Positions 1-64,000 of a DNA stretch of 64,000 bases are shown one piece after another. Source of the DNA: Desulfobulbaceae bacterium DB1 (GTDB lineage Bacteria > Desulfobacterota > Desulfobulbia > Desulfobulbales > SURF-16); the NCBI GenBank assembly GCA_001914235.1, contig MQUF01000014.1, positions 2,005 through 66,004 of the forward strand, in the 5' to 3' direction. Positions within the stretch are counted from its first letter, which is position 1; every line of letters starts with the position of its first letter. The notes under the pieces are model-generated. The model was not told where the DNA came from, did no database searches, and worked only from the letters and a program-made list of their open reading frames with translations. The position numbers and the translations under genes were made by a program.

Positions 1-649
1 GGCCGACAATAACGTCGACCGCGGGGATGGTCTCGGTGCCGTAGGCCAGGGCACCGATGGCCCAGGCACTGCCCGCCTTGTAAATTTCCCGGATGCCGAT
101 TTCCTGCGCCGCCACCAGCAGGGCCGGATTGACCATGCCTTCCGCATTGGGCGGGGTGACCATGACCCGCTGCGTTACCCCGGCTATGGCTGCCGGGATG
201 CCGTTCATCAGCACGGAGGAAACCAGCGGGGTCTTGCCCCCCTGGCCGCCGGGAACATAGAGCCCGGCCGCTTCCACCGGCCGTACCAGGCGTCCGGTGA
301 TGGTGCCGTCGTCGCGGGTCATGATCCAGGATTGCTCCATCTCCCGCTGGTGAAAGTCGTGAATCCTTTCCTTGGCCAAACGGATGCTGGCCATGAGCTG
401 ATCATCCACATAATGATAGGCATCGGACAGTTCGGCTTCTTGTACCTGCAGCTGATCAACGGTCATGTTCGGCGCGTCGAATCGGCGGGTGTAGTCAAGC
501 AGCGCCTTGTCGCCTCCTTCATGAATTGCCTGCAGGATATCGCTCACCGCCTGGCGGCAGGAGGTATCCGCCAGCTGGAAACGGTAGGCCAGCCGGGCCA
601 GGCGCTCTTTTCCTTCCTTGGAGTTCGTGGTGTGGGGGGTAATGATCAT
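1..649 (-). CDS. hisD: histidinol dehydrogenase, N-terminal ~216 aa (gene runs off the window start)
   Basis: Own translation of the minus strand from ATG at 649: MIITPHTTNSKEGKERLARLAYRF...GLYVPGGQGGKTPLVSSVLMNGIPAAIAGV...KAGSAWAIGALAYGTETIPAVDVIVG. The YVPGG..PL.S.VLMN.IPA..AGV block is HisD-like. Absent from the ORF track because it is edge-truncated. Confidence 0.85.
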   Translation of the reverse strand, partial: MIITPHTTNSKEGKERLARLAYRFQLADTSCRQAVSDILQAIHEGGDKALLDYTRRFDAPNMTVDQLQVQEAELSDAYHYVDDQLMASIRLAKERIHDFHQREMEQSWIMTRDDGTITGRLVRPVEAAGLYVPGGQGGKTPLVSSVLMNGIPAAIAGVTQRVMVTPPNAEGMVNPALLVAAQEIGIREIYKAGSAWAIGALAYGTETIPAVDVIVG

Positions 650-725
650 TTTTGTTCCTCAAATAAATGCTTCACATTGAAGAATTCAGGAGTCCGAATC
701 CGGACTCGCGTGATTTCCATACAAT

Positions 726-2447
726 CTATTCTTCTTTAAATACCGGGCAGTTGGTTTGCAATGAATAATTTTTATACGCCGGATCGCTGTATTGCTTATG
801 GCACTCGAGGCACACCCCTATACGCAGGATGCGGGCCAGTTCCTCCTTATTGAAGGGTCGCAGGTCGGCTCTGGAGGATTTCTGCAGCGGTGTGCCGTCG
901 ATTGCGACAAAGGCGTCGAGCGGTGGCGTCTTGCCCGCTTCGGTGACCAGCCCCTGATCGGTGGGGCTGAAACGCCATTGGCCGTTTTCCTTCCAGACCG
1001 TGCCTTCGCCCAGCCCCATCACCTTGGTGGACAGATGGCATTCCGCGCAGCCCCTGCCCTTGACTTGGGTGGTATGGGGGTTGATGGCGGCCATGGTGAG
1101 GCTGTTGAACCGGCCGGCCGGGTCTCCCTTTTCATCGATCAGGCTGACGATGTCCTGGCAGCCGGGGGTGACGATGACCACTTCATCATCCCAGACGGCC
1201 AGCATGGGCCGTTCGTAACGGAGATAGGAACGGCCCTCGATCCACCAGCCCGGGGTTTGCGTCAGGGTGAGTTTGTCAAGATCGGTTTCACCCTTGTCCT
1301 GTTTGACATGGCAGCCGTAGCATTGCGGCACCCAGCCGGAATGGCAGGCCTCGCAGCCCACCCGTTTATGGCCGGCAAAATCGCACACCCCGGCCTTGGG
1401 GGGATGGAGGGGGTGTTTCTTGTCCGTGAGCTTGGCGGTCATCAGCCAGCCTTCATCGCCATGGCTGATGTTGGTCAGTTTGTCGCCTTTTTTGGTGAGT
1501 CCGACTTCCGTTGGTTCTCCGTTCGTGCCGGTTGGAACATGACAGGTTTTGCAAGTGATTTCAAGCTGGTTTTCGTAGTGGGCATAGCTGGTGCCGTCAC
1601 CCATGATTTCGTTTCTGGTGTGGCAGTCAATGCAGGCCATGCCCTTCTGGTGATGGATGTCGGCCGGAAGGGAGAGATAGAATCTGTCGCCGGGCAATGT
1701 TTTTTCCGACATGCCGCCGTCCGTATAGGGAGTGCCGTAGTTCTCGGATTCATACACACCGGTATAGGAGATGCCGATGCGGCCGCTGCGGTTGTGACAG
1801 CGGACACAGTTGGCCACCGGCACCTTTTTGACGATCAGCGGATGCACCTTCTTGGCGGCCTCAGGGCTCAAGTTTTCATCCTTGATAAAATGGCAGGCGG
1901 TGCAGCCGCCGCCCTTTTCCCCGAAAAATCCGGGAAGATCATTTTTCTGCTTCCAGAGATGACAGGTGCCGCACAATTTGCGGTAATAATCAAGGGCAAG
2001 GGAGGTTTCGCCGCTTTCCAGCAGTTTTTCCACCGAATAATCGCCGTTTTGATCCGGCGCCTCGCCCCAGTAGTAGAGCAGGGTGGCGAGAATGCCGCGA
2101 TTGGTGGCCATCAGGGAGTTTTTCACCTTTTTCACGTCAGGCGCATGGCAGCCTTCAATGCCGCAGGTTTTTTCCACCACCCGGAGGTCGCCCGGGTTCT
2201 TGACAATGCCCTGATGGGCCTTGTCCTTGTCAATGGCCAGGGTATCGCCGAGATGGCAGGGGGAACAGCCCACCACCAGCCGGTCATGGGCCGGATCCAG
2301 TTTTTCCGTTTTGTGGCAGCTCAGGCACATCTCCACGTGGCCCGCGCTGGTCTGGTAAAGGCGGTCGGGCCTGTTGGTCAGGTTTTCCCGGACAACCAGG
2401 AAAAGGACGCAGAGCAGGATGAAAAGCAGGGCAAGGCGAGGCGACAT
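726..2447 (-). CDS. multihaem cytochrome c (11 CxxCH plus one CxxxxCH), N-terminal signal/anchor
   Basis: 573-aa ORF. Haem motifs: CLSCH, CSPCH, CGIEGCH, CGTCH, CTACH, CVRCH, CIDCH, CKTCH, CEACH, CYGCH, CAECH, CLECH. Hydrophobic N-terminus MSPRLALLFILLCVLFLVV. ATG at 2447 lies 1 nt after the nadE stop. Confidence 0.9.
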   Translation of the reverse strand: MSPRLALLFILLCVLFLVVRENLTNRPDRLYQTSAGHVEMCLSCHKTEKLDPAHDRLVVGCSPCHLGDTLAIDKDKAHQGIVKNPGDLRVVEKTCGIEGCHAPDVKKVKNSLMATNRGILATLLYYWGEAPDQNGDYSVEKLLESGETSLALDYYRKLCGTCHLWKQKNDLPGFFGEKGGGCTACHFIKDENLSPEAAKKVHPLIVKKVPVANCVRCHNRSGRIGISYTGVYESENYGTPYTDGGMSEKTLPGDRFYLSLPADIHHQKGMACIDCHTRNEIMGDGTSYAHYENQLEITCKTCHVPTGTNGEPTEVGLTKKGDKLTNISHGDEGWLMTAKLTDKKHPLHPPKAGVCDFAGHKRVGCEACHSGWVPQCYGCHVKQDKGETDLDKLTLTQTPGWWIEGRSYLRYERPMLAVWDDEVVIVTPGCQDIVSLIDEKGDPAGRFNSLTMAAINPHTTQVKGRGCAECHLSTKVMGLGEGTVWKENGQWRFSPTDQGLVTEAGKTPPLDAFVAIDGTPLQKSSRADLRPFNKEELARILRIGVCLECHKQYSDPAYKNYSLQTNCPVFKEE

Positions 2448-2448
2448 C

Positions 2449-4086
2449 TTATTCCTTGAAATTCTGGGCCACCGGATAGCGGCGGCCGAAGCCGAAGGCC
2501 TTGGAGGTGATTTTCAGCCCCATGGCGGCCTGATGGCGTTTGTATTCATTGCGCTTGATGCGGCGTACGGTATCCGCAACGATTGAACGGGCAAAGCCCT
2601 GGGCGGCGATTTCCTCAATGGAGCGATGCTCCTCCAGATAGGCCTTGAGGATGGGGTCGAGCACCTCGTAGGGGGGCAGGTCGTCCTGGTCTGTCTGGTT
2701 CGGCGCCAGTTCCGCGCTGGGTGCGCGGCTGATGGTGCGCGGCGGAATGATTTCCCGCTCGCGATTGACGAAACGGGACAGCTCATACACCAGCTGCTTG
2801 GGCACATCGGCAAGCAGCGACAGGGCGCCTGCCATGTCGCCGTACAGGGTGCAGTAGCCCACCGCCATCTCCGATTTGTTGCCGGTGGAAAGCAGCAGGG
2901 CGCCGAACTTGTTGGCCATGGCCATCAGCAGGGTGCCCCGGATACGGGCCTGGATGTTCTGTTCGGTCACGTCTTCGGCGCGTCCGGCAAAAAGAGGGGA
3001 AAGGCTGCGGCGCAAAGAATCAAACGGATCGGTTATGGGGATGATTTCAAAACGGATGCCGAGGTTCAGCGCCAGCTGTTGTGCATCCTCGATGCTTGCC
3101 TCGGAGGTATAGGGCGAGGGCAGCGCCACCCCCATGACGTTTTCGCGGCCCAGGGCCTCGGTTGCAACGGCGCAGGTCAGGGCTGAATCGATGCCGCCGC
3201 TTAAGCCGAGCAGCACCCGGCTGAAGCCGCATTTTCTGATGTAATCCCGGCACCCCATGGCCAGGGCCTGAAAGACCAGGGCTGTCTCGTCGGGCAGCGC
3301 AGGCTCCGTACCGCTTGTAATCGCCTCACTGTCAATGATGAGCAGCTCTTCCTGAAACGCCGCCGCCTGGCGGCAGAGCCGGCCGTTTTCGTCCAGCACC
3401 AGGCTTGCGCCGTCAAAAAGAACCGAATCCTGGCCGCCCACCTGGTTGACATAAAGCAACGGCACGCGGTGTTTGCGGCAGAGCCGGGAAAAAAGGGAAA
3501 GCCTCAGCTGCTGCTTGCCCATGGTGAAGGGCGAAGCGGCGATGTTGATCAGCAGATCCATGCCCGCATTTTTAAGATCCGCCACCGGGTTTACCTGATA
3601 AAGCGGGTGGGGGAAACCGTCCTCGTCGTTGAAAATGTCCTCGCAGATGGTGAGGCCGAGGCGCAGGCCTTTATAGAAAAAGGGGATGCCGGCCGCGCCT
3701 GGTTCAAAATAGCGGGATTCGTCAAAAACATCATAGGTGGGCAGCAGTCTTTTGTGCGCGACGAAAAGAAGGCGGCCGTCCTCGAAAAGCAGGGCGCTGT
3801 TGTGCAGCGGTTTTCCGGTTGCCCCGGTGTGGCGGGTGATGGCGCCGCAGATCACCCCGATGCCGTGGGTTTGGCCAATGAGACGCTCAAGTGCCTGATC
3901 CTGCCTGGCAAGAAAGGCCTCGTGTTCCAGATAGTCCTGGGGCGGATAGCCGCTGACCGCCAGTTCAGGCAGAACGGCGAGTGCGCAGCCGGCACGCTGG
4001 GCCTGCGTGATATACTGGAGGATCCGGGCGGTGTTGGCCTCGAAATCTCCGATAACGGGATTTGCTTGGATCATGGCGATTTTCAT
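2449..4086 (-). CDS. nadE: glutamine-dependent NAD+ synthetase (N-terminal CN-hydrolase domain + NAD synthase domain)
   Basis: 545 aa. N-terminal nitrilase-like domain (LAVLPELAVSGYPPQD, ICEDIF). C-terminal PP-loop LGLSGGIDSAL and the NAD synthase C-terminus. Confidence 0.9.
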   Translation of the reverse strand: MKIAMIQANPVIGDFEANTARILQYITQAQRAGCALAVLPELAVSGYPPQDYLEHEAFLARQDQALERLIGQTHGIGVICGAITRHTGATGKPLHNSALLFEDGRLLFVAHKRLLPTYDVFDESRYFEPGAAGIPFFYKGLRLGLTICEDIFNDEDGFPHPLYQVNPVADLKNAGMDLLINIAASPFTMGKQQLRLSLFSRLCRKHRVPLLYVNQVGGQDSVLFDGASLVLDENGRLCRQAAAFQEELLIIDSEAITSGTEPALPDETALVFQALAMGCRDYIRKCGFSRVLLGLSGGIDSALTCAVATEALGRENVMGVALPSPYTSEASIEDAQQLALNLGIRFEIIPITDPFDSLRRSLSPLFAGRAEDVTEQNIQARIRGTLLMAMANKFGALLLSTGNKSEMAVGYCTLYGDMAGALSLLADVPKQLVYELSRFVNREREIIPPRTISRAPSAELAPNQTDQDDLPPYEVLDPILKAYLEEHRSIEEIAAQGFARSIVADTVRRIKRNEYKRHQAAMGLKITSKAFGFGRRYPVAQNFKE

Positions 4087-4299
4087 GGCTGCTATTTATA
4101 GCATAATACGCAGGTGCCTGCCGCATCATTTTTTTACCGCCAAGCCACGTGGCGATGAGTTCGGCGGCAGGCCCGTCCAAGAAGGGTGAGGGCGCGCATG
4201 CGCATCGGCGTTTTCAGTTGCCGGATAATTCATGCCTTCCATCACTCCGATGCAGCCCAGCGGCAAGTTTTGCTTGCGGAATCAGGCGGTTTCGTACTA

Positions 4300-5885
4300 A
4301 TCTTGATGAACGTATATCCAACCCACTAACCCCCATCCCCGTGGACGGGAACAACGAAGCATGAAACTTTGAGAAAAATAGGCCATAGTTATTCCCTAAA
4401 TTTTCCATCACGAAAACAAAAGGAGGATAACCATGGCCAGGAAGGGAAAAGATACCAGATTACTATCAGTCATACACCCAATTTGTTGTGGACTTGATGT
4501 TCACAAAGGGAAAATTTCAGCCTGCTTGATCACAATGGACCAAACAGGCAAAGAAGCATACGAAATACGCGAGTATGGCACATTCACCGATGAACTTATC
4601 GAGTTACGGGAGTGGTTGATAGATAGCCACTGTCCCATTGTTGCCATGGAAAGCACAGGAGTATACTGGCGTCCGGTTCATAATATAATTGAAGGGTACC
4701 TGGAAGTCATTCTTGTCAATGCTCGTCATGTAAAAAATGTACCAGGCCGCAAGACCGACATTGAAGATAGCCGCTGGCTTGCTGGTTTACTCAGGGTAGG
4801 ACTTGTCCGTGGCAGCTTTATTCCCGAGAAGTCAGTTCGCCATTGGCGGGAATTGGGTCGGAGCAGGAAGAAATACAGTCAAAGTCTCGGAGACCACAAA
4901 AGACGTGTTCATAAGGTTTTCGAGACGGCCAATATCAAGATCGACAGTGTTGTATCAGATCTTTTTGGAGTAACGGGTCGGAATCTGATAGAGCTTCTCT
5001 GTGCCGCGGAATCACCAATCGGCCTTGAGCAAATAGAACAATGCACCAAGGGCAGTTTGAAGTCGAAAGTAAAAGAGTTGTATCGAAGCATACAGGGCTT
5101 TTTTGAAGATCACCATCGTTTCTTGCTGATGAGTTTGATGAGGATGATCACAATCATCGAGACGGAAATAGCCATCATCACAGAACGGATGCAGGCAATG
5201 ATGTCCAGCCATGATGACATAATCAGCCGTCTTGATGTTGTTCCGGGGATAAATGAAGTTTCTGCTCAATATGTCCTCGGTGAACTTGGACCAACCCTGC
5301 AAGAGTTTTCCTCCTCAGGGGCACTGGCGTCCTGGTCAGGATTATGCCCGGGGAACAATGAAAGTGCAGGCAAAAGGCGTAGCGGGAAGTCGCCTGTTCG
5401 CAAGCATGTTTTCAAGACTGTCATGGTGGAGATAGCCTGGGCGGCGGTAAAAACAAAAGGGACGTATTACCGAGACAAATATTACCGGATTCGAGCCCGA
5501 TTAGGTCCACGAAAAGCCATTGTGGCAATAGCCCATCGGATACTGAAGGCCATTTACGCAATTATCAAGAATGGTGAGGAATATAAAGAGCTTGGAGAGG
5601 ATTATCTTTCCAGGAAGAATGCCGAGAACAAGATAACCATATTGAAAAGAAAGGCAAAAGAATTGGGTTATGAACTGGTGCCCATTGCGGCATCATAAGG
5701 GTAATAAGACCTGCGAAGAAATAAATTACGTCAGCAGAGGTCGATTGTTAACTGAAGCCATTGAGCGCGGCACTAACATGACCGACAGCCATCTGTACAA
5801 CGAATTGTCAGTCCGTATTACGGAACTACGAATATAAAAATTATCTGCCAGAGGCTGATTCTGACACAATTAAAAAAAAAAGGAC
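4300..5885 (+). mobile_element. IS110-family insertion sequence (boundaries approximate)
   Basis: Single transposase ORF flanked by lower-GC non-coding DNA, in the divergent nadE/phoH2 intergenic region. No terminal inverted repeats seen, which is typical for IS110. Ends guessed from the composition change near 4290-4330 and an A10 run at 5872-5881. Confidence 0.45.
4433..5698 (+). CDS. IS110-family transposase/recombinase (DEDD RuvC-like N-domain + C-terminal Tnp domain)
   Basis: 421 aa. CGLDVHKGKISACL and VAMESTGVYWRPV match the DEDD N-domain. VPGINEVSAQYVLGELG and WSGLCPGNNESAGKRRSGK match the C-terminal IS116/IS110/IS902 domain. AAGGAGG RBS 6 nt upstream. Confidence 0.9.
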   Translation: MARKGKDTRLLSVIHPICCGLDVHKGKISACLITMDQTGKEAYEIREYGTFTDELIELREWLIDSHCPIVAMESTGVYWRPVHNIIEGYLEVILVNARHVKNVPGRKTDIEDSRWLAGLLRVGLVRGSFIPEKSVRHWRELGRSRKKYSQSLGDHKRRVHKVFETANIKIDSVVSDLFGVTGRNLIELLCAAESPIGLEQIEQCTKGSLKSKVKELYRSIQGFFEDHHRFLLMSLMRMITIIETEIAIITERMQAMMSSHDDIISRLDVVPGINEVSAQYVLGELGPTLQEFSSSGALASWSGLCPGNNESAGKRRSGKSPVRKHVFKTVMVEIAWAAVKTKGTYYRDKYYRIRARLGPRKAIVAIAHRILKAIYAIIKNGEEYKELGEDYLSRKNAENKITILKRKAKELGYELVPIAAS

Positions 5886-5945
5886 TTTGTTGCCCCCCAA
5901 ACTGAGAGTTTCATATAAATACTTAGACCAGACGAGAACCGTTCA

Positions 5946-7268
5946 ATGCGAAAATATTTTGTCCTTGATACCAACGTGTTGCTGCACAACGCCGACTCAA
6001 TCAGCTCTTTCACCGACAATTATGTCGTGTTGCCCATGTCGGTTATCGAGGAACTCGACAAGTTCAAATCCCGCAGCGACGAACTTGGCCGCAATGCCCG
6101 CAAGGTCATCAGGGAACTGGACCATCTTCGCGTCCGCGGCAAACTGGCCGAAGGCGTGGAAATGGAAAACGGCGGCATTTTGAAGATATACCCCGAGGGC
6201 GCGGAAATTTCCTGCTGCCCCGGACTGGACATGAAGGTGCCGGACAACCGAATCCTGGCGGTGGCCTATACCATCTTCAAGAAAGGGGGAAAGGTCATTT
6301 TTGTTTCCAAGGATATCAATGCCCGCTTGAAGGCGGATGCATTGGGTCTTGAGGTCATGGACTTTGAAAAGCAGAAGGTCAATTTTGACGAGCTTTTTTC
6401 CGGTTACCGCGAGCTGCAGGTGCCCGCTGATATTATCAATGTCTTTTATGACAAGCGCGAGGTGGAAACCGAGGGGCTTGATCTCGTGGCCAATGAGTTC
6501 ATTCTGCTGCAGGACGAGGCGGATCCCAAGCATACCGCCTTGGCCAGGGCAATCAATGCAACCAGGCTGGTTCGGCTGAATCCTCAATATGACACTGCCT
6601 GGCAGATTCGTTCCCGCAGCAAGGAACAGCGCATGTGTCTGGAACTTTTGCTCGATCCGAGTGTCCAGATTGTAACGCTTGTCGGCCAGGCGGGAACCGG
6701 CAAGACCCTGCTGGCCCTGGCTGCCGCACTTGAAGAGGTGCTGATCAACAAGCGTTATGAAAAGATCCTCGTTTCCCGGCCGATCATTCCCCTGGGCAAG
6801 GATCTGGGTTACATGCCGGGGGATAAGGACGAGAAGCTTGCCCACTGGATGCAGCCTATTTTTGACAATCTCACTTTTCTCATGGGTGTGGGGCAGGGGC
6901 CGAAAAACAAGGAAAATGACGACTCTTCCCGGCAGAAGATGGAAAAACTGCTGAAAGATCATGTGGTGGAACTGGAGGCGCTGACCTATATCCGCGGCCG
7001 CTCCATTTCCGGCCAGTTCGTCATTGTCGATGAGGCCCAGAATCTGACTCCCCATGAGGTCAAGACCATTGTCAGCCGGGCGGGTGAGGGGACGAAGATG
7101 GTGCTGACCGGCGATCCGTACCAGATCGACAACCCGTATCTTGATTCCAGCAGTAACGGCTTGACCTACACGGTGGAGCGGTTGAAAGAACTGCCGATTC
7201 ACGGCCATATCACCCTGCGCAAAAGTGAGCGAAGTCAGCTGGCCGGGGTGGCGGCCGATTATCTGTAA
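5946..7268 (+). CDS. PhoH2-type protein (N-terminal PIN domain fused to PhoH-like ATPase)
   Basis: 440 aa. PIN-like N-terminus YFVLDTNVLLHN. Walker A GQAGTGKT. PhoH block FVIVDEAQNLTPHEVKTIVSRAGEGTKMVLTGDPYQID. Confidence 0.85.
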   Translation: MRKYFVLDTNVLLHNADSISSFTDNYVVLPMSVIEELDKFKSRSDELGRNARKVIRELDHLRVRGKLAEGVEMENGGILKIYPEGAEISCCPGLDMKVPDNRILAVAYTIFKKGGKVIFVSKDINARLKADALGLEVMDFEKQKVNFDELFSGYRELQVPADIINVFYDKREVETEGLDLVANEFILLQDEADPKHTALARAINATRLVRLNPQYDTAWQIRSRSKEQRMCLELLLDPSVQIVTLVGQAGTGKTLLALAAALEEVLINKRYEKILVSRPIIPLGKDLGYMPGDKDEKLAHWMQPIFDNLTFLMGVGQGPKNKENDDSSRQKMEKLLKDHVVELEALTYIRGRSISGQFVIVDEAQNLTPHEVKTIVSRAGEGTKMVLTGDPYQIDNPYLDSSSNGLTYTVERLKELPIHGHITLRKSERSQLAGVAADYL

Positions 7269-7298
7269 GCCGTTACATAAAAAACAAAGGACGGAAAT

Positions 7299-8363
7299 AT
7301 GAAATTTGAACCAAAGTGGATTGCCTGGGAAATCACCCGACGCTGTAATTTGAAATGTGTCCATTGCCGGTCGTCGTCACAGCTCGAGGTGATGGGCCAT
7401 CCGGATTTTTCTTTTGAAGAGGCCACCCGGTTGCTTGACGATATCGCTTCCTATGCCAATCCGGTGATGGTGCTTTCCGGAGGGGAACCGCTGTTGCGCC
7501 GCGATGTCTTTGAAATCGCCGAATACGGCACCGGCAAAGGCCTGCGCATGTGTCTCGCCACCAACGGCACCCTGGTGACCGAGGAGATCTGCGGTAAAAT
7601 CAAGAAGGCCGGCATCAAGATGGTTTCCCTCAGCCTCGATGGTGCCAGTCCCGAGGTGCATGACAATTTCCGCAACCAGGAAGGGGCCTTTGCCGGAACG
7701 CTCAATGCCGCCGCCCTTTTTAAAAAACATGATATCTCCTTTCTCATCAACTCGTCCTTCACCAAGCGCAATCAGCAGGAGATTCCGAAGATCTACAAGC
7801 TGGCCAAGGAACTGGGCGCCACCGCCTGGTACATGTTCATGATCGTGCCCACCGGCCGGGGCGAGGATATCATGGAAGAGCTGGTTTCCATGGAGGATTA
7901 TGAAAACGTCCTTGAGTGGCATTATGACATGGAAAGGGAGGAAGACGATATCCTCGTGCGTCCCACCTGTGCGCCCAGTTACTATCGCATCGTCCTGCAG
8001 AAGAAAAAGGAAACCGGCGATGATTTCCAGCGGCGCAGCCTGAAGTTTTCCACCGGCGGCTCCAAGGGCTGTCTGGCCGGACAGCTCATCTGTCTGATCG
8101 ACGTGGACGGCAATGTGCTGCCTTGCAGTTATTTCCCCAAAAGCGCCGGCAATATCCGGGAGCAGACCTTCAAGGACATCTGGGAAAACTCGAAACTGTT
8201 TCATGACATGCGCGATTTCAAGTCATACAAGGGCCGTTGCGGTGCCTGCGAGTACGTCAATGTCTGCGGCGGCTGCCGTGCCAGGGCCTACGCCATGCAC
8301 GGCGATTATATGGCGGAAGAGCCTTTCTGCTCGTATGTCCCGGCGAAACTGAAAAAAAATTGA
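7299..8363 (+). CDS. radical SAM/SPASM protein, AhbD/NirJ-like (putative anaerobic haem-pathway decarboxylase)
   Basis: 354 aa. CNLKCVHC radical-SAM cluster motif near the N-terminus. C-terminal Cys-rich SPASM region [18 protein letters not shown]. Lies directly upstream of hemE and hemH. Confidence 0.6.
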
Positions 8364-8390
8364 TAGTGAATCAACCATCCACCAAACAAT

Positions 8391-8508
8391 GACGGACTCG
8401 TAAAAAACGAGAAATTTACCACGGAGCACACAGAGATAACTCCATGTAATAAAAAAATATTTCTCTGTGATCTCTGTGGTAAAAAAAATGATTTTTTACG
8501 AAACCGTC
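8391..8508. repeat. 118-bp imperfect palindrome carrying four CACAGAG/CTCTGTG heptamers
   Basis: Left arm gacggactcgtaaaaaacgagaaatttaccacggagcacacagagataa. Reverse complement of the right arm gacggtttcgtaaaaaatcattttttttaccacagagatcacagagaa. About 36 of 48 positions pair. Heptamers at 8420-8426, 8429-8435, 8463-8469 and 8472-8478. Confidence 0.7.
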
Positions 8509-8528
8509 AACAATGTAAGGAAGAACGA

Positions 8529-9557
8529 ATGAACACGAATTTTCTCAAGGCATGCAGAGGAGAAGAGGTCAGCCACACCCCCATCTGGATTATGCGGCAG
8601 GCGGGTCGTTATCTGCCCGATTATCACAAGGTGCGGGGCAAGGTGAGCTTTCTTGAGCTGTGCAAAACACCTGAACTGGCCGCCGAGGTCACCCTGCAGC
8701 CGGTTGATATCCTGGGCGTGGACGCAGCAATCCTCTTTTCCGATATTCTCGTCACCCTGGATGCCATGGGCATGCCGCTTGAGTTCAGGGAAAAGCAGGG
8801 GCCGGTGCTGCCCAAACCCATCCGCAGTAAAAAAGACGTGGATAAACTCATTGTCCCTGATCCGGATGAAAAACTGGGCTATGTCATGGACACCATCCGG
8901 ATTCTGCGCAAGGAACTGGCCCAGAAGGTGCCGCTGATCGGTTTTTGCGGCGCGCCGTTTACCCTGGCGACCTATATGGTGGAGGGCGGTTCGTCGAAAA
9001 GCTTTTTTTATACGAAAAAAATGATGTATTCAGCGCCGGAACTGTATAAGGCCATGGTGGATAAAGTGACGGAATCCATTATCACCTATCTGCAGGCCCA
9101 GGTGAAGGCCGGGGCCCAGGCCCTGCAGGTGTTTGATTCCTGGGCCGGGGCCCTGGCGCCCTGCGATTTCGAGGAATTCGCCCTGCCCTATGTGCAGCGG
9201 ATCATCACCGCCCTCAAGCCTGCCGGGGTGCCGATCATCTATTTTGCCAACAACGGCGCCACGCTGCTTGCCATGAGCAAAACCAGCGGCGCGGACGTCA
9301 TTGGTCTTGACTGGCGGGTGGATATCGCCGATGCGGTCAAGGTTTTCGGCCCGGATATCGCGGTGCAGGGCAACCTGGATCCCTGCGCCCTGCTGCTGCC
9401 CGAGGACAAGCTGGAAAAACGGATTGCCCGTATCCTGGAAGGTGGCAAAGGGGCCAAGGGTCATATCTTCAATCTCGGCCACGGCATCCTTCCCGAGACG
9501 CCGCCGGAAAAGGCCAAGTTCGTCGTTGATGCCGTTCACCGGCTGTCGGCGCGATGA
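8529..9557 (+). CDS. hemE: uroporphyrinogen decarboxylase
   Basis: 342 aa. N-terminus TPIWIMRQAGRYLPDY is the classic HemE motif. Good RBS (aaggaag). Confidence 0.92.
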   Translation: MNTNFLKACRGEEVSHTPIWIMRQAGRYLPDYHKVRGKVSFLELCKTPELAAEVTLQPVDILGVDAAILFSDILVTLDAMGMPLEFREKQGPVLPKPIRSKKDVDKLIVPDPDEKLGYVMDTIRILRKELAQKVPLIGFCGAPFTLATYMVEGGSSKSFFYTKKMMYSAPELYKAMVDKVTESIITYLQAQVKAGAQALQVFDSWAGALAPCDFEEFALPYVQRIITALKPAGVPIIYFANNGATLLAMSKTSGADVIGLDWRVDIADAVKVFGPDIAVQGNLDPCALLLPEDKLEKRIARILEGGKGAKGHIFNLGHGILPETPPEKAKFVVDAVHRLSAR

Positions 9558-9575
9558 AAAGGAAGTCGCGACACC

Positions 9576-10136
9576 ATGATTCCCAAGATTGAAACCTGTC
9601 TGCGGATGATGGATGAGTATGGAATGCTCGAAAATATCAAGGAGCATTCCAAGGTCGTTACCCGGGTGGCGGAGCTGATCGCAACCGGGTTTGTCAAACG
9701 GGGCGAGCCCATCAATATCGATCTGGTGGTGACCGCCTCGTTGCTGCATGATATCGCGAAAACCCAGTGTCTGGACAGCCGATGTGATCATGCCCGGGTG
9801 GGCGGCGAAATCTGCCGCAGTCACGGCTTTGACCTGATAGCCGATATTGTTGCCGAGCATGTTCTGATCAACAGCAACGGCAGCAGCCCGATTACCGAAA
9901 AAGAGATCGTTTATTATGCCGACAAGCGGGTTAATCATGACCAGGTTGTCAGTCTCCATGACCGGCTTGATTACATTCTTGAGCGCTATGGTCGGAATGA
10001 TGCTCGCCGGCATGAGTCGATCATAAAGAATTTCCACAAGTGCAGGCAGTTGGAAAAAAGGATTTTCGCCTATCTGGACTTTTTGCCGGATGAGGTTCCT
10101 GTCCTTCTGCGCGCACAGAGCGGATGGGTCGTATGA
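9576..10136 (+). CDS. HD-domain phosphohydrolase (HDIG/YqeK-like), function unknown
   Basis: 186 aa. SLLHDIAK HD motif and downstream ADKRVNHD. Stop overlaps a possible hemH start (ATGA at 10133-10136). Confidence 0.7.
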   Translation: MIPKIETCLRMMDEYGMLENIKEHSKVVTRVAELIATGFVKRGEPINIDLVVTASLLHDIAKTQCLDSRCDHARVGGEICRSHGFDLIADIVAEHVLINSNGSSPITEKEIVYYADKRVNHDQVVSLHDRLDYILERYGRNDARRHESIIKNFHKCRQLEKRIFAYLDFLPDEVPVLLRAQSGWVV

Positions 10137-11122
10137 AAAAAGAAAATACGGCGGCTGAAACCGTCGGCGTTATTCTGCTCAATCTGGGCGGGCCGGAGCG
10201 GCTTGCCGATGTCCGGCCTTTTCTTTATAACCTTTTTTCCGACCGCAAGATTATCCGCCTCGGTCCCTGGTTCATGCAGAAGCCCATTGCCTGGATGATA
10301 GCCAGGCGCCGGGCGCCGAAAAGCAGCAAGGCCTATGAACTGATCGGCGGCGGTTCCCCCCTGGCCGCCTTAACTCGACAGCAGGGGGCCGCCCTGGAAA
10401 AAGAACTCGGTGCTCACGGCCGTTTCAAGGTGGTCATGGCCATGCGCTACTGGCAGCCCTTTGCCAAGGAAGTTTTAGGCGACCTGGCCGCCAGGGGCAT
10501 CACCCGCATTGTCGCCCTGACCCTCTATCCCCACTATTCCAAGGCCACCACCGGCTCGTCCCTTGAAGACCTGTATCTGGCGGCATCGGCCTTGCGAACG
10601 CCCTTTGACCTTGCGGAAATTGCCGAATGGCCCGACCAGCCCGACTATATCCGCAGCCTGGCCGGCACCATCACCGCGGGCCTGAAAAAATTTCAGGGGG
10701 TCGATGTCCAGCTTGTCTACAGCGCCCACAGCCTGCCGGTTTCCTTCATCGAAGAGGGGGATCCCTACCTTGATCATTTATGCAAAACCATCAGCGCGGT
10801 GGAAGCCTTGACCGGAGTAAGGGGCAAGCTCTGTTTTCAAAGCCGGAGCGGGCCGGTTGAATGGCTCGGCCCGTCAACGCCGGACACCCTGCATGAACTT
10901 GCCGCCCAGGGTTGCAAAAGGGTGTTGATGGTTCCCATCAGTTTTGTTTCCGACCATGTGGAAACCCTCTATGAAATCGATATCCAGTATCGTGAACTGG
11001 CGGAAGAAATGGGCATCGAGCTGCAGCGCACCGAGTCGCTTAATGTCATGCCGGGCTTCATCGCCGGTCTGACAAACCTGGTGCTGGGGGCGGTCCGGGA
11101 AAAGAAGTGGCTGTCTGACTAA
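10124..11122 (+). CDS. hemH: ferrochelatase (proto- or coproporphyrin type not distinguishable by eye)
   Basis: 332 aa. VGVILLNLGGPERLADVRPFLYNLFSD, YPHYS and SAHSLP motifs. Start is either 10124 or 10133. Confidence 0.9.
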   Translation: MGRMKKENTAAETVGVILLNLGGPERLADVRPFLYNLFSDRKIIRLGPWFMQKPIAWMIARRRAPKSSKAYELIGGGSPLAALTRQQGAALEKELGAHGRFKVVMAMRYWQPFAKEVLGDLAARGITRIVALTLYPHYSKATTGSSLEDLYLAASALRTPFDLAEIAEWPDQPDYIRSLAGTITAGLKKFQGVDVQLVYSAHSLPVSFIEEGDPYLDHLCKTISAVEALTGVRGKLCFQSRSGPVEWLGPSTPDTLHELAAQGCKRVLMVPISFVSDHVETLYEIDIQYRELAEEMGIELQRTESLNVMPGFIAGLTNLVLGAVREKKWLSD

Positions 11123-11132
11123 AAAAAGACTC

Positions 11133-11159
11133 CGGCAGGCGCGTGTCCCGCGCTTGCCG
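11133..11159. terminator. bidirectional intrinsic terminator between convergent hemH and cvfB
   Basis: 11-bp stem cggcaggcgcg / cgcgcttgccg (one G-U) with a 5-nt loop. A7 run at 11121-11127 gives a T-run for the minus-strand transcript. ttgattt follows on the plus strand. Confidence 0.6.
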
Positions 11160-11191
11160 CTTGATTTGCGCTCAGCGCGCATCTTTTCCCC

Positions 11192-12025
11192 TCACCCGGC
11201 AAGGCGGATATCATTGGTGTCGATGATGATGAGCCTTTTTTTGTACAGGGCGCCGATCGCCTTTTTGAAGTTTTTTTTGCTCACCCCGAACAGGGCATAG
11301 ATATCTTCCGGCGGACTTTTATCGCTGACGGCGATTCTGCCGCCATGGGCCTGCAATGTCGCGAGGACGGCCTGGGCAATGTCGTCGACAGCCCGGCCGC
11401 CCGTTTTTTGCAGGCTCAGGTCGATTTTGAGGTCTTCCCGTATTTTTTTGATAAAGCCTTTCACCCGCCGACCGACGGCAAGCCGCTGAAACACCTCGTT
11501 TTTATAGATCATCCCTCCATGGCACTGGTTGACAATCGCCTTGTATCCCAGATCGGTTTGCTCGGCGATGAGCAGGTCCACCTCCTGCCCCTCGGTATAC
11601 TCCGGGGGCTGCAGATCGAGGAATTTGTCAATTTTGGCGGAGGCAATGATACGATTGGTTTTTTCATCCAAAAAGAGATGGACAATACAGGATTTGCCTT
11701 CCTGCATCCTCTGCCGTTGTTCACTTTTCGGCACAAACAGATCTTTTTCCAGCCCCCAATCAAGAAAGGCGCCCGAGGAGGTGATTGTCTTCACCCGTAA
11801 TGGGGCAAACTCTCCGACCGTTGCATGCGGTTTGCGGGTGGTTGCCCGCAGGTGATCCTCCTGGTCGGTATAAACAAAGACCTCAATCTCATCGCCGGCT
11901 TGGCATTTTTCCGGGACCTCCCGTGTCGGCAGGAGAATATCTCCTGATTCCCCGCCGTCAAGGAGCGCGCCGTCGTTCCGGGTTCTTTTTATCGTCAGTT
12001 TATTTATCTTGCCGATCCGTGCCAT
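11192..12025 (-). CDS. cvfB: S1-like RNA-binding protein, CvfB/YitL family
   Basis: 277 aa. Repeated S1-like segments and a C-terminal winged-helix-like region (KKNFKKAIGALYKKRLI). Overall resemblance to CvfB, recalled from memory. Confidence 0.7.
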   Translation of the reverse strand: MARIGKINKLTIKRTRNDGALLDGGESGDILLPTREVPEKCQAGDEIEVFVYTDQEDHLRATTRKPHATVGEFAPLRVKTITSSGAFLDWGLEKDLFVPKSEQRQRMQEGKSCIVHLFLDEKTNRIIASAKIDKFLDLQPPEYTEGQEVDLLIAEQTDLGYKAIVNQCHGGMIYKNEVFQRLAVGRRVKGFIKKIREDLKIDLSLQKTGGRAVDDIAQAVLATLQAHGGRIAVSDKSPPEDIYALFGVSKKNFKKAIGALYKKRLIIIDTNDIRLAG

Positions 12026-12567
12026 TTTTTCCCCTGTTGTTTTTTTCGTGGTGAGCGTGACCTTCTTCCCTTGTCGCGCCGATCCTGCGTCCAGCCGGCA
12101 AACTCCGGTTCGTACCCCACGGTGAACGGGCTGGTCGTGTTGTTGCGGAGGCTGAGGAAATGGGCATTATTTTTGTCAAAGGGACAAACCGGCATGGCGC
12201 ATGGTTCAAATCCGAACCTCTGGTAAAAGCCGGGGTCACCCAGGACAAAGATGGTGCTTTCCCTGATCTCATCCTGCCGCAAGGCAAAGCGGAGCAATTC
12301 CGAGCCGACCCCCTGCTTTTGAAACTCGGGCTTGACCGCCAGCGGCGCCAGATGCAACCCGCAAACCGCGGAGCCGTTATAGGCCCGCGAAAAAGTAATC
12401 GAGGCGATGACTGTATTGGTATGAATGCACACCCACTCATGCAGCGCCTTGTTGTTTTTGTGGAGATTTTCAACGAGCTGTGCTTCATGAATGCTGTCGG
12501 GGAAGGCCTGCCGCAGCAGGGCCGTGACCTTGGCATGATTTTCAGTCGTGAGTTTGCGTATTTTCAT
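12004..12567 (-). CDS. GNAT family N-acetyltransferase
   Basis: Start at the internal ATG 12567 (MKIRKLTTENHAKV...). Acetyl-CoA binding motif QKQGVGSELL and C-terminal YQRFGF. The upstream part of the 302-aa track ORF overlaps the neighbouring gene and is Arg/Pro-rich junk. Confidence 0.75.
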   Translation of the reverse strand: MKIRKLTTENHAKVTALLRQAFPDSIHEAQLVENLHKNNKALHEWVCIHTNTVIASITFSRAYNGSAVCGLHLAPLAVKPEFQKQGVGSELLRFALRQDEIRESTIFVLGDPGFYQRFGFEPCAMPVCPFDKNNAHFLSLRNNTTSPFTVGYEPEFAGWTQDRRDKGRRSRSPRKKQQGKKWHGSAR

Positions 12568-12634
12568 TTTTTTTCTTTTCCTTATTTCGCCAAGCTGCCC
12601 CTGAAATTCACCGTCATGCGGCAGGCGCGGAAGA

Positions 12635-13972
12635 TCAAGCTGAGCAGCGGATCCGTTCGACGAGGCGTTTGAGGCGACCATGGGCGGCATGAAGCTCGGC
12701 AAGGTCGACAAAGGCCTTGGTCTTTTCGGCTTTGGCCGGATCAAAACCGCCGTGCAGGGGATGACGGCCGAGCAGCGCGGTGACAAAGGCGCGTTCCAGG
12801 CGATCACCCGGTTCATCCGACTGCTCCATCTCGGGCAGCTCATACCAGGCACGAAAGGCGGGCTCTTGCATGGCCTGCCGCGCCTCCTGCCGGAGGTCAA
12901 GGGTTGCGGCAAAGCCGTGGCGGAAGAGATCGGTTATGCACCAGATATCGAGCAGGGCGGCCGCTTTGACCGCGGCATCCGCGCCCTCGGGCGGGAGGTT
13001 TTCCTGCTGTGTTGACAGTGATTCCAGGCCCAGGGAAATGGTGTCCCGCACCCGTTCGGCAATATCCATGATCTGTTTGATATCATGTGTTTTTTCACCA
13101 TAGGCGATGATCGCGCTGTTGATGGCCCAGACGATTTCCTGTTCCAGGCGGGAAAGGAAATCCTTGTCCACAATCAGGGCCAGGGCCTGCTGTAACAGGG
13201 TGGTTTCGATCAAAGGGGAGGCATAGACGGAGGGAACCCGGGTGATGGCATTGTCCAGCGCTTCCTTGGTTCGGGGCAACGGCTGGTGCGTGGGTGGCCG
13301 GGAAAAGAGGACGGATGCCTCGTCCGGTGCGACAAAGCCGATATCCTCCATGCGGCAGTTGCGGAAGCGCAAGGCCTCTTCCTCGATCTGCGTTTCCAGA
13401 TCCACCCGAATCTGGCTGAGGAGTTCGTGGGCCGCGGTTGAATCGTGCTGGTACAGGGCATCCAGCAAGGTAAACGGATGGGTTTTCAGCGATATTTCCG
13501 ATTTTAATTCCAACAGATAGAAGCCGTCCGGAGTCATGGCGCGGGTCGTCTCGTTTTCCTCGTCCTCCGGCGGAACCTGATCGGTATCAGGATCATACAC
13601 CGTGACGGTCTTGGTCAGGAAGAGCAGCTGTAAGACGTAGTTCAGGGAGAAAAAAGCCGTGGCCAGCTTTCCGGGTCCGGCCAGCGCAAAGGCGGACAGC
13701 CATTCATCCAGGCTGTCAACGGCAAAGTCGTAACGGTTCCAGCAGTCGAGATCGATACATGCCTCCAATTGTTCCTGGTTGAGCTGGAGGAGGATGGGCA
13801 GGGCCTGATCCAGGCCGATCTCCCGGACAATATAGTAGGCTTCCAGGGGTTCGAGGCCGGCGACCTCGGCGGGCAGGTCGCTTGCGGCCAGAAGCCGCTC
13901 GCCCCTGCGGGCCAGGGCGCGGGTCAGATCAGCGCGAAACGGGGTTAATTCGACGATTTTGTTGTCTGTCAT
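12635..13972 (-). CDS. conserved hypothetical protein (~445 aa, acidic, helical)
   Basis: Long ORF with coding-like composition. Start placed at MTDNKIVELTPF (13972); the upstream ATG at 14020 is also possible. No motif recognised. Confidence 0.6.
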   Translation of the reverse strand: MTDNKIVELTPFRADLTRALARRGERLLAASDLPAEVAGLEPLEAYYIVREIGLDQALPILLQLNQEQLEACIDLDCWNRYDFAVDSLDEWLSAFALAGPGKLATAFFSLNYVLQLLFLTKTVTVYDPDTDQVPPEDEENETTRAMTPDGFYLLELKSEISLKTHPFTLLDALYQHDSTAAHELLSQIRVDLETQIEEEALRFRNCRMEDIGFVAPDEASVLFSRPPTHQPLPRTKEALDNAITRVPSVYASPLIETTLLQQALALIVDKDFLSRLEQEIVWAINSAIIAYGEKTHDIKQIMDIAERVRDTISLGLESLSTQQENLPPEGADAAVKAAALLDIWCITDLFRHGFAATLDLRQEARQAMQEPAFRAWYELPEMEQSDEPGDRLERAFVTALLGRHPLHGGFDPAKAEKTKAFVDLAELHAAHGRLKRLVERIRCSA

Positions 13973-14128
13973 ATTCTCTGTCAGTTGGAGGTGATCGAAG
14001 TTTCTTGCCGCAAAGGGCAATTTTTAAAGCAATTCTTTACTTGTTCCGCAACCGGAGTCAAGGGCGCCAGCATATACTTGATCCTCTCTATATAATGCAA
14101 TAATGCACACCTGTCCCTTCTATGTTTT

Positions 14129-14323
14129 TCAACCTTCAATCTTTTTGACGCGACCGACTGCGCCGCTTTCCAGTCGAACCTTAATGCCGTGGGGGTGGGT
14201 TGGGGATTTTGTCAGGATATCTTTGACGATTCCTTCCGTTAGTTTCCCGGATCGCTGATCCTGTTTCAAGACGATGAAAACGCGAAAGCCTGCTTTTATA
14301 TCGTTTCTGTTCATGCCGTTCAT
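14129..14323 (-). CDS. ywbE: YwbE family small protein
   Basis: 64 aa. DQRSGKLTEGIVKDILTKSPTHPHGIKVRLESGAVGRV matches the YwbE (DUF2196) pattern recalled from Bacillus. Confidence 0.75.
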   Translation of the reverse strand: MNGMNRNDIKAGFRVFIVLKQDQRSGKLTEGIVKDILTKSPTHPHGIKVRLESGAVGRVKKIEG

Positions 14324-14331
14324 GATTGACT

Positions 14332-15828
14332 TTATCCCTCGGTCTCTTGGTGAACCAGATCTTCAGCGATTTCCCGGAACTGCTCCAAGGCGGCTTCGAG
14401 GTCTTCGATGATCTCGGCGGCAATGATGCCGGGATCGGGCAGATTATCGGAATCCTCCAGGGATTCGTCCTTGAGCCAGAAGATGTCGAGGCTTGCCTTG
14501 TCGCGGTTGATGATTTCATCGTAATCATATGACCGCCAGCGGCCGGCTTGATTGTCTCCTGACCAGGTGGGGTTGCGGTCCCGGCGGTTGGCAGGGTTGT
14601 AGTTTTCGACAAACTCGTCCAGATCGCTTCGTTTCAAGGGGTTGGTCTTAAGGGTGAAGTGGATGTTGGTGCGGAGATCATAGATCCAGAGTTTTCTGGT
14701 CCACGGGGTTTCCGAGGCCGGTTTCTTATCAAAGAAGAGGACGTTGGCCTTGACCCCTTGAGCGTAGAACAGGCCGGTGGGCAAACGCAGCAGGGTGTGG
14801 ACGTCACAATCGTGCAGGAGTTTGCGGCGCACGGTTTCCCCGGCCCCGCCTTCGAAGAGGACATTATCCGGCACCACGATGCCGCAGCGGCCATGCTGTT
14901 TGAGCAGGGTTTTGACATGCTGGACGAAGTTGAGCTGTTTGTTGGAGGTGGTGGCCCAGAAATCCTCACGCTCAACAATATCCACCTCCTTGGAGGCCTT
15001 GCCGTCTTCGCCGACAATGGTGGTGCTGCTCTTTTTGCCGAAGGGGGGATTGGTCAGGACGATCTCAAAGCGGTCGCCGGGATCGGCGGCCAGGGAATCG
15101 GCCACGGTGAGCGGCAGTTTGCCGCCGTTATTGCCGATGCCGTGCAGCATCAGGTTCATGGCGCAGAGCCGGGCGGTATTCTGAACCAGCTCCCAGCCGG
15201 AAAAGGTCGTGTCCTTAAGCGCCCGCTTCTCCTCCTTGGTCATATTGGGGTTATGGGCGATGATGTATTCATGGGCGGCCAGCAGAAAGCCGCCGGTGCC
15301 GCAGGCCGGGTCGCAAATGGTCTCACCCGGTTTGGGCCGGACCACATCAACCATGGCCTGGATCAGCGGGCGCGGGGTGAAATACTGGCCGGCCCCGGAC
15401 TTGGTATCCTGGGCGTTTTTTTCCAGCAAGCCCTCGTAGGCATCGCCCTTGACATCGGCGCTCATCATTGACCAGTTTTCCTTGCCGATCAGATCGACCA
15501 GCAAACGGCGCAGTTTGGCCGGGTCCTGAAACTTGTTCTGGGATTTATTGAAGATCAGCCCCAGTAAGCCTTTTTCCTTCCCTAATTGATCCAGGGTATG
15601 GCGGTAATGATCAAACAGCTCATCGCCGTCTTTCTTGATCAGGCTGGGCCAGTCGTACCCTGCCGGCACCGCACTCGGCTTGTTATACGGGGCGTGGGTC
15701 CGCTCATCCGACATCTTGAGAAACAGCAGATAGGTCAACTGCTCGACGTAATCACCATAACTCATCCCATCATCCCGCAGGACGTTACAGTAGTTCCAGA
15801 GTTTTTGGACGATATTTGCTGGGGTCAT
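14332..15828 (-). CDS. hsdM: type I restriction-modification system, DNA methyltransferase subunit M
   Basis: 498 aa. HsdM N-terminal domain (LWNYCNVLRDDGMSYGDYVEQLTYLLFLK). AdoMet motif DPACGTGGFL. Catalytic NPPFG. Confidence 0.95.
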   Translation of the reverse strand: MTPANIVQKLWNYCNVLRDDGMSYGDYVEQLTYLLFLKMSDERTHAPYNKPSAVPAGYDWPSLIKKDGDELFDHYRHTLDQLGKEKGLLGLIFNKSQNKFQDPAKLRRLLVDLIGKENWSMMSADVKGDAYEGLLEKNAQDTKSGAGQYFTPRPLIQAMVDVVRPKPGETICDPACGTGGFLLAAHEYIIAHNPNMTKEEKRALKDTTFSGWELVQNTARLCAMNLMLHGIGNNGGKLPLTVADSLAADPGDRFEIVLTNPPFGKKSSTTIVGEDGKASKEVDIVEREDFWATTSNKQLNFVQHVKTLLKQHGRCGIVVPDNVLFEGGAGETVRRKLLHDCDVHTLLRLPTGLFYAQGVKANVLFFDKKPASETPWTRKLWIYDLRTNIHFTLKTNPLKRSDLDEFVENYNPANRRDRNPTWSGDNQAGRWRSYDYDEIINRDKASLDIFWLKDESLEDSDNLPDPGIIAAEIIEDLEAALEQFREIAEDLVHQETEG

Positions 15829-15883
15829 TTCTAAAGCCTTTTTGCGGCACAGATTTACATAGAGATCCCCTCATCCATTGCAG

Positions 15884-17311
15884 TTACTTGCGCCGGTCGA
15901 GGGTGTTTTTTGCCACGGTAAAACAGTGAATACTGCTGGGGGTAAACTCGACTTGCACATCCGCGATATCCTTGATGCCGGAGCGTGAAAGTGTTGTCAC
16001 CAGGGGGATTCTTTGAAGTTCATGTTTCTTAACAAATCCCAACAGCCCCTTAATCTCCCGATGATCATCAAAAGCCCGGTCGGACCATTTCACCTCAACG
16101 GCAAAGCGTGGTCTTTGCTGGGCGTCAAGGCTTACCGAGTCCACTTCACCGCTTCTCCACCGCGCATAATATAACGAGTCCACAAAAGCTGCATTATGCA
16201 GCCACTGGCTGAATACGGCGGTTTCAACCAGCTGCCCCATGGCTTCATGATGTTCATCAACGGGTCCGAACAGGGCCGCACGCATGGTTGGGTTGGTAAG
16301 ATAGACTTTGAAGGTCATCATCCTTCTGAAGTGGGCCGCATCCTGATCAATCCTGCGAATCCTGCGGATGAGAAAGGCTGCCTCAAGGTATTCGAGATAC
16401 TTGACGAGGGTATTTTTTGCCACATGAGAAGTCTTGGAAAGATCATCAAGACTCAATTCCTGCCCGGTGTTATAGGCAAGTGTATTAAAGAGGCTGTTCA
16501 ACTCCTGAATATCCGTAATTCCATACAGGATAGGCAAATCACGCAAGAGGACTTTGTCGATAATATCACTTTTAATGTAACGCCTTGGATCTTGCCGGAC
16601 AGCTTCTGAAAAGACGGCCTCAGGGTAGCCGCCAAAGTTCAGGTAGTCGACAAAAGCCTTATTGAGACCTTGGATGTCCTCGGTCTCATACCGTGGAGTA
16701 TTCCCGCTGCCAACAACTTCCCGGATCAATATTTTCTCCAGGCCGATGAAGCGCAAGTATTCAGCAAAGGTGAGAGGAGGAAGAACATATTCGGTAAACC
16801 TTCCGGCCCCGGATTCCGCACTCTTGGTTTTCAGTGCTGCCGCCGCCGAACCCGTGGCCACAAAACTGATGCCGCGAAAGGTATCGACCAATGACTTCAG
16901 GTGGACTTCCCAGCCTTTGAGATATTGGATTTCATCGAAAAACACATATAAGCGGGTGCCGTCCGGACGAGTAAACAACCGTTGGAATCTGGTAACCAAA
17001 CTCTCCAGGGACAACCCGGTATAGATTGGCGTCTCCATGGAAACATAGAGGATGTCCCGACCTTTTATTCCGCCATTATCAAGCAGATCCTGGATTGCGT
17101 GGTAGACCATAATCGTCTTGCCGACCCGGCGCGGCCCAAGCAAAACCACGGCCCGATTCACCCCGGTCTGCCCCACAAGAGACGAGAAATCCGGCAGATA
17201 GGCCCGGCGCGGGAACGCTTGATAGTCGGGTTCGATCCCGGCCCCTGCCTGCCACCATGGGTTATCGAGCCGTAAACGATATTCTATTTCTTTTTCAGAT
17301 ACTTGCAGCAT
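15884..17311 (-). CDS. AAA-type ATPase with DUF4143-like C-terminal domain, inserted between hsdS and hsdM
   Basis: About 475 aa from ATG 17311 (MLQVSEKEIEYRL). Walker A GPRRVGKT, Walker B YVFFDEIQY. The C-terminal half resembles the AAA_14/DUF4143 architecture. Confidence 0.75.
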   Translation of the reverse strand: MLQVSEKEIEYRLRLDNPWWQAGAGIEPDYQAFPRRAYLPDFSSLVGQTGVNRAVVLLGPRRVGKTIMVYHAIQDLLDNGGIKGRDILYVSMETPIYTGLSLESLVTRFQRLFTRPDGTRLYVFFDEIQYLKGWEVHLKSLVDTFRGISFVATGSAAAALKTKSAESGAGRFTEYVLPPLTFAEYLRFIGLEKILIREVVGSGNTPRYETEDIQGLNKAFVDYLNFGGYPEAVFSEAVRQDPRRYIKSDIIDKVLLRDLPILYGITDIQELNSLFNTLAYNTGQELSLDDLSKTSHVAKNTLVKYLEYLEAAFLIRRIRRIDQDAAHFRRMMTFKVYLTNPTMRAALFGPVDEHHEAMGQLVETAVFSQWLHNAAFVDSLYYARWRSGEVDSVSLDAQQRPRFAVEVKWSDRAFDDHREIKGLLGFVKKHELQRIPLVTTLSRSGIKDIADVQVEFTPSSIHCFTVAKNTLDRRK

Positions 17312-17460
17312 ACGAACCCTATAAGGGCAAAACAATGAACAAAGAGTTGTCAAATAAGATCAAAACATTAACCTTGCTAGACAATTAGCAAAAAAAACTT
17401 TACAAATCAAGACATTACGATTGCATGAAACAAATAGTTTTTACAGATTGCGCTCTTGAC

Positions 17461-17502
17461 CCGCTCATCCGACATCTTGAGAAACAGCAGATAGGTCAAC
17501 TG
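17461..17502 (-). repeat. 42-bp exact copy of hsdM codons ~30-43 (isolated hsdM fragment downstream of hsdS)
   Basis: ccgctcatccgacatcttgagaaacagcagataggtcaactg is identical at 15700-15741 (inside hsdM) and 17461-17502 (hsdS/ATPase spacer). Confidence 0.95.
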
Positions 17503-17547
17503 TCAGGCCCTTTCCGAGGCCGAGAGGATCTAATAGCTTTGCCTCGT

Positions 17548-19014
17548 TCATACTTTTTCCTTCTTATCTGTGTTGCGCAGTATAAGCTGGCCGGAAAAGG
17601 CCTTGCTCAGAATTGATTGGCGCAGACGTTCAGCCCGTTTGAGGTTGGCCTCGACCTGGGCCTCGATTTCGCGGGTCAGGGAGAGGCGGCGGTCGACTTC
17701 GGCGACGATGCGGTGTTGTTCGGCGAGGGGCGGGAGTGGAATCACGATTTGTCTCAATCCTGCTAGTGGAACAGTTTTTTGGGCTGTTCCTGTTGCTATC
17801 GCAGTTGCTTGCCTAAATACGTAATTCGAAGCCATCGCAAAAGTGAGATAGTCCATCGGAGAATTTTCATGCGGGCGTAGTATAGCCATGTGGCGCTGAA
17901 TACTAAAGCGTTTTTCGGTTGTGACCCGAACAGGAATGCCATAGCTCCCCACCAAAGTATATAACAGGTCTCCTTGTTTCGGTTGGCGATTGGGATCAAG
18001 AGATTGGTAATAGTCTTCCGCTACATGGCGCGTATTAGAAAAATCAATTTTGCCGCTACGAACATTACCAATTACAATAAATGGAATTCCTTGATCAGTT
18101 TGCGGCGGCGGTTGGTGATCGCCGTCAGTAAGGTGTGCAATTAGTTGCTCGACAGTCGCCCACACCCATCCCTCCGGCAATTCAGGCAGGTCGCTGGTGT
18201 CGGGCGGGGCAGGTTCCTTGTATTTTCCTTTGCCTTGCCACTGGCTGCGACGGGTTTCGAGGATGCGTTGCAGAAGGTGCTCCCCGGTTTCAAGGTCGCG
18301 GCCTTGGCGGCGGGCGGCCGCTCCCGGCGTCCTGCCTTCCGCGGCACTGGCGCGTCCCTGTGCGGCGAGTTCGGCTTCGGTTTCAACCAGGCGTCCTTCG
18401 ACAGCGGCTTTGAGTACGGCGGCTTTGTAGCGTTTGAGGTTGGCCTTGACGCGCTTGAGATTGGTAACGGCTTCATCAAGCCGGGAGAATTGTTTTTCGA
18501 TTTCCGCAACGATGCGTTTTTGTTGTTCAGGCGGAGGCAGAGGAATTTCGCACTCTTTCAAATAGGGAGTTGTAACACGCCGTTGACCAACAGCACCGGT
18601 CATGTATCGTTCTGCTTCGCCACGAAAATTTTTACTAGAAACGTAGTAATAGATGTATCTGGCGTCGATACCTTCTCGGGGACGTAATACATGAAACTCT
18701 GTTGAACCAAAACCGAGATCATTTTTTAGTTTAGGCACGATAGCCATTTTCCCGTTTTCCATACACGGCGTAATTTTAGCAAACAGAACATCTCCTTCTT
18801 GGAATGGAGTGAAACCTTTTTTAACTTCTCCGAATAAGCGTTCTCCACTTACATCTATTGATCCATCTGCCGCCCCAACAGCTGGCATCGGGACAAACGA
18901 GACATTTAGGGCATCGGAAATACCAGCTTTGTTGATGCGAGGATTCACATCAGCGATGTCTTCTATTGTTGAAACTGTCCAGCCGACAGGAAGTTGTTTG
19001 TTATCCACTCTCAC
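17548..19014 (-). CDS. hsdS: type I restriction-modification system, specificity subunit S
   Basis: 488 aa. Two target-recognition domains separated by coiled-coil conserved regions (LPPPEQQKRIVAEIEKQFSRLDEA and LPPLAEQHRIVAEVDRRLSLTREIE). GTG start overlaps the upstream stop (GTGA). Confidence 0.92.
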   Translation of the reverse strand: MRVDNKQLPVGWTVSTIEDIADVNPRINKAGISDALNVSFVPMPAVGAADGSIDVSGERLFGEVKKGFTPFQEGDVLFAKITPCMENGKMAIVPKLKNDLGFGSTEFHVLRPREGIDARYIYYYVSSKNFRGEAERYMTGAVGQRRVTTPYLKECEIPLPPPEQQKRIVAEIEKQFSRLDEAVTNLKRVKANLKRYKAAVLKAAVEGRLVETEAELAAQGRASAAEGRTPGAAARRQGRDLETGEHLLQRILETRRSQWQGKGKYKEPAPPDTSDLPELPEGWVWATVEQLIAHLTDGDHQPPPQTDQGIPFIVIGNVRSGKIDFSNTRHVAEDYYQSLDPNRQPKQGDLLYTLVGSYGIPVRVTTEKRFSIQRHMAILRPHENSPMDYLTFAMASNYVFRQATAIATGTAQKTVPLAGLRQIVIPLPPLAEQHRIVAEVDRRLSLTREIEAQVEANLKRAERLRQSILSKAFSGQLILRNTDKKEKV

Positions 19015-19310
19015 GCCGCCAAAGCCTCATTCAACTCTCCAATCATCGCATTCAACTCCTCACCAAAAAGCTGATACACCTTACCCAATCCACCTTCCTG
19101 GGCAAAAGGCGCATATCCGAAATCGGTCGCTCCAGGCGTCCATGCCTCCCGCGACACGAATACGTCCTGGATGTCGTCCGTCTCAATACCGAGATTGGCG
19201 GTAATATGCTCGCGGATCATATCGGAGACCCATGGAAAACACATACGAAAATCCATATGATGTTTTTGGACAGAGAAAACATCATATGGGATATTTTGTT
19301 TCATCTTCAT
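19011..19310 (-). pseudogene. hsdR 3'-terminal remnant (tail copy 3); frame intact, 99-aa ORF
   Basis: The C-terminal 71 aa (MIREHITANLGIETDD...GGLGKVYQLFGEELNAMIGELNEALAA) parallel the end of HsdR. The first 28 codons are unrelated. Stop overlaps the hsdS start. Confidence 0.7.
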
Positions 19311-19398
19311 GCTATCTCTTCATCATATGCAAAAAACAACTCACTTTGCGGGCAAATCAAAGAGGGATTTTTCGTCTAATCCGTGATATATTTAAACC

Positions 19399-19587
19399 AT
19401 GCAAACGAAAAGCTTGAAAGAAACCAATCCTTATCTGAAAGCCCCGGTAACCCGGGAAAAAGGTTTGTGGTCCAGCGTGTCGTCATCATCGGCGATCGAA
19501 GGCGTCCATGTCACCAGAGAGAAGGTCACCGGCACGACGGTTACTTCTCCTCGTAAGCCTGAAGAGTCCGGTCAATCACCGCGCTGA
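19399..19587 (+). CDS. candidate FicA/VbhA/YhfG-like antitoxin (small ORF with SxxxEG inhibitory-helix motif)
   Basis: 62-aa ORF containing SSSSAIEGV, which matches the [S/T]xxxE[G/N] motif. Compare E. coli YhfG ASRRLEGV, recalled from memory. Convergent with fic and overlaps its 3' end by 47 nt. No clear RBS. Confidence 0.45.
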   Translation: MQTKSLKETNPYLKAPVTREKGLWSSVSSSSAIEGVHVTREKVTGTTVTSPRKPEESGQSPR

Positions 19588-20194
19588 AAAATTCTCCCAT
19601 GGGTTGATAATCCCTATCCATTCCCTTGCGTACAGCCGCAAAATACTCCTCTTTTCTTTCCCCCTCGAACTCACTGAAATCCAAGGGCGGCAATCCCGCC
19701 TGCAGGGCCATAAGCATTGCCAGAAGCCGGGACAGTCTGCCGTTTCCTTCGCGGAACGGGTGGATCAATAATAATTCGGTGTGCACAATTGCCAGGGCCT
19801 GGATCTGCTCCTCTCGATCTGCAAAGGTGCAGGGCGTAAATCGGCGCAACTCATTTTTCTCGAAATCCGCCATCAGTTGCGGGATGACTCTGGGCAAGGC
19901 AAAAGTAAACCCGCCTTTGCTGATGGTTACCTGCCGATATTTCCCAGCCCACTCATAGACCGGACCAAGCCAGTTGCGATGCATATTGCAGATGTCGCCA
20001 GCGGTGAATTGATGATCCTGATCGAAGATCTCGGTCATTTGTTCCGTGACCCGGTAGAGTTCTCTTGTTTCTAACTCTTCAATCTCCTGCTTGTCTTTTA
20101 TATGGAGAAGATTTTTGAGAACAAGTCCCCCGGATCCTGCCTCATATTGATCCTCAATGAAGCCGTCGGTTTTATATCGTCCGGACTTTTTCAT
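19541..20194 (-). CDS. fic: Fic-domain protein (AMPylase-type toxin, class I: no internal inhibitory motif)
   Basis: Canonical Fic motif HPFREGNGRLSRLL. About 217 aa from ATG 20194, 1 nt after the upstream stop. I find no [S/T]xxxE[G/N] within the protein. Confidence 0.88.
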   Translation of the reverse strand: MKKSGRYKTDGFIEDQYEAGSGGLVLKNLLHIKDKQEIEELETRELYRVTEQMTEIFDQDHQFTAGDICNMHRNWLGPVYEWAGKYRQVTISKGGFTFALPRVIPQLMADFEKNELRRFTPCTFADREEQIQALAIVHTELLLIHPFREGNGRLSRLLAMLMALQAGLPPLDFSEFEGERKEEYFAAVRKGMDRDYQPMGEFFSAVIDRTLQAYEEK

Positions 20195-20195
20195 G

Positions 20196-20675
20196 CTAGG
20201 CCGCCAAGGCCTCATTTAACTCTTCAATAATTACATCCGAATCCTCGCCAAAGAATTGATGCTCCCGGCTCAAACCACCTTCCGGGGTGGAAGGTGCATA
20301 ATCAAAATCGGTCGATCCCATCATCCCTGTCAACCGTGACACGAATACGTTCTGGATGTCGTCCGTCTCAATATCGATTGAATTGACCCGGTAGCCGACG
20401 GAGATTATGGCATCCAGATTATAATGGGTTAACGTTCGCCGAACCTGCCTTTTTCCCTCTTTTTGAACTGCCGAGAAATCCTCGGTAGTTGCTTTTTTCT
20501 CAAGTTCCTCATCCGCAAAAATATTTTTCAGATGGAGGCTGATATTGTCCGAGGAGGTGTCAAAGAGTTCTGCCATCTGCCTCTGGGTAAGCCAGACGGT
20601 GTCGCGGTCGAGCCGCACCTCAACGGTTCTCTCTTCTGCCTCATAGATAATTATTTCAACATGCTCATTTTGCAT
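20196..20675 (-). pseudogene. chimeric ORF: RhuM-family N-terminal ~100 aa fused in frame to hsdR tail copy 2
   Basis: N-terminus VEVRLDRDTVWLTQRQMAELFDTSSDNISLHLKNIF...HYNLDAIISVGYRVNS matches the RhuM N-terminal region (full-length RhuM is ~330 aa). C-terminus IETDDIQNVFVSR...DFDYAP...VIIEELNEALAA matches the HsdR tail. ATG at 20675 lies 1 nt after the hsdR stop. Confidence 0.7.
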
Positions 20676-20676
20676 A

Positions 20677-23475
20677 TCAAGCCGCCAAAGCCTCATTCAA
20701 TTCTTCAATTATCACATTCAACTCCTCGCCAAAAAGTTGGTGTACCTTTCCCAGCCCGCCTTGCTGGGCAAATGGCGCATAGTCGAAATCGTCGGTTTCA
20801 ATGCCGAGATTGGCGGCGATATGGTCGCGGATCATGATCAGCCAGTTACGCTGTTCGTCGGTAAATTTCCTGCCGCTTGCCTCCTGCTGGGCGAGCCAGG
20901 CCTTGAAGTTGGCCTCAACCTTTTCCGGAAACGGTACCAGCTCATTCTCCTGATGCATGGCAAAGCGGACCAGGGAAACAAGATCAGTCAAAATATGCGG
21001 GGCATTGGCCCCCTTGACCCTGGCCTTTTCCAGAGCCGCATAAGCATCCCAGAGATTATCAACCCGGAAATGGTGCGGCGGCTTTTCGATCCGAGCGGCC
21101 AGCTCCTTGATATCCGCAAAACGCAAGCGGCTCTTGTAGGGCCTGCTGTAGAGAACCTGCAGGGCGGTGATCTCGTCGCGGTTGTCGGCCAGAAACTGCT
21201 CGAAGGATTGGACCATGGACTTGACCTTTTCCAGGGCCTCGACGGAAAACGCGGCGGAGATCACCTGATCTTCACTGATGTTATCAATGATCTGCTCGTT
21301 CTTTCGCTTGACCTCGACCAGGAAGTTGCGGAGCGCCGGATTATGCAGCGGCCTGGTGGCCTCGACAATCAGTTTGACCCCGGCCTGTTTGATCTGCTCT
21401 TCGCTGGGCTCGGTGCCGCCGTTATCCTGCCTGGCCCTGTCAATCTGATTGTCGGGCTTGATGGCGGTGACCAGACCCGCGGTCAACTGTTCGATGGTCT
21501 TACCATTGGAAAGAAGGGTCACCTGGCGGTCATCCGCAGGGGTTATCTGGCGGCCGATGCGGGCCATGCGGGCGGCAAGGGACGAGATCACATCCGGCTC
21601 GGTATTGCCAAGCGCGATCGCCTGCAGGAGTTTTTCGAAACTGACCGTGGGCTTTCTCTCCATGGGCCGGGAATCGGTCTTGTCCATCTCGCAGACGCCG
21701 ACGCAATCGACAATGATGAAATGGTCCTTGACCCTGGCATCCGGGGTGACCGATTGTAAGTCGCTCTGGTTGATGATCCGGACGCCGCGGCCCTTCATCT
21801 GCTCGAAGAAGGAGCGGGAGCGGACGGCCCGCATGAACATGACGATTTCCAGCGGCTTGATGTCGGTGCCGGTGGCGATCATGTCAACGGTAACGGCGAT
21901 GCGGGGATTGAAGCTGTTGCGGAAGGAGGCGATCAGCTGTTCCGGCGTGCCGCCGGAGGTTCTGTAGGTGATCTTCTGGGCGAAATCGTTGCCCTTGCCA
22001 AACTCCTCGCGGATGATCTTGACGATATCCTCGGCGTGGCTGTCGTCTTTCGCGAAGATCAGGGTCTTGGGCACATATTCGCGGCCCGGAAAGATCTCGG
22101 TCAGCACCTTGTCGCGAAAGGTTTGGACAATGGTGCGGATTTGGTCGACGGCCACCACATCGCGGTCGAGCTTGTTGGGATCGTACTCGAAATCTTCATC
22201 GAGCTTTTCCCAGCGGGTGGTGCGGGTCTCGCGGTCGCGTTTGTCGATATAGTAGCCGGACTCAACCTTGGAGCCTGCTTCGGTGATCCTGGTCTTGATT
22301 CGGTAGACATCGTAATTGACGTTGACGCCATCGGCCACGGCCCGTTCGTGATCGTATTCCATCACCAGGTTGCGGTTGAAGAAGCCGAAGGTCTGCTTGG
22401 ACGGGGTAGCGGTGAGGCCGATGAGAAAAGCGTCGAAATACTCCAGCACCTGCCGCCAGAGGTTGTAGATGGAGCGATGGCATTCATCGGTGATGATGAA
22501 ATCAAAGGTTTCGATGGGGATATCGGGGTTGTATTCCAGGGGTGGGATTTCCTTGAACAGACTGTCCAGCCCGTGAGGCGATTGGTCCTCGGCCTCTTCG
22601 GGGAGCTCTTGGCCCCGGAGCATGGAGTAAAGCCGCTGGATGGTGCAAATGCAGACCTTTGCGGTGGTATCGATGGTGTTGGAGGTGAGGCGCTGGACGA
22701 TGAACTCCTCGCTGAACTTGTAATTGTTGTAGGGTGAGACGTATTGCTGGAACTCTTTTAAGGTCTGCTTGCCCAGGTTGCCGCGATCGACCAGAAAGAG
22801 GACGCGCTTGGCCCCGGCGAACTTGATGAGCCGGTAGATAATGGAAATGGCGGTGAAGGTCTTGCCGCTGCCGGTGGCCATCTGGATCAGCGACCGGGGG
22901 CAGTCGCGGGCCAGGGATTTTTCGAGATTTTTGACCGCCTGGATCTGGGCGGGCCAGAAACCGTCTTCGATGAGAGGCGGCATGGTGCGGAGGCGGCCCC
23001 GCAGGGTGGAATGCCGGCTGAGATATCCGGAAGTTGCTTCGGCGGTTTGGCTGGGGATTTTCTCTGCTTCCTCGAAAAGATACTCCGGCTTATGAAAGGC
23101 GAAGACCTGGCGGGAGCGGGGGGCGGGATCAAGGTTATTGGTAAATCTGGTCTCGTCGCCGGTGGATTCGTAACAAAAGGGCAGCGGTTTGGCCCAGGCA
23201 GGGAGGCCGTCGGGCAGGCCGTGGGCGTATTTGTCGGACTGGATCTCAACCCCGGTTAGCGTAGTGCCGGTCTTTTTGGCCTCGATGACGCCTGCGGCCT
23301 TGGCGTCCACATAGAGAAGATAATCGGCAAAGCCATGTCCGCTTTTCAGGGGAAATTCACGGATAGCCACGCCCTTGGCGGCAAAGATGTTGGTGTCCTT
23401 GACATCCTGAACCAGCCAACCGGCCTGGGTAAGCAGTTGATCTATTTTTTCGCGGGCGTGAATTTCGCAGGTCAT
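20677..23475 (-). CDS. hsdR: type I restriction-modification system, endonuclease/translocase subunit R
   Basis: 932 aa. N-terminal HsdR nuclease-like domain. Helicase motif I MATGSGKT, motif II ITDECHR, motif VI QMKGRGVR. C-terminal helical tail. Confidence 0.95.
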   Translation of the reverse strand: MTCEIHAREKIDQLLTQAGWLVQDVKDTNIFAAKGVAIREFPLKSGHGFADYLLYVDAKAAGVIEAKKTGTTLTGVEIQSDKYAHGLPDGLPAWAKPLPFCYESTGDETRFTNNLDPAPRSRQVFAFHKPEYLFEEAEKIPSQTAEATSGYLSRHSTLRGRLRTMPPLIEDGFWPAQIQAVKNLEKSLARDCPRSLIQMATGSGKTFTAISIIYRLIKFAGAKRVLFLVDRGNLGKQTLKEFQQYVSPYNNYKFSEEFIVQRLTSNTIDTTAKVCICTIQRLYSMLRGQELPEEAEDQSPHGLDSLFKEIPPLEYNPDIPIETFDFIITDECHRSIYNLWRQVLEYFDAFLIGLTATPSKQTFGFFNRNLVMEYDHERAVADGVNVNYDVYRIKTRITEAGSKVESGYYIDKRDRETRTTRWEKLDEDFEYDPNKLDRDVVAVDQIRTIVQTFRDKVLTEIFPGREYVPKTLIFAKDDSHAEDIVKIIREEFGKGNDFAQKITYRTSGGTPEQLIASFRNSFNPRIAVTVDMIATGTDIKPLEIVMFMRAVRSRSFFEQMKGRGVRIINQSDLQSVTPDARVKDHFIIVDCVGVCEMDKTDSRPMERKPTVSFEKLLQAIALGNTEPDVISSLAARMARIGRQITPADDRQVTLLSNGKTIEQLTAGLVTAIKPDNQIDRARQDNGGTEPSEEQIKQAGVKLIVEATRPLHNPALRNFLVEVKRKNEQIIDNISEDQVISAAFSVEALEKVKSMVQSFEQFLADNRDEITALQVLYSRPYKSRLRFADIKELAARIEKPPHHFRVDNLWDAYAALEKARVKGANAPHILTDLVSLVRFAMHQENELVPFPEKVEANFKAWLAQQEASGRKFTDEQRNWLIMIRDHIAANLGIETDDFDYAPFAQQGGLGKVHQLFGEELNVIIEELNEALAA

Positions 23476-23518
23476 GAGTTTTCATTTATCTCATATCATG
23501 GTTGCAGCAAGATATTTT

Positions 23519-23914
23519 TCATTTTTTATCTTTTGTTTTTCCCGCAAGCAAGCTCTGCAGATTGGCAAAGGGGTTGTGGGTGACGGATGATGGCCGCTCA
23601 CCCGGAATGGTCGGACCATCCTGCCACTCGGATTCCAGGAAGCGAGAATGCTCATTGTCGTGGCAATAGAGGCAGAGCAGCTCCCAGTTGCTGCCGTCCG
23701 GGGGGTTGTTGTCGTGGTTGTGGTCCTTGTGGTGGACGGTGAGATCCTTGAGCTTTTTGCCGGAAAATTCCCTGCCGCACTTGGCGCATACCCAGGGAAA
23801 AATTTTTAATGCCTGTTCCCGGTAGGTTTTCTGCCGGAGTTCCAGGTCGCGCAGGGCGTCGGTTATTGCCCGGCCCTTGGCGTTTGTTGCGGATAACGCC
23901 TGTTTGGTCGTCAT
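23519..23914 (-). CDS. yajD: HNH endonuclease, YajD family
   Basis: 131 aa. C..C...HHKDHNHDNNPPDGSNWELLCLYCHDNEH is a YajD-like HNH/zinc motif. Ends 43 nt upstream of hsdR on the same strand. Confidence 0.8.
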   Translation of the reverse strand: MTTKQALSATNAKGRAITDALRDLELRQKTYREQALKIFPWVCAKCGREFSGKKLKDLTVHHKDHNHDNNPPDGSNWELLCLYCHDNEHSRFLESEWQDGPTIPGERPSSVTHNPFANLQSLLAGKTKDKK

Positions 23915-24099
23915 GTGTCGATCTCCATTGAAACCAGCATGAAAGAAAGAGCCATAAATGTCAATATTGTTGACGTATTGGTCGCCACGGCCGGAAACGA
24001 AAAAAAGAGATTTCCTGTTTGAGCTCGATCTGATGAATGGTATGATTCACAGGGAAGCGATTTTTTGTCTGCCCGCACAATTCATCCTCCGGAGTCCAA

Positions 24100-25248
24100 T
24101 TGATGAAGCCGCTTATCGACACCCAGGAATTTCTTTCTCTTTCGTCTTTTCTAAATTACCAGCTCGCCGGCGAACCTGTCAACTGGCGGGGTATTCTTAA
24201 CCTGATGGGGGGGGAGGCCCTGGAGCAGGACGAGATGTCGGAGGGTTTCCTTCTGGAGGCGCTCGAGTATCTCGGCGACGCTTACGGGAAACAGAAACGC
24301 CGCCTTGGCCCTCTTGCCATTCTTCATCCGATCCGTGCTTCAACCCTACTGGCCAGGGCCTGTGACCAGCCCAGCACCCTCAATCTGCTCTGCGCCCTTT
24401 TTCATGACAAAGAGGAGGATCTCACCTCGGAAAAATACAGCCCGGAAATCTGGAGCCGCCTTGATGCCAAGTTTCATCATCTGCTGGAAAAAATAGATGC
24501 CGGGGCGAACTGGTTTCTCAACGAGCGGATCGCCTTTCTGGCCAAGCCGCAAGGGCAGAATTATACCGCATATCTGGGCCGGTTGCTGGAGAAGGCAAAA
24601 GAGTCTCCGGAACTGGCCATGGTGAAGCTGGCTGACAGGCTGGACAACACCCTTGATCTGCGGGTTGATCTGCAGGATTCCGCCGACCGCCCCCACTGTT
24701 TCCAGGTCATCTTTGATATTCTTTTTGTCAATTCCTACAAGGGGCGGCACCCCGGCAGGCCTCATCCGGCGACCGGCAGGATAAACGGCGCCATGCGGCT
24801 CTATCAGCTTTATAAAAACTCGGTTTTTCTTTCCATGCTGCGCAGTGAAAAGGTGCCTCTGTCTGACGGCGCGCGCAAGCTGTTCTACTCGCTGGCCGTT
24901 GCCGGCATTCGTGAGGCGCAGACCATTCTGCTGCATATTTTTTCCTATCACGTAAAGGAGCCGAGTGCGCAGCGGTCTATTCTGTTCGAGGCCATGGAGT
25001 ATTCCCACAGCGGAGGATTCGAGGCGATCAGGGAAGAAGGGCCCAATGAACTGGACGGCCTGTTTCGCAAATATTTTGTTTATGACGATTCGGAAAGCAA
25101 AAAAAGGTGCCAGGCTGATCTGTATGAAAACAAAAGGCTGATGGCGCTGGTCGCCGTATCTTTTCTCATTATCTTTGCTAATTTCATCAACAGTGACGAC
25201 TATGTGATTCAAGGCATCTCCGCCGCCGGCATCATCCCGCAGAAATGA
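24100..25248 (+). CDS. HD-domain protein, divergent RelA/SpoT-hydrolase-like
   Basis: 382 aa. HPIRASTLLA...LFHDKEEDL...VKLADRLDNTLDLR parallels SpoT HD-hydrolase blocks (HP...LLHD..ED...KLADRLHN). The long C-terminal extension has no recognised motif. Confidence 0.55.
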   Translation: MMKPLIDTQEFLSLSSFLNYQLAGEPVNWRGILNLMGGEALEQDEMSEGFLLEALEYLGDAYGKQKRRLGPLAILHPIRASTLLARACDQPSTLNLLCALFHDKEEDLTSEKYSPEIWSRLDAKFHHLLEKIDAGANWFLNERIAFLAKPQGQNYTAYLGRLLEKAKESPELAMVKLADRLDNTLDLRVDLQDSADRPHCFQVIFDILFVNSYKGRHPGRPHPATGRINGAMRLYQLYKNSVFLSMLRSEKVPLSDGARKLFYSLAVAGIREAQTILLHIFSYHVKEPSAQRSILFEAMEYSHSGGFEAIREEGPNELDGLFRKYFVYDDSESKKRCQADLYENKRLMALVAVSFLIIFANFINSDDYVIQGISAAGIIPQK

Positions 25249-25279
25249 GGGGCCGTTCTTCCGGCATGCCGGTGCGGAT

Positions 25280-26392
25280 TTATCCGGGGAGCTGGTAGCG
25301 GCGCATGCGGACACTGATCAGGATGCCGATGCCGGCCATGGTGGTCAACAGCGAGGAGCCTCCATAGCTGAAAAGGGGCAGGGGCATTCCCACCACCGGG
25401 AGCATGCCCATGACCATGGCGAGGTTGATGAAGGCCTGCCAGAAGATGAGCGAGACGACGCCGATGCAGAGCAGGGTGCCGAATTTATCCCGGGAGGAGA
25501 CGGCGCTGTTTAATCCCCAGAGAATCAGGAAAAAGTAGGCGGACAGGAAGATGACCGAGCCGACAAAGCCGAACTCTTCCGCCCAGATGGAAAAGGCGAA
25601 GTCGGTGTGGCGTTCGGGCAGAAAGTCGAGATGTCCCTGGGTGCCGGCGAGAAAGCCCTTGCCGAAGGTAAGCCCGCTGCCCACGGCGATTTTTGACTGA
25701 AGGATGTGATAGCCGCTGCTGAGCGGATCGGCTTCAGGGTTGAGAAACGTTTCAATGCGCTGTTTCTGGTAGGGCTTCAGGACGAATTTCCAGGCAAAGG
25801 GAATCAGGGAGGCGCACACTCCCAGCAGGATGCTCAAGGTCTGCCATTTCAGTTTGACAAAGAGGGTGAGGGAAACAAAAATGAAACCCAGCATCAGCGC
25901 CGTGCCGAGGTCCGGCTGCTTGAGAATCAGCAGAAAGGGGACAAGGGTCAGCGTAATGGGTGCGATCAGTTCTCGCAGGGTGAAGCCCTTGTCCGTATCC
26001 ATGCGCGAGTAATAACTTGCCAGGGTGATGACCAGCATGAGCTTGGCGGGTTCCGACGGCTGCAGGTTGAAGAAACCGAGATCTATCCAGCGCTGGGCGC
26101 CCATCTGGGTCTTGCCGAGAACCAAGGCATACAGTAGCACCAGGCAGGTGACGCCGTAAATGGTATAATTCCAGGACATGAGGTGGCGGTAGTCGATACT
26201 GATAATGGCCAGAATCAGCCCCATTCCCATGATGAAATAATAGAGCTGTTTCAAATAAACCGGGGTGCCCGTGGGTTTCCCCGGATAAACGGCGCTGTAA
26301 AGGTTCATCAGGCACATGCCGGCGATAAGCGTCAGCCAGAGCAGGATGACCCAGTCGAAATGCTGGAGAAGTCTGCGGTCAAAACGTAACAT
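25280..26392 (-). CDS. rodA: rod-shape peptidoglycan glycosyltransferase RodA (SEDS family)
   Basis: 370 aa polytopic membrane protein. FtsW/RodA/SpoVE blocks (PSEPAKL, LPERHTDFAFS, PLPLFSYGGSS). Downstream of mrdA. Confidence 0.9.
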   Translation of the reverse strand: MLRFDRRLLQHFDWVILLWLTLIAGMCLMNLYSAVYPGKPTGTPVYLKQLYYFIMGMGLILAIISIDYRHLMSWNYTIYGVTCLVLLYALVLGKTQMGAQRWIDLGFFNLQPSEPAKLMLVITLASYYSRMDTDKGFTLRELIAPITLTLVPFLLILKQPDLGTALMLGFIFVSLTLFVKLKWQTLSILLGVCASLIPFAWKFVLKPYQKQRIETFLNPEADPLSSGYHILQSKIAVGSGLTFGKGFLAGTQGHLDFLPERHTDFAFSIWAEEFGFVGSVIFLSAYFFLILWGLNSAVSSRDKFGTLLCIGVVSLIFWQAFINLAMVMGMLPVVGMPLPLFSYGGSSLLTTMAGIGILISVRMRRYQLPG

Positions 26393-26429
26393 GGTCTCTC
26401 GGTCTCTCTCCTTGCGGGAAGGATGACGG

Positions 26430-28316
26430 TCAATTTTCCAGTTCTGCTGGAGCCTCTTCCTCTGCCGCGATTATTTCCTTGAAATATTCTTCCAGCACTT
26501 TTTTGGCAATGGGTCCGGCGGCTGATCCGCCATGGCCCCCATGCTCGACAAGAACCGTGACGGCGATTTCCGGTTTGTCGGCCGGGGCAAAACAGGTAAA
26601 CCAGGCATGGTCCCGGTACTTTCGGGGCATGGCGTCTTCCGTCATGCTCTTGAATTTTGCCATGCGGACAACCTGGGCGGTGCCGGTCTTGCCGCCGACA
26701 AGTATTTTGTCGAGTTTTGCGCTGCCGCCGGTGCCGTGGCGGTCGTTGACCGTTGAGATCATGCCTTGCATGATCAACGCAAGGGATGACTTCGTTCCGA
26801 GTACCTCGCCCAGCAATTCCGGTTCCACGTCTTTTAGGGTGGTGCCGTCCGGATTTTTTATCGTTTCAAGCAGCAGGGGCCTGTAGAGCTTGCCGCCATT
26901 GACGACCGCCGCGGTCATGCGGCAGATTTGCAAGGGGGTGGCAAGATTGAACCCTTGGCCGATGGCAACGGACAGGGTTTCGCCATCCTGCCAGCGCTCC
27001 TTTTTTTTCTCTTTTTTCCAGGCGGACGTGGGGACAAGCCCCGGCTTTTCGTGTTCCAGCACGATTCCCGTGGTCCGGCCGAGGCCGAGGGATTGAGCAT
27101 AGGCAGCCAGCCGGTCAACGCCGAGTTTCATGCCCACCTGGTAGAAATAGACATCGCAGGACTCGGCGATGGCCCGGTTGAGGCTGACCGCGCCGTGACC
27201 GCTATTTTTCCAGCAGCCGTAGCGTCGGTTGTAAACATGAAGTCCTCCGTTGCAGTAAAAAACAGTATCCGGGGTGATAATTTTTTCCGTCAATCCGCCC
27301 AGGGCGGTGATAAGTTTGTAGGTCGAACCGGGCGGATACTGGCCCTGAATGGTTTTGTCGATCAGGGGGCGAAGAGGGTCATTAAGGTGTTTTTGCCAGT
27401 TTTTGCTGGAAATGCCGCCTATGAATTCGGCCAGCTGCAAGGGTGGGGAACTGGCGAGGGCCAGCAGTTTGCCGGTATGCACCTCCATGACCACCACTGC
27501 TCCGCCGAAACCATCGAGGGCCTTTTCCGCGGTTTGCTGCAGATCGATATCGATGGTCAACTGCAGGTCGTTGCCGGGCAGAGGGTCCTGGTGCTGCAGT
27601 TCCTGCTGCTCAAAGCCAAGCACGTCAACTTCCAGATACCGATGTCCCTTTTCGCCGTGCAGATCTTTTTCGAAAAGCTTTTCGATACCCATTTTCCCCA
27701 CCGGATCACCGCCGCGATACTCGGCATATTCCGGGAGTTCCATTTCTTTCTTGCTGATCTGGCCGATGTAGCCGATCATGTGCGAGGCCATGTTGGCGTA
27801 GAGATAGTCACGACTCGGGACTGCGTCGATGCGCACGCCGGGCAGGTCAAAATGATGATTTTCGATGTACACCAAGGTTTTCCAGTCAATATCCTCTTTG
27901 ATCAGGATGGGCATGTACCGGGGCTGGTCCGCAGCTTCGCGGACGCGGTCAAGCAGTGCGGAAATATCTTCATTTAAGATCTGGGCAAGCTGCTTGATCA
28001 CCTCGTCGGGATTCGGCGCATCTTCCTTGGTCCACAGGAGATTGAAATAGGGCCGGTTGGTGATGATGACGCGACCATGGCGGTCCAGGATATTGCCGCG
28101 GGGAGCCTGTATCTGCTGAATCCTGATGCGGTTGTTTTCCGCCAGTTTGACATATTCGTCTCCCTTCTTTATCTGCAGAAACCAGAGTCGGGCGACAAGC
28201 ACGGCAATGAAGACAATAACGACGGCCGTGGCGACATCAACCCGTTTTTTCAGGACAAGGAGTTCTTCCTCGTCGATTTTGTTAATTCTTTCAAGCGGTC
28301 TGCGTATTCGCGGCAT
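26430..28316 (-). CDS. mrdA: penicillin-binding protein 2 (elongasome transpeptidase)
   Basis: 628 aa. STYK (SxxK) and KTGTAQ (KTG) motifs. Sits between mreD and rodA. Confidence 0.9.
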   Translation of the reverse strand: MPRIRRPLERINKIDEEELLVLKKRVDVATAVVIVFIAVLVARLWFLQIKKGDEYVKLAENNRIRIQQIQAPRGNILDRHGRVIITNRPYFNLLWTKEDAPNPDEVIKQLAQILNEDISALLDRVREAADQPRYMPILIKEDIDWKTLVYIENHHFDLPGVRIDAVPSRDYLYANMASHMIGYIGQISKKEMELPEYAEYRGGDPVGKMGIEKLFEKDLHGEKGHRYLEVDVLGFEQQELQHQDPLPGNDLQLTIDIDLQQTAEKALDGFGGAVVVMEVHTGKLLALASSPPLQLAEFIGGISSKNWQKHLNDPLRPLIDKTIQGQYPPGSTYKLITALGGLTEKIITPDTVFYCNGGLHVYNRRYGCWKNSGHGAVSLNRAIAESCDVYFYQVGMKLGVDRLAAYAQSLGLGRTTGIVLEHEKPGLVPTSAWKKEKKKERWQDGETLSVAIGQGFNLATPLQICRMTAAVVNGGKLYRPLLLETIKNPDGTTLKDVEPELLGEVLGTKSSLALIMQGMISTVNDRHGTGGSAKLDKILVGGKTGTAQVVRMAKFKSMTEDAMPRKYRDHAWFTCFAPADKPEIAVTVLVEHGGHGGSAAGPIAKKVLEEYFKEIIAAEEEAPAELEN

Positions 28317-28340
28317 GATGTTACGTCAAGAAGAGTCCGG

Positions 28341-28877
28341 TTATTCCCGGAAGGTGTTTTTTGATTTCGGACGTTGAAAAAAGATAACCGCCCGCCTGGG
28401 GGTGAGCCAAGAGTCCAGCGCGTCGAACAGGGCAAAAAGGGGCGGCATGAAAAGGGAAATCATAAGCATCTGCAGCAGAATTTTTATCCAGTTCCAGGAA
28501 AGTTCGTTTTCCGGAGCGAGAAAGGTGGCGAAAGTAAAAAGCACGGTGTTGACCAGCAGATAACAAGAAAGCACCAGGGGAAACCGATGGGCTGTTTCAT
28601 GAATTGCAAGTTTTCTCGCCACTGCTTTCAGGAGAGCAAAAAGCAACAAATAGGTTACGGGATAAATGCCGAGGAAGATCCCGGAAAAAATATCCATGAT
28701 CAGGCCGAGGAGCAGGAGAAGGACCGCACCCCGGTAAATATCGAATCGCAACGCAACAAAGACGATGAGTACGAAAAGCGGATCAGGGCGGCCCATCCAG
28801 TCAGGCAGGGACGGCAGCAGCGACGTCTGCAGAATGAGGAGCAGAACCGCAATGAGAAAGTAGGATAGGACTGCCAT
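28341..28877 (-). CDS. mreD: rod shape-determining protein MreD
   Basis: 178-aa hydrophobic protein immediately after mreC. Position and topology are typical of MreD. Confidence 0.8.
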   Translation of the reverse strand: MAVLSYFLIAVLLLILQTSLLPSLPDWMGRPDPLFVLIVFVALRFDIYRGAVLLLLLGLIMDIFSGIFLGIYPVTYLLLFALLKAVARKLAIHETAHRFPLVLSCYLLVNTVLFTFATFLAPENELSWNWIKILLQMLMISLFMPPLFALFDALDSWLTPRRAVIFFQRPKSKNTFRE

Positions 28878-28880
28878 GAC

Positions 28881-29741
28881 TTAATGGTATTGACTATTGA
28901 GATCCCGACCGGCAAGGGAATTTTCGTGCATGATGATCAAAAGGAATTCCAGCTGGGAAAAATCAACCGCCGGCTCAATGTCGATTTTCTGAAACATGCC
29001 GCGTTTGCTTTTGGTCACCTGGGAAACGGTACCCACCGGCAAGCCTTTCGGGAAAATGTCGCCGAGGCCGGAGGTGACGATGATATCTCCCTTTTCCACG
29101 TCCGCGTTTTTTAAAACATAAAGAAGATTGAAGCCGTTGCCGCCGTTGCCTTTCAGGATTCCCTGCACCCTGTTTTTCTGGACAAGAACATCGATCGCGC
29201 TGTTCGGGTCATTGGCAAGAAGGACTTTTGCATAATTCGGCGACGACTCAAGAATCTGGCCGACAACTCCTTCCACTGTTACCACGGGCATTCCCTTTTC
29301 AACTCCCTCGCTGCTTCCCCGGTCAATAATAATTGTGCGGAACCAGAGGGAGGGATCCCTGCCTATTATCTGGGCGGTGAGGGTAGGCGGGGGAAGCGTT
29401 TCCTTCATCTGCAGCAGTTTGCTTAAGCGGACATTGGTAGCCACCGCTTCGCGATGCTTGATGTTCATGGCCTTGTATTTCTCAAGCTCGGTAATGAGCT
29501 TCTCGTTTTCATCACGGACATCAAGCAGTGCGATGTAGTTGGACCAGACTCCGGCAATGCCGTCGGCAATGGTCGTCACGACATACTGGCCTTTGCCGAT
29601 AAGGTCCAGCCCCAGCCGCTGCGGGGCATTTAACTCTTGCCGGCCGACGGTTGAAACGATGAGGATGAGGATGAAAGTCAGGATGGAACCGAAGAGAAGG
29701 TAGAGCTTAAGCTGCTTCGATGTTTTCTTTTTTTTTCTCAT
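28881..29741 (-). CDS. mreC: rod shape-determining protein MreC
   Basis: 286 aa. N-terminal TM, coiled coil (ENEKLITELEKYK), C-terminal beta domains (GDIIVTSGLGDIFPKGLPVG). Confidence 0.9.
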   Translation of the reverse strand: MRKKKKTSKQLKLYLLFGSILTFILILIVSTVGRQELNAPQRLGLDLIGKGQYVVTTIADGIAGVWSNYIALLDVRDENEKLITELEKYKAMNIKHREAVATNVRLSKLLQMKETLPPPTLTAQIIGRDPSLWFRTIIIDRGSSEGVEKGMPVVTVEGVVGQILESSPNYAKVLLANDPNSAIDVLVQKNRVQGILKGNGGNGFNLLYVLKNADVEKGDIIVTSGLGDIFPKGLPVGTVSQVTKSKRGMFQKIDIEPAVDFSQLEFLLIIMHENSLAGRDLNSQYH

Positions 29742-29748
29742 TAGGGTA

Positions 29749-30822
<1,074 letters not shown>

Positions 30823-31168
30823 TCATGAGACAATCTGCCGCCGTTCCATGGAATGTCTTGTGATTAATGGAACCAATACGTGGCGGTCTTAAAAATAAAG
30901 TTTGCTTGTCCGCAACGTACGGCCTATCGGAGGTGCAAGATTCCGTGCAATGGCCGGCTCGGAATCAGGCGGAATCCACTGTCTTCTCATCGGGGGGAAG
31001 TTTGTCGAATCCATCAATCATGTCGCAAAACCAATCAATATAAGCGATTGCTTATCCTTAAAACATTGAATTTTAGCAAAAAAAAATATTGTTAGCAAGA
31101 GAAATGCCCCCGTTTGCTCAATTAGTTTATTGGCACTATGTGGTAGTTGGGTGTCGCGGAAAAAATAC

Positions 31169-31197
31169 TTGACAGCCACTGTTGTGAACGATTATAT
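31169..31197 (+). promoter_or_regulatory. sigma70-type promoter for tRNA-Ala
   Basis: TTGACA (31169-31174), 17-nt spacer, TTATAT (31192-31197). About 24 nt upstream of the mature tRNA 5' end. Confidence 0.5.
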
Positions 31198-31220
31198 GGG
31201 AGCACAAATTTCAGTGGAGT

Positions 31221-31296
<76 letters not shown>

Positions 31297-31432
31297 ATCT
31301 TTATTTCATGCCAAGCTCCGGTTTCCCGGGGTGTCAAATCCGAATTTCGGGTAGGGTTTTTATCTCACATCGCCAGGATATGATCTTTCATTCGGGGAGG
31401 GCTTTTTAAAAGTTTTTCCTTATAGTGAAGAT

Positions 31433-31489
31433 AAAGCCTCTGCCGGTACTCAAGAATTGGCCTTCTTTCCGCCGCAGAGGCTTTTTTTT
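31433..31489 (+). terminator. intrinsic terminator downstream of tRNA-Ala
   Basis: aaagcctctgc ... gcagaggcttt stem enclosing ~30 nt, followed by a T8 run (31482-31489). Confidence 0.5.
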
Positions 31490-31509
31490 CTTTTTATCGG
31501 AGTTTGTTC

Positions 31510-31701
31510 ATGTCTTCGAGCCAGAATCCCGCCGACAGCACTGTAAAAAATCTCAATAAGCAGGTAACCGATGAAGCGATTCTCAAGGTGACCAAGGAGA
31601 TAATCGTCAAATTTATTGAGGTTGGCCGGCTTTCTCCAGCCAATTTTGATGAGACGTTTGAGCAGGTCCATCAGACAGTTCTGCGAGCCGTCCGGTCATG
31701 A
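31510..31701 (+). CDS. small hypothetical protein (63 aa) translationally coupled to mpl
   Basis: ATG at 31510 with GGAG 8 nt upstream. Stop overlaps the mpl start (ATGA at 31698-31701). Helical-looking sequence ILKVTKEIIVKFIEVGRLSPANFDETFEQVHQTVL. Confidence 0.5.
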   Translation: MSSSQNPADSTVKNLNKQVTDEAILKVTKEIIVKFIEVGRLSPANFDETFEQVHQTVLRAVRS

Positions 31702-33161
31702 CGCACGGCCGGCAAACCGCTGAACTTTTACCCGAGCTTAATTATTTCCCGGAAAGTACCTCTCGTATCCACCTGATGGGTATCTGCGGCACCGGCATGG
31801 CCGCCGTGGCTGGCATGCTCAAAAGCCGGGGATACACCGTCACCGGCTCGGACAGCCATGTCTATCCGCCCATGAGTGATTTTCTGGCGCAGTGCGGCAT
31901 TCCGATCATGGAGGGCTATCGCCCGGAAAATCTTGAGTCGCGACCTGATCTGGTGGTTGTCGGCAATGTGATTACCCGCAAAAATCCTGAAGCCCTTGAA
32001 CTCGCCCGCCTTTCCATTCCTTATCTTTCCTTCCCGCAACTCTTGGGCCATCGTTTTCTGGCTGACAAAAAATCTCTTGTGGTGGCGGGGACTCACGGCA
32101 AGACGACAACCTCATCACTTCTCGCTACCATGCTGCATGGCGCGGGGCTTGATCCCGGTTTCATGATCGGCGGCATTGTCCAGGCCTTTGGTAAAAATTT
32201 CAAGGTGGGCGACGGTCTCTATTTTGTTGTCGAAGGGGACGAATACGATACCGCCTTTTTCGATAAGGGGCCGAAGTTTCTTCATTATCAGCCGCATATT
32301 GCCATCATTACCAGTATTGAATTCGATCATGCCGACATTTATGCGGATCTTGAAGCGGTTAAAGAGTCTTTTCGCCGGCTTGTGGCTATCATGCCGCCGG
32401 ACGGCTGTTTGATTGCCTGTCTTGATGATCCTGTCGTGCGCGAAATCGTCGCTGCCGCTCCCTGCCGCGTATCTGGTTATGGTGAGGGGGATGGAAATGA
32501 ATGGCGGCTCGTTCATGTGCAATGCTCACGGCAGGGAACCTCCTTTTCCGTTTTGCGGAAAGGGGAGTCGTTCGGTTCTTTTGTCACCTCCATGCCCGGC
32601 CGGCATAATTGCCTCAATGCCCTTGCGGTGATTGCCGTGCTTGATTCCCTGGGGCTTTCCCCTGCTGTTATCCGGCGGGAATTACAGGCATTTACCGGGG
32701 TCAGGAGACGTCAGGAAGTCAGAGGGGTCGTGTCCGGTGTGACGGTGATCGATGATTTTGCCCATCATCCCACCGCGGTGCGGGAGACCCTTGCCGCGTT
32801 GCGGTCGGTTTACGCCGGCCAGCGGTTGCTTGCTGTTTTTGAACCACGGACCAACTCGAGTCGACGGCGGGTGTTTCAGCAGGATTATGTCGGGGCCTTT
32901 GATGCGGCGGACCTGGTGCTGGTCAAGGAACCCGATGCCCTGGCCGCCGTTCCCGAAGGGCAACGTTTTTCCGCCCGGGAGTTGGTTGATGATCTGCGGA
33001 GTCGGGGGGTGGACAGTCATTATTTCCCCGGCACCGATCATATACTTCTTCATCTTGCCGCCAATCTCCGTGCCGGCGATGTTGTGGCCATTTTGTCAAA
33101 CGGTGGTTTCGACAACATTCACGAACGTCTCCTGCTGCAGCTCGAATCCTCTCGTACGTAA
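31698..33161 (+). CDS. mpl: UDP-N-acetylmuramate:L-alanyl-gamma-D-glutamyl-meso-DAP ligase (murein peptide ligase)
   Basis: 487 aa. HLMGICGTGMAAVAGMLKSRGYTVTGSDSHVYPPMS (Mpl-type N-terminus) and the GTHGKTT P-loop. Confidence 0.85.
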   Translation: MTHGRQTAELLPELNYFPESTSRIHLMGICGTGMAAVAGMLKSRGYTVTGSDSHVYPPMSDFLAQCGIPIMEGYRPENLESRPDLVVVGNVITRKNPEALELARLSIPYLSFPQLLGHRFLADKKSLVVAGTHGKTTTSSLLATMLHGAGLDPGFMIGGIVQAFGKNFKVGDGLYFVVEGDEYDTAFFDKGPKFLHYQPHIAIITSIEFDHADIYADLEAVKESFRRLVAIMPPDGCLIACLDDPVVREIVAAAPCRVSGYGEGDGNEWRLVHVQCSRQGTSFSVLRKGESFGSFVTSMPGRHNCLNALAVIAVLDSLGLSPAVIRRELQAFTGVRRRQEVRGVVSGVTVIDDFAHHPTAVRETLAALRSVYAGQRLLAVFEPRTNSSRRRVFQQDYVGAFDAADLVLVKEPDALAAVPEGQRFSARELVDDLRSRGVDSHYFPGTDHILLHLAANLRAGDVVAILSNGGFDNIHERLLLQLESSRT

Positions 33162-33540
33162 AGCACCACTCCTATCCCCGTATCTCTACGGATTTTTCAA
33201 TGCCTGCCACCACAATGTCGTTTTGTGCAAAAGCACGAAACGTGCACGCATTCTTTACGTTTATTTGAAATAATTATGAACTGTTGCATGATGTGAAGCA
33301 ATGCGTGGCGTGGAGTGTGTGCTAATTCGGAAATGTGTGAATAGTCATTCATTTTTTGCTTGACATAGGCTGGTCTATGGGATAAAAACGGCTGGAAGTA
33401 TGCAACAATTATGTTGTGTGCGACCAAAAGAGTCGGCCTGTGACGGCCAAATCCACCAAATTTTAGGTGTAGGGCGCATGATCCCTGCATTTGCGATTCG
33501 CCCGGTAGTATTCATAAGGGGCGAACAAAGGAGCCGCATC

Positions 33541-33939
33541 GTGGAACAGCAATCTCTCTTGGATCTTCTTTATATTGCCGCTTTTACACTTTGCGGTCTC
33601 GGTTTCGGCTTCGGCCCCCTCCTCATTGTTTATTTCTTTGCACCCCGTGGAACCCGGCAAATCGTCAACAAGACAAGAATTCCTATTGAGTGCGGCATGT
33701 TGACCATCGGTCCAGCCTGGATTCGTTATGGAATTCTTTATTATCTTTATGCCTTGATGTTTCTGGCCTTTGATGTTGATGTGCTGTTTCTTTTCCCGGT
33801 GGCCGCTGTTTATAACGATTTCCCTGGTATGCGGGGTTTTGTCGAGATAGTTTTATTTGTCGGAATTCTTTCACTGGCGATTGTTTATGCATGGAATAAG
33901 GGAGTGTTCAAGTGGGAACGGAAAGTATACCAACAGTAG
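33541..33939 (+). CDS. nuoA: NADH:quinone oxidoreductase subunit A
   Basis: GTG at 33541 preceded by AAAGGAG 7 nt upstream. [19 protein letters not shown]. The track ORF from 33400 is probably an upstream over-extension. Confidence 0.8.
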
Positions 33940-34445
33940 AGAGTGCTATCCCCTCGGCATTGGTGCAGTTTCATCAATTGGATAAACTGCGTATGTTGGC
34001 CAGGGCGAACTCATTGTGGCCCATGACCTTCGGCTTGGCCTGCTGCGCCATCGAAATGCTGTCAAGCGGTTGCGCTCGTTTCGACCTGTCGCGTTTTGGG
34101 GCGGAGGTTTTTCGCCCGTCGCCGCGTCAAAGTGATGTAATGATCGTTGCCGGTACAATCAATAAAAAGATGATGCCCGCCGTTAAAATCCTCTATGACC
34201 AGATGCCTGAACCAAAGTGGGTTATCGCTATGGGAAACTGTGCGATTTCCGGTGGTCCATTTGTCTATCCGGGCCAATATAATGTAGTTGAAGGAGCGGA
34301 CACCTTTCTGCCGGTTGATGTCTATATTCCCGGATGTCCCCCTCGTCCAGAGGCCCTGATTGAGGGATTGCTGGAACTTGAGGAAAAAATTACCGGTAAT
34401 CGGCGTTGGCCGCGGGTGAAACCGGAAACTATGGTCAAAGGTTAA
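33912..34445 (+). CDS. nuoB: NADH:quinone oxidoreductase subunit B (N2 cluster)
   Basis: 177 aa. [14 protein letters not shown] and [10 protein letters not shown] Fe-S ligand motifs. Confidence 0.95.
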
Positions 34446-34526
34446 GCCAAGCCGGCATTTACCACTCTCAAATCCGGTAATGTATTTTCCTGCCGATTTT
34501 TGTGAGTCCACCTTCATGGTAACGTT

Positions 34527-35087
34527 ATGGATCGAGCTAAAATAAAAAGAGAACTGGAAAATTTGGCTGCTGAAGGTCTCCCTGCCGAGCCACCTCGGGA
34601 AGAGGCACCGGTTGAAGTTCAAGCTGAAGGAGAAGGTGAGGAAAAGGCCAAGGCCAAAGCCAAGAATGACGAGGCTGCCCCGCGGAAAAATGGTCTGATC
34701 GAGACGGAATATGCAAAAAGGGGCGCCCATCTTGATGTGCAGATCAACCCGGATCAGGTTGTCAGAGCTGCTGAAATACTTGATGGTGAAGGAATGACCC
34801 TGGAAATGGTGACCGGCGTTGACTGGCTCAAGGATGGTCAGCTTGAGGTCATCTATGATTACTCCTATTCCGGTGGGCAGTTGTTCCGAGTTGTGGTGAG
34901 GGCCAGGGTTGACCGGAACAATGCTGAAATTCCGACTGTCTGCCATATCTATGGCGGCGCGAACTGGCATGAAAGGGAGACATGGGAAATGCTGGGCATC
35001 AATTTTGTCGGTCATCCGCAGCTTGAACACTTCCTGCTGCCGGAGGATGCTGATTTCTATCCATTACGTAAGGATTTCAAGCCATGA
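34527..35087 (+). CDS. nuoC: NADH:quinone oxidoreductase subunit C, with ~55-aa charged N-terminal extension
   Basis: 186 aa. C-terminal NuoC core (GANWHERETWEMLGINFVGHP). N-terminal low-complexity EGEGEEKAKAKAKNDEAAPRK. Confidence 0.88.
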   Translation: MDRAKIKRELENLAAEGLPAEPPREEAPVEVQAEGEGEEKAKAKAKNDEAAPRKNGLIETEYAKRGAHLDVQINPDQVVRAAEILDGEGMTLEMVTGVDWLKDGQLEVIYDYSYSGGQLFRVVVRARVDRNNAEIPTVCHIYGGANWHERETWEMLGINFVGHPQLEHFLLPEDADFYPLRKDFKP

Positions 35088-36202
35088 GTTCATTAGCCCA
35101 AAGCCATTTGCGTGAGACCTTTGAGCTGAATATAGGTCCCCAACATCCTGCAACCCACGGTGTTCTTCGAATCAAGGTCGTCATGGATGGCGAATACATC
35201 GACCGGGCGGAACCAATCCTCGGCTATATTCACCGCATGCATGAGAAGATGGGTGAAAATAGAACATGGAACCAGTTCTGGCCAAATATGGGTCGTCTCG
35301 ATTATCTGTCCGCCATGGCATACAATCATTGCTATGCTGGTCTTATGGAGCGGGCTGCGGGGATTGAAGTGCCTGAGCGGGCTGAGTACATTCGCGTCAT
35401 TACAGCGGAATTAAACCGGATACAAAGCCATCTCTTGGGTTTTGGCGCCTATATCATGGATCTTGGCGGATTTACCCCTCTGATGTACGCCATGGATGAG
35501 CGCGAGCAGATCCTCGATCTGCTGGAGTCGGTCACCGGCTCCCGGCTCACCTACTGTTATTTCCGCTTCGGCGGAGTTTATAACGATATAGATGACGACT
35601 TCATCGCCGGAACACGCGCCTTTCTCAAGCGGTTTCGTCCGCAGATACCCATGTATCATAAGCTGGTTACCGGCAACGTCATCTTGATGGATCGGCTGAT
35701 CGGAGTTGGCCCCATTTCAGCTGAAATGTGCCGGAAATTCGGAGCGACCGGACCGGTTCTGCGTGGCTCAGGCGTAAATTACGATATTCGCAGAAATGAA
35801 CCGTACAGCGTCTATCCTGAATTGGATTTTGATATCCCGGTGTATAAAGAATGTGATTCAATGGCCCGCTACATGGTGAGAATGGATGAGATGTTGGAGT
35901 CCTGCCGGATCATAGAACAGGCCTTGAATAAACTGCCGGAAGGACCGGTAATGGCTGAGAAAGTACCCAAGGCGCTGAAACCTCCCGTCGGCGATTTTCA
36001 TTACGCGGTCGAAGCCGCCCGCGGTACATTTTCAATGAGGACAGTCAGTGACGGCACCAATACATCGTACCGTATGAGACTGAGGTCTCCAACCTATTCA
36101 AATGTCAGTCTGTTCGAGGAGGCAAGCCGCGGTATGCTGCTGTCCGACGCCCTGGCGTTTTTGGGAAGTCTTGATCCCGTTATACCCGAGATGGACCGGT
36201 AA
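35084..36202 (+). CDS. nuoD: NADH:quinone oxidoreductase subunit D
   Basis: 372 aa. LNIGPQHPATHGVLR, RAEYIRVITAELNRIQSHL. Confidence 0.95.
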   Translation: MSSLAQSHLRETFELNIGPQHPATHGVLRIKVVMDGEYIDRAEPILGYIHRMHEKMGENRTWNQFWPNMGRLDYLSAMAYNHCYAGLMERAAGIEVPERAEYIRVITAELNRIQSHLLGFGAYIMDLGGFTPLMYAMDEREQILDLLESVTGSRLTYCYFRFGGVYNDIDDDFIAGTRAFLKRFRPQIPMYHKLVTGNVILMDRLIGVGPISAEMCRKFGATGPVLRGSGVNYDIRRNEPYSVYPELDFDIPVYKECDSMARYMVRMDEMLESCRIIEQALNKLPEGPVMAEKVPKALKPPVGDFHYAVEAARGTFSMRTVSDGTNTSYRMRLRSPTYSNVSLFEEASRGMLLSDALAFLGSLDPVIPEMDR

Positions 36203-36214
36203 GGAGCGAGCACG

Positions 36215-37198
36215 ATGGATGAACTAATTCGATTACTTAGTTACATGATAGGCATCGCGGCCTTTCTTGGTCTGAATCTTGCCTATCTTGGCTGGGTTGA
36301 GAGAAAGGGCGCCGGTCATTTTCAACGGCGTACCGGACCGAAAGATGTTGGGCCGTATGGTTTGCTGCAGCCGCTTGCCGACGGTCTTAAACTGATGTCA
36401 AAGCAGCTGATTATTCCGGCCAATGCAGACAAACCGCTCTACATGTGTGCGCCGATCCTCATCATGGTGCCCGCGGTTCTCTTGTTTGTGGCGATTCCTT
36501 TTGGCGAACATCTGGTACCTCGGGAATTTAATTTCGGACTGTTGATGATGTTTGCCTTTGCCTCGGTGGGTGGTTTATCCATCCTCATCGGCGGCTGGGG
36601 TTCCGGTAATAAATATTCACTTATTGCCGGAGCCAGGGCTGTTTCACAGAATGTCGCCTATGAAATACCGATGTTGATCACGGCTATCAACATAGTCCTT
36701 ATCACCGGATCCATGGATCTGAATGAAATTGTCCGTCAGCAGGGTGGTTATATCTGGAACTGGAATATATTCCGGCTGGATAAATCCATTCTCATGCCTG
36801 TTTCCTTTCTGGTTTTCTTTATCTGTTCCCTGGCTGAAACGAATCGTACCCCGTTTGACATGGGAGAGTGCGAAGGCGAACTGGTTGCCGGGTATCATAC
36901 TGAGTACGGCGGTATGGGCTTCGGTCTTTTCATGATGGCTGAATATGCCAACCTTGTTATCGGCTGCAGCTTGACCACCATCCTCTTTCTCGGGGGCTGG
37001 CAGTCGCCCATCGGCATTTGGCCCGGTCCGCACTGGTTTCTTCTCAAGATGTATTTTCTTGTATGGTGTTTTGTCTGGATCCGCTGGACCTATCCCCGCA
37101 CCACATTCTGGGGACTCCTTAATCTTTCCTGGAAATACCTCATACCGTTTTCCTTGGTTAACTTGCTTCTAACAGCCTTATTTATAAAGGTATTTTGA
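36215..37198 (+). CDS. nuoH: NADH:quinone oxidoreductase subunit H (follows nuoD directly; no nuoE/F/G)
   Basis: 327 aa. WVERKGAGHFQRRTGP, LAETNRTPFDMGECEGELVAGYHTEYGG. Confidence 0.95.
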   Translation: MDELIRLLSYMIGIAAFLGLNLAYLGWVERKGAGHFQRRTGPKDVGPYGLLQPLADGLKLMSKQLIIPANADKPLYMCAPILIMVPAVLLFVAIPFGEHLVPREFNFGLLMMFAFASVGGLSILIGGWGSGNKYSLIAGARAVSQNVAYEIPMLITAINIVLITGSMDLNEIVRQQGGYIWNWNIFRLDKSILMPVSFLVFFICSLAETNRTPFDMGECEGELVAGYHTEYGGMGFGLFMMAEYANLVIGCSLTTILFLGGWQSPIGIWPGPHWFLLKMYFLVWCFVWIRWTYPRTTFWGLLNLSWKYLIPFSLVNLLLTALFIKVF

Positions 37199-37200
37199 TT

Positions 37201-37788
37201 ATGTCCGGATACTTTAAAGATATCATCACAGGATTGAAGAGTCTGGCCGTCGGGTTGCAGATTACCAATAAAGAGTTTCTGACCAAACCCATCACTCTGC
37301 AGTATCCCCATGAGTCAGTAAAGATGACGCCCCGTTACCGGGGTCATATTGAACTGGTCAAGGATCCGGAGACCGGACTGAACCGTTGTATATCCTGCGG
37401 CATGTGCGAAAAGGGTTGCCCATCCGGCTGTATCACCGTCAAATCAGAAAAACGCCCCGGAGTCAAGGGCAAGGTTCTGACAGCCTATATCCTTAACTTC
37501 ACCACCTGCAGTCTCTGCGGTCAATGTGTGGAAAACTGCAAGCCGGGTGCCATTGGCTTTTCCAATGAGTACAATCTGGCCAGCACCAGGCGTGAAGATT
37601 ACATTTTCGACCTGTTGCAAAGGCTTCATCCTGAAGGTGTTCCTGAACCAGAGGTTGATCCTGAATTATTAAAGAAAGAACTCGAGAAGCAAGAAGCTGC
37701 AAAGCAAGCAGCTGCGGCAAAGAAAGAACCCGCCAAAAAAACACCTGCTGCGGAAGGCGGGGAATCAAAAGCAGAGGGAAAAAGCTGA
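37201..37788 (+). CDS. nuoI: NADH:quinone oxidoreductase subunit I (2x[4Fe-4S]) with Lys/Ala/Glu-rich C-terminal tail
   Basis: CISCGMCEKGCP and CSLCGQCVENCP ferredoxin motifs. About 50-aa tail ELLKKELEKQEAAKQAAAAKKEPAKKTPAAEGGESKAEGKS. Confidence 0.9.
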   Translation: MSGYFKDIITGLKSLAVGLQITNKEFLTKPITLQYPHESVKMTPRYRGHIELVKDPETGLNRCISCGMCEKGCPSGCITVKSEKRPGVKGKVLTAYILNFTTCSLCGQCVENCKPGAIGFSNEYNLASTRREDYIFDLLQRLHPEGVPEPEVDPELLKKELEKQEAAKQAAAAKKEPAKKTPAAEGGESKAEGKS

Positions 37789-38321
37789 TGAATCCTTCAC
37801 TGTTATCACCCGAAGGTTTAGCCGGAGTTATTTTCCTGATCCTAATTTGCGTCACTGTGATCGGGGCGATAATTGCAACGTGTACAAAAAGATTGATCAG
37901 AAGCGTCAGTGGACTTGCCGTTTGCTTCTTGGGCGTTGCCGGGCTCTATTATTTCCTGAACAGCCCTTTTGTCGCCATGATGGAGCTCCTTATTTATGTT
38001 GGCGCGGTTTGTGTCACTATTGCTTTTGCCATCATGCTTGCCGAGCCGGATGAGGCTAGGTTGGCAAGAAAGTTAAGCGGATTAAGCGGCGGATTAGCTA
38101 CGGTCTGCGGTGGTGGTTTTGCATTCGCCCTTGGTTATGCCGCAGTGAACGCACAGTGGATGGCGCCCGCCACAAAGGTAAACGACGGATCTTTAAAGGC
38201 AATAGGTTATAGCCTGCTGACCAATTACAGCATGGTTTTTGAGCTTATTTCAATCGTATTGCTTGTGGCCATTGTCGGTTCCCTTGCCTTGGCTAGAAGC
38301 GGAAGAAGAGGCAATGCATAA
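37788..38321 (+). CDS. nuoJ: NADH:quinone oxidoreductase subunit J
   Basis: 177 aa membrane protein in the J position. MELLIYVGAVCVTIAFAIM. TGATG overlap with nuoI. Confidence 0.85.
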   Translation: MNPSLLSPEGLAGVIFLILICVTVIGAIIATCTKRLIRSVSGLAVCFLGVAGLYYFLNSPFVAMMELLIYVGAVCVTIAFAIMLAEPDEARLARKLSGLSGGLATVCGGGFAFALGYAAVNAQWMAPATKVNDGSLKAIGYSLLTNYSMVFELISIVLLVAIVGSLALARSGRRGNA

Positions 38322-38641
38322 TGTTAACACTCAGTACGCAGCTTAACACCTATCTCATTATCGGCGCCATCCTCTTCGGGTTCGGCATATTCGGTCTGGT
38401 TAGAAGGCCGAGTCTTATCGGCATGCTTATTGCGGTTGAGCTTGTTTTGAGCGGCGCATCCATTAATTTCATGGCCTTCAACCATTTTCTCGCACCTGAT
38501 CCCACGGTCGGGCAGATTATCACCCTTTTCATCATGGCCATTGCCGCGGCCGAAGCTGCCATTGCGCTCAGTATTGTGCTGGCGGTTTATAGAAACTATA
38601 AATCCATTGAAACTGAAGATCTGGTTGAACTGAACGGATAA
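38321..38641 (+). CDS. nuoK: NADH:quinone oxidoreductase subunit K
   Basis: 106 aa, 3 TM. IAVELVLSGASINF and AAAEAAIALSIVLAVYR are NuoK-like. TAATG overlap with nuoJ. Confidence 0.9.
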   Translation: MLTLSTQLNTYLIIGAILFGFGIFGLVRRPSLIGMLIAVELVLSGASINFMAFNHFLAPDPTVGQIITLFIMAIAAAEAAIALSIVLAVYRNYKSIETEDLVELNG

Positions 38642-38655
38642 TATCGAGGATTGCC

Positions 38656-40155
38656 ATGGAAACCGTTAACGCTGTCACAGGCGATATTGTCACCACGAGT
38701 AAGTTGGTTTGGGCGCTGATTGTACCTCTGCTGGGTTCATTTCTTGTGTCCCTGTCCGGCAAGAAACCGAATCTTCGGGAAACTTGGTCGGTCGTTTCCG
38801 CTGTCATACTGTTTACTCTGGTTACCACCCTGATTTCTCCGGTGCTTTCCGGGAAGGTTCTGTATTATCAGCTTTTTAAAATCTTGCCCGGGATTACGGT
38901 GACATTGCGGGCGGACGCTTTGTCCATGATCTTTGCCCTGGTCGCGTCATCCTTGTGGATTGCCGCTGCTTTCTATTCCATGGGCTATATGCGCGGGCTG
39001 CATGAGCATGCGCAGACTCGTTTCAACACCTGTTTTGCCATCGCCATCTTCGGGGCAATCGGAGTTGCCTTTTCCGACAACCTCTTTACCATGTATCTTT
39101 TTTACGAGATCGTCAGTGTCTGCACCTATCCGCTGGTCGCGCATCATCAGGACGACGAGGCATACGAGGGCGCCAAGAAATATATCGTATATCTGACCAC
39201 CACCGCCAAGGGATTTCTTTTGCCCTCCCTTGCGCTTATTTATGTCCTGACCGGATCCCTGGATTTCCCCCATAACATCAATACCGGTATTATTCCGGCT
39301 GATACAAATTCAGCCCTGGTCATCATGCTTTTTATTTTCTGCCTCTTCGGCTTTGCTAAAAACGGCGTCATGCCTTTTCATCATTGGCTTCCCGGTGCCA
39401 TGGTCGCACCGACACCGGTCAGTGCGCTGCTTCATGCCGTGGCGGTTGTCAAGGTCGGTGTTTTCTGCACCGCCAGGGTCATGCTTTATGTTTTCGGCGT
39501 CGATCTGATGGGCGCCTTGAACCTCGGAATACCCACCGCTTATTTTGTCGGTTTCACCATTGTCATGGCTTCCGTCATCGCCCTGACCAAGGACAATCTC
39601 AAGGCGCGGCTCGCCTATTCAACCGTCAGCCAGCTTTCCTATATTATCCTGGGCGTTTGCCTCCTCACTCCACACGGCATCCAGGGCGGACTTGTTCACA
39701 TTGCCAATCATGCCTTTTCCAAAATCACACTCTTCTTCTGTGCAGGTGCCATCTATGTCGCCACCCACAAGAAAAACATTTCCGAAATGAGTGGGCTGGG
39801 CAGGACCATGCCGTTTACCTTCGCCGCTTTTGCCATTGCCTCGCTCAGCATGATCGGTGCGCCGCCGGTGGCCGGATTTGTCACGAAATGGGAGCTGCTT
39901 GTTGGAACCATAGAGTCGGGGTCACTGGGCATCCTGCTGGTGCTGCTGGCCAGTACACTGCTCAACGTCGGTTATTTCGCGCCCGTGGCCTATAAGGCGT
40001 TTTTCGGAAAGCGTCCGGAGGGAGAACCTTATGTGGGTGTGCAGGAAGCTCCCCTCGCCATGGTTATTCCACTCTGCACGGCATCGGTTATATCTGTCAT
40101 ACTCGGCATTTATCCGGATTTTTTCATGAACTTCGTTAAAGTGGTGATAGGATGA
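38656..40155 (+). CDS. extra antiporter-like subunit (MrpD/NuoM-type proton-conducting membrane transporter), no lateral helix
   Basis: 499 aa. TM5-type Glu context LFYEIVSV. TM7-8 block PFHHWLPGAMVAPTPVSALLHAVAVVKVG. Sits between nuoK and the NuoL-like gene. Confidence 0.8.
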   Translation: METVNAVTGDIVTTSKLVWALIVPLLGSFLVSLSGKKPNLRETWSVVSAVILFTLVTTLISPVLSGKVLYYQLFKILPGITVTLRADALSMIFALVASSLWIAAAFYSMGYMRGLHEHAQTRFNTCFAIAIFGAIGVAFSDNLFTMYLFYEIVSVCTYPLVAHHQDDEAYEGAKKYIVYLTTTAKGFLLPSLALIYVLTGSLDFPHNINTGIIPADTNSALVIMLFIFCLFGFAKNGVMPFHHWLPGAMVAPTPVSALLHAVAVVKVGVFCTARVMLYVFGVDLMGALNLGIPTAYFVGFTIVMASVIALTKDNLKARLAYSTVSQLSYIILGVCLLTPHGIQGGLVHIANHAFSKITLFFCAGAIYVATHKKNISEMSGLGRTMPFTFAAFAIASLSMIGAPPVAGFVTKWELLVGTIESGSLGILLVLLASTLLNVGYFAPVAYKAFFGKRPEGEPYVGVQEAPLAMVIPLCTASVISVILGIYPDFFMNFVKVVIG

Positions 40156-40403
40156 TAACCTCGTTGATTCAATTTTTTCGCGATCGGTTAAAGACGACTA
40201 TTCTTGCCTGTCTCGTCTTGATCGGTCTTATCGCTCTCTGGGGATCATTCATGGTTGATACCAGCCATGCCCACACCGACATGGAGAAGCTGCCCTTTTT
40301 CTGGACTTTTTTCGGGTTGCTCGGCGGTGCCGTGCTTATTCTCCTCTCCCGGTTTATTGGAAGTTTAGGAATAATGACCCGTGAGGATTATTACGATGAA
40401 TAA
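40152..40403 (+). CDS. 83-aa two-TM membrane protein, coupled on both sides to antiporter-like subunits
   Basis: Two hydrophobic stretches (TTILACLVLIGLIALWGSFMV; FFWTFFGLLGGAVLILLSRFIG). ATGA overlap at 40152-40155. The downstream ATG 40396 lies inside its last codons. Confidence 0.6.
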   Translation: MITSLIQFFRDRLKTTILACLVLIGLIALWGSFMVDTSHAHTDMEKLPFFWTFFGLLGGAVLILLSRFIGSLGIMTREDYYDE

Positions 40404-42174
40404 TTTCTGGATGCACCCATCACTTATCCTTATCCTGGGCGGACTGCTCATCCCGTGCATGCGCGGTGTTGCGCGCAAGGCGTTTCTGCTTATCGTGCCG
40501 ACCATCACCTTTGTAACCGTGCTTTTCATGGACAAAGGAGTCTATGGGGTAGTTCAGTTTCTCGATTGGCACCTCACCTTTGCCAGGGTAGATGCTTTAA
40601 GCCAGATTTTTGCCTATATCATGTCGCTGATGTGTATTATCGGCACCCTCTTTGCCTTGAACGTTGAAGAGGATGGTCAGCTTATCGCCGCCTGGTACTA
40701 TGTCGCAGGCTCACTCGGAGTCATCCTCTGCGGCGATTACGTCGTGCTCTTTCTGTTTTGGGAACTGATGGCCTTTGCCTCGGTTTTTCTGGTCTGGTAC
40801 CGCAAGGGTCCTCAGTCAACGGCCACCGGCTACCGCTATTTGCTTATTCATACCATCGGCGGCTTATTTCTCCTGGCCGGTTTTGTTCTGCGGTACCACA
40901 ATACCGGAGGGGATCTGAGCTTCGGTCCATTGGGCGTTGATATGCCCAGTCTGGCAACCTATCTTATTCTTATCGGATTTATCGTCAATGCCGCTGTGCC
41001 GCCTTTTCATTCCTGGTTGCCGGATGCATACGCAGAAGCAAGTGTCGCCGGCGCCGTTTTTATGTGCGCCTTTACCACCAAAACGGCAATCTATGTTCTG
41101 GCCCGCGGATTCGCCGGTATGGACATATTGATCCCCCTGGGTGCGATCATGGCGCTGTATGGTGTTGTCTACGGCATCATCGAAAACGACAGCCGCAGGA
41201 TTTTCGCCTGGGATACGGTGAGCCAGGTCGGATATATGGTAGTGGGGGTCGGAATCGGCTCCAGTCTGGCAATTAACGGCGCCTGCGCCCATGCCTTTGC
41301 TCATATTCTTTATAACGGACTGCTTTTCATGGGCACCGGATCGGTGCTTTACATGACCGGCACGTCGAAATTAACCGAACTGGGCGGACTGTATAAAAAG
41401 ATGCCGCGCACCTTTATCTTTACCCTGATCGGCGGTCTTTCCATTGCCGGATTTCCGCTGTTCAGCGGCTTTGTCAGTAAATCAATGATCATTGCCGCCG
41501 GATTTTCATCTCACAATCTGTGGGCGGCTTTTGCCTTGACGCTGGCTTCGGCCGGTACCTTTCTGCTGGCCGGTCTCAAGGTTCCTTACTACATCTGGTT
41601 CGGCAAGAACAACTGTACCAGCGAACGGTGGGAAAAAGCCGCTGATCCGCCATGGAATATGCAGGCGGCAATGGCTATTGCTTCCGTGCTTTGTGCCTTT
41701 ATCGGCTGCTACACCGCTTACCTATACAACATGCTGCCCTTTCAGGTCGAGTTTCATCCTTACACCGCCTACCATTTGTCGGAAACATTGCAGATCATCG
41801 GCGGTGCCGGTTTGATTTTCTTTCTCCTGAAAAGGTACATGGAGCCCACCGCCACCATCAGTCTTGATCTTGACTGGTTCTATCGCATGGGAGGTCGGGC
41901 ATTCATGTGGGTTGACAGTAAAGTGTTTCAGGCCATTGATCTGGCCGTTGGTGAAATTTACCGGTATATCGGCATTTTCCCGCTGATGACCATTTCCCGG
42001 TTCTGGTCCTGGTTTGACTGGAATGCAATTGATGGCGTGGTGGACGGTACCGCCCGTTCGGTCAGAAACATCGGTGGTGTCGTCCGTCGGTTTCAGTCCG
42101 GCAATATCCAGTACAGTATATTTTTTGCTGCATCAATGGCCGCCGCTGCAGTTTTGGTCTTTGTTTTTGCCTGA
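40396..42174 (+). CDS. nuoL: NuoL/MrpA-like antiporter subunit with C-terminal lateral-helix segment
   Basis: About 592 aa. LFWELMAF, PPFHSWLPDAYAEASVAGAVFMCAFTTKTA. C-terminal amphipathic DGVVDGTARSVRNIGGVVRRFQSGNIQYS plus a final TM, as in NuoL/MrpA. Confidence 0.75.
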   Translation: MNNFWMHPSLILILGGLLIPCMRGVARKAFLLIVPTITFVTVLFMDKGVYGVVQFLDWHLTFARVDALSQIFAYIMSLMCIIGTLFALNVEEDGQLIAAWYYVAGSLGVILCGDYVVLFLFWELMAFASVFLVWYRKGPQSTATGYRYLLIHTIGGLFLLAGFVLRYHNTGGDLSFGPLGVDMPSLATYLILIGFIVNAAVPPFHSWLPDAYAEASVAGAVFMCAFTTKTAIYVLARGFAGMDILIPLGAIMALYGVVYGIIENDSRRIFAWDTVSQVGYMVVGVGIGSSLAINGACAHAFAHILYNGLLFMGTGSVLYMTGTSKLTELGGLYKKMPRTFIFTLIGGLSIAGFPLFSGFVSKSMIIAAGFSSHNLWAAFALTLASAGTFLLAGLKVPYYIWFGKNNCTSERWEKAADPPWNMQAAMAIASVLCAFIGCYTAYLYNMLPFQVEFHPYTAYHLSETLQIIGGAGLIFFLLKRYMEPTATISLDLDWFYRMGGRAFMWVDSKVFQAIDLAVGEIYRYIGIFPLMTISRFWSWFDWNAIDGVVDGTARSVRNIGGVVRRFQSGNIQYSIFFAASMAAAAVLVFVFA

Positions 42175-42239
42175 TCAAGGCTATGAAGCGATTTCAGGAA
42201 AATAACGAATATTAATAGAGTGAACAGAGGATAGTGGGA

Positions 42240-43745
42240 ATGGATTTTCTAATAATGAATGAAGGGTTTCCCCTTTTAAGTGCCCTTATCTTTCTCCCTT
42301 TGGCTGGTGCGTTTATCCTGCTTTTCCTGCCGGGCGAAAATGTGCAACGGATTTGGACCATGGTGGTGACTTCCGTTACCGCGGTCATTTCCTTTCCTCT
42401 GTACAGCGGTTTCGATTCCACCACGGCAAAGTATCAATTCGGTGAGCATATCGGGTGGATACCCTCGCTCAATATCAATTATACTCTGGGGATTGACGGC
42501 ATCAGCCTCCTGCTCGTGCTGCTGACAACCTTTATTATGCCGCTTTGTGTTCTCGGTTCCTGGACCTATATCCAGAAGCGGGTCAAGGAGTTCATGATAT
42601 GCCTGCTGGTTATGGAAACAGCCATGCTCGGCGTTTTCATGGCCCTTGATTTCGTACTGTTTTACATTCTCTGGGAAGCAATGTTGATTCCCATGTATCT
42701 TCTGATCGGTGTCTGGGGCGGGCCGAGAAAAATTTATGCATCGATCAAATTCTTTCTCTACACACTGGCCGGCTCCGTCATGCTGCTTGTCGCTATTATC
42801 GCGCTTTATCTCAAGACCGGGAGTTTCAGTATCCCGATGATGATGGGGCAGGACTATTCATCAACCTTTCAGATCTGGGTTTTTCTGGCTTTTTTTCTGG
42901 CATTTGCCATCAAAGTGCCCATGTTTCCCTTTCATACATGGCTGCCGGCCGCCCATGTCGAGGCACCAACGGCGGGCAGCGTCATTCTGGCCAGTATTTT
43001 GTTGAAAATGGGAACCTATGGTTTCCTGCGTTTCTGTCTGCCCATTACCCCGCTTGCGACCCTAAGCCTGGGGCCCTATGTTCTGTGGATGTCGGTGGCG
43101 GCCATTCTTTATGGTGGCTTCACCGCCCTGGCTCAGTCCGACATGAAGAAATTGATTGCCTACTCCAGTGTCGGACATATGGGATTTGTCACCCTGGGGA
43201 TCTTCTTCCTGAACCGACAAGGGTTGGAAGGCGCGTTGCTGCAGATGATTAATCATGGTGTGACGACGGGCGCACTCTTCCTTTGCGTGGGCATGATGTA
43301 TGAACGAACCCACAGTCGGGAACTTAAGGACCATTCGGGCATTGCCCAGAATCTGCCGATCTTTGTTTCATTTTTAACGGTATTTTCCTTGTCCTCCCTG
43401 GCTTTCCCAGCCACAAACAGTTTTGTCGGTGAGTTTATGGTGCTGGCCGGCGCTTTCAGTGTCAATAAGATTATTGCCGGAGCGGCAATTCCCGGCGCCA
43501 TCCTTGCCGCTGCCTACATGATGCGTTTGCTGCAATATGTCCTTTTCAAGGGACCTGGGCGGCCGGATATAGCCGATCTGAATGTAAGGGAAATCGTTAC
43601 ACTGACTCCATTGCTCTTTTTTGTTTTCTGGATCGGACTGGCACCGGAACCTTTTATCAGCGTCATGCATGCGAGCGTCGATTCCCTGCTGGAGCAGGTA
43701 AATCTGGCGAAATCCGCGCATGTCGCCCTGAACATGATACCGTAG
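42240..43745 (+). CDS. nuoM: NADH:quinone oxidoreductase subunit M
   Basis: About 501 aa. FYILWEAMLIPMYLLIGVWGG, PFHTWLPAAHVEAPTAGSVILASILLKMGTYG. Confidence 0.9.
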   Translation: MDFLIMNEGFPLLSALIFLPLAGAFILLFLPGENVQRIWTMVVTSVTAVISFPLYSGFDSTTAKYQFGEHIGWIPSLNINYTLGIDGISLLLVLLTTFIMPLCVLGSWTYIQKRVKEFMICLLVMETAMLGVFMALDFVLFYILWEAMLIPMYLLIGVWGGPRKIYASIKFFLYTLAGSVMLLVAIIALYLKTGSFSIPMMMGQDYSSTFQIWVFLAFFLAFAIKVPMFPFHTWLPAAHVEAPTAGSVILASILLKMGTYGFLRFCLPITPLATLSLGPYVLWMSVAAILYGGFTALAQSDMKKLIAYSSVGHMGFVTLGIFFLNRQGLEGALLQMINHGVTTGALFLCVGMMYERTHSRELKDHSGIAQNLPIFVSFLTVFSLSSLAFPATNSFVGEFMVLAGAFSVNKIIAGAAIPGAILAAAYMMRLLQYVLFKGPGRPDIADLNVREIVTLTPLLFFVFWIGLAPEPFISVMHASVDSLLEQVNLAKSAHVALNMIP

Positions 43746-43821
43746 CATTATTTACGGCGAGGCGGGCTGAGCCCTCTTGCTAAATAATAAGGCAAGCATA
43801 GAACATATATAAGGAATCAAC

Positions 43822-45237
43822 ATGTTGTTTGCACCAGAGTTATTACTGCTGATGGGAAGTCTGGTTCTCTTCTTTGTCACTCTCGGACAGGGGAAGGGAA
43901 AGCTGGCAAAAAACATTGCCTTGTTTTTAGCAGTGGCATCGAGTCTTTTGAGCCTGGCAACACTTCAGCTTGAGGGCAATTTGTTCTTTAACGCCTATCG
44001 CATTGATCTCTTTTCCCAGATTTTCAAGTTTGCCATGTCAATAGGCCTTGTTGCCGTTCTTATTTTCGGCAGTGACCTGAAAGGGATCAATAATTCGGTT
44101 CGGCCTGAGTATTATCTTTTCATGATACTCAGTATGCTGGGACTGGTTATGCTTGTCAGCAGCGTCGAACTGCTCACCCTGTTCATTGCCCTGGAGCTGT
44201 CATCCTACTCCCTCTACCTCATGGTGCCGATGCGCGATGATCGCGGCGGGTTGCGCATGCAAATGGAGGCGGCAATCAAATACATTCTATTTGGTGCGGT
44301 TGCCACCGCTACCATGCTTTACGGAATGAGCTTTATTTACGGACTCACCGGAACCACCTATTTCACCGAATTGATACCGAAGCTGCATGTGCTGGCATCA
44401 ACGCCGACGGCGATGTTGGCCATTGCCCTTTTCATGACAGGCTTTTTTTACAAACTCGCTGTGTTTCCCTTCCATTTCTGGGTGCCTGATGTTTATCAGG
44501 GTGCGTCAAACAGCACCACGGCATTTATCGCTTCAATTCCCAAATTGGGTGCCGTTGCCCTGCTCATTCGCATCACAACCCTTGTCGCACCCAATGGCGG
44601 TGAATCAGTGGTTATGATGCTGATGATCCTTGCCGTCTGTTCCATGTTTTACGGGAACCTCTCCGCCCTGGTGCAGACCGATGTCAAACGAATGCTGGGC
44701 TTTTCCGGTATTGCCCATGCGGGCTTTGTGATGCTCGGCCTCCTCACCCTTGATGATACCGGTTTTGCCACCTCGATGTACTACATTACAGGGTATCTTT
44801 TCATGAACCTTGCCTGTTTTCTCGTCATCTGCAAGGTTTCACAAAATGGAGAAAATGTCGTCATAAATGATTTCAGCGGTCTGTACAAACGCTCTCCATT
44901 ACTTGCCTTGACCCTGTTGGTCGGCATGATGGCACTGGCCGGTATACCGCCCTTTGTCGGGTTTATGGGCAAATTCATGCTGTTGACCGGGGCTCTGAAA
45001 GCAGGGCATCTGACCCTGGTCATCCTGGCGGCGCTTAATACCGCGATTGCAATTTATTATTATCTATCCGTCGTGCGGGTGGCATTCTGCAGTGCACCGG
45101 AAGAGCGTCCCGATGTTTCAGTTGATTTGATGACGCGTTTCGTCAGTATTTCTTTGATAGTTGTCATCATCGTCATGGGCGTTGCGCCGAAACAGGTTTT
45201 ACAGATTGCAACCAGCGCGGTGCGAACGATTCTTTGA
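43822..45237 (+). CDS. nuoN: NADH:quinone oxidoreductase subunit N
   Basis: 471 aa. LFIALELSSYSLY, FPFHFWVPDVYQGASNSTTAFIASIPKLG. Confidence 0.9.
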   Translation: MLFAPELLLLMGSLVLFFVTLGQGKGKLAKNIALFLAVASSLLSLATLQLEGNLFFNAYRIDLFSQIFKFAMSIGLVAVLIFGSDLKGINNSVRPEYYLFMILSMLGLVMLVSSVELLTLFIALELSSYSLYLMVPMRDDRGGLRMQMEAAIKYILFGAVATATMLYGMSFIYGLTGTTYFTELIPKLHVLASTPTAMLAIALFMTGFFYKLAVFPFHFWVPDVYQGASNSTTAFIASIPKLGAVALLIRITTLVAPNGGESVVMMLMILAVCSMFYGNLSALVQTDVKRMLGFSGIAHAGFVMLGLLTLDDTGFATSMYYITGYLFMNLACFLVICKVSQNGENVVINDFSGLYKRSPLLALTLLVGMMALAGIPPFVGFMGKFMLLTGALKAGHLTLVILAALNTAIAIYYYLSVVRVAFCSAPEERPDVSVDLMTRFVSISLIVVIIVMGVAPKQVLQIATSAVRTIL

Positions 45238-45266
45238 TCTTCCGTCTTGCTGCATCATTTCCATTG

Positions 45267-45320
45267 GTCCGAGTTGATTGCTTTTGCCTGGCAGATCAAC
45301 TCGGACGATGCCTTTTTTTT
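45267..45320 (+). terminator. intrinsic terminator of the nuo operon
   Basis: About 16-bp stem (ggtccgagttgattgc / gcagatcaactcggac, one bulge), 9-nt loop, then gatgcc + T8 (45313-45320). Confidence 0.6.
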
Positions 45321-45420
45321 AATTCTATCCCCCCTCCTTTCCTGCTTCTTCAATTCATGAGCCATTGTATGCCCTGCCTGGCAACATTGAGCGTTACTTT
45401 GAGCTGAATGGATACTCTGC

Positions 45421-45448
45421 TTGACAAGATAAATAAAAAATGTATAGT
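45421..45448 (+). promoter_or_regulatory. sigma70-type promoter for tRNA-Gly
   Basis: TTGACA (45421-45426), 16-nt A-rich spacer, TATAGT (45443-45448). 17 nt upstream of the tRNA 5' end. Confidence 0.55.
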
Positions 45449-45465
45449 GTGGTATTAACTTCAGT

Positions 45466-45541
45466 GCGGACGTAGCTCAGTTGGTAGAGTACAAGCTTCC
45501 CAAGCTTGGTGTCGCGGGTTCGAATCCCGTTGTCCGCTCCA
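45466..45541 (+). tRNA. tRNA-Gly (anticodon CCC), CCA encoded
   Basis: GCGGACGTAGCTCAGTTGGTAGAGTACAAGCTTCCCAAGCTTGGTGTCGCGGGTTCGAATCCCGTTGTCCGCTCCA folds as a cloverleaf. Anticodon loop is U-U-CCC-A-A. Confidence 0.95.
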
Positions 45542-45786
45542 TGCTGATTCGAGACCTTCTGCTGAATCCGGTCTTTTGGTATATTGAGTCATGATGAACT
45601 TGTGGGTGTTTCAGGGAAGCGTGCGTCACGCACTCCGTGCCGCGGCCCTGAAATAAGCGGGGATTTCCCGGTTCCACCTGCCTGTTGCTGCTTTAATATG
45701 CTCACCTGAAGTTATTGATTAAGATGCCGAGAGATGTGCAGAAAATTTCTCGGCTGGATGGTTTGCGATCAACCATCCGCTGTAAA

Positions 45787-45808
45787 GTGGGCTATGCCCG
45801 CTTTTTTT
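45787..45808 (+). terminator. intrinsic terminator closing a ~265-nt structured region downstream of tRNA-Gly
   Basis: gtgggc-tat-gcccgc hairpin followed by T7 (45802-45808). Preceded by hairpins at 45726-45754 and 45753-45780. Confidence 0.55.
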
Positions 45809-45995
45809 GTTTTACACTTTAACTCTTGACCGCCTCGGCACAAGTCGCGATTGCGACTTTCGTCATATCAGCCGCCGCGAAATCGGGAAAGGAAATTGTC
45901 GCCGTTGTTCACGGGGATAACTATCTGCGTATCCCGTTTGTCGTGCTGATGTTTTTAGGTGCATTGAATTCAATTGGTACTATACACGCGAGAAG

Positions 45996-46460
45996 ATGGA
46001 TTCGTACAGGGATCGTATTGCGGTTGAAGTCGGCCGATTAATTGAACCGATACTCGCCGAACTTGGACTTGAGATGGTGGAGGTTCAGTACCGTCAGGAG
46101 CAAATCGGCTGGGTATTGCGGATTATCATTTTCCGGGACGGCGGCGTCAGTATTGATGACTGTGCCCGTGTCAGTCGCGAAGCAAGCCGCCTGCTTGATG
46201 TCGAAGACCTGATTGATCAGAAATACCATCTGGAGGTTTCTTCCCCTGGTCTTGACCGGCCATTGAAGACCGAGAGGGATTTTTCACGGAATTTGGGAAA
46301 AAAAGTCAAGCTGGTGGTTGATGAGCTCGGCAAGCAGGAAACGGAAATTGGAATTATCCGCTCTGTGCAAGATGGTGTTCTGGCGTTACAGACCCTTTCC
46401 GGTGAAATATCGTTTCCCCTTGCAGATATTAAAAATGCAAGGCTTGAAATAGAATTCTGA
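45996..46460 (+). CDS. rimP: ribosome maturation factor RimP
   Basis: 154 aa. LEVSSPGLDRPLK motif. Upstream of nusA. Confidence 0.9.
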   Translation: MDSYRDRIAVEVGRLIEPILAELGLEMVEVQYRQEQIGWVLRIIIFRDGGVSIDDCARVSREASRLLDVEDLIDQKYHLEVSSPGLDRPLKTERDFSRNLGKKVKLVVDELGKQETEIGIIRSVQDGVLALQTLSGEISFPLADIKNARLEIEF

Positions 46461-46602
46461 CTCAGGTGAATTGGATAAGATTCTGAGATGAGCTGTTTTG
46501 GCCATAATTTCAATATGATTTGAATATAAAATTGCAGAGCTGGTGATACTTCCGGCTTTGCCCGCTGTAACAGCCTGTGGGCTGAAATTGTGGAGATGAA
46601 GA

Positions 46603-47868
46603 ATGCTATCAGATTTAAAAAGAATTATAGATCAGATCAGCCGCGACAAAGGTATTGACAGGCAATTGCTTGTTGAGGCCCTTGAAGAGGCTGTTCTTTC
46701 AGCCGCAAAAAAACGGTATGGTGCGCGGCGCGATATTGAAGTGAAGTTTAATGAGGATTTCGGCGAAGTCGAGCTGTTTCAGTTCCGCAAGGTTGTGGAG
46801 CAGGTTGAAGATGAACAAACCGAGGTCTCATTGGACGAGGCTTTACGGCTTGATCCTGAAGTGGAGCTGGGAGATGAGCTGGGCTCGAAGATGGAAAATG
46901 TTTCCGATCTTGGCCGGATTGCTGCCCAATCCGCCAAGCAGGTTATCATCCAGAAGATGAAGGATGCGGAAAAAGACGTTATTTTCGAGATGTACCGGGA
47001 TCGAAAAGGAGAGATTGTCAATGGTATTGTGCAGCGATTCGAGCGGGGCAATATCATCATTAATCTCGGCCGCACCGATGCCGTGCTGCCCAAAAAAGAA
47101 CAAATGCCCCGGCGTTCCTATCGGCAAGGCGATCGCATGCGTGCCTATCTGATGGATGTGCGACAGGATGTCCGCGATCAGCAGCTTATTTTAAGCCGTA
47201 CCTGCAAGGAGTTCCTGATTAAACTTTTTGAGATGGAAGTCCCGGAGATTTCAGAAGGCATTGTGAAAATTATCAGTGCCTGCCGAGAACCCGGCTCCCG
47301 GGCCAAAATCGCTGTTGCTTCTTCGGAGCCTGACGTGGATCCGGTCGGCGCCTGCGTCGGCATGAAGGGATCGCGGGTGCAAAATGTTGTTCAGGAGTTG
47401 CAGGGAGAAAAAATCGACATTGTCCCCTGGAATCCTGATCCTGCCAAATATGTCTCCAATGCCCTTGCTCCGGCACAGGTCTCCATGGTTGTTGTGGATG
47501 AGGATAAGAAAACGTTGCTGGTGGTTGTGCCCGATGATCAGCTTTCTCTGGCTATCGGCCGCCAGGGGCAGAATGTTCGGCTTGCTTCTCTTTTGCTCGG
47601 ATGGCGGATTGATGTGAAAAGTGAGCAGCGGTATGCGAAGATGCAGGAGGTTGGATTCCAGTCCTTGGTGAAAGTCAAAGGCCTGGGAGAAAAAACGGCG
47701 GAATCGCTTTATGATGGCGGCATTAATTCTTCACAGGAACTGGCGAAAGCCGAGGCTGAGGATATTGCAGGGCTGCTCGGTTGCAGCAAAGAAGATGCCC
47801 AGGCATTGAAGGAAGCGGCAGCTGCCCTTGTTCAGCCGGAGTCTGATTCCGACAGGAACGATGAGTAG
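46603..47868 (+). CDS. nusA: transcription termination/antitermination factor NusA
   Basis: 421 aa. S1 and KH domains (ACVGMKGSRVQNVVQELQGEKIDIV, LAIGRQGQNVRLAS). Confidence 0.95.
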   Translation: MLSDLKRIIDQISRDKGIDRQLLVEALEEAVLSAAKKRYGARRDIEVKFNEDFGEVELFQFRKVVEQVEDEQTEVSLDEALRLDPEVELGDELGSKMENVSDLGRIAAQSAKQVIIQKMKDAEKDVIFEMYRDRKGEIVNGIVQRFERGNIIINLGRTDAVLPKKEQMPRRSYRQGDRMRAYLMDVRQDVRDQQLILSRTCKEFLIKLFEMEVPEISEGIVKIISACREPGSRAKIAVASSEPDVDPVGACVGMKGSRVQNVVQELQGEKIDIVPWNPDPAKYVSNALAPAQVSMVVVDEDKKTLLVVVPDDQLSLAIGRQGQNVRLASLLLGWRIDVKSEQRYAKMQEVGFQSLVKVKGLGEKTAESLYDGGINSSQELAKAEAEDIAGLLGCSKEDAQALKEAAAALVQPESDSDRNDE

Positions 47869-47944
47869 GCAGTTGAAATGAGTCTAAGTGGGTCGTGGGC
47901 AGTCCCGGCTGGGCAAAAATATTGAGTCGTAAATTTGGGCAGCC

Positions 47945-48220
47945 GTGAAAGTTACAACAGCACACATTCCAATGCGAACATGTCTTGTCTGTGGGAATCA
48001 ATCTGCAAAGGACTCACTGCTGCGCTTGACGGCTCGCAACGGATTTATTGTGGTTGATGAAAAACAGGTGCGCGACGGTCGAGGAAGTTACTGCTGTAAG
48101 CGGAACGAATGTATTGCCGGCCTGCGGAAGAGAATAAAAAGATTGAATAAGGCACTGCATATCGAAGGATTCTCCTTGGGTGGTGATGTGCCGGACCATG
48201 ATAACTGTTGCTTTGCATAG
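47945..48220 (+). CDS. ylxR: YlxR/DUF448 family RNA-binding protein
   Basis: MRTCLVCG...GRGSYCC pattern. Sits between nusA and infB. Start is GTG 47945 or ATG 47972. Confidence 0.8.
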   Translation: MKVTTAHIPMRTCLVCGNQSAKDSLLRLTARNGFIVVDEKQVRDGRGSYCCKRNECIAGLRKRIKRLNKALHIEGFSLGGDVPDHDNCCFA

Positions 48221-48261
48221 CTGCGCAGTAAAATAGTTTGGAAGGGTGGTTTCAGGAGCAT

Positions 48262-51138
48262 ATGATGGGAAAAATTCGGGTATACGAGTTGGCCAAGGAA
48301 GCTGGTGTTGAAAGCAAGACGTTGACCGCTCAACTCATAGAAATGGGGTATAACATTCGTGCCTATAACTCATCCATTGATGAAGACATGGCTGAGGAAA
48401 TTCGTCACAAACTGGGTTTTAAAAAGGTCGAGGTGCAAGAGAAACGTATAGAGCAAAAAGGCCGCACCACGATCATCCGCCGACGGACACCGGTGGCCCC
48501 GGAAAGTATCGAGGCGGAACCGGAAGAGTATCTCGAGGATGAAATCCCCGGCATTGAAAGGGCAGCGGAGCAGAAGTTCGCCGAGGAGGCATCGGAAAAG
48601 GAAGTGGTGCAAGCTGAAGCCGTTGAAGAAATGATGACGGATGAGCAAATGCCGGCAGAAGCTGTTGTCCCGCCCATTGCGGTCCGCAAAGAGGGTGACG
48701 AAGCGCCGTCGGTTGTTGAACGGCAAACGAAGGTTGCCGCGCCGGAATCGGTGCGTGAAGAAAAGACGGAGGCATTGCCGGCCGAAGATGAGGGAGTGAT
48801 GGCGGAAAGTCAGGCAGTTGCCGAACCCCATGATGCAGGGCGTATTCGTCATGAACCGGAAGTGGAAGTGATTGCTGCGACAGTCCCTGTTGGAGGTGCG
48901 GTGCATGATGAGGTTGCTGCTGCCGCGCCGGAAAAAACCCCTGATGATGAAGCAGTCCAGGCGGCAACGAAGAGCGAATTGCCGCAACCTGTCAAAAGGA
49001 AAAAAGGATTGGCGAAAATTATCGGCCGCACCGAGATTCCTTTGCCTGTCGAGGAGGAAAAACCTCGGCCGAAAAAGGTGGAGAAACCTAAAAAAATCCA
49101 GGTCGCGCAGGTAACCGCTGAGGTCGAAACCCCGGCTGTTGATGATGGGGACAAAGGGAAAAAAGGAAAAAAAGGAAAACGCTTTGTGAAATTTGCTCCT
49201 GAACCCGGTGTCAGTCGGGTGAAAAAGGCGGGCAAACGCCAAGATGGAATTGATGTCGATGCTGACGAATTAGAACAATTAGGCGCCAGGATTGCCGCCG
49301 GCGTGCGTGTGATGCGCGGCCCTCGCGGTTCCAGAAAGAAAAAGCGCGAACGGGAACAGCTGCCAATCAGTGAAACAAAGGCGATCAAAAAACGAATCAA
49401 GGTGCTTGAAACGATTTCGGTTGGCGATCTTGCCCACCGAATGGGGGTCAAGTCCAACGAGATTATCGCCAAGCTCATCGGTCTCGGCATCATGGCCACG
49501 GTGAATCAGGCCCTTGATGTTGATACGGCGATGCTGGTGGCCAGCGATTTCGGCTTTGAGGTCGAGCAAGGCTTAACGGAAGAGCAATCCATTATCAATC
49601 TGGATCAGGCAGAAAGCGGTGGCGAGGCGATTCCCCGCCCCCCTGTTGTTACGGTTATGGGCCATGTCGACCACGGCAAGACCTCGATTCTCGATGCGAT
49701 CCGCAACACCGATGTTGCCGCAGGTGAAGCGGGCGGCATCACCCAGCATATCGGTGCCCACTATGTGCGATCCGCGAAAGGCGATCTGGTCTTTCTCGAC
49801 ACACCGGGTCATGCGGCTTTCACGGAAATGCGTTCCCGCGGTGCCCAGGTAACGGACGTTGTTGTTCTGGTTGTCGCCGCGGATGACGGCGTCATGGACC
49901 AGACCAAGGAAGCAATCAACCACGCCAAGGCTGCCGGGGTGCCGATTCTCGTTGCCGTCAACAAAATCGATAAACCGGATGCGGACCCGTCCAGGGTCAA
50001 GCGTGAACTTGCGGAATTAAATCTGTCCCCGGAAGAATGGGGAGGTGACACGATTTATTGCGAAACTTCCGCCAAAAAAGGTATCGGCATCGAAGAGCTG
50101 GTGGAAAACATCCTGTTGCAGACGGAGATTCTTGAACTCAAGGCTGACCCGAAAAGAAGGGCAAAAGGCTGGGTTATCGAAGCGCAGCTCCATAAAGGGC
50201 GTGGTCCGGTGGCCACCGTCTTGATCCAGCATGGGACTCTCCGGGTCGGCGATTATTTTGTCGCCGGCATTTACAGCGGCAAGGTGCGTTCGCTCACCGA
50301 CGACAAGGGACGGAAGATAAATGAGGCCGGACCCTCCATGCCGGTGGAAATCCAGGGACTCAGCGGTGTGCCGAAAGCGGGTGATGAGTTTGTCGTTGTC
50401 CCTGATGAAAAAATGGCGCGCAGTGTCAGCAATGACAGGCAGCTTAAAAGCAGGGAAAGCGAACTGGCCAGCAGCACGAAGATCTCTCTGGATAACCTGT
50501 TTGAAAGGATGCAGCAGGGAGAAACGAAAGAACTGCGAGTGGTGTTGCGGGCCGATGTTCAGGGTACTCTGGAGGCCTTCGGCAAGGCTATCGAGGAACT
50601 GAGTACCGATGAGATCAAGGTTAAGATTCTGCATTCCGGGACAGGGACCATCATTGAATCGGACGTTCTTCTGGCTGCCGCCTCGGATGCGCTGATCATT
50701 GGATTCAATGTCCGTCCCAGCGCCAAGGTTGTCGATATGGCCAAGACGGAAAATGTGGATCTGCGCTTCTATGACGTTATCTATCATGCCCTCGATGACA
50801 TTCGAAAGGCCATGGTTGGTCTGTTGGAGCCGACGTTTGAGGAAAAGGTCATCGGCACGGCGGAAGTGAGGGATACATTCACCGTCCCCAAGATCGGCAC
50901 CATTGCCGGTTGTTATGTGACGGTTGGCAAAATAGAAAGAAATGCGCATGTTCGCTTGTTGCGTGATGGTATTGTCGTTTATACTGGCAGAATATCGTCC
51001 CTTCGGCGGTTCAAGGATGACGCCAAGGAAGTTCAGGCCGGCTATGAATGCGGCGCGGGAATTGAGAATTACAATGATATAAAGGTCGGCGATCTGCTTG
51101 AAGCTTTCATTATGGAAAAAACCGAGGCTCAACTGTAA
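48262..51138 (+). CDS. infB: translation initiation factor IF-2
   Basis: [14 protein letters not shown]-terminus. Acidic/basic low-complexity linker. G-domain [23 protein letters not shown]. Confidence 0.95.
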
Positions 51139-51158
51139 TTGTCTTGCGGAGAACGTCT

Positions 51159-51569
51159 ATGGTTGCAGCAAGAGAAAAATCGCGTTTCACTTTGCCTGAG
51201 GGCCTTGTTTCCGGTCCAAAAAGACGGCCCATACGGGTGGCGGATGCCATCAGAAACGAAATAGCCGTACTTTTTCTTTACAAAGTGAATGATCCGGCCT
51301 TGCGGGAAGTGACGATAATTCATGTTATCGTAAGCAAGGATTTGAAGCAGGCAAAAATTTATTACAGCTGCGCCAAGGAAAAAATCAAGCAGGTAAAAAT
51401 CGGACTGGAAAGGGCGAAAGGATTTATTCGCACGCATCTGGCCGGCCAATTGCAGATGCGCCATGTGCCTGAGCTTCTGTTCTTTCAGGACAAATCCATC
51501 GATCATGATGAAAAGATGCAGAAGCTGTTTCAGGAGATAGCCGCCGAAAATGAAACAGGAACTAAGTGA
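51159..51569 (+). CDS. rbfA: ribosome-binding factor A
   Basis: RVADAIRNEIAVLF...VSKDLKQAKIYYS pattern. Position after infB. Start uncertain (TTG 51144 or ATG 51159). Confidence 0.85.
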   Translation: MVAAREKSRFTLPEGLVSGPKRRPIRVADAIRNEIAVLFLYKVNDPALREVTIIHVIVSKDLKQAKIYYSCAKEKIKQVKIGLERAKGFIRTHLAGQLQMRHVPELLFFQDKSIDHDEKMQKLFQEIAAENETGTK

Positions 51570-52524
51570 GATAATTTCGGTTTTCCGGAAGGCGCGGAAC
51601 ATTCTGATCGCTACCCATGTTTTTCCGGATGTCGATGCGCTTGGCTCGCAGCTGGCCCTGGGCAATGTTTTGCGTTCAATGGGCAAGCAGGTTTATCTGT
51701 ACAGCGAAGAGCCGGCTCATTATATTCTTGAGTTTCTCCCCGGTTCCGATCGGCTTGATGTCGGCGTGCCGCCGACAGGCGGGTTTGATTGCGGCATAGC
51801 GCTCGATTGCGGTGATGATTTTCGGCTCGGCAAGGCAAAAGACACCCTGCTGCAAGTTGATCCCTTCGTGGTCATCGATCATCACACCGGCCATAAAAAT
51901 TTCGGCCACTTTCGCTGGGTTGATTCGAGAAAATCCTCCACCGGCGAGATGGTCTATGATTTGATCATGGCCATGGGTGAAAAAATTGATTATGAGACTG
52001 CCTATTGTCTCTACTCGGCCATTGTCTCGGATACGGGTTCGTTCAAGTATGCGTCGACTTCAGCCGATACGTTGCGGGTTGCCGGCGACTTGGTGGCTCG
52101 CGGGGTCAAACCTGCGGAAATATCAGGGAAAATATTTGACAATTTTACCCGCAATCGTCTCGAATTGCTGCAGGAAGTTCTTGCCTCGCTGACGCTGTAT
52201 GAAGAGGACCGGCTGGCTGTTATTGCCGTAACCCGTGAACTTTATGAAAAAACGGGAACGACCGCCGCGGACACGGAGCTTTTCATCAATTACCCGCGAT
52301 CCTTGGAAACGGTCAAGATTGCCGCCTTTATCAAGGAATCGAAGGATGTTGTCGGGGTGAGTTTGCGTTCCAAGGGAGAGTATGACGTGGCCGAGGTGGC
52401 GCGGAAGTTCGGCGGCGGCGGACATCGAAATGCCTCCGGGTTTAAGGTGGGCGGCAAGAGTATTGCCCGGATTCGTGAAGAGCTGCTGGCGGAACTGCAT
52501 CTTCTGTTGCAGGAAGAGAAGTAG
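51550..52524 (+). CDS. nrnA: DHH/DHHA1 phosphoesterase (NrnA-like oligoribonuclease/pAp phosphatase)
   Basis: 324 aa. DVDALGS, VIDHH and GGGH motifs. Confidence 0.8.
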   Translation: MKQELSEIISVFRKARNILIATHVFPDVDALGSQLALGNVLRSMGKQVYLYSEEPAHYILEFLPGSDRLDVGVPPTGGFDCGIALDCGDDFRLGKAKDTLLQVDPFVVIDHHTGHKNFGHFRWVDSRKSSTGEMVYDLIMAMGEKIDYETAYCLYSAIVSDTGSFKYASTSADTLRVAGDLVARGVKPAEISGKIFDNFTRNRLELLQEVLASLTLYEEDRLAVIAVTRELYEKTGTTAADTELFINYPRSLETVKIAAFIKESKDVVGVSLRSKGEYDVAEVARKFGGGGHRNASGFKVGGKSIARIREELLAELHLLLQEEK

Positions 52525-52527
52525 CGA

Positions 52528-53250
52528 ATGCAGCAACAGCAGGCCGGCTTTTTTCTGCTTGATAAACCGGTGGGACCAACCTCATTTAAGATGGTGCATC
52601 TGGTGAAACGGATTCTGCGGATCAAAAAGATCGGCCACGCCGGGACCCTTGATCCTTTTGCCTCTGGTTTGCTGATCATCTGTGTCGGGCGCAACGCCAC
52701 AAAACGCATCTCCTTCTTGATGGACGGCGAAAAAGAGTATAGCGCCACTTTGAAACTCGGCATTGAAACCGATACTCAGGATTTGACCGGCGAGGTTGTC
52801 GGCCGCCGTGAGGTTGCGGGAATAACCGCCGCATTGGTTGAGCGGTGTCTGCAATCGTTCGTCGGCGAGCAGTTGCAGGCGCCGCCTGCTTTTTCCGCTT
52901 TGAAATATAAGGGAAAACCCTTGTATTATTACGCGAGAAAGGGCATAAAGGTGGCAAAGGACCCGCGTACCGTTTTTATCCGCGAGATTGAAGCCCTTGG
53001 CTTGCAGGATGATCTCTTGCGTATCCGGGTTATTTGCGGAAAAGGAACCTACATCCGGACGCTGGCGGCCGATATCGGCAGGCAACTCGGCTGCGGTGCG
53101 CATCTTGTCGAGTTACGGCGGCTGCGCAGCGGGTTATATTCAGTGGATGAAGCCCTGCCCGGCGATCGACTCGTCGGTGATCGGGAAGACGGCTATCAAC
53201 TTTTGTTGCAATATTTGCGTCCTGTCGATGATATTGTCGCAGGATGTTAG
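52528..53250 (+). CDS. truB: tRNA pseudouridine(55) synthase
   Basis: 240 aa. GFFLLDKPVGPTS, GHAGTLDPFASGLL (catalytic Asp). Confidence 0.93.
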   Translation: MQQQQAGFFLLDKPVGPTSFKMVHLVKRILRIKKIGHAGTLDPFASGLLIICVGRNATKRISFLMDGEKEYSATLKLGIETDTQDLTGEVVGRREVAGITAALVERCLQSFVGEQLQAPPAFSALKYKGKPLYYYARKGIKVAKDPRTVFIREIEALGLQDDLLRIRVICGKGTYIRTLAADIGRQLGCGAHLVELRRLRSGLYSVDEALPGDRLVGDREDGYQLLLQYLRPVDDIVAGC

Positions 53251-53306
53251 AACTCATGGCATTATGTAAATAAAACAAAGCTATTATTGTGTAGGAGGAT
53301 ATAGAA

Positions 53307-53576
53307 GTGACAATGCAACCAGCTCAGAAACAAGAAATTATTGAAAAGTTCGCCACCCACAAAGGCGATACCGGTTCCCCCGAGGTGCAGGTGGCGCTGC
53401 TCAGCGCGCGCATAACCTATTTGACCGAACATTTTCAGTCCCATAAAAAGGACCATCACTCCCGCCGCGGTTTGTTGAAGCTGGTCGGTCAGAGAAGAAG
53501 ATTGCTTAATTACCTCAAGGGAAAAAGTGTTGATCGATACCGTAACGTGATCAAGGAACTCGGTATCAGAAAGTAG
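53307..53576 (+). CDS. rpsO: 30S ribosomal protein S15
   Basis: [60 protein letters not shown]. Confidence 0.97.
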
Positions 53577-53724
53577 AATCCGACTTTGTGGCTGCTGGAT
53601 TCGCAAAAATTCCCTTCGGGCAATGGAACGTCTTTTTTTCTGTTTGCCTGTGTGGCCTCCATTGCGGCAATGGGATTTTTGCGAATAGCGCCCATCGGCA
53701 GGTTTTTTTGTAAAATATGGAGAG

Positions 53725-53759
53725 GTCCAGGGTTCTCAAGGGTTCCCTGGACTTTTATT
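53725..53759 (+). terminator. intrinsic terminator in the rpsO-pnp spacer
   Basis: gtccaggg / ccctggac 8-bp stem with a 12-nt loop, followed by ttttatt. Confidence 0.6.
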
Positions 53760-53771
53760 GTTTAAAACGGG

Positions 53772-53830
53772 TTACGAATTAGGACTGAGCATTTATTCGG
53801 GCAGAATGAATGTTCAGTCGTAGTTCGTAA
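53772..53830 (+). promoter_or_regulatory. long near-perfect hairpin in the pnp 5' leader (putative RNase III processing/autoregulation site)
   Basis: About 26 bp pair between 53772-53797 and 53805-53830, with one mismatch and a few G-U pairs, around a 7-nt loop. Analogous in position to the E. coli pnp leader hairpin. Confidence 0.5.
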
Positions 53831-53937
53831 TCCGGCAAAGGAACGGTTTTCAGGACAAAGTGCGTGCTCCCCCGCAACGTTGCCGTTATCGGCGACAGGC
53901 GTGGAACACGGTTTGACCGGCCGTTAAAAGGTGATGT

Positions 53938-56031
53938 ATGTATAAAAAAGTAGAAGTCGAGGTTGGCGGTCGGATCTTTACCATTGAAACAGGAAAAATG
54001 GCCAAGCAGGCCAATGGTTCGGTGGTTGTCAGCTATGGTGAAAGTGTTGTTCTGGTAACGGCGACGGCTGCCAGGGAAGGACGACCCGATATTGATTTTT
54101 TTCCGCTGACGGTGGAATACCAGGAGCGGTTTTATGCCGTGGGCCGAATCCCGGGCAGTTACTTCCGCCGGGAGATAGGCCGCCCGACGGAAAAGGAAAC
54201 ATTGACGTGTCGTTTTATTGACCGGCCTTTGCGTCCGCTCTTTGCCGCCGGTTATAAGAATGAAACGCAGGTTATTGCCACTGTTTTGTCCGCCGACAAG
54301 GAGAATGACCCGGACATTATGGCGATGGTGGGTGCATCAGCTGCATTGACCATTTCCAATATCCCCTTTCTGGGTCCCATTGCCGGGGTCCGGGTGGGCT
54401 ATATCAACGGCGAGTATGTGCTTAATCCCAGCAAGGAGCAGTTGACCGATTCCCGTTTGGATCTGATCGTGGCCGGCAGCCGTAATGCCGTGGTCATGGT
54501 CGAGGGTGGCGCGGACAATCTTTCCGAGGATGAAGTGCTTTCCGGTATTTATTTCGGCCATGAAGGTCTGCAGCCGCTGCTTGATATACAGGAAGAGCTG
54601 CGCCGGGAAGTCGGCCGGGAGAAAATTGCCGTCACTGTGCCTGAAATCGATCAGGAGTTGCAGAAGAAGATCGCGGATATCGCCTCCGCCGGGATGGAAA
54701 CGGTCATCACCACCGCGGATAAAATGAAACGCGGTGAGCTCTACCATGAACTGGAGAGCACCATCTTGGCCGAACTGGCAAAAGATGAAGCGTTCAGTGC
54801 CCAGGCCGAAGCGAAATCCCTGCTTCATGACCTGCAGAAGACGATGATGCGCAATATGATTGTTCATGACCAGAAGCGCATTGATGGTAGAAGTTTTGCT
54901 GATATCCGTCCCATCAGCAGCGAAATAGCCATTCTGCCGCGAGTCCATGGGTCGGCACTGTTCACCAGAGGTGAAACTCAGGCCCTTGTCACCTCAACGC
55001 TGGGCAGCGGAGAGGATGAACAAAAAGTTGAAACCCTTGGCGGCATGGAAAATCTGCCTTTCATGCTCCACTATAATTTCCCGCCTTTTTGTGTCGGCGA
55101 GGTCCGTTTCATGCGCGGCCCCAGCCGCAGGGATATCGGTCACGGCGCCCTGGCCACCAGGGCTATCCAGGCCATTCTCCCTGATAACGGCACTTTCCCC
55201 TATACAATCAGGATCGTTTCGGACGTGTTGGAGTCAAACGGTTCTTCCTCCATGGCCACGGTTTGCGGCGGCTGTCTTTCCCTGATGGATGCGGGCGTGC
55301 CGATTAAACAGCCTGTTTCCGGTGTTGCCATGGGCCTCATCAAGGACGGCGATAATGTTGTCGTCTTGTCTGATATCCTCGGCGATGAGGATCATCTCGG
55401 GGATATGGATTTCAAGGTGTGCGGCACGGCGGACGGCATCACCGCGCTGCAGATGGACATAAAAATTGAAGGGATTTCCAAGGAAATCATGACAAAGGCC
55501 CTTGAGCAGGCAAAAACCGGGCGGTTGCATATTCTCGGCAAAATGAGCGAGGCCATCAAGGAGCCGCGGGCAAAACTTCCCGAGCATGCGCCGAAAATCT
55601 TCACCATGCAGATCAATCCCGATAAGATCCGCGACCTGATCGGCCCGGGGGGCAAGATGATCAAGTCAATCACCGCCGAGTACGGGGTGAAAATCGATGT
55701 GGAGGACTCCGGCAAGGTCATGATTTTCGCGCCGGACGGAATTGTCGGGCAAAAGGTATATGACCGGGTCAGCGAAATAACCGCCGAGGTTGAAGTCGGC
55801 AGGATTTATACCGGCAAGGTTCAGAAAATCGTTGATTTCGGGGCCTTTGTCGAAATTCTGCCGGGAACCGACGGGCTCATTCATATCTCTGAGCTGGATA
55901 ACAAGCGGGTTGAAAAGGTCACCGATATCCTGCAGGAAGGGGATGAGGTTACGGTGAAAGTGCTGAATGTCGATCAGCGCGGCAAGATCCGCTTGAGCCG
56001 TAAGGCAGCCATTGCCGAGATGGAAGGATAA
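53938..56031 (+). CDS. pnp: polyribonucleotide nucleotidyltransferase (PNPase)
   Basis: 697 aa. Two RNase PH domains plus KH and S1 (IYTGKVQKIVDFGAFVEILPGTDGLIHISEL). Confidence 0.97.
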   Translation: MYKKVEVEVGGRIFTIETGKMAKQANGSVVVSYGESVVLVTATAAREGRPDIDFFPLTVEYQERFYAVGRIPGSYFRREIGRPTEKETLTCRFIDRPLRPLFAAGYKNETQVIATVLSADKENDPDIMAMVGASAALTISNIPFLGPIAGVRVGYINGEYVLNPSKEQLTDSRLDLIVAGSRNAVVMVEGGADNLSEDEVLSGIYFGHEGLQPLLDIQEELRREVGREKIAVTVPEIDQELQKKIADIASAGMETVITTADKMKRGELYHELESTILAELAKDEAFSAQAEAKSLLHDLQKTMMRNMIVHDQKRIDGRSFADIRPISSEIAILPRVHGSALFTRGETQALVTSTLGSGEDEQKVETLGGMENLPFMLHYNFPPFCVGEVRFMRGPSRRDIGHGALATRAIQAILPDNGTFPYTIRIVSDVLESNGSSSMATVCGGCLSLMDAGVPIKQPVSGVAMGLIKDGDNVVVLSDILGDEDHLGDMDFKVCGTADGITALQMDIKIEGISKEIMTKALEQAKTGRLHILGKMSEAIKEPRAKLPEHAPKIFTMQINPDKIRDLIGPGGKMIKSITAEYGVKIDVEDSGKVMIFAPDGIVGQKVYDRVSEITAEVEVGRIYTGKVQKIVDFGAFVEILPGTDGLIHISELDNKRVEKVTDILQEGDEVTVKVLNVDQRGKIRLSRKAAIAEMEG

Positions 56032-56047
56032 GCGGCGCAACGTGTCC

Positions 56048-57328
56048 ATGCTGCGTAAAACGGTTTTAGACAATGGGATCCGTGTCGTCACCGAACACAT
56101 ATCCCACGCCCGCACAGTGAGCGTCGGCATCTGGGTAGATGTCGGCGCCCGGGATGAGCATGATCTGACCAATGGGTGTTCCCATTTTGTCGAGCACATG
56201 CTTTTTAAGGGCACGCCGACGCGCAGCGCCGGGCAGATCGCCATGGAGCTCGATGTGCTGGGCGGCACGGCGAACGCCTTTACCGGCAAGGATGCCACCT
56301 GCTACTATGCCACCGTGCTTGACACGCAACTTCCGCGTCTGCTTGATTTGTTTGCTGATTTTTTTCTCAACTCTTTTTTTGATCCGGAAGAGGTTGAACG
56401 GGAAAAACAGGTCATTCAGCAGGAAATCAGCATGGTGGAGGATACGCCGGAAGAACAGATCCATGATCTGTTCGAAGGGCTGCTCTGGGGGCATCATCCA
56501 CTGGGCAATACCATTCTCGGTTCGCTTGAAGTGGTGTCCCGCATGGACAGGCAGAAGCTGCTTGACCATATGCGCAACTTTTATACCCCGGGGCAGGTCG
56601 TTTTTGCCGCGGCCGGCAATCTGGATCATGAAAATTTTTGCGGTCGGCTTAACGCTCTCTTTTCCTCGCTGCACAAGTCAGAGGCCCTTTTTCGCGGCGA
56701 GCGGAAAATGCCCCAGGAACTTCCCGTGGTGCAGAAGGTGTTTTCCAAGCCGCTTGAGCAGGCTCATGTGGCGCTGGGAACCTATGGACTTGATGTCAGT
56801 TCGCCGGACCGCTACAAGTTGATGATCCTCAATATAATTCTGGGCGGGAACATGAGTTCGCGCCTTTTTCAGGAAATCCGGGAAAAAAGAGGGCTTGCCT
56901 ATTCTGTTCATTCCTATCTGGATTCCTACCAGGACAGCGGCTACCTCGGCGTTTATCTTGGCGTCAATCCCGCCAACGTCAATCATTCTCTTCAGGTGAT
57001 CCGGGCTGAGCTCTGCAAGCTCTGCCATGAACCCGTTAGCGCAATCGAGCTGTCCAATGCCCGCGATTATGCCCGGGCCGGACTGTTTCTTGCGGCTGAA
57101 AACATGGAAATGCGGATGACGCGACTGGCCAGGAACGAACTTTATTTCGGCCGCGATGTCTCCTACGACGAAGTGCTGCGGGAGTTCGACCTGGTGACGG
57201 CGGAGGACGTCTGCCGCCTGGCCGGGCGGCTTTTCTCCAAGGGCATGACTACAGCCGTTCTCGCTCCCTTATCAGCGGCGGACGTCGATCTGCACTTTCC
57301 GGCAGGATTCACTTTGCAGGCGGTCTGA
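56048..57328 (+). CDS. M16 family zinc peptidase (insulinase-like)
   Basis: HFVEHMLFKGT inverted zincin HxxEH motif. About 426 aa from MLRKTVLDNG. Confidence 0.88.
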   Translation: MLRKTVLDNGIRVVTEHISHARTVSVGIWVDVGARDEHDLTNGCSHFVEHMLFKGTPTRSAGQIAMELDVLGGTANAFTGKDATCYYATVLDTQLPRLLDLFADFFLNSFFDPEEVEREKQVIQQEISMVEDTPEEQIHDLFEGLLWGHHPLGNTILGSLEVVSRMDRQKLLDHMRNFYTPGQVVFAAAGNLDHENFCGRLNALFSSLHKSEALFRGERKMPQELPVVQKVFSKPLEQAHVALGTYGLDVSSPDRYKLMILNIILGGNMSSRLFQEIREKRGLAYSVHSYLDSYQDSGYLGVYLGVNPANVNHSLQVIRAELCKLCHEPVSAIELSNARDYARAGLFLAAENMEMRMTRLARNELYFGRDVSYDEVLREFDLVTAEDVCRLAGRLFSKGMTTAVLAPLSAADVDLHFPAGFTLQAV

Positions 57329-57378
57329 AGGCGGAGATCCTGTACTTTTTTTAGAACGTTCAAGTCCGGTGAATTCTC

Positions 57379-57840
57379 ATGTCCCCCGATCCTGTTTTGC
57401 TGTCCCTGCGTTGGCTGGATCCTGAAAAAAGTAAGGACCTGGCTTTGCCCGCCTATCATTCAGATCTTGCCGCCGGCATGGATGTCGCGGCGGCAATTAC
57501 TTCTCCTCTTGCCCTGGAACCCGGGGAAATCATTCTGGTCCCCACCGGTTTTGCCGTTGCCGTCCCCGCCGGTTATGAGCTGCAGGTGCGTCCGCGCAGC
57601 GGGCTTGCCGTGAAGCATGGAGTCACCGTGATTAACAGTCCGGGAACCGTTGATGCCGATTACCGCGGAGAGGTGAAAGTCGGCCTTGTCAACCTGAGCC
57701 GCGCAACGTTCACCGTCAATCGGGGCGACCGAATCGCGCAGCTGGTGCTGGCCCCGGTATGTCGGGCAAGGATTCATGTCGTCGAGGTTCTCGATGTCAC
57801 GGAAAGAGGGGAAGGCGGTTTCGGCCATTCCGGCCGTTGA
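57379..57840 (+). CDS. dut: dUTP diphosphatase
   Basis: 153 aa. AAGMDV, RPRSGLAVKHGVTVINSPGTVDADYRGE, GGFGHSG. Confidence 0.93.
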   Translation: MSPDPVLLSLRWLDPEKSKDLALPAYHSDLAAGMDVAAAITSPLALEPGEIILVPTGFAVAVPAGYELQVRPRSGLAVKHGVTVINSPGTVDADYRGEVKVGLVNLSRATFTVNRGDRIAQLVLAPVCRARIHVVEVLDVTERGEGGFGHSGR

Positions 57841-57850
57841 AGGAGGACGA

Positions 57851-58651
57851 ATGCGGTTTTGCGTGCTTGGCAGCGGCAGCAAGGGCAATGCCACTTATGT
57901 CTCGGCCCGGGGCCGGGGGCTTCTTATCGACAGCGGCTTTTCCGGGGTGGAGATGGAGCGGCGGCTTGCCGTGATCGGGGTGGAAACGGCCTCATTATCC
58001 GCTATCCTGCTTACGCATGAGCATCATGACCATATTAAAGGCGCCGCCGTCCTGGCCCGGAAATATGGTTTTCCACTTTATGCCAATGCCCGGACCATCA
58101 CCGCTGCCGCCAAAACATTGGGTGCGGTTCCCACGGTCCGGGAGTTTACCACCGGCACCGTTTTTTTTCTGCACGAACTTTCGATTCATCCCTTTGCCGT
58201 CTCCCATGACACTGCTGATCCGGTTGGTTTTGTCGTCCAAAGCGGCGGCTGTTCGCTTGGGTACTGTACCGATACCGGCATGGTTTCCCGTCTGATCAGG
58301 CATCGGCTTTCCGCTTGCAACGGCCTGATTATTGAGTGCAATCACGATCCGGAGATGCTGAAAAATGGGCCGTATCCTCTGCGGCTCAAACAGCGGGTTC
58401 GTTCTCAGCAGGGACATCTCGCCAACGAGGAGGCGGCCGGTTTTATCGCGGAACTTCTCCATGATGGCCTGCAGCATGTGGTTCTGGCCCATATCAGCGA
58501 AACAAATAATGATCCTGTCCTTGCCCTGGCAACGGTCGAGGCTGCGGTCAAATCCGACGCCGCGGTATCTCCCGTGATTTCTCTGGCATGGCAGGACAGA
58601 ACGGGTGAAGTCGTTGAGCTTACGGAATGCCGGGCTGATGCGGATATTTAA
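57851..58651 (+). CDS. MBL-fold metallo-hydrolase
   Basis: ATG 57851 preceded by AGGAGG. MRFCVLGSGSKGNATYV and LLTHEHHDHIKG (HxHxDH). Confidence 0.85.
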   Translation: MRFCVLGSGSKGNATYVSARGRGLLIDSGFSGVEMERRLAVIGVETASLSAILLTHEHHDHIKGAAVLARKYGFPLYANARTITAAAKTLGAVPTVREFTTGTVFFLHELSIHPFAVSHDTADPVGFVVQSGGCSLGYCTDTGMVSRLIRHRLSACNGLIIECNHDPEMLKNGPYPLRLKQRVRSQQGHLANEEAAGFIAELLHDGLQHVVLAHISETNNDPVLALATVEAAVKSDAAVSPVISLAWQDRTGEVVELTECRADADI

Positions 58652-59441
58652 AAAACGCTTTCCCTGGGAAATCGGCGCAACCTCTTTTGTCCTGCCGGCC
58701 GGCATGGTTGACAATGTGCGATTTCTCGCCGACAAGGTGGATGACATTCAGCTCCTTTTTTTTGAATCACCGGCAAATGAGGGGCTTGAAAATGGCGTCG
58801 ACAAGGAGATGCTGAAAAAACTTGCCGGGGAAAATGAAACAGGTTTTACCGTGCATCTTCCGACCGATATCAGGCCGGGCAACTGCTGCCCTGAACAAAG
58901 AAAACACGAGGTCGAGGTAATTGCCGGACTGATGGCGGATCTTGATTTCCTTGAACCCCGCTGTTATGATCTGCATTTGCCCCGGCAGCATGATGTTTCC
59001 CATGCGCAGTGGTGCGATAATGTAGACACGTTTCTGTCCATGTTGAAAAAGGAAATAGGCCGACAGAGCAGGCTGGTGGCCATTGAAAATATCGATTATC
59101 CTTTCGCGCGGATCCGCTCTTTGGTTGAAAGTCATGACTTGGGCGTGTGCCTTGATGTCGGGCACGCCCTCTTTTTCGGGGATGATCTTCCCGGTTTCTT
59201 GGCCGATCTTTCCCGCACCCGTCATATTCACTACCACGGCATCAGCAACAACAAAGATCACCAGGGGCTCGGCCCTGGGGACAAATCCATTACCGAACAG
59301 TTGGGGACAGCGCTGCAGGCCGGCGGCTTTGAAGGGGTTGTCACCATTGAGGTGTATAACACATGCGACCTGCATGACTCTTTGGCGCATCTTGAAACGG
59401 TCTGGTCCGGTTACGACAGGCAACGGGGCATGCGGTCGTGA
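58638..59441 (+). CDS. TIM-barrel sugar-phosphate isomerase/AP-endonuclease-2 fold protein, CbiR-like (putative cobamide-remodelling phosphodiesterase)
   Basis: N-terminus FPWEIGATSFVLPAG and overall size resemble CbiR as I recall it. Directly upstream of cobS. Confidence 0.45.
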   Translation: MRIFKKRFPWEIGATSFVLPAGMVDNVRFLADKVDDIQLLFFESPANEGLENGVDKEMLKKLAGENETGFTVHLPTDIRPGNCCPEQRKHEVEVIAGLMADLDFLEPRCYDLHLPRQHDVSHAQWCDNVDTFLSMLKKEIGRQSRLVAIENIDYPFARIRSLVESHDLGVCLDVGHALFFGDDLPGFLADLSRTRHIHYHGISNNKDHQGLGPGDKSITEQLGTALQAGGFEGVVTIEVYNTCDLHDSLAHLETVWSGYDRQRGMRS

Positions 59442-59478
59442 AAAAAATGCGCCGAACGAGGCGGGGAAGGAGCGGAAT

Positions 59479-60258
59479 ATGCTGCGTTCACTGATATTTG
59501 CCCTTTCTTTTTTGACCATCCTGCCATTGCGGGCAGGGGAAATTCATCCGGAACAATTGCCGCAGAGCGGGGCCTTTTTCCCGGTGGCCGGCTGGTTCAT
59601 CGGTTTCTGCCTGGTCGCGGCGGGCTGGGGCATGCTCGCGCTCGGCATGTCTGCTTTTCTTGTCGCGGTGTTGCTCGTTACCTGTGAGGCCTGGCTGACC
59701 AGAGGGCTGCATCTCGACGGGGTGGCCGACCTGCTGGACGGGCTGGGAGGCAGCTTTGACCGGGAAAAAAGGCTGGCCATCATGAAGGATTCCGCCATCG
59801 GCACTTTCGGGGTGGTGGGACTTGTTCTTGTTCTGCTGCTGAAAACTTCCGCCCTCACCTCCTTGCTTTCTTCGATGCTGCAAGGAGCGGCATTTTCATT
59901 TTCTCTTCCGCTGTGTCTGGCCTTTGTGCCTGCCGCCGCTCGATTCGCCATTACCTTCCTTGCGTATAGAAGCCGTTATCCAAGGGCAAGCGGAACCGGC
60001 CATGCCTTTGTCGGTAAGACACGAGGGTGGCATGTGGCCTTGGGTTTTTTCTTTCTGACTCCGGTTTTGTTCGGCGCCGACATGAATGCATCCGGGTTGA
60101 TGCCGGTTGTCTGTTGTTTTGCGGCATCCATCCTTCCCTCACTGTTGCTGCGCTTGCATGGACACAAACTGCTGGGAGGCATAACCGGTGACGTGCTCGG
60201 TGCCGGTTGTGAGTTCGGGGAGGTTGTTGGCTGGCTGACTCTTGCCCTTTTCGTCTGA
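59479..60258 (+). CDS. cobS: adenosylcobinamide-GDP ribazoletransferase (cobalamin synthase)
   Basis: MLRSLIFALSFLTILPL..., GLHLDGVADLLDGLGG, TGDVLGA. The track ORF from 59083 is an upstream over-extension across cbiR. Confidence 0.88.
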   Translation: MLRSLIFALSFLTILPLRAGEIHPEQLPQSGAFFPVAGWFIGFCLVAAGWGMLALGMSAFLVAVLLVTCEAWLTRGLHLDGVADLLDGLGGSFDREKRLAIMKDSAIGTFGVVGLVLVLLLKTSALTSLLSSMLQGAAFSFSLPLCLAFVPAAARFAITFLAYRSRYPRASGTGHAFVGKTRGWHVALGFFFLTPVLFGADMNASGLMPVVCCFAASILPSLLLRLHGHKLLGGITGDVLGAGCEFGEVVGWLTLALFV

Positions 60259-60381
60259 TGGGAATTTTCCGTTAGTTTGTGTGGCACGCAAAAAAAATAC
60301 GTGAGTTCGGAATGTTAAAGCACGTCAGGGTTGTTGTTTGATCTTGACAGTGCAAAATGGGGCGTGCTACTTACATTAAGT

Positions 60382-62100
60382 ATGACTAGTGAATGGAAAA
60401 TTTTTCCGGAGGTTCGGGCTGTCTTGGAATCGGTGAAAACAGGCGTCCTGATCATTGATGCCGCGTACCGGGTGCGGTTTGTCAACCAGACAGTGCGAGA
60501 CATCATAAACAAATCGTGGCCGACGGATGGTTGCGATGTCCACTGTTTTTCTTATCTTCTCGGCAGGGAGGAGCCCTGTGAGGATTGCCTTTTAAAGAGC
60601 GATCCGCTTTCTCTTCAGCAGAAATCCGCCACCATAAAAAAGAATGACGGAAGCGATGTTTTTGTAAGGTTTCAGGTTTCTCCCTATGGGGATGGTCATG
60701 TCATTACCGTGCTTGATATTACCCGGGAAGTTTCATTGCTCCGCAAAATTGATTTGAACCGGAAGGAGCAGCAGGCAAAAAACGTGCTTCTGGAAAGGCG
60801 TCGCCGGCAGGCGCTTGACGAACAGCGGCAAATCAAGGAGCTGATCGATCATCTGCCGGAGGCGCTGCTGACGGTGGATAGCGATTTTGTTATCGAGGGA
60901 CAAAACCGGACAGTGGCTGAGATGCTGAGTCCGAAAACGGCGCAAAAATGTTATCAGCTGCTGGGCGGAACCGCCCCCTGCCGGGATTGTCCTGCCGTGG
61001 GTGGTTTTGCGGCTCTTGATGACGTTAAAAAAATGCATCAACTGGGAGAACGCTATGTGACGGAAAGTATCAGTCGGTCACCTCTGGGCGCAGGCGGTCT
61101 GCTTCTTTTCCGTGACACGACACGCCAGATTCAGCTTATCGAGAAAATCAGAGAACAGCGTCAGACGCTGACCAGTCTTGCCGAGCTGGGCGCCTTGATG
61201 CAGAAGGTGTCTGATCTTGAATCCGTTGTTGATCATTTTCTGGACCTTTTCCTTTCCGTGCTGAAAAAAGAAAATGCGTTGCTGGTGATTAATGATATTC
61301 GGCCAGCCACGATCTGGCTGGTTTCCCGGCGCGGGGTGTGTCCGGAAGATGCGCTGAAAAAAGTGACACGGGCCTACCTGTCCCGCAATTTTCAAGGGTC
61401 GCGGCAAAGTGAGCTGCATGTGGACATGCTTCCCTGGCCGGAAACAAGGCAATTCGTTTTGCGGGGGAGAAACGGGGCACTGGTCGGCCTGCTGCTGCTG
61501 GAAGGCGTGGTGCAGGTGCCGGAAGAAAAGGAACTGGCGGATCTTTTTGTTGAACCTTTAGGAATCTATCTTGATAACAGGCTGTTGTCCCGGAAGCTGG
61601 AGGAAAAGGCCAATACCGATCCTCTCACCGGGTTGTACAATAGGGGCTATTTTGAGCAGGCCTTATTGGAGGAAAAGGAGAAATTTTGCAGGTTCAATAT
61701 GAATTTTGCGGTCATCGCGGCGGATGTCAATCGTTTGAAAAAAGCCAATGATGACTATGGCCACGAGGCCGGGGATCGACTGATTTTAAAGGTCAGCGAG
61801 CTTCTGCGCAAAAACGTGCGGGCAACCGATATCCTTGCCCGTACCGGAGGTGACGAATTCGTCATTCTGCTTACCGACTGTGACTCAGGCAAGCTTCGTC
61901 GTTTTAATGAACGTCTCAACTGTGAGACTTTTCAGGGAATTTTCATTGAAGTGGGTGAAAATGAGCAATTTCCCGTGACGGTCAGTTTCGGCGGTGCCGC
62001 AACCGATACATGCGCAATTGAAATGTTGATGCACGAAGCTGATAAAGAGATGTATGCGGCAAAAGAAAAATTTTATCAAAAGGAACTTCGGTATCGATAG
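60382..62100 (+). CDS. diguanylate cyclase (GGDEF) with two Cys-rich PAS-like modules and a GAF-like region
   Basis: C-terminal DPLTGLYNRGYF...RTGGDEFVILL GGDEF domain. N-terminal CDVHC-x10-CEDC and C-x9-CRDC motifs. Start is 60331 or 60382. Confidence 0.85.
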   Translation: MTSEWKIFPEVRAVLESVKTGVLIIDAAYRVRFVNQTVRDIINKSWPTDGCDVHCFSYLLGREEPCEDCLLKSDPLSLQQKSATIKKNDGSDVFVRFQVSPYGDGHVITVLDITREVSLLRKIDLNRKEQQAKNVLLERRRRQALDEQRQIKELIDHLPEALLTVDSDFVIEGQNRTVAEMLSPKTAQKCYQLLGGTAPCRDCPAVGGFAALDDVKKMHQLGERYVTESISRSPLGAGGLLLFRDTTRQIQLIEKIREQRQTLTSLAELGALMQKVSDLESVVDHFLDLFLSVLKKENALLVINDIRPATIWLVSRRGVCPEDALKKVTRAYLSRNFQGSRQSELHVDMLPWPETRQFVLRGRNGALVGLLLLEGVVQVPEEKELADLFVEPLGIYLDNRLLSRKLEEKANTDPLTGLYNRGYFEQALLEEKEKFCRFNMNFAVIAADVNRLKKANDDYGHEAGDRLILKVSELLRKNVRATDILARTGGDEFVILLTDCDSGKLRRFNERLNCETFQGIFIEVGENEQFPVTVSFGGAATDTCAIEMLMHEADKEMYAAKEKFYQKELRYR

Positions 62101-62270
62101 CCGTTTTTGCCTGGACGGGAAATCAGGACTGGAAGGTTGAAAACGTTGATTTTGCCGGGTGGGCAAAGTATATTGTTTCGTATGTACTGATGATATTGCG
62201 ATAATGGTGGTTCCGGGGCAATGGTTTCGGCTTGTGCGTCAGCAAAAAATGAAGAAAGATAAGGGGTGCC

Positions 62271-62903
62271 ATGACGGTTTCTGATGTTGATGCGAAAATC
62301 GCATCGCTGGTGGAAATAACTGACGCCATATTGCGGGGTGATTTTGACAAACAGGCCTCGGAAGTTCTGGATGCGGAAGGGGTGCTCGCCTCTCTGGCCC
62401 AGAAGATAAATAAGATGGTTGTCAACATGAAAAGCGTCGAGGCGCCGCTTACCAGTGCGGGCAAGCATGCTCCTTCCGTGGTCAGCAGCGCCTATAACGT
62501 CATTGAGCTGATGAGCCAGTCAACCGGCGAGGTGCTGAGCAAGGCGGATAGGTTGGCGGAACTTGCGGATCAGTTCGCGCATGCCCTGGGTGATGGCGCC
62601 AACGGCGGAAACGTCGCCGCAAGCGGAATGATTACCCCCATGAAGGCCGCTATTTATGATATCATTGCATCGCAGTCCTATCAGGATGTTGCCCGCCAGA
62701 AAATGGAGGCATTGATAGGCGAGTTGAACCAGATGCGGGATTGGCTGGTGGAGGCGCTGGTGGTGTTGAATATGGGGAAAGACAGCGCGTCGGAAAATCT
62801 GGAGAAAAAGAAGGAACGCCTGAAAGAGGCAAAGAAAACTATCCCGGACGGACCGCTCAGCCAGGATCTGGTGGATGATCTGCTGGCCGAGTTCGGTTTC
62901 TGA
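62271..62903 (+). CDS. cheZ: CheZ-like CheY-P phosphatase (orphan)
   Basis: 210 aa. IIASQSYQDVARQKM matches the CheZ catalytic block (AQDFQDLTGQVI; DxxxQ). C-terminus SQDLVDDLLAEFGF closely parallels the E. coli CheZ CheY-binding peptide SQDQVDDLLDSLGF. Confidence 0.7.
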   Translation: MTVSDVDAKIASLVEITDAILRGDFDKQASEVLDAEGVLASLAQKINKMVVNMKSVEAPLTSAGKHAPSVVSSAYNVIELMSQSTGEVLSKADRLAELADQFAHALGDGANGGNVAASGMITPMKAAIYDIIASQSYQDVARQKMEALIGELNQMRDWLVEALVVLNMGKDSASENLEKKKERLKEAKKTIPDGPLSQDLVDDLLAEFGF

Positions 62904-62917
62904 GTTCGCAATTTCGC

Positions 62918-64000
62918 CTACCGAAGTATCTGATTCCCGTCAATTGTGCCATTCTCTGTTGTGAGCGGCAGGACGATGGAGAAAACACTCCCCTGCCCCG
63001 GCTGCGACTGTACGGAAAGCGTCCCGCTGTGCCTTTCTATAATGCCGAGTGAAATCGCCAGTCCTAACCCTGTCCCTGCCATTTCCTGTTTCGTTGTATA
63101 AAACGGTTTGAAAATCTTTCCGATTTCCTCCCGAGCAATACCGCAACCCGTATCAGCCACATGAATGGCGATCGTGCCGGCCTCGTCTTGGACCTCCGTG
63201 GCGATGGTGATGGCCCCTCCATTGGCGCAGGCATCACGCGCATTGGTAAGCAGGTTGAGCAAGACCTGGCAAAGTTGGTCGGGAACGAGGGTGACCCGCG
63301 GCATTGTTTTGCCGAAATCTTTTTCCACCCTGATTTTTCTATCGGAAAATTCTTTTTTGCACAAGAGCAACATACTGTCGATGGTTTGATGGATATCCGT
63401 CGGAGACATCATTCCCGTGGTGGGACGTTTGAAATCTCGCAGGTGCATTATGAGGTTTTTCATTCTGTCGCACTCCTGAATAGCCAGTTGCAGCATTTTT
63501 TCATTTTCCGCAGAAAGTGATTCCTGTTGTTGGATGGTGATCAGGATGTTGGTGATGGCAAAAAGAGGGTTGTTGAATTCATGGGCAATGGAGGCCGAGA
63601 GTTTGCCGATGGCGCTCAGCTTTTCAGCATGAAGCAGCTGGTGCTGGGTCTGGATCAATGCCTCTTCAGCCTTGATGCGCCCCGTTATTTCGGTCTGCAG
63701 TTCGGCAATGAATTTTTTTAGTTCCTGTGTTCTGGCCTCGACTTTCTGTTCAAGCTCCTCATTGGCTTTCTGCATGGAGGATTCCGCTGCTTTCTGGACA
63801 CTGATGTCTCTGGCAATGTGAACTGAACCGAAAAGTTCTCCATCCCTGTTAAAGAGCGGTGAGACGGTGACTTCAAAAAAGGCGTTGAAGTTTCCCAGAT
63901 ACTGGACGGTTTTATGCTCGTGATGATCGCCAAGAAGCAGGGCGTGGGGACAATAAGCGGGAGGAATGTCGGATTGGTGCATCAGTTCATAGCAGAACAT
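62918..64000 (-). CDS. sensor histidine kinase (PAS + HisKA + HATPase_c), probably continues beyond the window end
   Basis: H-box SASIAHEFNNPL. N/G boxes LLNLLTNARDA, DTGCGI, GTGLGLAIS. PAS-like segment upstream. Confidence 0.9.
   Translation of the reverse strand: MFCYELMHQSDIPPAYCPHALLLGDHHEHKTVQYLGNFNAFFEVTVSPLFNRDGELFGSVHIARDISVQKAAESSMQKANEELEQKVEARTQELKKFIAELQTEITGRIKAEEALIQTQHQLLHAEKLSAIGKLSASIAHEFNNPLFAITNILITIQQQESLSAENEKMLQLAIQECDRMKNLIMHLRDFKRPTTGMMSPTDIHQTIDSMLLLCKKEFSDRKIRVEKDFGKTMPRVTLVPDQLCQVLLNLLTNARDACANGGAITIATEVQDEAGTIAIHVADTGCGIAREEIGKIFKPFYTTKQEMAGTGLGLAISLGIIERHSGTLSVQSQPGQGSVFSIVLPLTTENGTIDGNQILR

Follow-up and report, generated by a model that had tools for sequence, protein, structure and literature searches.

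Cargo genes at both junctions of a type I restriction-modification operon and a candidate convergent Fic antitoxin in Desulfobulbaceae bacterium DB1

Analysis of the window, i.e. the whole 64,000-nucleotide stretch of DNA under study, revealed a type I restriction-modification (R-M) operon at positions 14332-23475 with cargo genes nested between its subunit genes. Judged from its sequence, this is probably a working-looking operon of the EcoEI/EcoAI-like kind in the lineage-typical order hsdR-hsdS-hsdM, whose R|S and S|M junctions form a two-slot landing pad for self-contained, autonomous defence or toxin modules that are exchanged by recombination on the hsd gene ends. The locus contains orphan ends of hsd genes as scars, a sibling strain carries swapped cargo, and the arrangement recurs in other loci. 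We infer that each module functions independently and that its position brings it mainly co-transfer and co-expression. The original prediction had described one uninterrupted minus-strand string from yajD to ywbE and had proposed that the ATPase and Fic may act with, or be regulated by, the R-M complex. This description was borne out in part, and the interpretation is partly supported. All features are compiled in Table 1.

Table 1. Features of the hsd locus and its neighbours (positions in the window; order follows the minus strand)
Feature	Position	Strand	Remark
yajD (HNH)	23914-23519	minus	chromosomal neighbour, outside unit
hsdR, 932 aa, intact	20677-23475	minus	EcoEI_R_C tail (type IB-like)
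rhuM' stump	20196-20675	minus	RhuM part + hsdR tail copy 2
fic, 217 aa, intact, PDC-S04	19541-20194	minus	class-I-like Fic
putative ficA, 62 aa	19399-19587	plus	converges on fic
perfect 14-bp inverted repeat (hairpin)	19252-19290		between ficA and hsdR' fragment
orphan hsdR 3' end, copy 3 (69 codons + stop)	~19011-19220	minus	
hsdS, 488 aa, intact, two target-recognition domains	17548-19014	minus	
orphan hsdM 5' piece, 42 bp (codons 30-43, QLTYLLFLKMSDER)	17461-17502	minus	
16-mer TTGATCTTATTTGACA	17348-17363	minus	upstream of ATPase
AAA_14 + DUF4143 ATPase, 475 aa, intact, PDC-S01	15884-17311	minus	
hsdM, 498 aa, intact	14332-15828	minus	
ywbE/DUF2196	14323-14129	minus	chromosomal neighbour, outside unit

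ORFs, motifs and domain searches gave the order R-S-M for the hsd genes on the minus strand. HsdR contains the domains HSDR_N, ResIII, Helicase_C and EcoEI_R_C (Pfam) and matches PADLOC REase_I, while its best NCBIfam matches, PRK11448 and the EcoAI/FtnUII family, both stay under the curated (equivalog) cut-offs. Its translation shows D...EAK, MATGSGKT, DECH, TATP and QMKGRGVR, and thereby the PD-(D/E)xK nuclease motif and SF2 helicase motifs of a type I R-M subunit. HsdS consists of two Methylase_S stretches and is covered by PADLOC Specificity_I over residues 4-482 (PDLC03127, 4e-133), with the two target-recognition domains (TRDs) typical of type I systems. HsdM matches N6_Mtase (9e-69) and HsdM_N in Pfam and MTase_I in PADLOC (PDLC03026, 3e-199), and has the motifs DPACGTGGF and NPPFG of a gamma-class N6-adenine methyltransferase. 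All ORFs named beforehand are thus present at their places on the minus strand with the expected domains, and the three R-M subunits are indeed intact, with full-length frames, catalytic motifs and two TRDs. In the classical type I mode, an M2S complex would methylate a bipartite site, and R2M2S would translocate on and cut unmodified DNA.

The genes yajD and ywbE, counted as members of the string in the original prediction, were not found adjoining related hsd loci, and the flanks of the related locus L170 differ from those of the window; therefore, both are chromosomal neighbours and the unit was limited to hsdR through hsdM. Between hsdR and hsdS, a dead RhuM stump is followed by an intact Fic gene, and this cargo sets the two hsd genes 1662 nt apart; in the S|M junction, a gap of 1719 nt contains the intact gene of the AAA_14/DUF4143 ATPase. 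Both separations had been predicted. The G+C content of the cargo (0.46-0.50) differs from that of hsdR and hsdM (0.56-0.61). However, the string is not uninterrupted, because a conserved plus-strand gene overlaps the 3' end of fic, and the claim of minimal spacers fails between fic and hsdS (526 nt) and between hsdS and the ATPase gene (236 nt). Rfam searches of positions 13900-24100 gave no match at E <= 1.

The three cargo families correspond to the PADLOC candidates PDC-S05 (RhuM), PDC-S04 (Fic) and PDC-S01 (ATPase). RhuM' keeps only ~100 N-terminal residues of ~340, the rest being hsdR tail. It matches positions 1-39 of 252 of Pfam Virulence_RhuM, its PDC-S05 matches are limited to the first ~100 profile positions, and a RhuM+Fic protein of 341 aa can be aligned with it over residues 15-109; the C-terminal Fic/DOC-type region of full-length PDC-S05/RhuM proteins (~330 aa) is missing. 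The predicted rhuM' is therefore present, but as a dead stump fused to a copy of the hsdR tail.

The 3' end of hsdR occurs in three copies in the unit, two of which are orphans. Copy 1 is represented by the last ~180 nt of hsdR itself (20681-20858), copy 2 (20377-20196) is joined in frame to the RhuM residues (20675-20378), and copy 3 matches positions 113-162 of Pfam EcoEI_R_C. Copies 2 and 3 have a common 51-nt insert that copy 1 lacks. A gene starts directly after each of the tails, twice in the form stop + 1 nt + ATG (rhuM' behind the hsdR stop, fic behind the copy 2 stop) and once as GTGA, where the stop of copy 3 overlaps the GTG of hsdS; the hsdS start hence still overlaps an hsdR tail. 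At the S|M junction, the 42-bp orphan of hsdM (17502-17461) is 100% identical to 15741-15700, has a stop codon directly upstream in frame and is out of frame with an ATG overlapping the hsdS stop. Orphan hsdM 5' ends upstream of the ATPase gene were also found in L110 (479 bp), L090 and L113 with differing breakpoints, the order in L011 is SIR2/HerA | hsdM' | fic | hsdM' | DUF6557 | DUF3800 | hsdM, and in L170 and L171 (hsdR-fic-ficA-remnant-hsdS) a 49-nt hsdR remnant precedes hsdS. Taken together, the orphan hsdR 3' ends and the hsdM piece appear to mark successive recombination events, at least three in number. A leftover ORF of 28 codons follows hsdS, and a 17-codon leftover past the hsdS stop (MNEAKLLDPLGLGKGLT) gave only chance-level matches to the cargo N-termini of relatives. 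A tblastn search for further orphan hsdR tails in plasmids gave six weak matches only; one of them, unannotated, adjoins an IS256 and is uninformative.

Exchange of cargo is visible among relatives. Beginning at the hsdM ATG, the sibling contig L002 shows 19 mismatches to the window over 5107 nt (99.63% identity). It encodes an identical HsdM protein, but AbiEi/AbiEii stand at the position of the ATPase gene, and the break falls exactly on the ATG of hsdM. In L170, whose hsdM is 91.4% identical, SLATT-TGT-Ogg-QueC-TIR is found upstream and identity again begins at the hsdM ATG, so the variable region ends at this codon in both relatives. The match of hsdS to L170 is confined to the central 134 nt (94.8%), and therefore the TRDs were swapped. 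The order R-S-[cargo]-M with other cargo also occurs in L016, L074 and L111 as well as in L170. Near-identical copies of the 16-mer TTGATCTTATTTGACA lie upstream of the ATPase gene in L091 and L096 and upstream of AbiEi in L002. Exact-sequence look-ups with HsdR, YajD and YwbE matched only the source contig and L002, and thus gave no further sibling strains.

From these scars we infer that cargo would enter and be exchanged by recombination using conserved hsd gene ends as homology anchors, namely the 3' tail of hsdR and codons ~1-43 of hsdM. The opposite end would join illegitimately, thereby leaving orphan copies of gene ends behind. Site-specific insertion was set aside, since the hsdM breakpoints vary among loci (codon 43, codon ~160 and others) and the unit contains no recombinase gene.

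The intact cargo gene of the R|S junction encodes a Fic protein with the motif HxFx(D/E)GNGRxxR (HPFREGNGRLSR), which is invariant in 29 homologues. It matches PDC-S04 (PDLC04839, 7e-76), and its best match in the PDB is Fic-1 (8wt0), followed by VbhT. By homology to Fic-1/AntF and VbhT, it would be a class-I AMP-transferase and a GyrB/ParE-type toxin. In this class of FicT/FicA systems (VbhT/VbhA, EcFicT/YhfG, Fic-1/AntF), a Fic core of ~200 aa with an intact motif and without an inhibitory helix in cis is paired with a separate small SxxxE protein, and the antitoxins of EcFicT and VbhT are encoded directly upstream. Fic-1 itself is a GyrB-AMPylating toxin, and its antitoxin AntF, also encoded directly upstream, uses S24...E28 (PMC13327609, PMC5033356). 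The Fic protein of the window shares these properties: inspection of its translation showed no (S/T)xxxE(G/N) inhibitory helix motif in cis, and this motif is carried by a separate small protein.

The gene of this small protein, which is uncalled in the annotation of the source contig, runs towards fic from the opposite strand, the two sharing 47 nt at the fic 3' end. It is kept in 31 of 80 Fic loci, always antisense and downstream of fic (31/31). Its most conserved feature, S30xxxE34G, matches the Fic inhibition motif; M1, L6 and E34 are invariant and N10, L13 and S30 nearly so. In total, 423 representative clusters of the small protein were found. On these grounds, the 62-aa gene probably encodes a FicA-type antitoxin, and the convergently encoded SxxxE protein would hold Fic in check. 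Searches of Pfam, NCBIfam and PDB sequences with the putative FicA, alone or as profile, gave nothing significant. In contrast to the upstream antitoxin genes of the known systems, the small gene lies downstream, and similarity of its protein to AntF, VbhA or YhfG could not be detected. What lies upstream of fic in the window is the hsdR tail, and a classical upstream antitoxin, i.e. a conserved same-strand neighbour of fic, was absent from 24 loci. The sole recurring same-strand neighbour in these loci is an hsdM 5' fragment. As another candidate, the C-terminal domain of HsdR was considered as a built-in Fic inhibitor and rejected, as (S/T)xxxE(G/N) was absent by inspection. The nearest relatives of Fic (92% identical) occupy the same hsdR-fic-hsdS position, but for most relatives the setting is not an hsd locus (11 of 80 have hsd genes within 9 kb), and fic-ficA pairs are found in such settings as well.

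The cargo of the S|M junction has the HMM match (PDLC04787, 1e-57), the domain pair (AAA_14, 3e-31; DUF4143, 5e-23) and the intact Walker motifs of a PDC-S01 ATPase. Walker A reads GPRRVGKT and Walker B FFDEIQ, with G-K-T and D-E invariant, and D391...E406-x-K408 in the C-terminal part is likewise invariant in the homologue alignment. The structural model shows an ORC/Cdc6-like AAA+ fold and a confident C-terminal domain, with residues 245-343 being poor; Foldseek of the model against the PDB returned generic AAA+ proteins (ORC/Cdc6, RuvB, RFC, Apaf-1) and no match informative on the C-terminal domain. With its AAA+ part and a C-terminal domain of the PD-(D/E)xK type, the protein would presumably be an NTP-dependent nuclease.

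For its neighbourhood, 27 informative loci with ATPases of at least 63% identity were counted. A related hsdM lies directly downstream in eight of them, at a distance of 0-150 nt between ATPase stop and hsdM start, and upstream in three; the available flank of 15 loci has no hsd gene, and hsd genes were absent from the flanks of relatives below 60% identity. The divergence of ATPase and hsdM is correlated (Mantel r 0.71, p 0.003, n = 9); this ATPase subclade has co-diverged with this hsdM lineage. Intact ATPase genes also stand beside a decayed hsdM (L091, L113-L115), beside a type III R-M system (L006) and behind a 28%-identical, unrelated type I family (L007), and 98%-identical ATPases occur in two differing arrangements (L109 and L110). 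In several relatives, hsdM is frameshifted or deleted. The predicted non-random link of the cargo families to R-M systems therefore holds, since each matches a PADLOC candidate family derived from embedded genes, a related hsdM directly follows the ATPase gene in eight of 27 loci and lies upstream of it in three, and the closest Fic relatives sit between hsdR and hsdS.

A functional coupling to the R-M complex, as originally proposed, was weighed against autonomy of the modules. The textbook case is EcoprrI-PrrC, in which an anticodon nuclease inside hsdMSR is masked by the R-M complex and triggered by T4 Stp; PrrC combines an ABC-ATPase with the anticodon nuclease. The window resembles it in having non-R-M genes nested in, and co-oriented with, a type I operon, but its cargo is an AAA_14/DUF4143 ATPase plus Fic, the occupant is exchangeable without a change of hsdM, and Pfam and PADLOC searches gave no PrrC or ABC matches in the unit. 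A PrrC-style guarded backup, with ATPase and/or Fic silenced by the type I complex and released by a phage anti-restriction protein, is unlikely. It would fit the recurrence of the co-diverged ATPase subclade beside one hsdM lineage, the translational coupling of fic to an hsdR stop here and in L170, and the rationale for embedding proposed by Payne et al. (2024, bioRxiv 10.1101/2024.01.29.577857). Representatives of PDC-S01 and PDC-S04 in isolation gave no protection, as expected if a partner or a specific trigger is needed, which counts against autonomy. However, strains with the same hsdM have AbiE or SLATT/TIR cargo. The ATPase gene has also remained intact where the adjacent hsdM is decayed or where the neighbouring system is type III or an unrelated type I, and its product is AAA_14/ORC-like rather than an ABC-ATPase with anticodon nuclease. 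The candidate inhibitor that Fic has of its own and its frequent occurrence away from hsd genes likewise speak against regulation by the R-M complex. The comparative data thus argue against an obligate dependence of the cargo on the type I complex, and because the ATPase gene persists beside decayed hsdM genes and fic-ficA pairs exist outside hsd loci, we prefer autonomous modules in a two-slot landing pad.

The co-divergence and the eight abutting hsdM genes speak against autonomy, as they also fit selection that has kept the two genes adjacent over long periods, and perhaps a link in function; possibly, the co-diverging ATPase is a genuine functional partner of this hsdM lineage. That ATPase and hsdM are an ancestral two-gene unit, with the ATPase as accessory subunit, or as regulator of either methylation or restriction, and AbiE and other cargo as secondary replacements, is nevertheless quite improbable: the co-divergence, the short intergenic distances and the hsdM 5' pieces travelling with the ATPase gene are in line with it, but the replacement in the sibling left the HsdM protein identical and the DNA from hsdM to the flank nearly so, almost identical ATPases occur in two arrangements, more than half of the close relatives and all of the distant ones lack an hsd gene in the flanks seen, and PDC-S01 reportedly ranks among the most frequent candidate families of prokaryotes and is mostly not embedded. 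Slightly less probable still is a decaying locus, with the R-M system on its way out and an arrangement without present function. The rhuM stump, the orphan hsdR and hsdM pieces, the leftover ORF behind hsdS and the damaged hsdM genes of relatives would agree with decay, whereas hsdR, hsdS, hsdM, fic, ficA and the ATPase gene are all full-length frames with catalytic motifs, and the hsdS start retains its overlap with an hsdR tail. The two-slot landing pad remains the best reading.

The association of these families and the backup idea are not new, as both appear in Payne, Hughes, Fineran and Jackson (2024). There, PDC-S01, PDC-S04 and PDC-S05 were set up as families of genes nested in type I R-M, BREX and DISARM systems. 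A PDC-S05 representative protected, and the PDC-S01 representative without protection was challenged with T4, T5 or T7 in E. coli B. The claim that the combination was uncharacterised is hence half right: embedding and the idea of a PrrC-like backup were published and representatives tested. Compared with the embedded genes in that paper, the window shows the same three families, the same kind of host system and the same co-orientation, but both slots are filled at once and one occupant is a stump; PDC-S04, filed there as a single gene, comes here with a conserved convergent small gene; and gene-end scars and cargo swaps between sibling strains are not described in the paper's passages on embedding. 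As in defence islands and the 'genomic sink' concept of Makarova et al. (2011), which Payne et al. (2024) take up, differing defence cargo occupies one position in related genomes. In contrast to such hotspots, the flanks are subunit genes of one defence system, the boundaries lie at the hsdM ATG and the hsdR stop, and duplicated gene ends were left.

The locus does not enlarge the list of defence genes, and its embedding pattern is already catalogued. It is an unusually readable case of cargo embedding, with precise slot boundaries, scars and a near-identical strain with other cargo. A tentative extension, possible rather than likely, is that hsd gene ends are generic homology handles, i.e. 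integrase-free cassette slots, with the EcoEI_R_C tail of hsdR and hsdM codons ~1-43 serving as handles across the whole type I lineage, and that PDC-S04 is a two-gene FicT/FicA system with a convergent antitoxin; this would be new. If true, orphan gene ends would be a searchable footprint of past cargo turnover and, if general, a simple genomic signature for it in R-M operons that could expose past or unrecognised embedded genes. Likewise, PDC-S04 would gain a new antitoxin family without Pfam or NCBIfam model. The convergent small gene suggests that PDC-S04 may be a toxin-antitoxin pair, although it was catalogued and assayed as one gene, and this bears on the reading of the negative defence assay.

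Finally, a strong hairpin with a perfect 14-bp stem lies between fic and hsdS (dG -16.8 kcal/mol, z -4.8), and on the minus strand a U-rich run comes directly behind it. The earlier claim that the string has no internal terminator is doubtful for this reason. The hairpin was scored as terminator-like, and plus-strand promoter-like sites overlap it; it could either terminate hsdR-fic transcripts or serve ficA as an operator.

The locus is chromosomal. It is bordered by mreBCD-pbp2-rodA and, at its opposite end, by DUF6178, a GNAT gene, cvfB and haem-synthesis genes; contig Ga0052186_10002385 (153.5 kb) of JGI metagenome 3300003154 matches the window at 100% identity. By translation, domain searches and PADLOC searches, all genes named in the original prediction were found on the minus strand with the expected domains. 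Nuclease, helicase and methyltransferase motifs are legible in the HsdR and HsdM translations, so that the restriction-modification (R-M) system looks intact, as had been proposed. The top NCBIfam matches of HsdR were PRK11448 and the EcoAI/FtnUII type I R families, both under the cut-offs. A 404-aa HsdS call in the JGI annotation was set aside, since the PADLOC specificity model spans residues 4-482 of the long GTG-initiated form, which is therefore real. The centre of HsdS (window 18150-18420, residues ~200-290) contains a long Ala/Arg/Gly/Pro-rich stretch (AELAAQGRASAAEGRTPGAAARRQGRD...). Compared with the related locus L170, conservation of hsdS is limited to 134 nt at 18395-18528 and both target-recognition domains differ, thus specificity has been swapped. 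The names YajD and YwbE are correct, as both proteins exceed the NCBIfam cut-offs; neither gene was found beside related hsd loci, and L170 is flanked differently. Both had been counted as part of the gene string but are neighbours, and the unit proper covers 14332-23475.

Features of the R-M unit and its cargo (window coordinates)
Feature	Position	Strand	Description
hsdR	23475-20677	minus	932 aa; HSDR_N, ResIII, Helicase_C, EcoEI_R_C tail
fic	20194-19541	minus	217 aa
putative ficA	19399-19587	plus	62-aa ORF; no call in the source contig annotation; convergent, overlaps last 47 nt of fic
hairpin	19252-19290		between ficA and orphan hsdR tail/hsdS; perfect 14-bp inverted repeat, dG -16.8 kcal/mol, z -4.8
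hsdS	19014-17548	minus	488 aa; two target-recognition domains; PADLOC specificity model over residues 4-482
28-codon ORF	17467-17553	minus	starts at ATG overlapping hsdS stop
ATPase gene	17311-15884	minus	475 aa; AAA_14/DUF4143
hsdM	15828-14332	minus	PADLOC type I methyltransferase model, 3e-199

In PADLOC, all three inserts match phage defence candidate (PDC) families, namely PDC-S01 for the ATPase (1e-57), PDC-S04 for Fic (7e-76) and PDC-S05 for the RhuM piece (5e-44). According to Payne et al. (2024; bioRxiv 10.1101/2024.01.29.577857), the members used to build these families lay embedded within BREX, DISARM and type I R-M systems, and PrrC-like backup and co-regulation are discussed as a rationale for embedding. 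The association between cargo and R-M genes, which had attracted interest in the original prediction, is therefore already catalogued. The original observation is largely right; still, the finding represents one more case of a pattern known from the literature and no new type of system. To that pattern the locus contributes a legible history of the embedding process, evidence that strains of near-identical sequence have exchanged cargo, and a convergent gene that probably encodes an antitoxin for PDC-S04. In later tests, a RhuM-family PDC-S05 representative lowered plating of T7 and T5 ~1000-fold, the PDC-S01 representative was not among the protective systems of the same screen, and the PDC-S04 representative gave no defence in its native host. 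Published work places PDC-S01 among the commonest candidate families and describes its members as fusions of an ATPase with a PD-(D/E)xK-type domain. The ATPase studied here is intact, with invariant Walker A and B residues and an invariant D391...E406-x-K408 inside a confidently modelled C-terminal domain, and its fold search returned ORC/Cdc6-, RuvB- and RFC-like AAA+ proteins. RhuM' is a stump of ~100 N-terminal residues, which aligns with residues 15-109 of a 341-aa protein with RhuM and Fic domains. Full-length RhuM-family proteins (334-341 aa) with Virulence_RhuM and Fic Pfam matches are encoded in the comparison loci L172 (11389-12414, minus) and L175 (15250-16254, minus), a few kb from a Fic/ficA pair, with Mrr, HigB/HTH and methyltransferase genes around them; shared neighbourhoods may be frequent for RhuM and this Fic (also L019, L020 and L050).

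At the junction between hsdR and hsdS, the 3′ end of hsdR is present in three copies. The first, the end of the real gene, leads through TGA and 1 nt into the rhuM ATG; the second, joined in frame to the rhuM stump, leads through TAG and 1 nt into the fic ATG; the third, an orphan, comprises 69 codons, and its stop overlaps the hsdS GTG. A 51-nt insert is common to copies 2 and 3 and absent from copy 1, hence the tails derive from different hsdR alleles. In L170 and L171, where Fic is 92% identical to that of the window, hsdR is separated by 1 nt from fic, and then come a convergent ficA (annotated there by JGI), a 49-nt remnant of the hsdR tail and hsdS. Since this layout is that of the window minus the rhuM event, fic seems to have been in place before the rhuM piece was inserted.

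Between hsdS and the ATPase gene lies a 42-bp piece identical to hsdM codons 30-43. In its own frame a stop codon comes immediately before it, and it does not share the frame of the ATG that overlaps the hsdS stop (ATGA). From this ATG, a 28-codon ORF (MNEAKLLDPLGLGKGLTVDLSAVSQDVG) crosses the orphan piece in another frame; it probably represents the remaining start of a previous slot occupant, and no relatives of it were found. Orphan hsdM pieces upstream of the ATPase or other cargo recur elsewhere. L110 carries a 479-bp copy of the hsdM 5′ end (93.7%) directly upstream of a related ATPase, followed by full hsdM, and L090 and L113 carry shorter pieces. In L011 (Thermodesulfovibrionia, 6159-12303), SIR2-like/HerA, hsdM codons 1-23, fic/ficA, hsdM codons 4-37, DUF6557, DUF3800 and the real hsdM follow each other, so several cassettes are stacked at a single hsdM 5′ end with orphan pieces between them. 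The breakpoints vary between loci, there is no recombinase, and the hsdM segment in the scars is the stretch of the N-terminus that is best conserved throughout the lineage. The simplest reading of the scars is that cargo would enter by recombination anchored in a conserved gene end, with an illegitimate join on the other side. No description of such gene-end scars was found in the searched open-access literature.

Cargo at the junction between hsdS and hsdM is exchangeable. In L002, a contig of a sibling strain (Logan SRR28386961), HsdM is identical to that of the window, and 99.63% identity over 5107 nt starts exactly at the hsdM ATG; upstream stand AbiEi_3/AbiEii, the AbiEii stop overlapping the hsdM start. 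Identity to L170 (91.4%) likewise starts at the hsdM ATG, and its slot contains SLATT, TGT-like, Ogg-HhH, QueC and a ThsB-type TIR gene. L016, L074 and L111 keep the R-S-cargo-M order with still other occupants. R-S-M order is therefore a trait of this hsd lineage, and both junctions are variable slots. The same HipA_2-DUF3037-ATPase block was seen in two type I families, after hsdS in L007 (6150-9449) and between hsdS and hsdM in L111 (2555-5687). In the window (17348-17363, minus), L091 (758-773) and L096 (176-191), the ATPase ATG is preceded at 37-52 nt by the 16-mer TTGATCTTATTTGACA (<=2 mismatches), which also occurs upstream of AbiEi in L002 (36-51), where there is no ATPase; it may be a promoter/operator element or the remains of an older ATPase cassette.

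The expected enrichment of ATPase and Fic homologues near hsd genes was borne out, and the cargo is linked to R-M genes for these particular clades. All counts are lower bounds, since tblastn was run with a small query set. Of the metagenome loci with an ATPase >=63% identical, 27 extended far enough downstream to be assessed; among these, an hsdM relative (60-89% identical) was located <=150 nt downstream in at least 8, 1.4 kb downstream in at least one and upstream in at least three; with the same queries, no hsd genes of the window's family were found where the ATPase was <60% identical. Pairwise identities of ATPase and HsdM are correlated (Mantel r 0.71, permutation p 0.003, n = 9), which indicates long co-inheritance. 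For fic, hsd genes were detected within 9 kb in only 11 of 80 genome loci (at least). Relatives of 81% identity lie outside hsd operons yet near other defence genes. Enterobacterial relatives, presumably ordinary chromosomal fic, had no hsd genes but one weak opposite-strand methyltransferase-like match in Yersinia (L035).

It had also been proposed that the cargo may act with, or be regulated by, the R-M complex. Comparison between loci tends to speak against obligate coupling: one and the same hsdM accompanies different slot contents; the ATPase is full length beside frameshifted or internally deleted hsdM in L091, L113, L114 and L115; ATPase relatives of 79-82% identity stand after a type III R-M system (L006) or, with HipA_2 and DUF3037, close an R-M-S operon from another family (L007-L009); 98%-identical ATPases occur in two different arrangements (L109 vs L110); and Fic seems to have an inhibitor of its own. 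The co-divergence of ATPase and hsdM and the negative single-gene PDC assays point the other way. A PrrC-like dependence of the cargo on R-M is therefore retained as unlikely, and a role of the ATPase as an accessory of this hsd lineage as more doubtful still.

Fic is intact, with an HPFREGNGR motif that does not vary among 29 homologues. The nearest relatives of known structure are class I toxins, first Pseudomonas Fic-1 (8wt0), which AMPylates GyrB, then VbhT and E. coli FicT; like these, the Fic of the window has no inhibitory helix of its own. A DNA block ~110-170 nt 3′ of the fic stop is conserved across unrelated loci and corresponds to the 5′ end of an ORF on the opposite strand. Intact antisense ORFs of 48-70 aa with the N-terminus MxKKSLxxTNPYL... 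occupy this position in 31 of 80 fetched Fic loci. In their alignment, M1, L6 and E34 are invariant and N10, L13 and S30 nearly so, and S30xxxE34, with G or T after it, corresponds to the Fic inhibition motif (S/T)xxxE(G/N). In AntF, the Fic-1 antitoxin, the equivalent S24 and E28 touch the active site of Fic, and inhibition requires E28. A profile search yielded 423 representative clusters, nearly all of 50-100 residues; the few database entries of the family are all named "hypothetical protein", with no Pfam family. The 62-aa ORF is very probably a FicA-type antitoxin. The candidate ficA is convergent, whereas the antitoxin gene is immediately upstream of the toxin gene in Fic-1/AntF, EcFicT/YhfG and VbhT/VbhA; no description of a convergent ficA was found in the searched open-access text. 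The minus-strand string described originally is thus not quite uninterrupted. The hairpin beyond ficA has a U-rich tail on the minus strand, and promoter-like sites of the plus strand overlap it; it could be a terminator of hsdR-fic transcripts or a ficA operator.

Follow-up and report, generated by a model that had tools for sequence, protein, structure and literature searches.

Integrative elements such as e14 and phage 21, which enter icd, and those that integrate in tRNA genes bring a replacement 3' end for the gene that they interrupt, and the displaced pseudo-3' end remains; integration of the e14/phage 21 type relies on an integrase together with a defined core site. Accessory genes embedded in type I restriction-modification (R-M) operons are represented by RloC and the Campylobacter rlo genes, and the hairpins bound by CsrA/RsmA in Csr/Rsm sponge RNAs follow the consensus RUACARGGAUGU. 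Insertion with long target duplication has been described for defence loci (Nobusato et al. 2000; Furuta et al. 2010, PMC2853133). Passages of further sources place PrrC and TgvAB of Vibrio cholerae VPI-2 in type I R-M operons (PMC12707154, PMC11411939) and RhuM, Fic and DUF1016 between hsd genes (PMC9881135). Intragenic palindromic repeats include the Rickettsia RPE, the GTAG/CGTC-tagged REPs (PMC3733652) and the in-gene multicopy sequences of Geobacter (PMC2700814, PMC2996986).

The window, the 64,000-nucleotide stretch of Desulfobulbaceae bacterium DB1 that was analysed, contains a type I R-M operon in the order hsdR-hsdS-...-hsdM. On the reverse strand, the restriction subunit gene hsdR (20677..23475; 932 aa, with an EcoEI_R_C C-terminal domain by Pfam and NCBIfam) is followed by ORF159 (20196..20675), a Fic gene (19541..20194; 217 aa, motif HPFREGNGR, Pfam Fic, NCBIfam VbhT/Fic-like), ORF99 (19011..19310), hsdS (17548..19014; 488 aa, Pfam Methylase_S), a Pfam AAA_14/DUF4143 ATPase gene (15884..17353) and hsdM (14332..15828; 498 aa, Pfam N6_Mtase and HsdM_N). 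A small ORF of 62 aa with the motif SSAIEG (19399..19587, forward strand) is convergent with the Fic gene. The ORF starts chosen in the first-pass annotation (159 aa for ORF159, 217 aa for Fic) are preferred to mechanical starts further upstream (166 and 224 aa): the 159-aa ORF fits a near-identical homologue (P0183) and the 217-aa Fic fits the Fic genes of three related loci (L122, L123, L127).

The final 52 codons of hsdR (20677-20832), the functional tail, recur twice: at 20196-20378, where relic 2 is fused in frame to about 100 aa of a RhuM N-terminus in ORF159, and at 19011-19220/19226, where relic 3 follows a hairpin-derived leader in ORF99. These extra tails are probably relics, scars that mark the cassette boundaries of accessory defence genes, and not a new protein. 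As first reported, each of the three tails ends at the start of the next gene: TGA-T-ATG joins the hsdR stop to the ORF159 start (20677/20675), TAG-C-ATG places the Fic start 1 nt past the relic 2 stop (20196/20194), and in GTGA (19011-19014) the ORF99 stop overlaps the GTG start of hsdS. A degenerate pattern of the final 26 nt had exactly three matches, which were the three tails, while three or more matches were found in 0 of 100 shuffles. Ungapped nucleotide identity in pairwise alignments was 85% between tails 1 and 3, 78% between tails 2 and 3, and 74% between tails 1 and 2, in agreement with the original view that the copies are clearly diverged and not a recent duplication. Two further observations were reproduced: the 36-nt block shared by the relics (19153-19188 and 20338-20373) is identical at 35 of 36 positions, and a segment of 16 aa (a 48-nt insert after IETDD) is shared by tail copies 2 and 3 and is missing from the resident hsdR tail. 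The AAA_14/DUF4143 gene, another embedded accessory gene, has no adjoining tail relic; members of its family are also found downstream of hsdR in L056, L099, and L126.

As in long target duplication, the insert has no mobility gene, the direct repeats are tens to hundreds of bases long, and the flanking repeat is single-copy at the empty site of relatives. In the described cases whole R-M units were inserted and the repeats are nearly identical (e.g. 417/423), whereas in the window an R-M operon houses accessory cargo, the hsdR 3' end serves as the repeat, and identity between the copies is 74-85%, with substitutions distributed as in coding sequence. As with e14 and phage 21, the target gene is intact by means of the incoming end, and the displaced native end, diverged at mostly synonymous positions, lies beyond the insert; unlike those elements, the window locus shows no recombinase, and relic lengths vary among loci. 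RhuM, Fic, GmrSD-like and DUF1016 cargo between hsdR, hsdS, and hsdM resembles the embedded defence genes covered in the passages searched of PMC12707154, PMC11411939, and PMC9881135, but those passages make no mention of hsdR-end relics at cassette borders.

Related loci (80) were sampled solely by similarity to the HsdR C-terminus. In 38 of the 80 the junction was free of cargo, with hsdS overlapping the hsdR stop by 4 nt, and 15 of the 80 had one or two extra tails behind cargo genes. Thus the earlier proposal that cargo arrived at the hsdR-tail/hsdS-start junction and stranded the previous tails holds in substance across the family; homologous recombination anchored in the tail would be the route of arrival. 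The hsdS overlap is kept by relics, for example in L042, L051, and L090, and also in the window. Cargo adjoining relics included RhuM, Fic, a RhuM-N/Fic hybrid, AAA_14-DUF4143, GmrSD, YhcG/DUF1016, ORF6N, and Abi_2. Relics were about 15 to about 140 codons long, with at least 12 different lengths and different 5' ends. The tail 3' end was retained in most of them and abutted the next start wherever checked; the relics of L053 and L103 are without the extreme 3' end. A second MAG (L006/L007) had the same three-tail layout with the order of Fic and RhuM reversed. About ten cargo-bearing loci had no detectable relic, and therefore stranding is not obligatory. Between L013 and L042 the RhuM proteins share 98% identity, and the relics are about 81% identical in DNA, with 60% identity at third codon positions. 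Relics in L053 and L010 contain stops, and others in relatives can be truncated, while a frameshift in P0010, P0014, and P0016 is restored 14 nt downstream, which suggests selection for an open frame. A single relic-start Met codon (MIRDHI) is used in three junction classes, following a RhuM stop, a RhuM-N/Fic hybrid stop, or the Fic-cassette hairpin. This coincidence is unlike random breakpoints and points to either selection for a translatable frame or a preferred joining site.

The same 217-aa Fic gene lies downstream of a tail in L122, L123, and L127. The region of the convergent 62-aa ORF is 92-97% identical across four loci, and in the N-terminal 38 aa only one position varies. This ORF belongs to the conserved Fic cassette; it has 13 homologues and no family name, and its SSAIEG motif alone makes it a possible Fic inhibitor. 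The right end of the cassette is a terminator-like hairpin (19252..19290, reverse strand) with a 14-bp stem (-16.8 kcal/mol, z -4.6) and then a T-rich run, and the stem is preserved in L122 by change on both sides. The 28 codons before copy 3 that had been described as unrelated are indeed present, but they overlie this hairpin, which lies under codons 8-20 of ORF99. The start of ORF99 is inside the hairpin, with no clear ribosome-binding site, and the junction between its leader and tail also occurs in L122, L123, and L005. Among the window, L122, L123, and L005 the Fic cassette is 92-97% identical and the adjoining tails 73-84%, so the cassettes are of much more recent date than the surrounding tails; the downstream genes are unrelated.

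ORF159 aligns to residues ~12-106 of a 355-aa RhuM, as expected from the in-frame fusion noted at first, and its Pfam RhuM match is confined to positions 1-39. Its tail part was covered by only one near-identical protein among 7432 homologues, and by this comparison the RhuM-N::tail fusion is unique to the window's lineage. The middle of relic 2 is badly degraded and its last 12 codons are intact. ORF159 is what a deletion left of a RhuM cassette and of the relic behind that cassette.

Residues seen at most once among 71 resident tails numbered 2.18 per 52 in relics and 0.27-0.59 in resident tails (P ~1e-5), about a 4-8-fold excess over functional tails, and included, in each relic, its own replacements at sites that hardly vary in functional tails, for example within the GGLGK motif. 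Relics whose flanks are 95-97% identical gave a dN/dS ratio of 0.33-0.81, and deep pairs gave 0.06-0.2. Judged from these substitutions, constraint is relaxed in the relics. Among repeat-bearing relics deep dN/dS was ~0.075-0.08, near the 0.048 of functional tails, and therefore a simple old neutral scar is insufficient as an explanation. The low deep ratio may be inherited constraint, if the relics were stranded only recently and from different functional alleles, or if they periodically serve as hsdR ends again. Conservation at third codon positions is higher in the last seven codons, which include the GAGG of the ribosome-binding site.

The 16 extra codons had been read as the product of a different hsdR allele, but they are instead an in-frame copy of a dispersed repeat of about 50 nt, in which two hairpins with GGA loops are separated by a fixed spacer, UAGUGUCGCGRGAG. 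On the reverse strand, covariance model R1 matched relic 2 at 20304..20367 (core insert ~20314-20361, second hairpin degraded; 43.9 bits, E 3e-10) and relic 3 at 19119..19182 (core insert ~19129-19176; 73.7 bits, E 3e-18). In all, 36 copies were found in 27 sources, with covariation greater than in all 500 shuffles and all slid controls and no match in Rfam 15. In-frame copies occur in hsdS, hsdR, hsdM, and uvrA, with further copies in intergenic hairpin arrays elsewhere, and in the sample studied the repeat is found chiefly in type I R-M genes, with no identified partner transposase. A third, more diverged copy in the window, missed by the first-pass annotation, is in frame in the hsdS central linker (18310-18373, reverse strand; R1, 34.7 bits, E 1e-7), which reads ...ETEAELA[AQGRASAAEGRTPGAAAR]RQGRD... 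where insert-free relatives read ...ETEAELARREGRSYETG....

Like the RPE, REP and Geobacter repeats, these are small hairpins, in frame and in either orientation, in linkers of intact genes including uvrA, and also between genes; unlike them, they have two GGA-loop hairpins, a fixed spacer, and no Rfam 15 entry. Hairpin 1 is AUACAGGAUGUAU. Hairpin 2 (e.g. CACAGGGAUGUG) matches the core ACARGGAUGU of CsrA/RsmA sites, and the intergenic arrays weakly resemble rsmX. However, the intragenic copies occur in both orientations, and therefore a DNA repeat fits better than a selected RNA site. The repeat is found at the same site in nearly all full-length relics of Desulfobulbales-type loci, and the 48-nt insert was found in 0 of 71 non-redundant resident tails examined. 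The same relic can occur with and without it (the L122 relic matches relic 3 minus the repeat), and relics whose flanks are 95-97% identical have different variants of hairpin 2. Its presence in relics but not in resident tails would fit spread by conversion among relics together with selection against the repeat in hsdR. The repeat is spread across genomes and its copies probably exchange sequence with one another, and the near-identical 36-nt block of relics 2 and 3 would be a local conversion patch.

It is possible, as a tentative reading, that relics are kept open because ribosomes that terminate at the relic stop go on to translate hsdS or the next cargo gene. Selection would then act on the frame and the last ~40 nt and not on the peptide, which complements the scar reading and does not replace it. 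The 4-nt overlaps at both relic ends in L001, L009, L013, L042, and L125 fit such a relay, as do the start of three junction classes at the tail's only in-frame ATG, the compensated frameshift, relics of 15-22 codons that retain only the 3' end, and the conserved third positions. However, relic 3 of the window lies 230 nt and a terminator-like hairpin past Fic, so that no ribosomes could be relayed from Fic, and there are stop-bearing relics and short relics without a start codon of their own. Free amino-acid change is also predicted, yet deep dN/dS is low.

Less likely, a recombinase would cut and paste cassettes at a core at the tail start, in the manner of integrative elements bearing a replacement 3' end. 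The boundaries between cassette and tail are sharp and recurrent on both sides, and, from one locus to another, the tails on either side of a given cassette are different from their first bases on. Against this, neither the window locus nor the related loci inspected had an integrase or transposase, the relic lengths indicate joins at many positions, and left-hand tails are not more conserved with the cassette than right-hand tails.

A protein role is more doubtful still. In the decoy or tether proposal of the first-pass annotation, applied here to products of 69-99 aa and 159 aa, the HsdR tail would let these proteins dock on the HsdM2-HsdS core and tune restriction or bring in the RhuM N-domain. 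Intact frames in at least 12 loci and the deep dN/dS of ~0.08 would suit such decoys, and a low-confidence structural model puts the repeat between the final two predicted helices, which could survive. The proposal fares poorly against the lineage-restricted fusion, the variable lengths and stops, the unusual replacements peculiar to each relic, the hairpin-derived N-terminus of ORF99, and the short-branch dN/dS, which argues against decoys with the caveat of the low deep ratio. The docking role was borrowed by analogy from other type I families, and no solved structure related to the EcoEI_R_C-type C-terminus was found, so the EcoKI/EcoR124I argument is not transferable. Local tandem duplication of the hsdR end followed by divergence is very improbable despite three direct repeats in one locus: the copies differ mostly at third codon positions, tails of other genomes resemble them at least as much as they resemble each other, and relatives share the relic-cargo arrangement and junctions with different cargo.

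Under the preferred reading of the extra tails as cassette scars, the ancestral form would have had the hsdS start codon overlapping the hsdR stop, with the hsdS ribosome-binding site inside the last hsdR codons (...N-E-A-L-A-A). Incoming DNA would have placed cassettes between hsdR and hsdS and at the same time provided an hsdR 3' end, and in the window the cassettes would be a RhuM gene, truncated later, and the Fic module with its convergent ORF and terminator-like hairpin. Each insertion would have stranded the previous hsdR 3' end before the next gene. The 3' portions of relics would persist because the translation start region of the downstream gene lies there, and the relic would then be needed for expression of that gene; stops are perhaps disfavoured where the next gene relies on ribosomes from upstream. 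The still open and well-conserved frames would have been functional hsdR ends until fairly recently, and relics may regain that role through recombination between resident tail and relic when cargo is lost.

The restriction-modification locus in the window, from the MAG 'Desulfobulbaceae bacterium DB1', was encoded on the minus strand in the order YajD-type HNH gene, hsdR (23475-20677), ORF159 (20675-20196), a Fic gene (20194-19541), an interval of 230 nt, ORF99 (19310-19011), hsdS (19014-17548), an AAA_14/DUF4143 ATPase gene (15884-17353) embedded between hsdS and hsdM, hsdM, and a YwbE/DUF2196 gene. The HsdR protein had a ResIII/helicase core and an EcoEI_R_C C-terminus and was accompanied by HsdS and HsdM, as in type I systems that are EcoAI/EcoEI-like (family IB-like; Pfam, NCBIfam PRK11448); in the NCBIfam/Pfam annotation of this HsdR the match to EcoAI/FtnUII was partial. 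The 3' end of hsdR occurred once as the resident tail of the functional gene (tail 1) and twice as a relic behind cargo genes: tail 2 in ORF159, which on alignment consisted of residues 12-106 of a 355-aa RhuM followed by the tail, and tail 3 in ORF99, where it followed a short leader. The layout was therefore tail 1, RhuM N-terminus, tail 2, Fic module, tail 3, hsdS, with direct repeats around the inserted genes. Ungapped nucleotide identity was 85% between tails 1 and 3, 78% between tails 2 and 3, and 74% between tails 1 and 2. A degenerate pattern of the last 26 nt matched at the three tails only, and three matches were found in no shuffled sequence. The three tails described in the first-pass annotation are thus real, their junctions with the next genes were as described, and the nearly identical block shared by relics 2 and 3 was identical at 35 of its 36 positions. 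The two relics were not more similar to the resident tail than to tails from other genomes. The ATPase gene in the window had no adjoining relic; genes of the same family were found directly after hsdR, and followed by a relic, in three related loci (L056, L099 and L126).

Extra tails were not peculiar to this genome. A search with ORF99 retrieved 33 proteins, every one of them short, approximately 15 of which had the same 16-aa insert, and the contigs that encoded them contained hsdR, cargo, a tail ORF, sometimes further cargo and another tail ORF, and then hsdS. In the MAG RIFOXYD12_FULL_57_12, the order hsdR-Fic-tail-RhuM-tail-hsdS reproduced the three-tail layout of the window with the order of the cargo swapped. 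As a guard against ascertainment bias, 80 genome loci were selected solely for their resemblance to the C-terminal domain of HsdR. In 38 of these a single tail was present and the hsdS start overlapped the hsdR stop codon, beginning 3 nt ahead of its end (ATGA or GTGA), while 15 of the 80 had one or two extra tails behind cargo. The cargo belonged to the RhuM, Fic, RhuM-N/Fic hybrid, AAA_14-DUF4143, GmrSD, YhcG/DUF1016, ORF6N and Abi_2 families. The relics ranged from about 15 to about 140 codons and had at least 12 different 5' ends, and the 3' end of the tail was retained in most of them, meeting the start of the next gene wherever this was checked. The relics of L053 and L103 had lost the extreme 3' end, and those of L053, L010, L052 and L071 contained stops or were badly degraded. 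From the 3' junctions kept across the family it follows that a relic is the remainder of an original hsdR-hsdS junction. The last codons of the tail (AAT GAG GCN ...) place a GAGG about 10 nt ahead of the next start, and third codon positions were more conserved in these codons, which would explain why even the shortest relics have kept the extreme 3' end. The earlier proposal that cargo was delivered at the junction between the hsdR tail and the hsdS start, each delivery stranding a tail, is therefore supported in substance by the family-wide pattern, the 15 loci with relics and the 38 cargo-free junctions.

Three further arrangements were seen. In L010 (6076-10624; also L011 and L012), RhuM, a relic bearing the two-hairpin repeat described below, two Fic genes and a truncated RhuM lay together with no hsdR, hsdS or hsdM nearby, in what looks like an orphaned cassette array. 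A 48-codon relic in L107 (9578-9721) followed hsdM and was separated from the end of hsdR by about 6 kb, rather than occupying the usual position before hsdS. The 104-aa ORF P0085 had a helicase-motif segment from the N-terminus of HsdR fused straight to the tail and looks like an internal deletion of hsdR.

Among mechanisms already described, the nearest footprint is that of insertion with long target duplication (PMC2853133), in which direct repeats likewise flank the inserted genes and are single-copy at the uninterrupted site, as in the 38 cargo-free loci; that mechanism, however, requires near-identical repeats, and those in the window were 74-85% identical. Integrase-mediated integration into the 3' end of a gene, with a replacement 3' end, would be a good functional analogy, here without the recombinase: such elements have a linked recombinase, whereas no integrase or transposase domain was found among the ORFs of this locus or in the related loci inspected, and they have a fixed crossover and a constant displaced length, whereas the breakpoints and lengths of the relics varied, except that three junction classes coincided at one point, the Met of MIRDHI, which is the tail's only in-frame ATG.

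Comparison of cassettes with the tails behind them showed that the two differ in age. The Fic 3' end, the 230-nt interval and the ORF99 leader were common to the window, L122, L123 and L005 at 92-97% identity (leader, 65-93%), whereas the tails behind them were only 73-84% identical and the next genes were unrelated. The differences between these tails began at their first bases and fell mainly at third codon positions, and the tail to the left of Fic was variable to the same degree as the one to the right. Similarly, the RhuM proteins of L013 and L042 were 98% identical, but their relics were only about 81% identical at the DNA level, with 60% identity at third codon positions. Young cassettes next to diverged tails indicate that cargo was exchanged between operons that retained their own tail-hsdS units.

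The interval between Fic and ORF99 is not a non-coding spacer, since it contains a conserved ORF of 62 aa on the opposite strand (19399-19587, plus strand), convergent with Fic and overlapping its 3' end. The first 38 aa were nearly invariant in the four loci, with one variable position; they contain SSAIEG, a fit to the inhibitory motif (S/T)xxxE(G/N). There were 13 unnamed homologues, and no family model matched the ORF. From this motif, the ORF is a possible Fic inhibitor. In class I systems with a separate inhibitor (VbhT/VbhA, Fic/YhfG), the toxin has a Fic motif and the small partner is encoded upstream and in the same direction; the Fic protein of the window contains HPFREGNGR, and the small ORF beside it is convergent. 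In L005, Fic had been deleted and the putative partner retained: a 41-aa remnant at 9693-9818, made of a RhuM N-terminal fragment and the last eight Fic codons, preceded the conserved small convergent ORF.

Beneath the ORF99 leader is a hairpin (19252-19290) with a perfect 14-bp stem and T-rich runs on both strands, which lies at the right end of the Fic cassette and was kept in L122 through change on both sides of the stem. If this hairpin terminates transcription, then hsdS, the ATPase gene and hsdM would need a promoter of their own; a simple scan found no convincing promoter for hsdS inside relic 3. In L123 (2383-2781, P0014), a piece of the RhuM N-terminus was located inside the relic tail, the converse of the RhuM-tail fusion in the window, and together the two indicate that illegitimate recombination between RhuM and the tail occurred more than once.

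The 16-aa insert was considered as the marker of a separate hsdR allele class, and this was rejected because the same sequence occurred in unrelated genes. The word-indexed ORF99 search, which missed the resident HsdR itself, had no bearing on whether a full-length HsdR carries the insert; an exhaustive profile search found none, in a library clustered at 50% identity that could miss one. A metagenome scan with a pattern derived from the insert found the same sequence of about 50 nt in approximately 20 contigs without an hsdR tail. Its form is GGACGAC-AUAC-AGGAY-GUAU-UAGU-GUCGC-GRGAG-[hairpin]-NRA-GCGAC, and 36 copies from 27 sources were identified with a covariance model. Helix 1 had AU in 17 and GC in 17 at one pair, the observed covariation was reached in none of 500 shuffles, and no slid version of the structure approached it. 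Most copies start with GACG (CGTC on the other strand), and in some copies GTAG follows hairpin 2. Inserts are 48 or 51 nt long.

The window contained only three copies: those in relics 3 and 2, and a diverged one in frame in hsdS (18310-18373, minus strand), where the central linker was about 17 aa longer (ETEAELA[AQGRASAAEGRTPGAAAR]RQGRD, compared with ETEAELARREGRSYETG in relatives without the insert). Elsewhere, copies were in frame in the hsdS linker of L043, L077 and L086 and in hsdR of L078, and antisense within hsdM of L078 and L090. Two tandem copies with a period of 51 were in frame in uvrA of L040 (8983-9100, plus strand), between the UvrA_inter and DNA-binding domains. In L021 (5493-5555, minus strand), a copy interrupted the second unit of an RtT-like repeat that closely follows a tRNA gene, and because the first unit was uninterrupted the pair provides a comparison of empty and filled sites. 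Many dispersed copies with conserved hairpins, in frame and in either orientation in otherwise intact genes, are characteristic of REP/RPE-like repeats, which places the element among the intragenic palindromic repeats already known (PMC3733652, PMC2996986, PMC2700814). No match to its pattern was found in viral contigs.

The repeat was exchanged independently of its surroundings, as L009 differed from L013 and L125 in hairpin 2 despite nearly identical relic flanks; L122 had an ORF99-type relic that lacked the repeat. In the window, relics 2 and 3 had the derived bases ATCC and TTCGTG in hairpin 1 in common, and the 36-nt block is therefore a local conversion patch. Other, unrelated hairpin repeats, one of them encoding EAASRRL...RQDAA(S/T)T, were in frame in other lineages in the central linker of HsdS and in the linker that precedes the tail in HsdR (hsdS of L070 at ~11950, L059, L066, L099 and L119; proteins P0037, P0038, P0145 and P0153). 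Small repeats appear to use both linkers as general landing sites.

The two hairpin loops of the repeat, AGGAY and (A/C)(A/U)GGGAU or AUGGAC, have GGA motifs about 27-29 nt apart. They resemble CsrA/RsmA-binding sites, and these putative sites are spaced so that one dimer could bind both. The repeat also occurred in intergenic arrays of GGA-loop hairpins (L017, 2177-2445; L031, 4450-4560; L015, 7500-7721), which may be Csr/Rsm-type sponge RNAs. No Rfam family matched the repeat in ten repeat-bearing loci, the L017 array or the window region; the L017 array gave only a sub-threshold rsmX match (E 0.21), and in L015 a TwoAYGGAY match above the gathering score adjoined a copy of the repeat.

The tail ORFs had also been proposed to be decoy or tether proteins. 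Over deep pairs, dN/dS was 0.075 for relics with the repeat and 0.048 for resident tails, which is unlike the expectation for an old neutral scar, and relics were not more similar to one another than to resident tails. Residues seen at most once among 71 resident tails occurred at 2.18 per 52 in relics, compared with 0.27-0.59 in resident tails (P ~1e-5), and affected conserved glycines of GGLGK, among others. On short branches, among relics with flanks 95-97% identical, dN/dS was 0.33-0.81. Neither ORF was conserved as a unit: ORF159 was found in this lineage only, with one near-identical relative as its sole full-length match among 7432 RhuM homologues, and the ORF99 leader, which is derived from the hairpin, varied and was deleted in L123. 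We read the constraint as a legacy of the time when these sequences served as genuine hsdR ends, relaxed after stranding, and the decoy or tether proposal was left unsupported. Recombination between a resident tail and a relic would remove the cargo and return the 3' part of the relic to hsdR, and this could plausibly keep relic lineages under intermittent selection.

Two features of the sequences argue for selection on the open frame: the three junction classes that begin the relic at the shared ATG, and a frameshift in P0010, P0014 and P0016 after which the frame was restored 14 nt later. Both would be accounted for if ribosomes were relayed to the next gene, but such a relay is inapplicable to relic 3 of the window, which sits behind a hairpin. 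It is highly improbable that stranded tails yield peptides of about 69 aa, with the two terminal HsdR helices and a repeat-encoded loop, that would compete with HsdR for the methyltransferase core, so that each gain of a cassette would bring a damper of restriction. A PDB sequence search with the C-terminal 187 aa gave no meaningful match to a solved relative of this HsdR domain, and an AlphaFold model of it from a 15-sequence alignment was unusable (pLDDT 46.7).

The extra hsdR tails in the window are a real and informative scar, and tail ORFs of this kind should not be called as genes in annotation. Accessory cargo embedded in type I operons is well known (PMC11411939, PMC12707154, PMC9881135), and the portions of the literature searched contained no description of hsdR-tail relics at cassette borders or of the two-hairpin repeat. 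This previously uncatalogued repeat is found in frame in hsdS, hsdR, hsdM and uvrA. In other type I enzymes the spacer in the recognition sequence is determined by the length of the HsdS linker, so the possible effect of the insert on specificity is worth attention. The relics, which recur in about one-fifth of the loci of this hsdR family, are a readable record of accessory defence genes entering and leaving type I operons, with one relic per gain, and the young cassettes beside old tails indicate that cargo was swapped across lineages between operons of different specificity. Should tail-relic recombination also excise cargo and reconstitute hsdR, these operons would behave as recombinase-free cassette arrays.

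Follow-up and report, generated by a model that had tools for sequence, protein, structure and literature searches.

The window, by which we mean the whole 64,000-nucleotide stretch of DNA analysed here, carries a type I restriction-modification operon on its minus strand (Table 1). Between hsdR and hsdS lies a fic gene, and convergent with it, on the plus strand, is a small ORF that begins in the spacer downstream of fic and runs into the fic 3' end.

Table 1. Features of the fic locus, with nucleotide positions counted from the first letter of the window.
Feature	Position	Strand	Remarks
HsdM-like DNA methyltransferase	14332-15828	minus	NCBIfam hsdM and MADS2 methyltransferase matches, both below curated cut-offs
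AAA_14/DUF4143 ATPase	15884-17353	minus	
hsdS, specificity subunit	17548-19014	minus	Pfam Methylase_S 2.4e-23
99-aa ORF, another copy of the hsdR C-terminal tail	19011-19310	minus	Pfam EcoEI_R_C 1.5e-06
Spacer, 230 nt	19311-19540		between fic and the 99-aa ORF; occupied by the 62-aa ORF
Putative extended -10 promoter, TGaTATATT	19384-19392	plus	6 nt before the ATG of the 62-aa ORF
62-aa ORF, gene of a probable AntY-like antitoxin	19399-19587	plus	convergent with fic; conserved in related loci
Codons of the inhibitory motif, S30-S-A-I-E34-G35	19486-19503	plus	conserved Ser and Glu
Tail-to-tail overlap of fic and the 62-aa ORF, 47 nt	19541-19587	both	last 15 codons of each
fic, 217-aa class I Fic (FicT/FicY-like) AMP-transferase	19541-20194	minus	Pfam Fic 2.4e-17
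Fic active-site motif, residues 145-156	19727-19762	minus	read from the sequence
166-aa chimeric ORF, RhuM N-terminal fragment joined to a copy of the hsdR 3' tail	20196-20696	minus	Pfam RhuM, residues 69-107 only
hsdR, type I restriction subunit R	20677-23475	minus	Pfam ResIII, EcoEI_R_C and HSDR_N

Two of the smaller ORFs contain copies of the hsdR tail. The chimeric ORF, whose stop codon lies 1 nt before the fic ATG, has its repeat copy at 20200-20377, and the 99-aa ORF, which overlaps the start of hsdS, has its own at 19015-19220. The neighbourhood of fic in this operon also matches the PADLOC candidates PDC-S05, through the N-terminal ~100 aa of the chimeric ORF, and PDC-S01. Just before fic the chimeric ORF reads S-I-D-I-E-T, which we considered as an antitoxin motif and rejected. 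Its serine derives from the RhuM fragment and its IETDD from the hsdR tail copy, so that the string is a junction artefact; loci with other genes in front of fic do not have it.

The start codon of fic was assigned by homologue comparison to the ATG at 20194 and not to that at 20215, because the homologues begin with the same MKKSGRY. The HxFx(D/E)GNGRxxR FIC motif of the encoded protein is complete and reads HPFREGNGRLSR. Across 24 Fic homologues, residues H145-R153 and R156 are invariant, and only positions 154 and 155 of the motif vary. R156, the second arginine of the motif, is expected to be the partner of the inhibitory glutamate of Fic antitoxins. A preliminary description of this DNA had recognized the canonical active site and had seen no inhibitory motif within the Fic protein itself. 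Both observations hold up: a regular-expression search of all 217 residues returned neither [ST]xxxE[GN] nor even [ST]xxxE, and no cis-acting helix that might have been overlooked was found. Since the polypeptide is without an inhibitory helix, Fic classes II and III are excluded.

The conserved N-terminal residues T9..E14-D15..Y17 were also considered as a cis inhibitory helix and rejected. Their spacing is wrong (DGFIED), and they align with EDAYCYPGS, the N-terminal segment of Fic-1, to which the conserved EDQYEAGS of the window Fic corresponds. This N-terminal segment of class I Fic proteins is discussed in PMC5033356. Residues 10-15 read [ST]GLxEN in three of the 24 homologues; in the alignment this string falls on the EDxY..PGS segment of class I proteins, not on an inhibitory helix.

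A protein search returned 3432 Fic homologues. Compared with the PDB, the Fic profile matches best to Fic-1 of Pseudomonas (8wt0, 2.8e-21) and Bep1 (5eu0, 2e-17), followed by VbhT (3shg, 3zc7 and 3zcb, about 7e-17) and EcFicT (5jff, 1.2e-12), and every one of these structures was solved in complex with a trans-acting antitoxin. The AF2 model of the window Fic (pLDDT 77.6) has target-normalised TM-scores of 0.74-0.77 to the three VbhT structures and of 0.76 to Fic-1 (8wt0). Because the closest PDB matches and the fold are those of Fic proteins with trans-acting antitoxins, and because the N-terminal segment aligns with that of Fic-1, the window Fic is a class I Fic toxin (FicT in the sense of Engel et al., 2012, cited in PMC5033356). 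In addition, it matches the PADLOC PDC-S04 model PDLC04839 at 6.3e-76 over its full length (profile positions 3-202 of 205). It shares with that candidate a defence context; unlike the window locus, however, PDC-S04 is modelled as a single-gene Fic candidate that lacks a convergent antitoxin.

A class I Fic toxin requires a separate small protein with an [S/T]xxxE[G/N] motif, and one is present in the form of the 62-aa ORF, which reads MQTKSLKETNPYLKAPVTREKGLWSSVSSSSAIEGVHV... and includes S30xxxE34G35. The preliminary description had located this ORF and its SxxxEG correctly, as well as the 47-nt overlap between the two 3' ends. By chance, an SxxxEG-type motif occurs in 6 of the 183 M-to-stop ORFs of 50-80 aa within the window (3.3%). 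The motif in the 62-aa ORF is weak evidence on its own, and it is conservation that decides.

We therefore turn to related loci, 86 in all, of which 80 come from one genome per species (Fic identity 33-60%) and six from metagenome contigs (82-92%). A convergent, motif-bearing small ORF lies just 3' of fic in 84 of the 86, across Fic identities of 33-92% and many phyla, so that conservation of the ORF and its motif in syntenic loci, which the preliminary description had named as a way of checking its proposal, is amply borne out. A small-ORF profile, seeded with four close copies (the window ORF and three others) and iterated on six-frame translations of the loci, gave exactly one match per locus in 66 loci, always on the opposite strand and directly 3' of fic, with no second or displaced match elsewhere in any of the related loci. 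Another 18 loci were recognized by inspection. Four of these have an ORF of the SSAIEG or STA[IV]ET type (one cut by a contig end), the remaining 14 have a VbhA-like S[FAH]xIE[GN] ORF, and all 18 ORFs are convergent. An upstream motif-bearing ORF on the same strand as fic was found only in L077 and L080, whose Fic proteins, at 33-34% identity, are the most distant of the relatives. Seven further loci (L087-L092 and L093, the last from E. coli) agree on the convergent small ORF. The tail-to-tail layout had initially been called unusual, a label that does not survive: it is the rule in this Fic clade and, as described below, has already been published for FicY/AntY.

The small ORFs of the 66 profile loci encode 48-83 aa and begin with ATG in all but two, whose start codon was not assignable. 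Glu34 is invariant in two alignments (A2, 46 sequences; A3, 40 sequences), and Ser30 is at least 90% conserved in A2 and invariant in A3. Near the N-terminus is a KSLxxTNPYL motif in which L6, N10 and L13 are invariant; judged by eye, there is no strict link between the TNPYL motif and the length of the Fic N-terminus. Among eight close loci, over the first 40 codons of the small ORF, all of which lie outside fic, dN/dS is 0.05-0.32 and the variable columns at codon positions 1, 2 and 3 number 16, 12 and 33. It follows from these values, obtained outside fic, that the 62-aa ORF is a protein-coding gene, and one under purifying selection.

Gene callers often miss the small ORF and skip it in several loci. 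The copy in E. coli KL53 (WP_000069461.1, locus L093) is annotated as 'hypothetical protein'. The profile matches 1650 database proteins, and for the best 120 of these 1650 all listed names are 'hypothetical protein' except two.

The ATG of the 62-aa ORF is preceded by no Shine-Dalgarno sequence, as had been noted at the outset. In the close loci, the -10 box (Table 1) is the sole feature in common upstream of the ATG. Of 66 distinct upstream regions, 39 have a -10-like hexamer that ends 4-9 nt upstream of the ATG, mostly at 5-7 nt, against 13.2 in shuffled controls, and 23 of these 39 carry the TGn extension, against 1.0 in the controls. None of the 39 has a Shine-Dalgarno sequence, whereas 15 of the 66, mostly from Enterobacteria, have one instead of the -10 box. 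The placement of the -10 box for a leaderless mRNA would account for the missing Shine-Dalgarno. The antitoxin mRNA of the window is thus probably leaderless and made from the extended -10 promoter, and the distribution of the box suggests that most antitoxins of this small-protein family are made from leaderless mRNAs.

Comparison with the curated VbhA and YhfG families, also proposed in the preliminary description, gave a divided answer. The 62-aa ORF has no match to Pfam VbhA (PF18495) or YhfG/DUF2559 at E up to 0.1; when 46 family members were compared with Pfam, one reached VbhA at E = 0.11 and none reached YhfG. Likewise, NCBIfam and PADLOC returned nothing significant for the ORF or its relatives. 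However, of 177,635 PDB sequences the small-protein profile matches two Fic antitoxins from Bartonella best, 5eu0_B and 5nh2_B; the matches are weak (E 0.78 and 1.3) but align exactly on the inhibitory motif. In hhalign comparisons, the motif is also in register with that of E. coli YhfG (E 0.031, 16 columns only) and with that of the upstream antitoxin of L077 (E 0.011). At the level of sequence, then, the likeness to known antitoxins is confined to the ~20 residues of the inhibitory helix, with weak statistics.

In the AF2 model of the 62-aa protein, residues 16-34 form a helix whose last residue is Glu34, and the tail that follows is disordered. A Foldseek search of the PDB with this model returned no match, as expected for a protein that is a single helix. 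Taken with the alignments, the most likely reading is that the small protein works like a FicA antitoxin while standing outside the curated VbhA and YhfG families.

A tail-to-tail Fic/antitoxin pair is already known and biochemically validated. FicY of Yersinia pseudotuberculosis YPIII has a convergent downstream antitoxin, AntY, with the motif S22TAIET27; AntY blocks FicY AMPylation of ParE in vitro in a dose-dependent manner, and ficY and antY have independent promoters (Lu et al., 2020, Front Microbiol, PMC7479194). The profile seeded from the window ORF and its three close copies recovers the enterobacterial ORFs of loci L053, L055 and L060 at 1e-7 to 9e-9, and the enterobacterial relatives of the window Fic have 41-46% identity to it. 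A primer pair in the supplement of PMC7479194, labelled FicY, encodes the termini MTKKTVH.. and ..VGLAR-stop, which fit the small ORFs of these three loci and not their Fic proteins. The S22-T27 numbering of AntY fits the small ORF of L053, which is included in A2; L053, L055 and L060 are all members of the profile. Because both the primer-encoded termini and the motif numbering fit profile members, AntY is, as judged by these two criteria, a member of the same small-protein family as the window ORF. Many members of this family have E-T-G in place of the canonical E-[G/N]; AntY, which is active, is one such.

The window pair shares with FicY/AntY a class I Fic with HPFREGNGR and without a cis helix, and a putative inhibitor of ~50-60 aa that is encoded by a downstream convergent ORF with a promoter of its own (in the window, the -10 box by the ATG) and that has Ser-x-x-x-Glu at the end of its helix. 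The two pairs differ in several respects. The window antitoxin has the canonical glycine (SSAIE-G) where AntY has STAIE-T, and it has a conserved N-terminal KSLKETNPYL segment that is absent from the AntY type. It is seemingly leaderless and has its -10 box next to the ATG, in contrast to the enterobacterial copies with their Shine-Dalgarno sequences. Moreover, the overlap is 47 nt in the window and 4 nt in the enterics, and the window pair lies inside a type I restriction-modification operon.

Toxin fold, catalytic motif and a trans-acting helix with [S/T]xxxE[G/N] are also features of VbhT/VbhA, EcFicT/EcFicA (Fic/YhfG), Fic-1/AntF and Bep1/BiaA. Canonical ficA genes lie directly upstream of the toxin gene in one operon (PMC5033356), and in E. 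coli K-12 the order is yhfG-fic, with the antitoxin gene upstream. In contrast, the window antitoxin gene is placed 3' of fic, is read from the other strand and shares 47 nt with it; an upstream co-transcribed antitoxin gene is not found, and the antitoxin falls outside Pfam VbhA and YhfG.

The small opposite-strand ORF is a real, conserved gene, and it most likely encodes an inhibitor of the neighbouring Fic. We consider it very probable that the two window genes make up a FicT/antitoxin module of the FicY/AntY type, in which the antitoxin inhibits Fic in trans. The preliminary description had proposed a FicT/FicA-like pair with the inhibitory helix supplied in trans, and its proposal is strengthened by the invariant glutamate, the absence of a cis helix and the affinity of the Fic protein to class I toxins with trans-acting antitoxins.

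In the mechanism that we infer, the 217-aa Fic, whose catalytic motif is complete and which has no inhibitory helix of its own, would act as an AMP-transferase. Binding of the 62-aa protein would bring the end of the long helix of that protein (S30-x-x-x-E34-G35) into the ATP site. There Glu34 would pair with R156 and thereby prevent productive ATP binding. By analogy with Fic-1/AntF, Glu34 may also convert the Fic/antitoxin complex into a de-AMPylase, a second role suggested by the finding that Glu28 of AntF is the catalytic residue of de-AMPylation (PMC13327609). Homology makes ParE and GyrB, the ATPase subunits of topoisomerase IV and gyrase, the likely targets of Fic. The antitoxin would be expressed from its own promoter, with its TGn-extended -10 box, as a leaderless mRNA.

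The small protein could also be a partner of Fic that is not primarily an inhibitor, for example a constitutive de-AMPylase cofactor, or a phage-sensing trigger of abortive infection tied to the restriction-modification operon. We regard this as improbable. It would suit a Fic with a PDC-S04 match that has PDC-S05 and PDC-S01 for neighbours in a type I operon, and it would leave room for the KSLxxTNPYL segment of the antitoxin, to which no role is assigned. However, PDC-S04 had no defence phenotype in one native-host test, and restriction-modification genes like those of the window accompany only about 13 of 94 loci, so the fic/antitoxin pair is not bound to such operons. A role of this kind would, moreover, extend the inhibitor model more than it would replace it.

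What the loci outside restriction-modification operons have in common with the window is only positions 19384-20204, that is, fic, the antitoxin gene and the -10 box, ~820 bp in all. The best explanation is that this ~820-bp pair moves as a unit and that it entered the window operon where hsdR and hsdS meet. In L081-L083, as in the window, an hsdR 3' tail copy precedes the pair, and further tail copies restore the junction with hsdS.

The overlap raises the question of RNA-level control. The small ORF extends 47 nt into the fic 3' end, up to its stop codon at 19585-19587, and since the two genes converge and overlap, their transcripts are complementary at their 3' ends. From this geometry, antisense-RNA coupling of toxin and antitoxin is plausible. 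Of 66 loci, 56 have overlapping coding sequences, with a median overlap of 29 nt (4-68 nt), and over all 66 the value runs from -74 to +68 nt. No intrinsic terminator is possible between the genes inside the overlap and none nearby is convincing. An Rfam search over 18900-20800 returned only a chance snoRNA match (E 0.9, far below the gathering score).

It is very unlikely, in our view, that the conserved element 3' of fic is mainly an antisense RNA regulator in the manner of type I control, with the peptide secondary or non-functional. Transcripts of the 56 overlapping pairs must indeed be able to anneal, and the antitoxin promoter would fire against fic and, in the window, against read-through towards hsdS. 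However, the best-conserved codons, 1-36, lie outside the overlap and have a protein-coding substitution pattern, whereas the overlap, so variable in length, encodes the least conserved part of the antitoxin, a tail that AF2 models with low confidence as disordered. Furthermore, the locus matches no Rfam family, and the AntY protein inhibits FicY by itself.

That the plus-strand ORF is fortuitous, an open frame antisense to the fic 3' end and the spacer that has acquired SxxxEG by accident and yields no protein, as the preliminary description had feared, is so unlikely as to be negligible: the chance rate of the motif, the missing Shine-Dalgarno and family match and the omissions by gene callers would fit such an accident, but the ORF is still present, with its ATG and motif, where Fic identity is as low as 33-40%, and it keeps its place and strand through many phyla, selection outside fic acts in the frame of the ORF itself, the -10 box fits a leaderless mRNA, and the homologous AntY protein is active in vitro.

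With the pair read as a FicT/antitoxin module, a further role for its layout can be entertained, although we think it unlikely. The convergent overlapping arrangement and the promoter-minimal, leaderless antitoxin gene could together form a conserved regulatory device in which transcription of fic collides with, or antisense-silences, the antitoxin gene, so that the balance of Fic and inhibitor would be wired to transcription of the host operon. If so, restriction-modification transcription reading through the antitoxin gene to hsdS and hsdM would count as well, and the wiring of the Fic/inhibitor balance to the state of the operon could act as a trigger during phage attack.

Three modest points go beyond what was known from a single Yersinia pair: the convergent layout is general across a Fic clade and many phyla, the antitoxin probably has a leaderless mRNA, and the antitoxins form a family that has no curated annotation in Pfam, NCBIfam or PADLOC. 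Neither the generality of the layout nor leaderless expression alters the understanding of how Fic enzymes are inhibited. The gain is one of annotation, in that at least 1650 small proteins become readable as antitoxins cognate to the Fic toxins of a large clade. It also bears on defence prediction, whose tools treat the PDC-S04 Fic as a single gene, so that cloning Fic by itself would amount to testing the toxin in the absence of its inhibitor.

The antitoxin encoded convergently to fic carries the N-terminal motif K-S-L-x-x-T-N-P-Y-L, in which L6, N10 and L13 are invariant among 40 aligned sequences. This motif is absent both from VbhA-like convergent antitoxins and from those resembling AntY, the partner of FicY in Yersinia pseudotuberculosis (Lu et al., 2020). 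The supplement of that study (PMC7479194) lists a primer pair labelled 'FicY ... YPK_0608' with the encoded termini MTKKTVH.. and ..VGLAR-stop. Because these termini agree with the family of small antitoxin ORFs and not with the Fic proteins of the related loci, the table may have mislabelled the pair as 'FicY'.

Residues 1-27 of Fic are among the best-conserved parts of the protein, with Y7, T9, E14, Y17, G20 and S21 invariant in the homologue alignment. Despite this conservation, the segment has a pLDDT below 50 in the AF2 model, and it may become structured only against the antitoxin or the body of the enzyme, as does the 'N-terminal lock' of class I.

A related fic with a convergent 56-aa 'hypothetical protein' gene, the two overlapping by 4 nt, is present in 45 of 5426 complete E. 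coli genomes. The pair of strain KL53 directly adjoins a type I hsdR, which lies on the strand of the antitoxin.

Coordinates of the cassettes, hsdR-tail copies and pair elements
Feature	Source	Position	Strand	Remarks
hsdR 3'-end direct copies (three)	window	19015-19220, 20200-20377, 20681-20858		EcoEI_R_C tail
Antitoxin N-terminal motif	window	19399-19440	+	antitoxin residues 4-14
Fic N-terminus	window	20114-20194	-	residues 1-27
Truncated RhuM-family gene	window	20196-20696	-	PADLOC PDC-S05; Pfam RhuM residues 69-107
AAA_14/DUF4143 ATPase	window	15884-17353	-	PADLOC candidate PDC-S01, 1.2e-57
461-aa ORF	window	12635-14020	-	3' of methyltransferase
fic/56-aa ORF pair	L093, E. coli KL53, NZ_CP030919.1	4025-4809
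hsdR-tail remnant	L081	3062-3226		54-aa ORF ahead of hsdS
hsdR-tail remnants	L083	1630-1875, 3905-4060

In the window, the three hsdR tail copies share the sequence ...GIETDD..GGLGKV.QLFGEELN..IEELNEALAA, and relative to the first copy the other two show 78% and 61% identity. One copy follows each cassette, that is, the RhuM remnant and fic with its antitoxin, and the last copy overlaps the start of hsdS. The RhuM-family match is confined to the N-terminal ~100 aa of its ORF, which then continues in frame into a copy of the hsdR tail, its stop lying 1 nt ahead of the fic start codon. The AAA_14/DUF4143 ATPase gene is likewise embedded, with hsdS on one side and the gene of the HsdM-like methyltransferase on the other, and therefore three different defence-candidate families lie within one operon. 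The 461-aa ORF gave no NCBIfam match at E values up to 0.1.

Two loci encoding relatives of this Fic, L081 and L083, are built to the same design as the window. The 54-aa ORF of L081, with the C-terminal end ..LNVIIEEKIEALAA, is a decayed hsdR tail. L083 carries in a row the defence-type cassettes Fic, RhuM-Fic, DUF1016/YhcG, Mrr and HamA; its hsdR-tail remnants flank two of these cassettes, ahead of fic and behind the RhuM-Fic gene, despite the absence of an intact hsdR from the locus. As read from the sequence, the cassettes of the window appear to have been inserted via recombination at the 3' end of hsdR, with the hsdR/hsdS junction restored every time.
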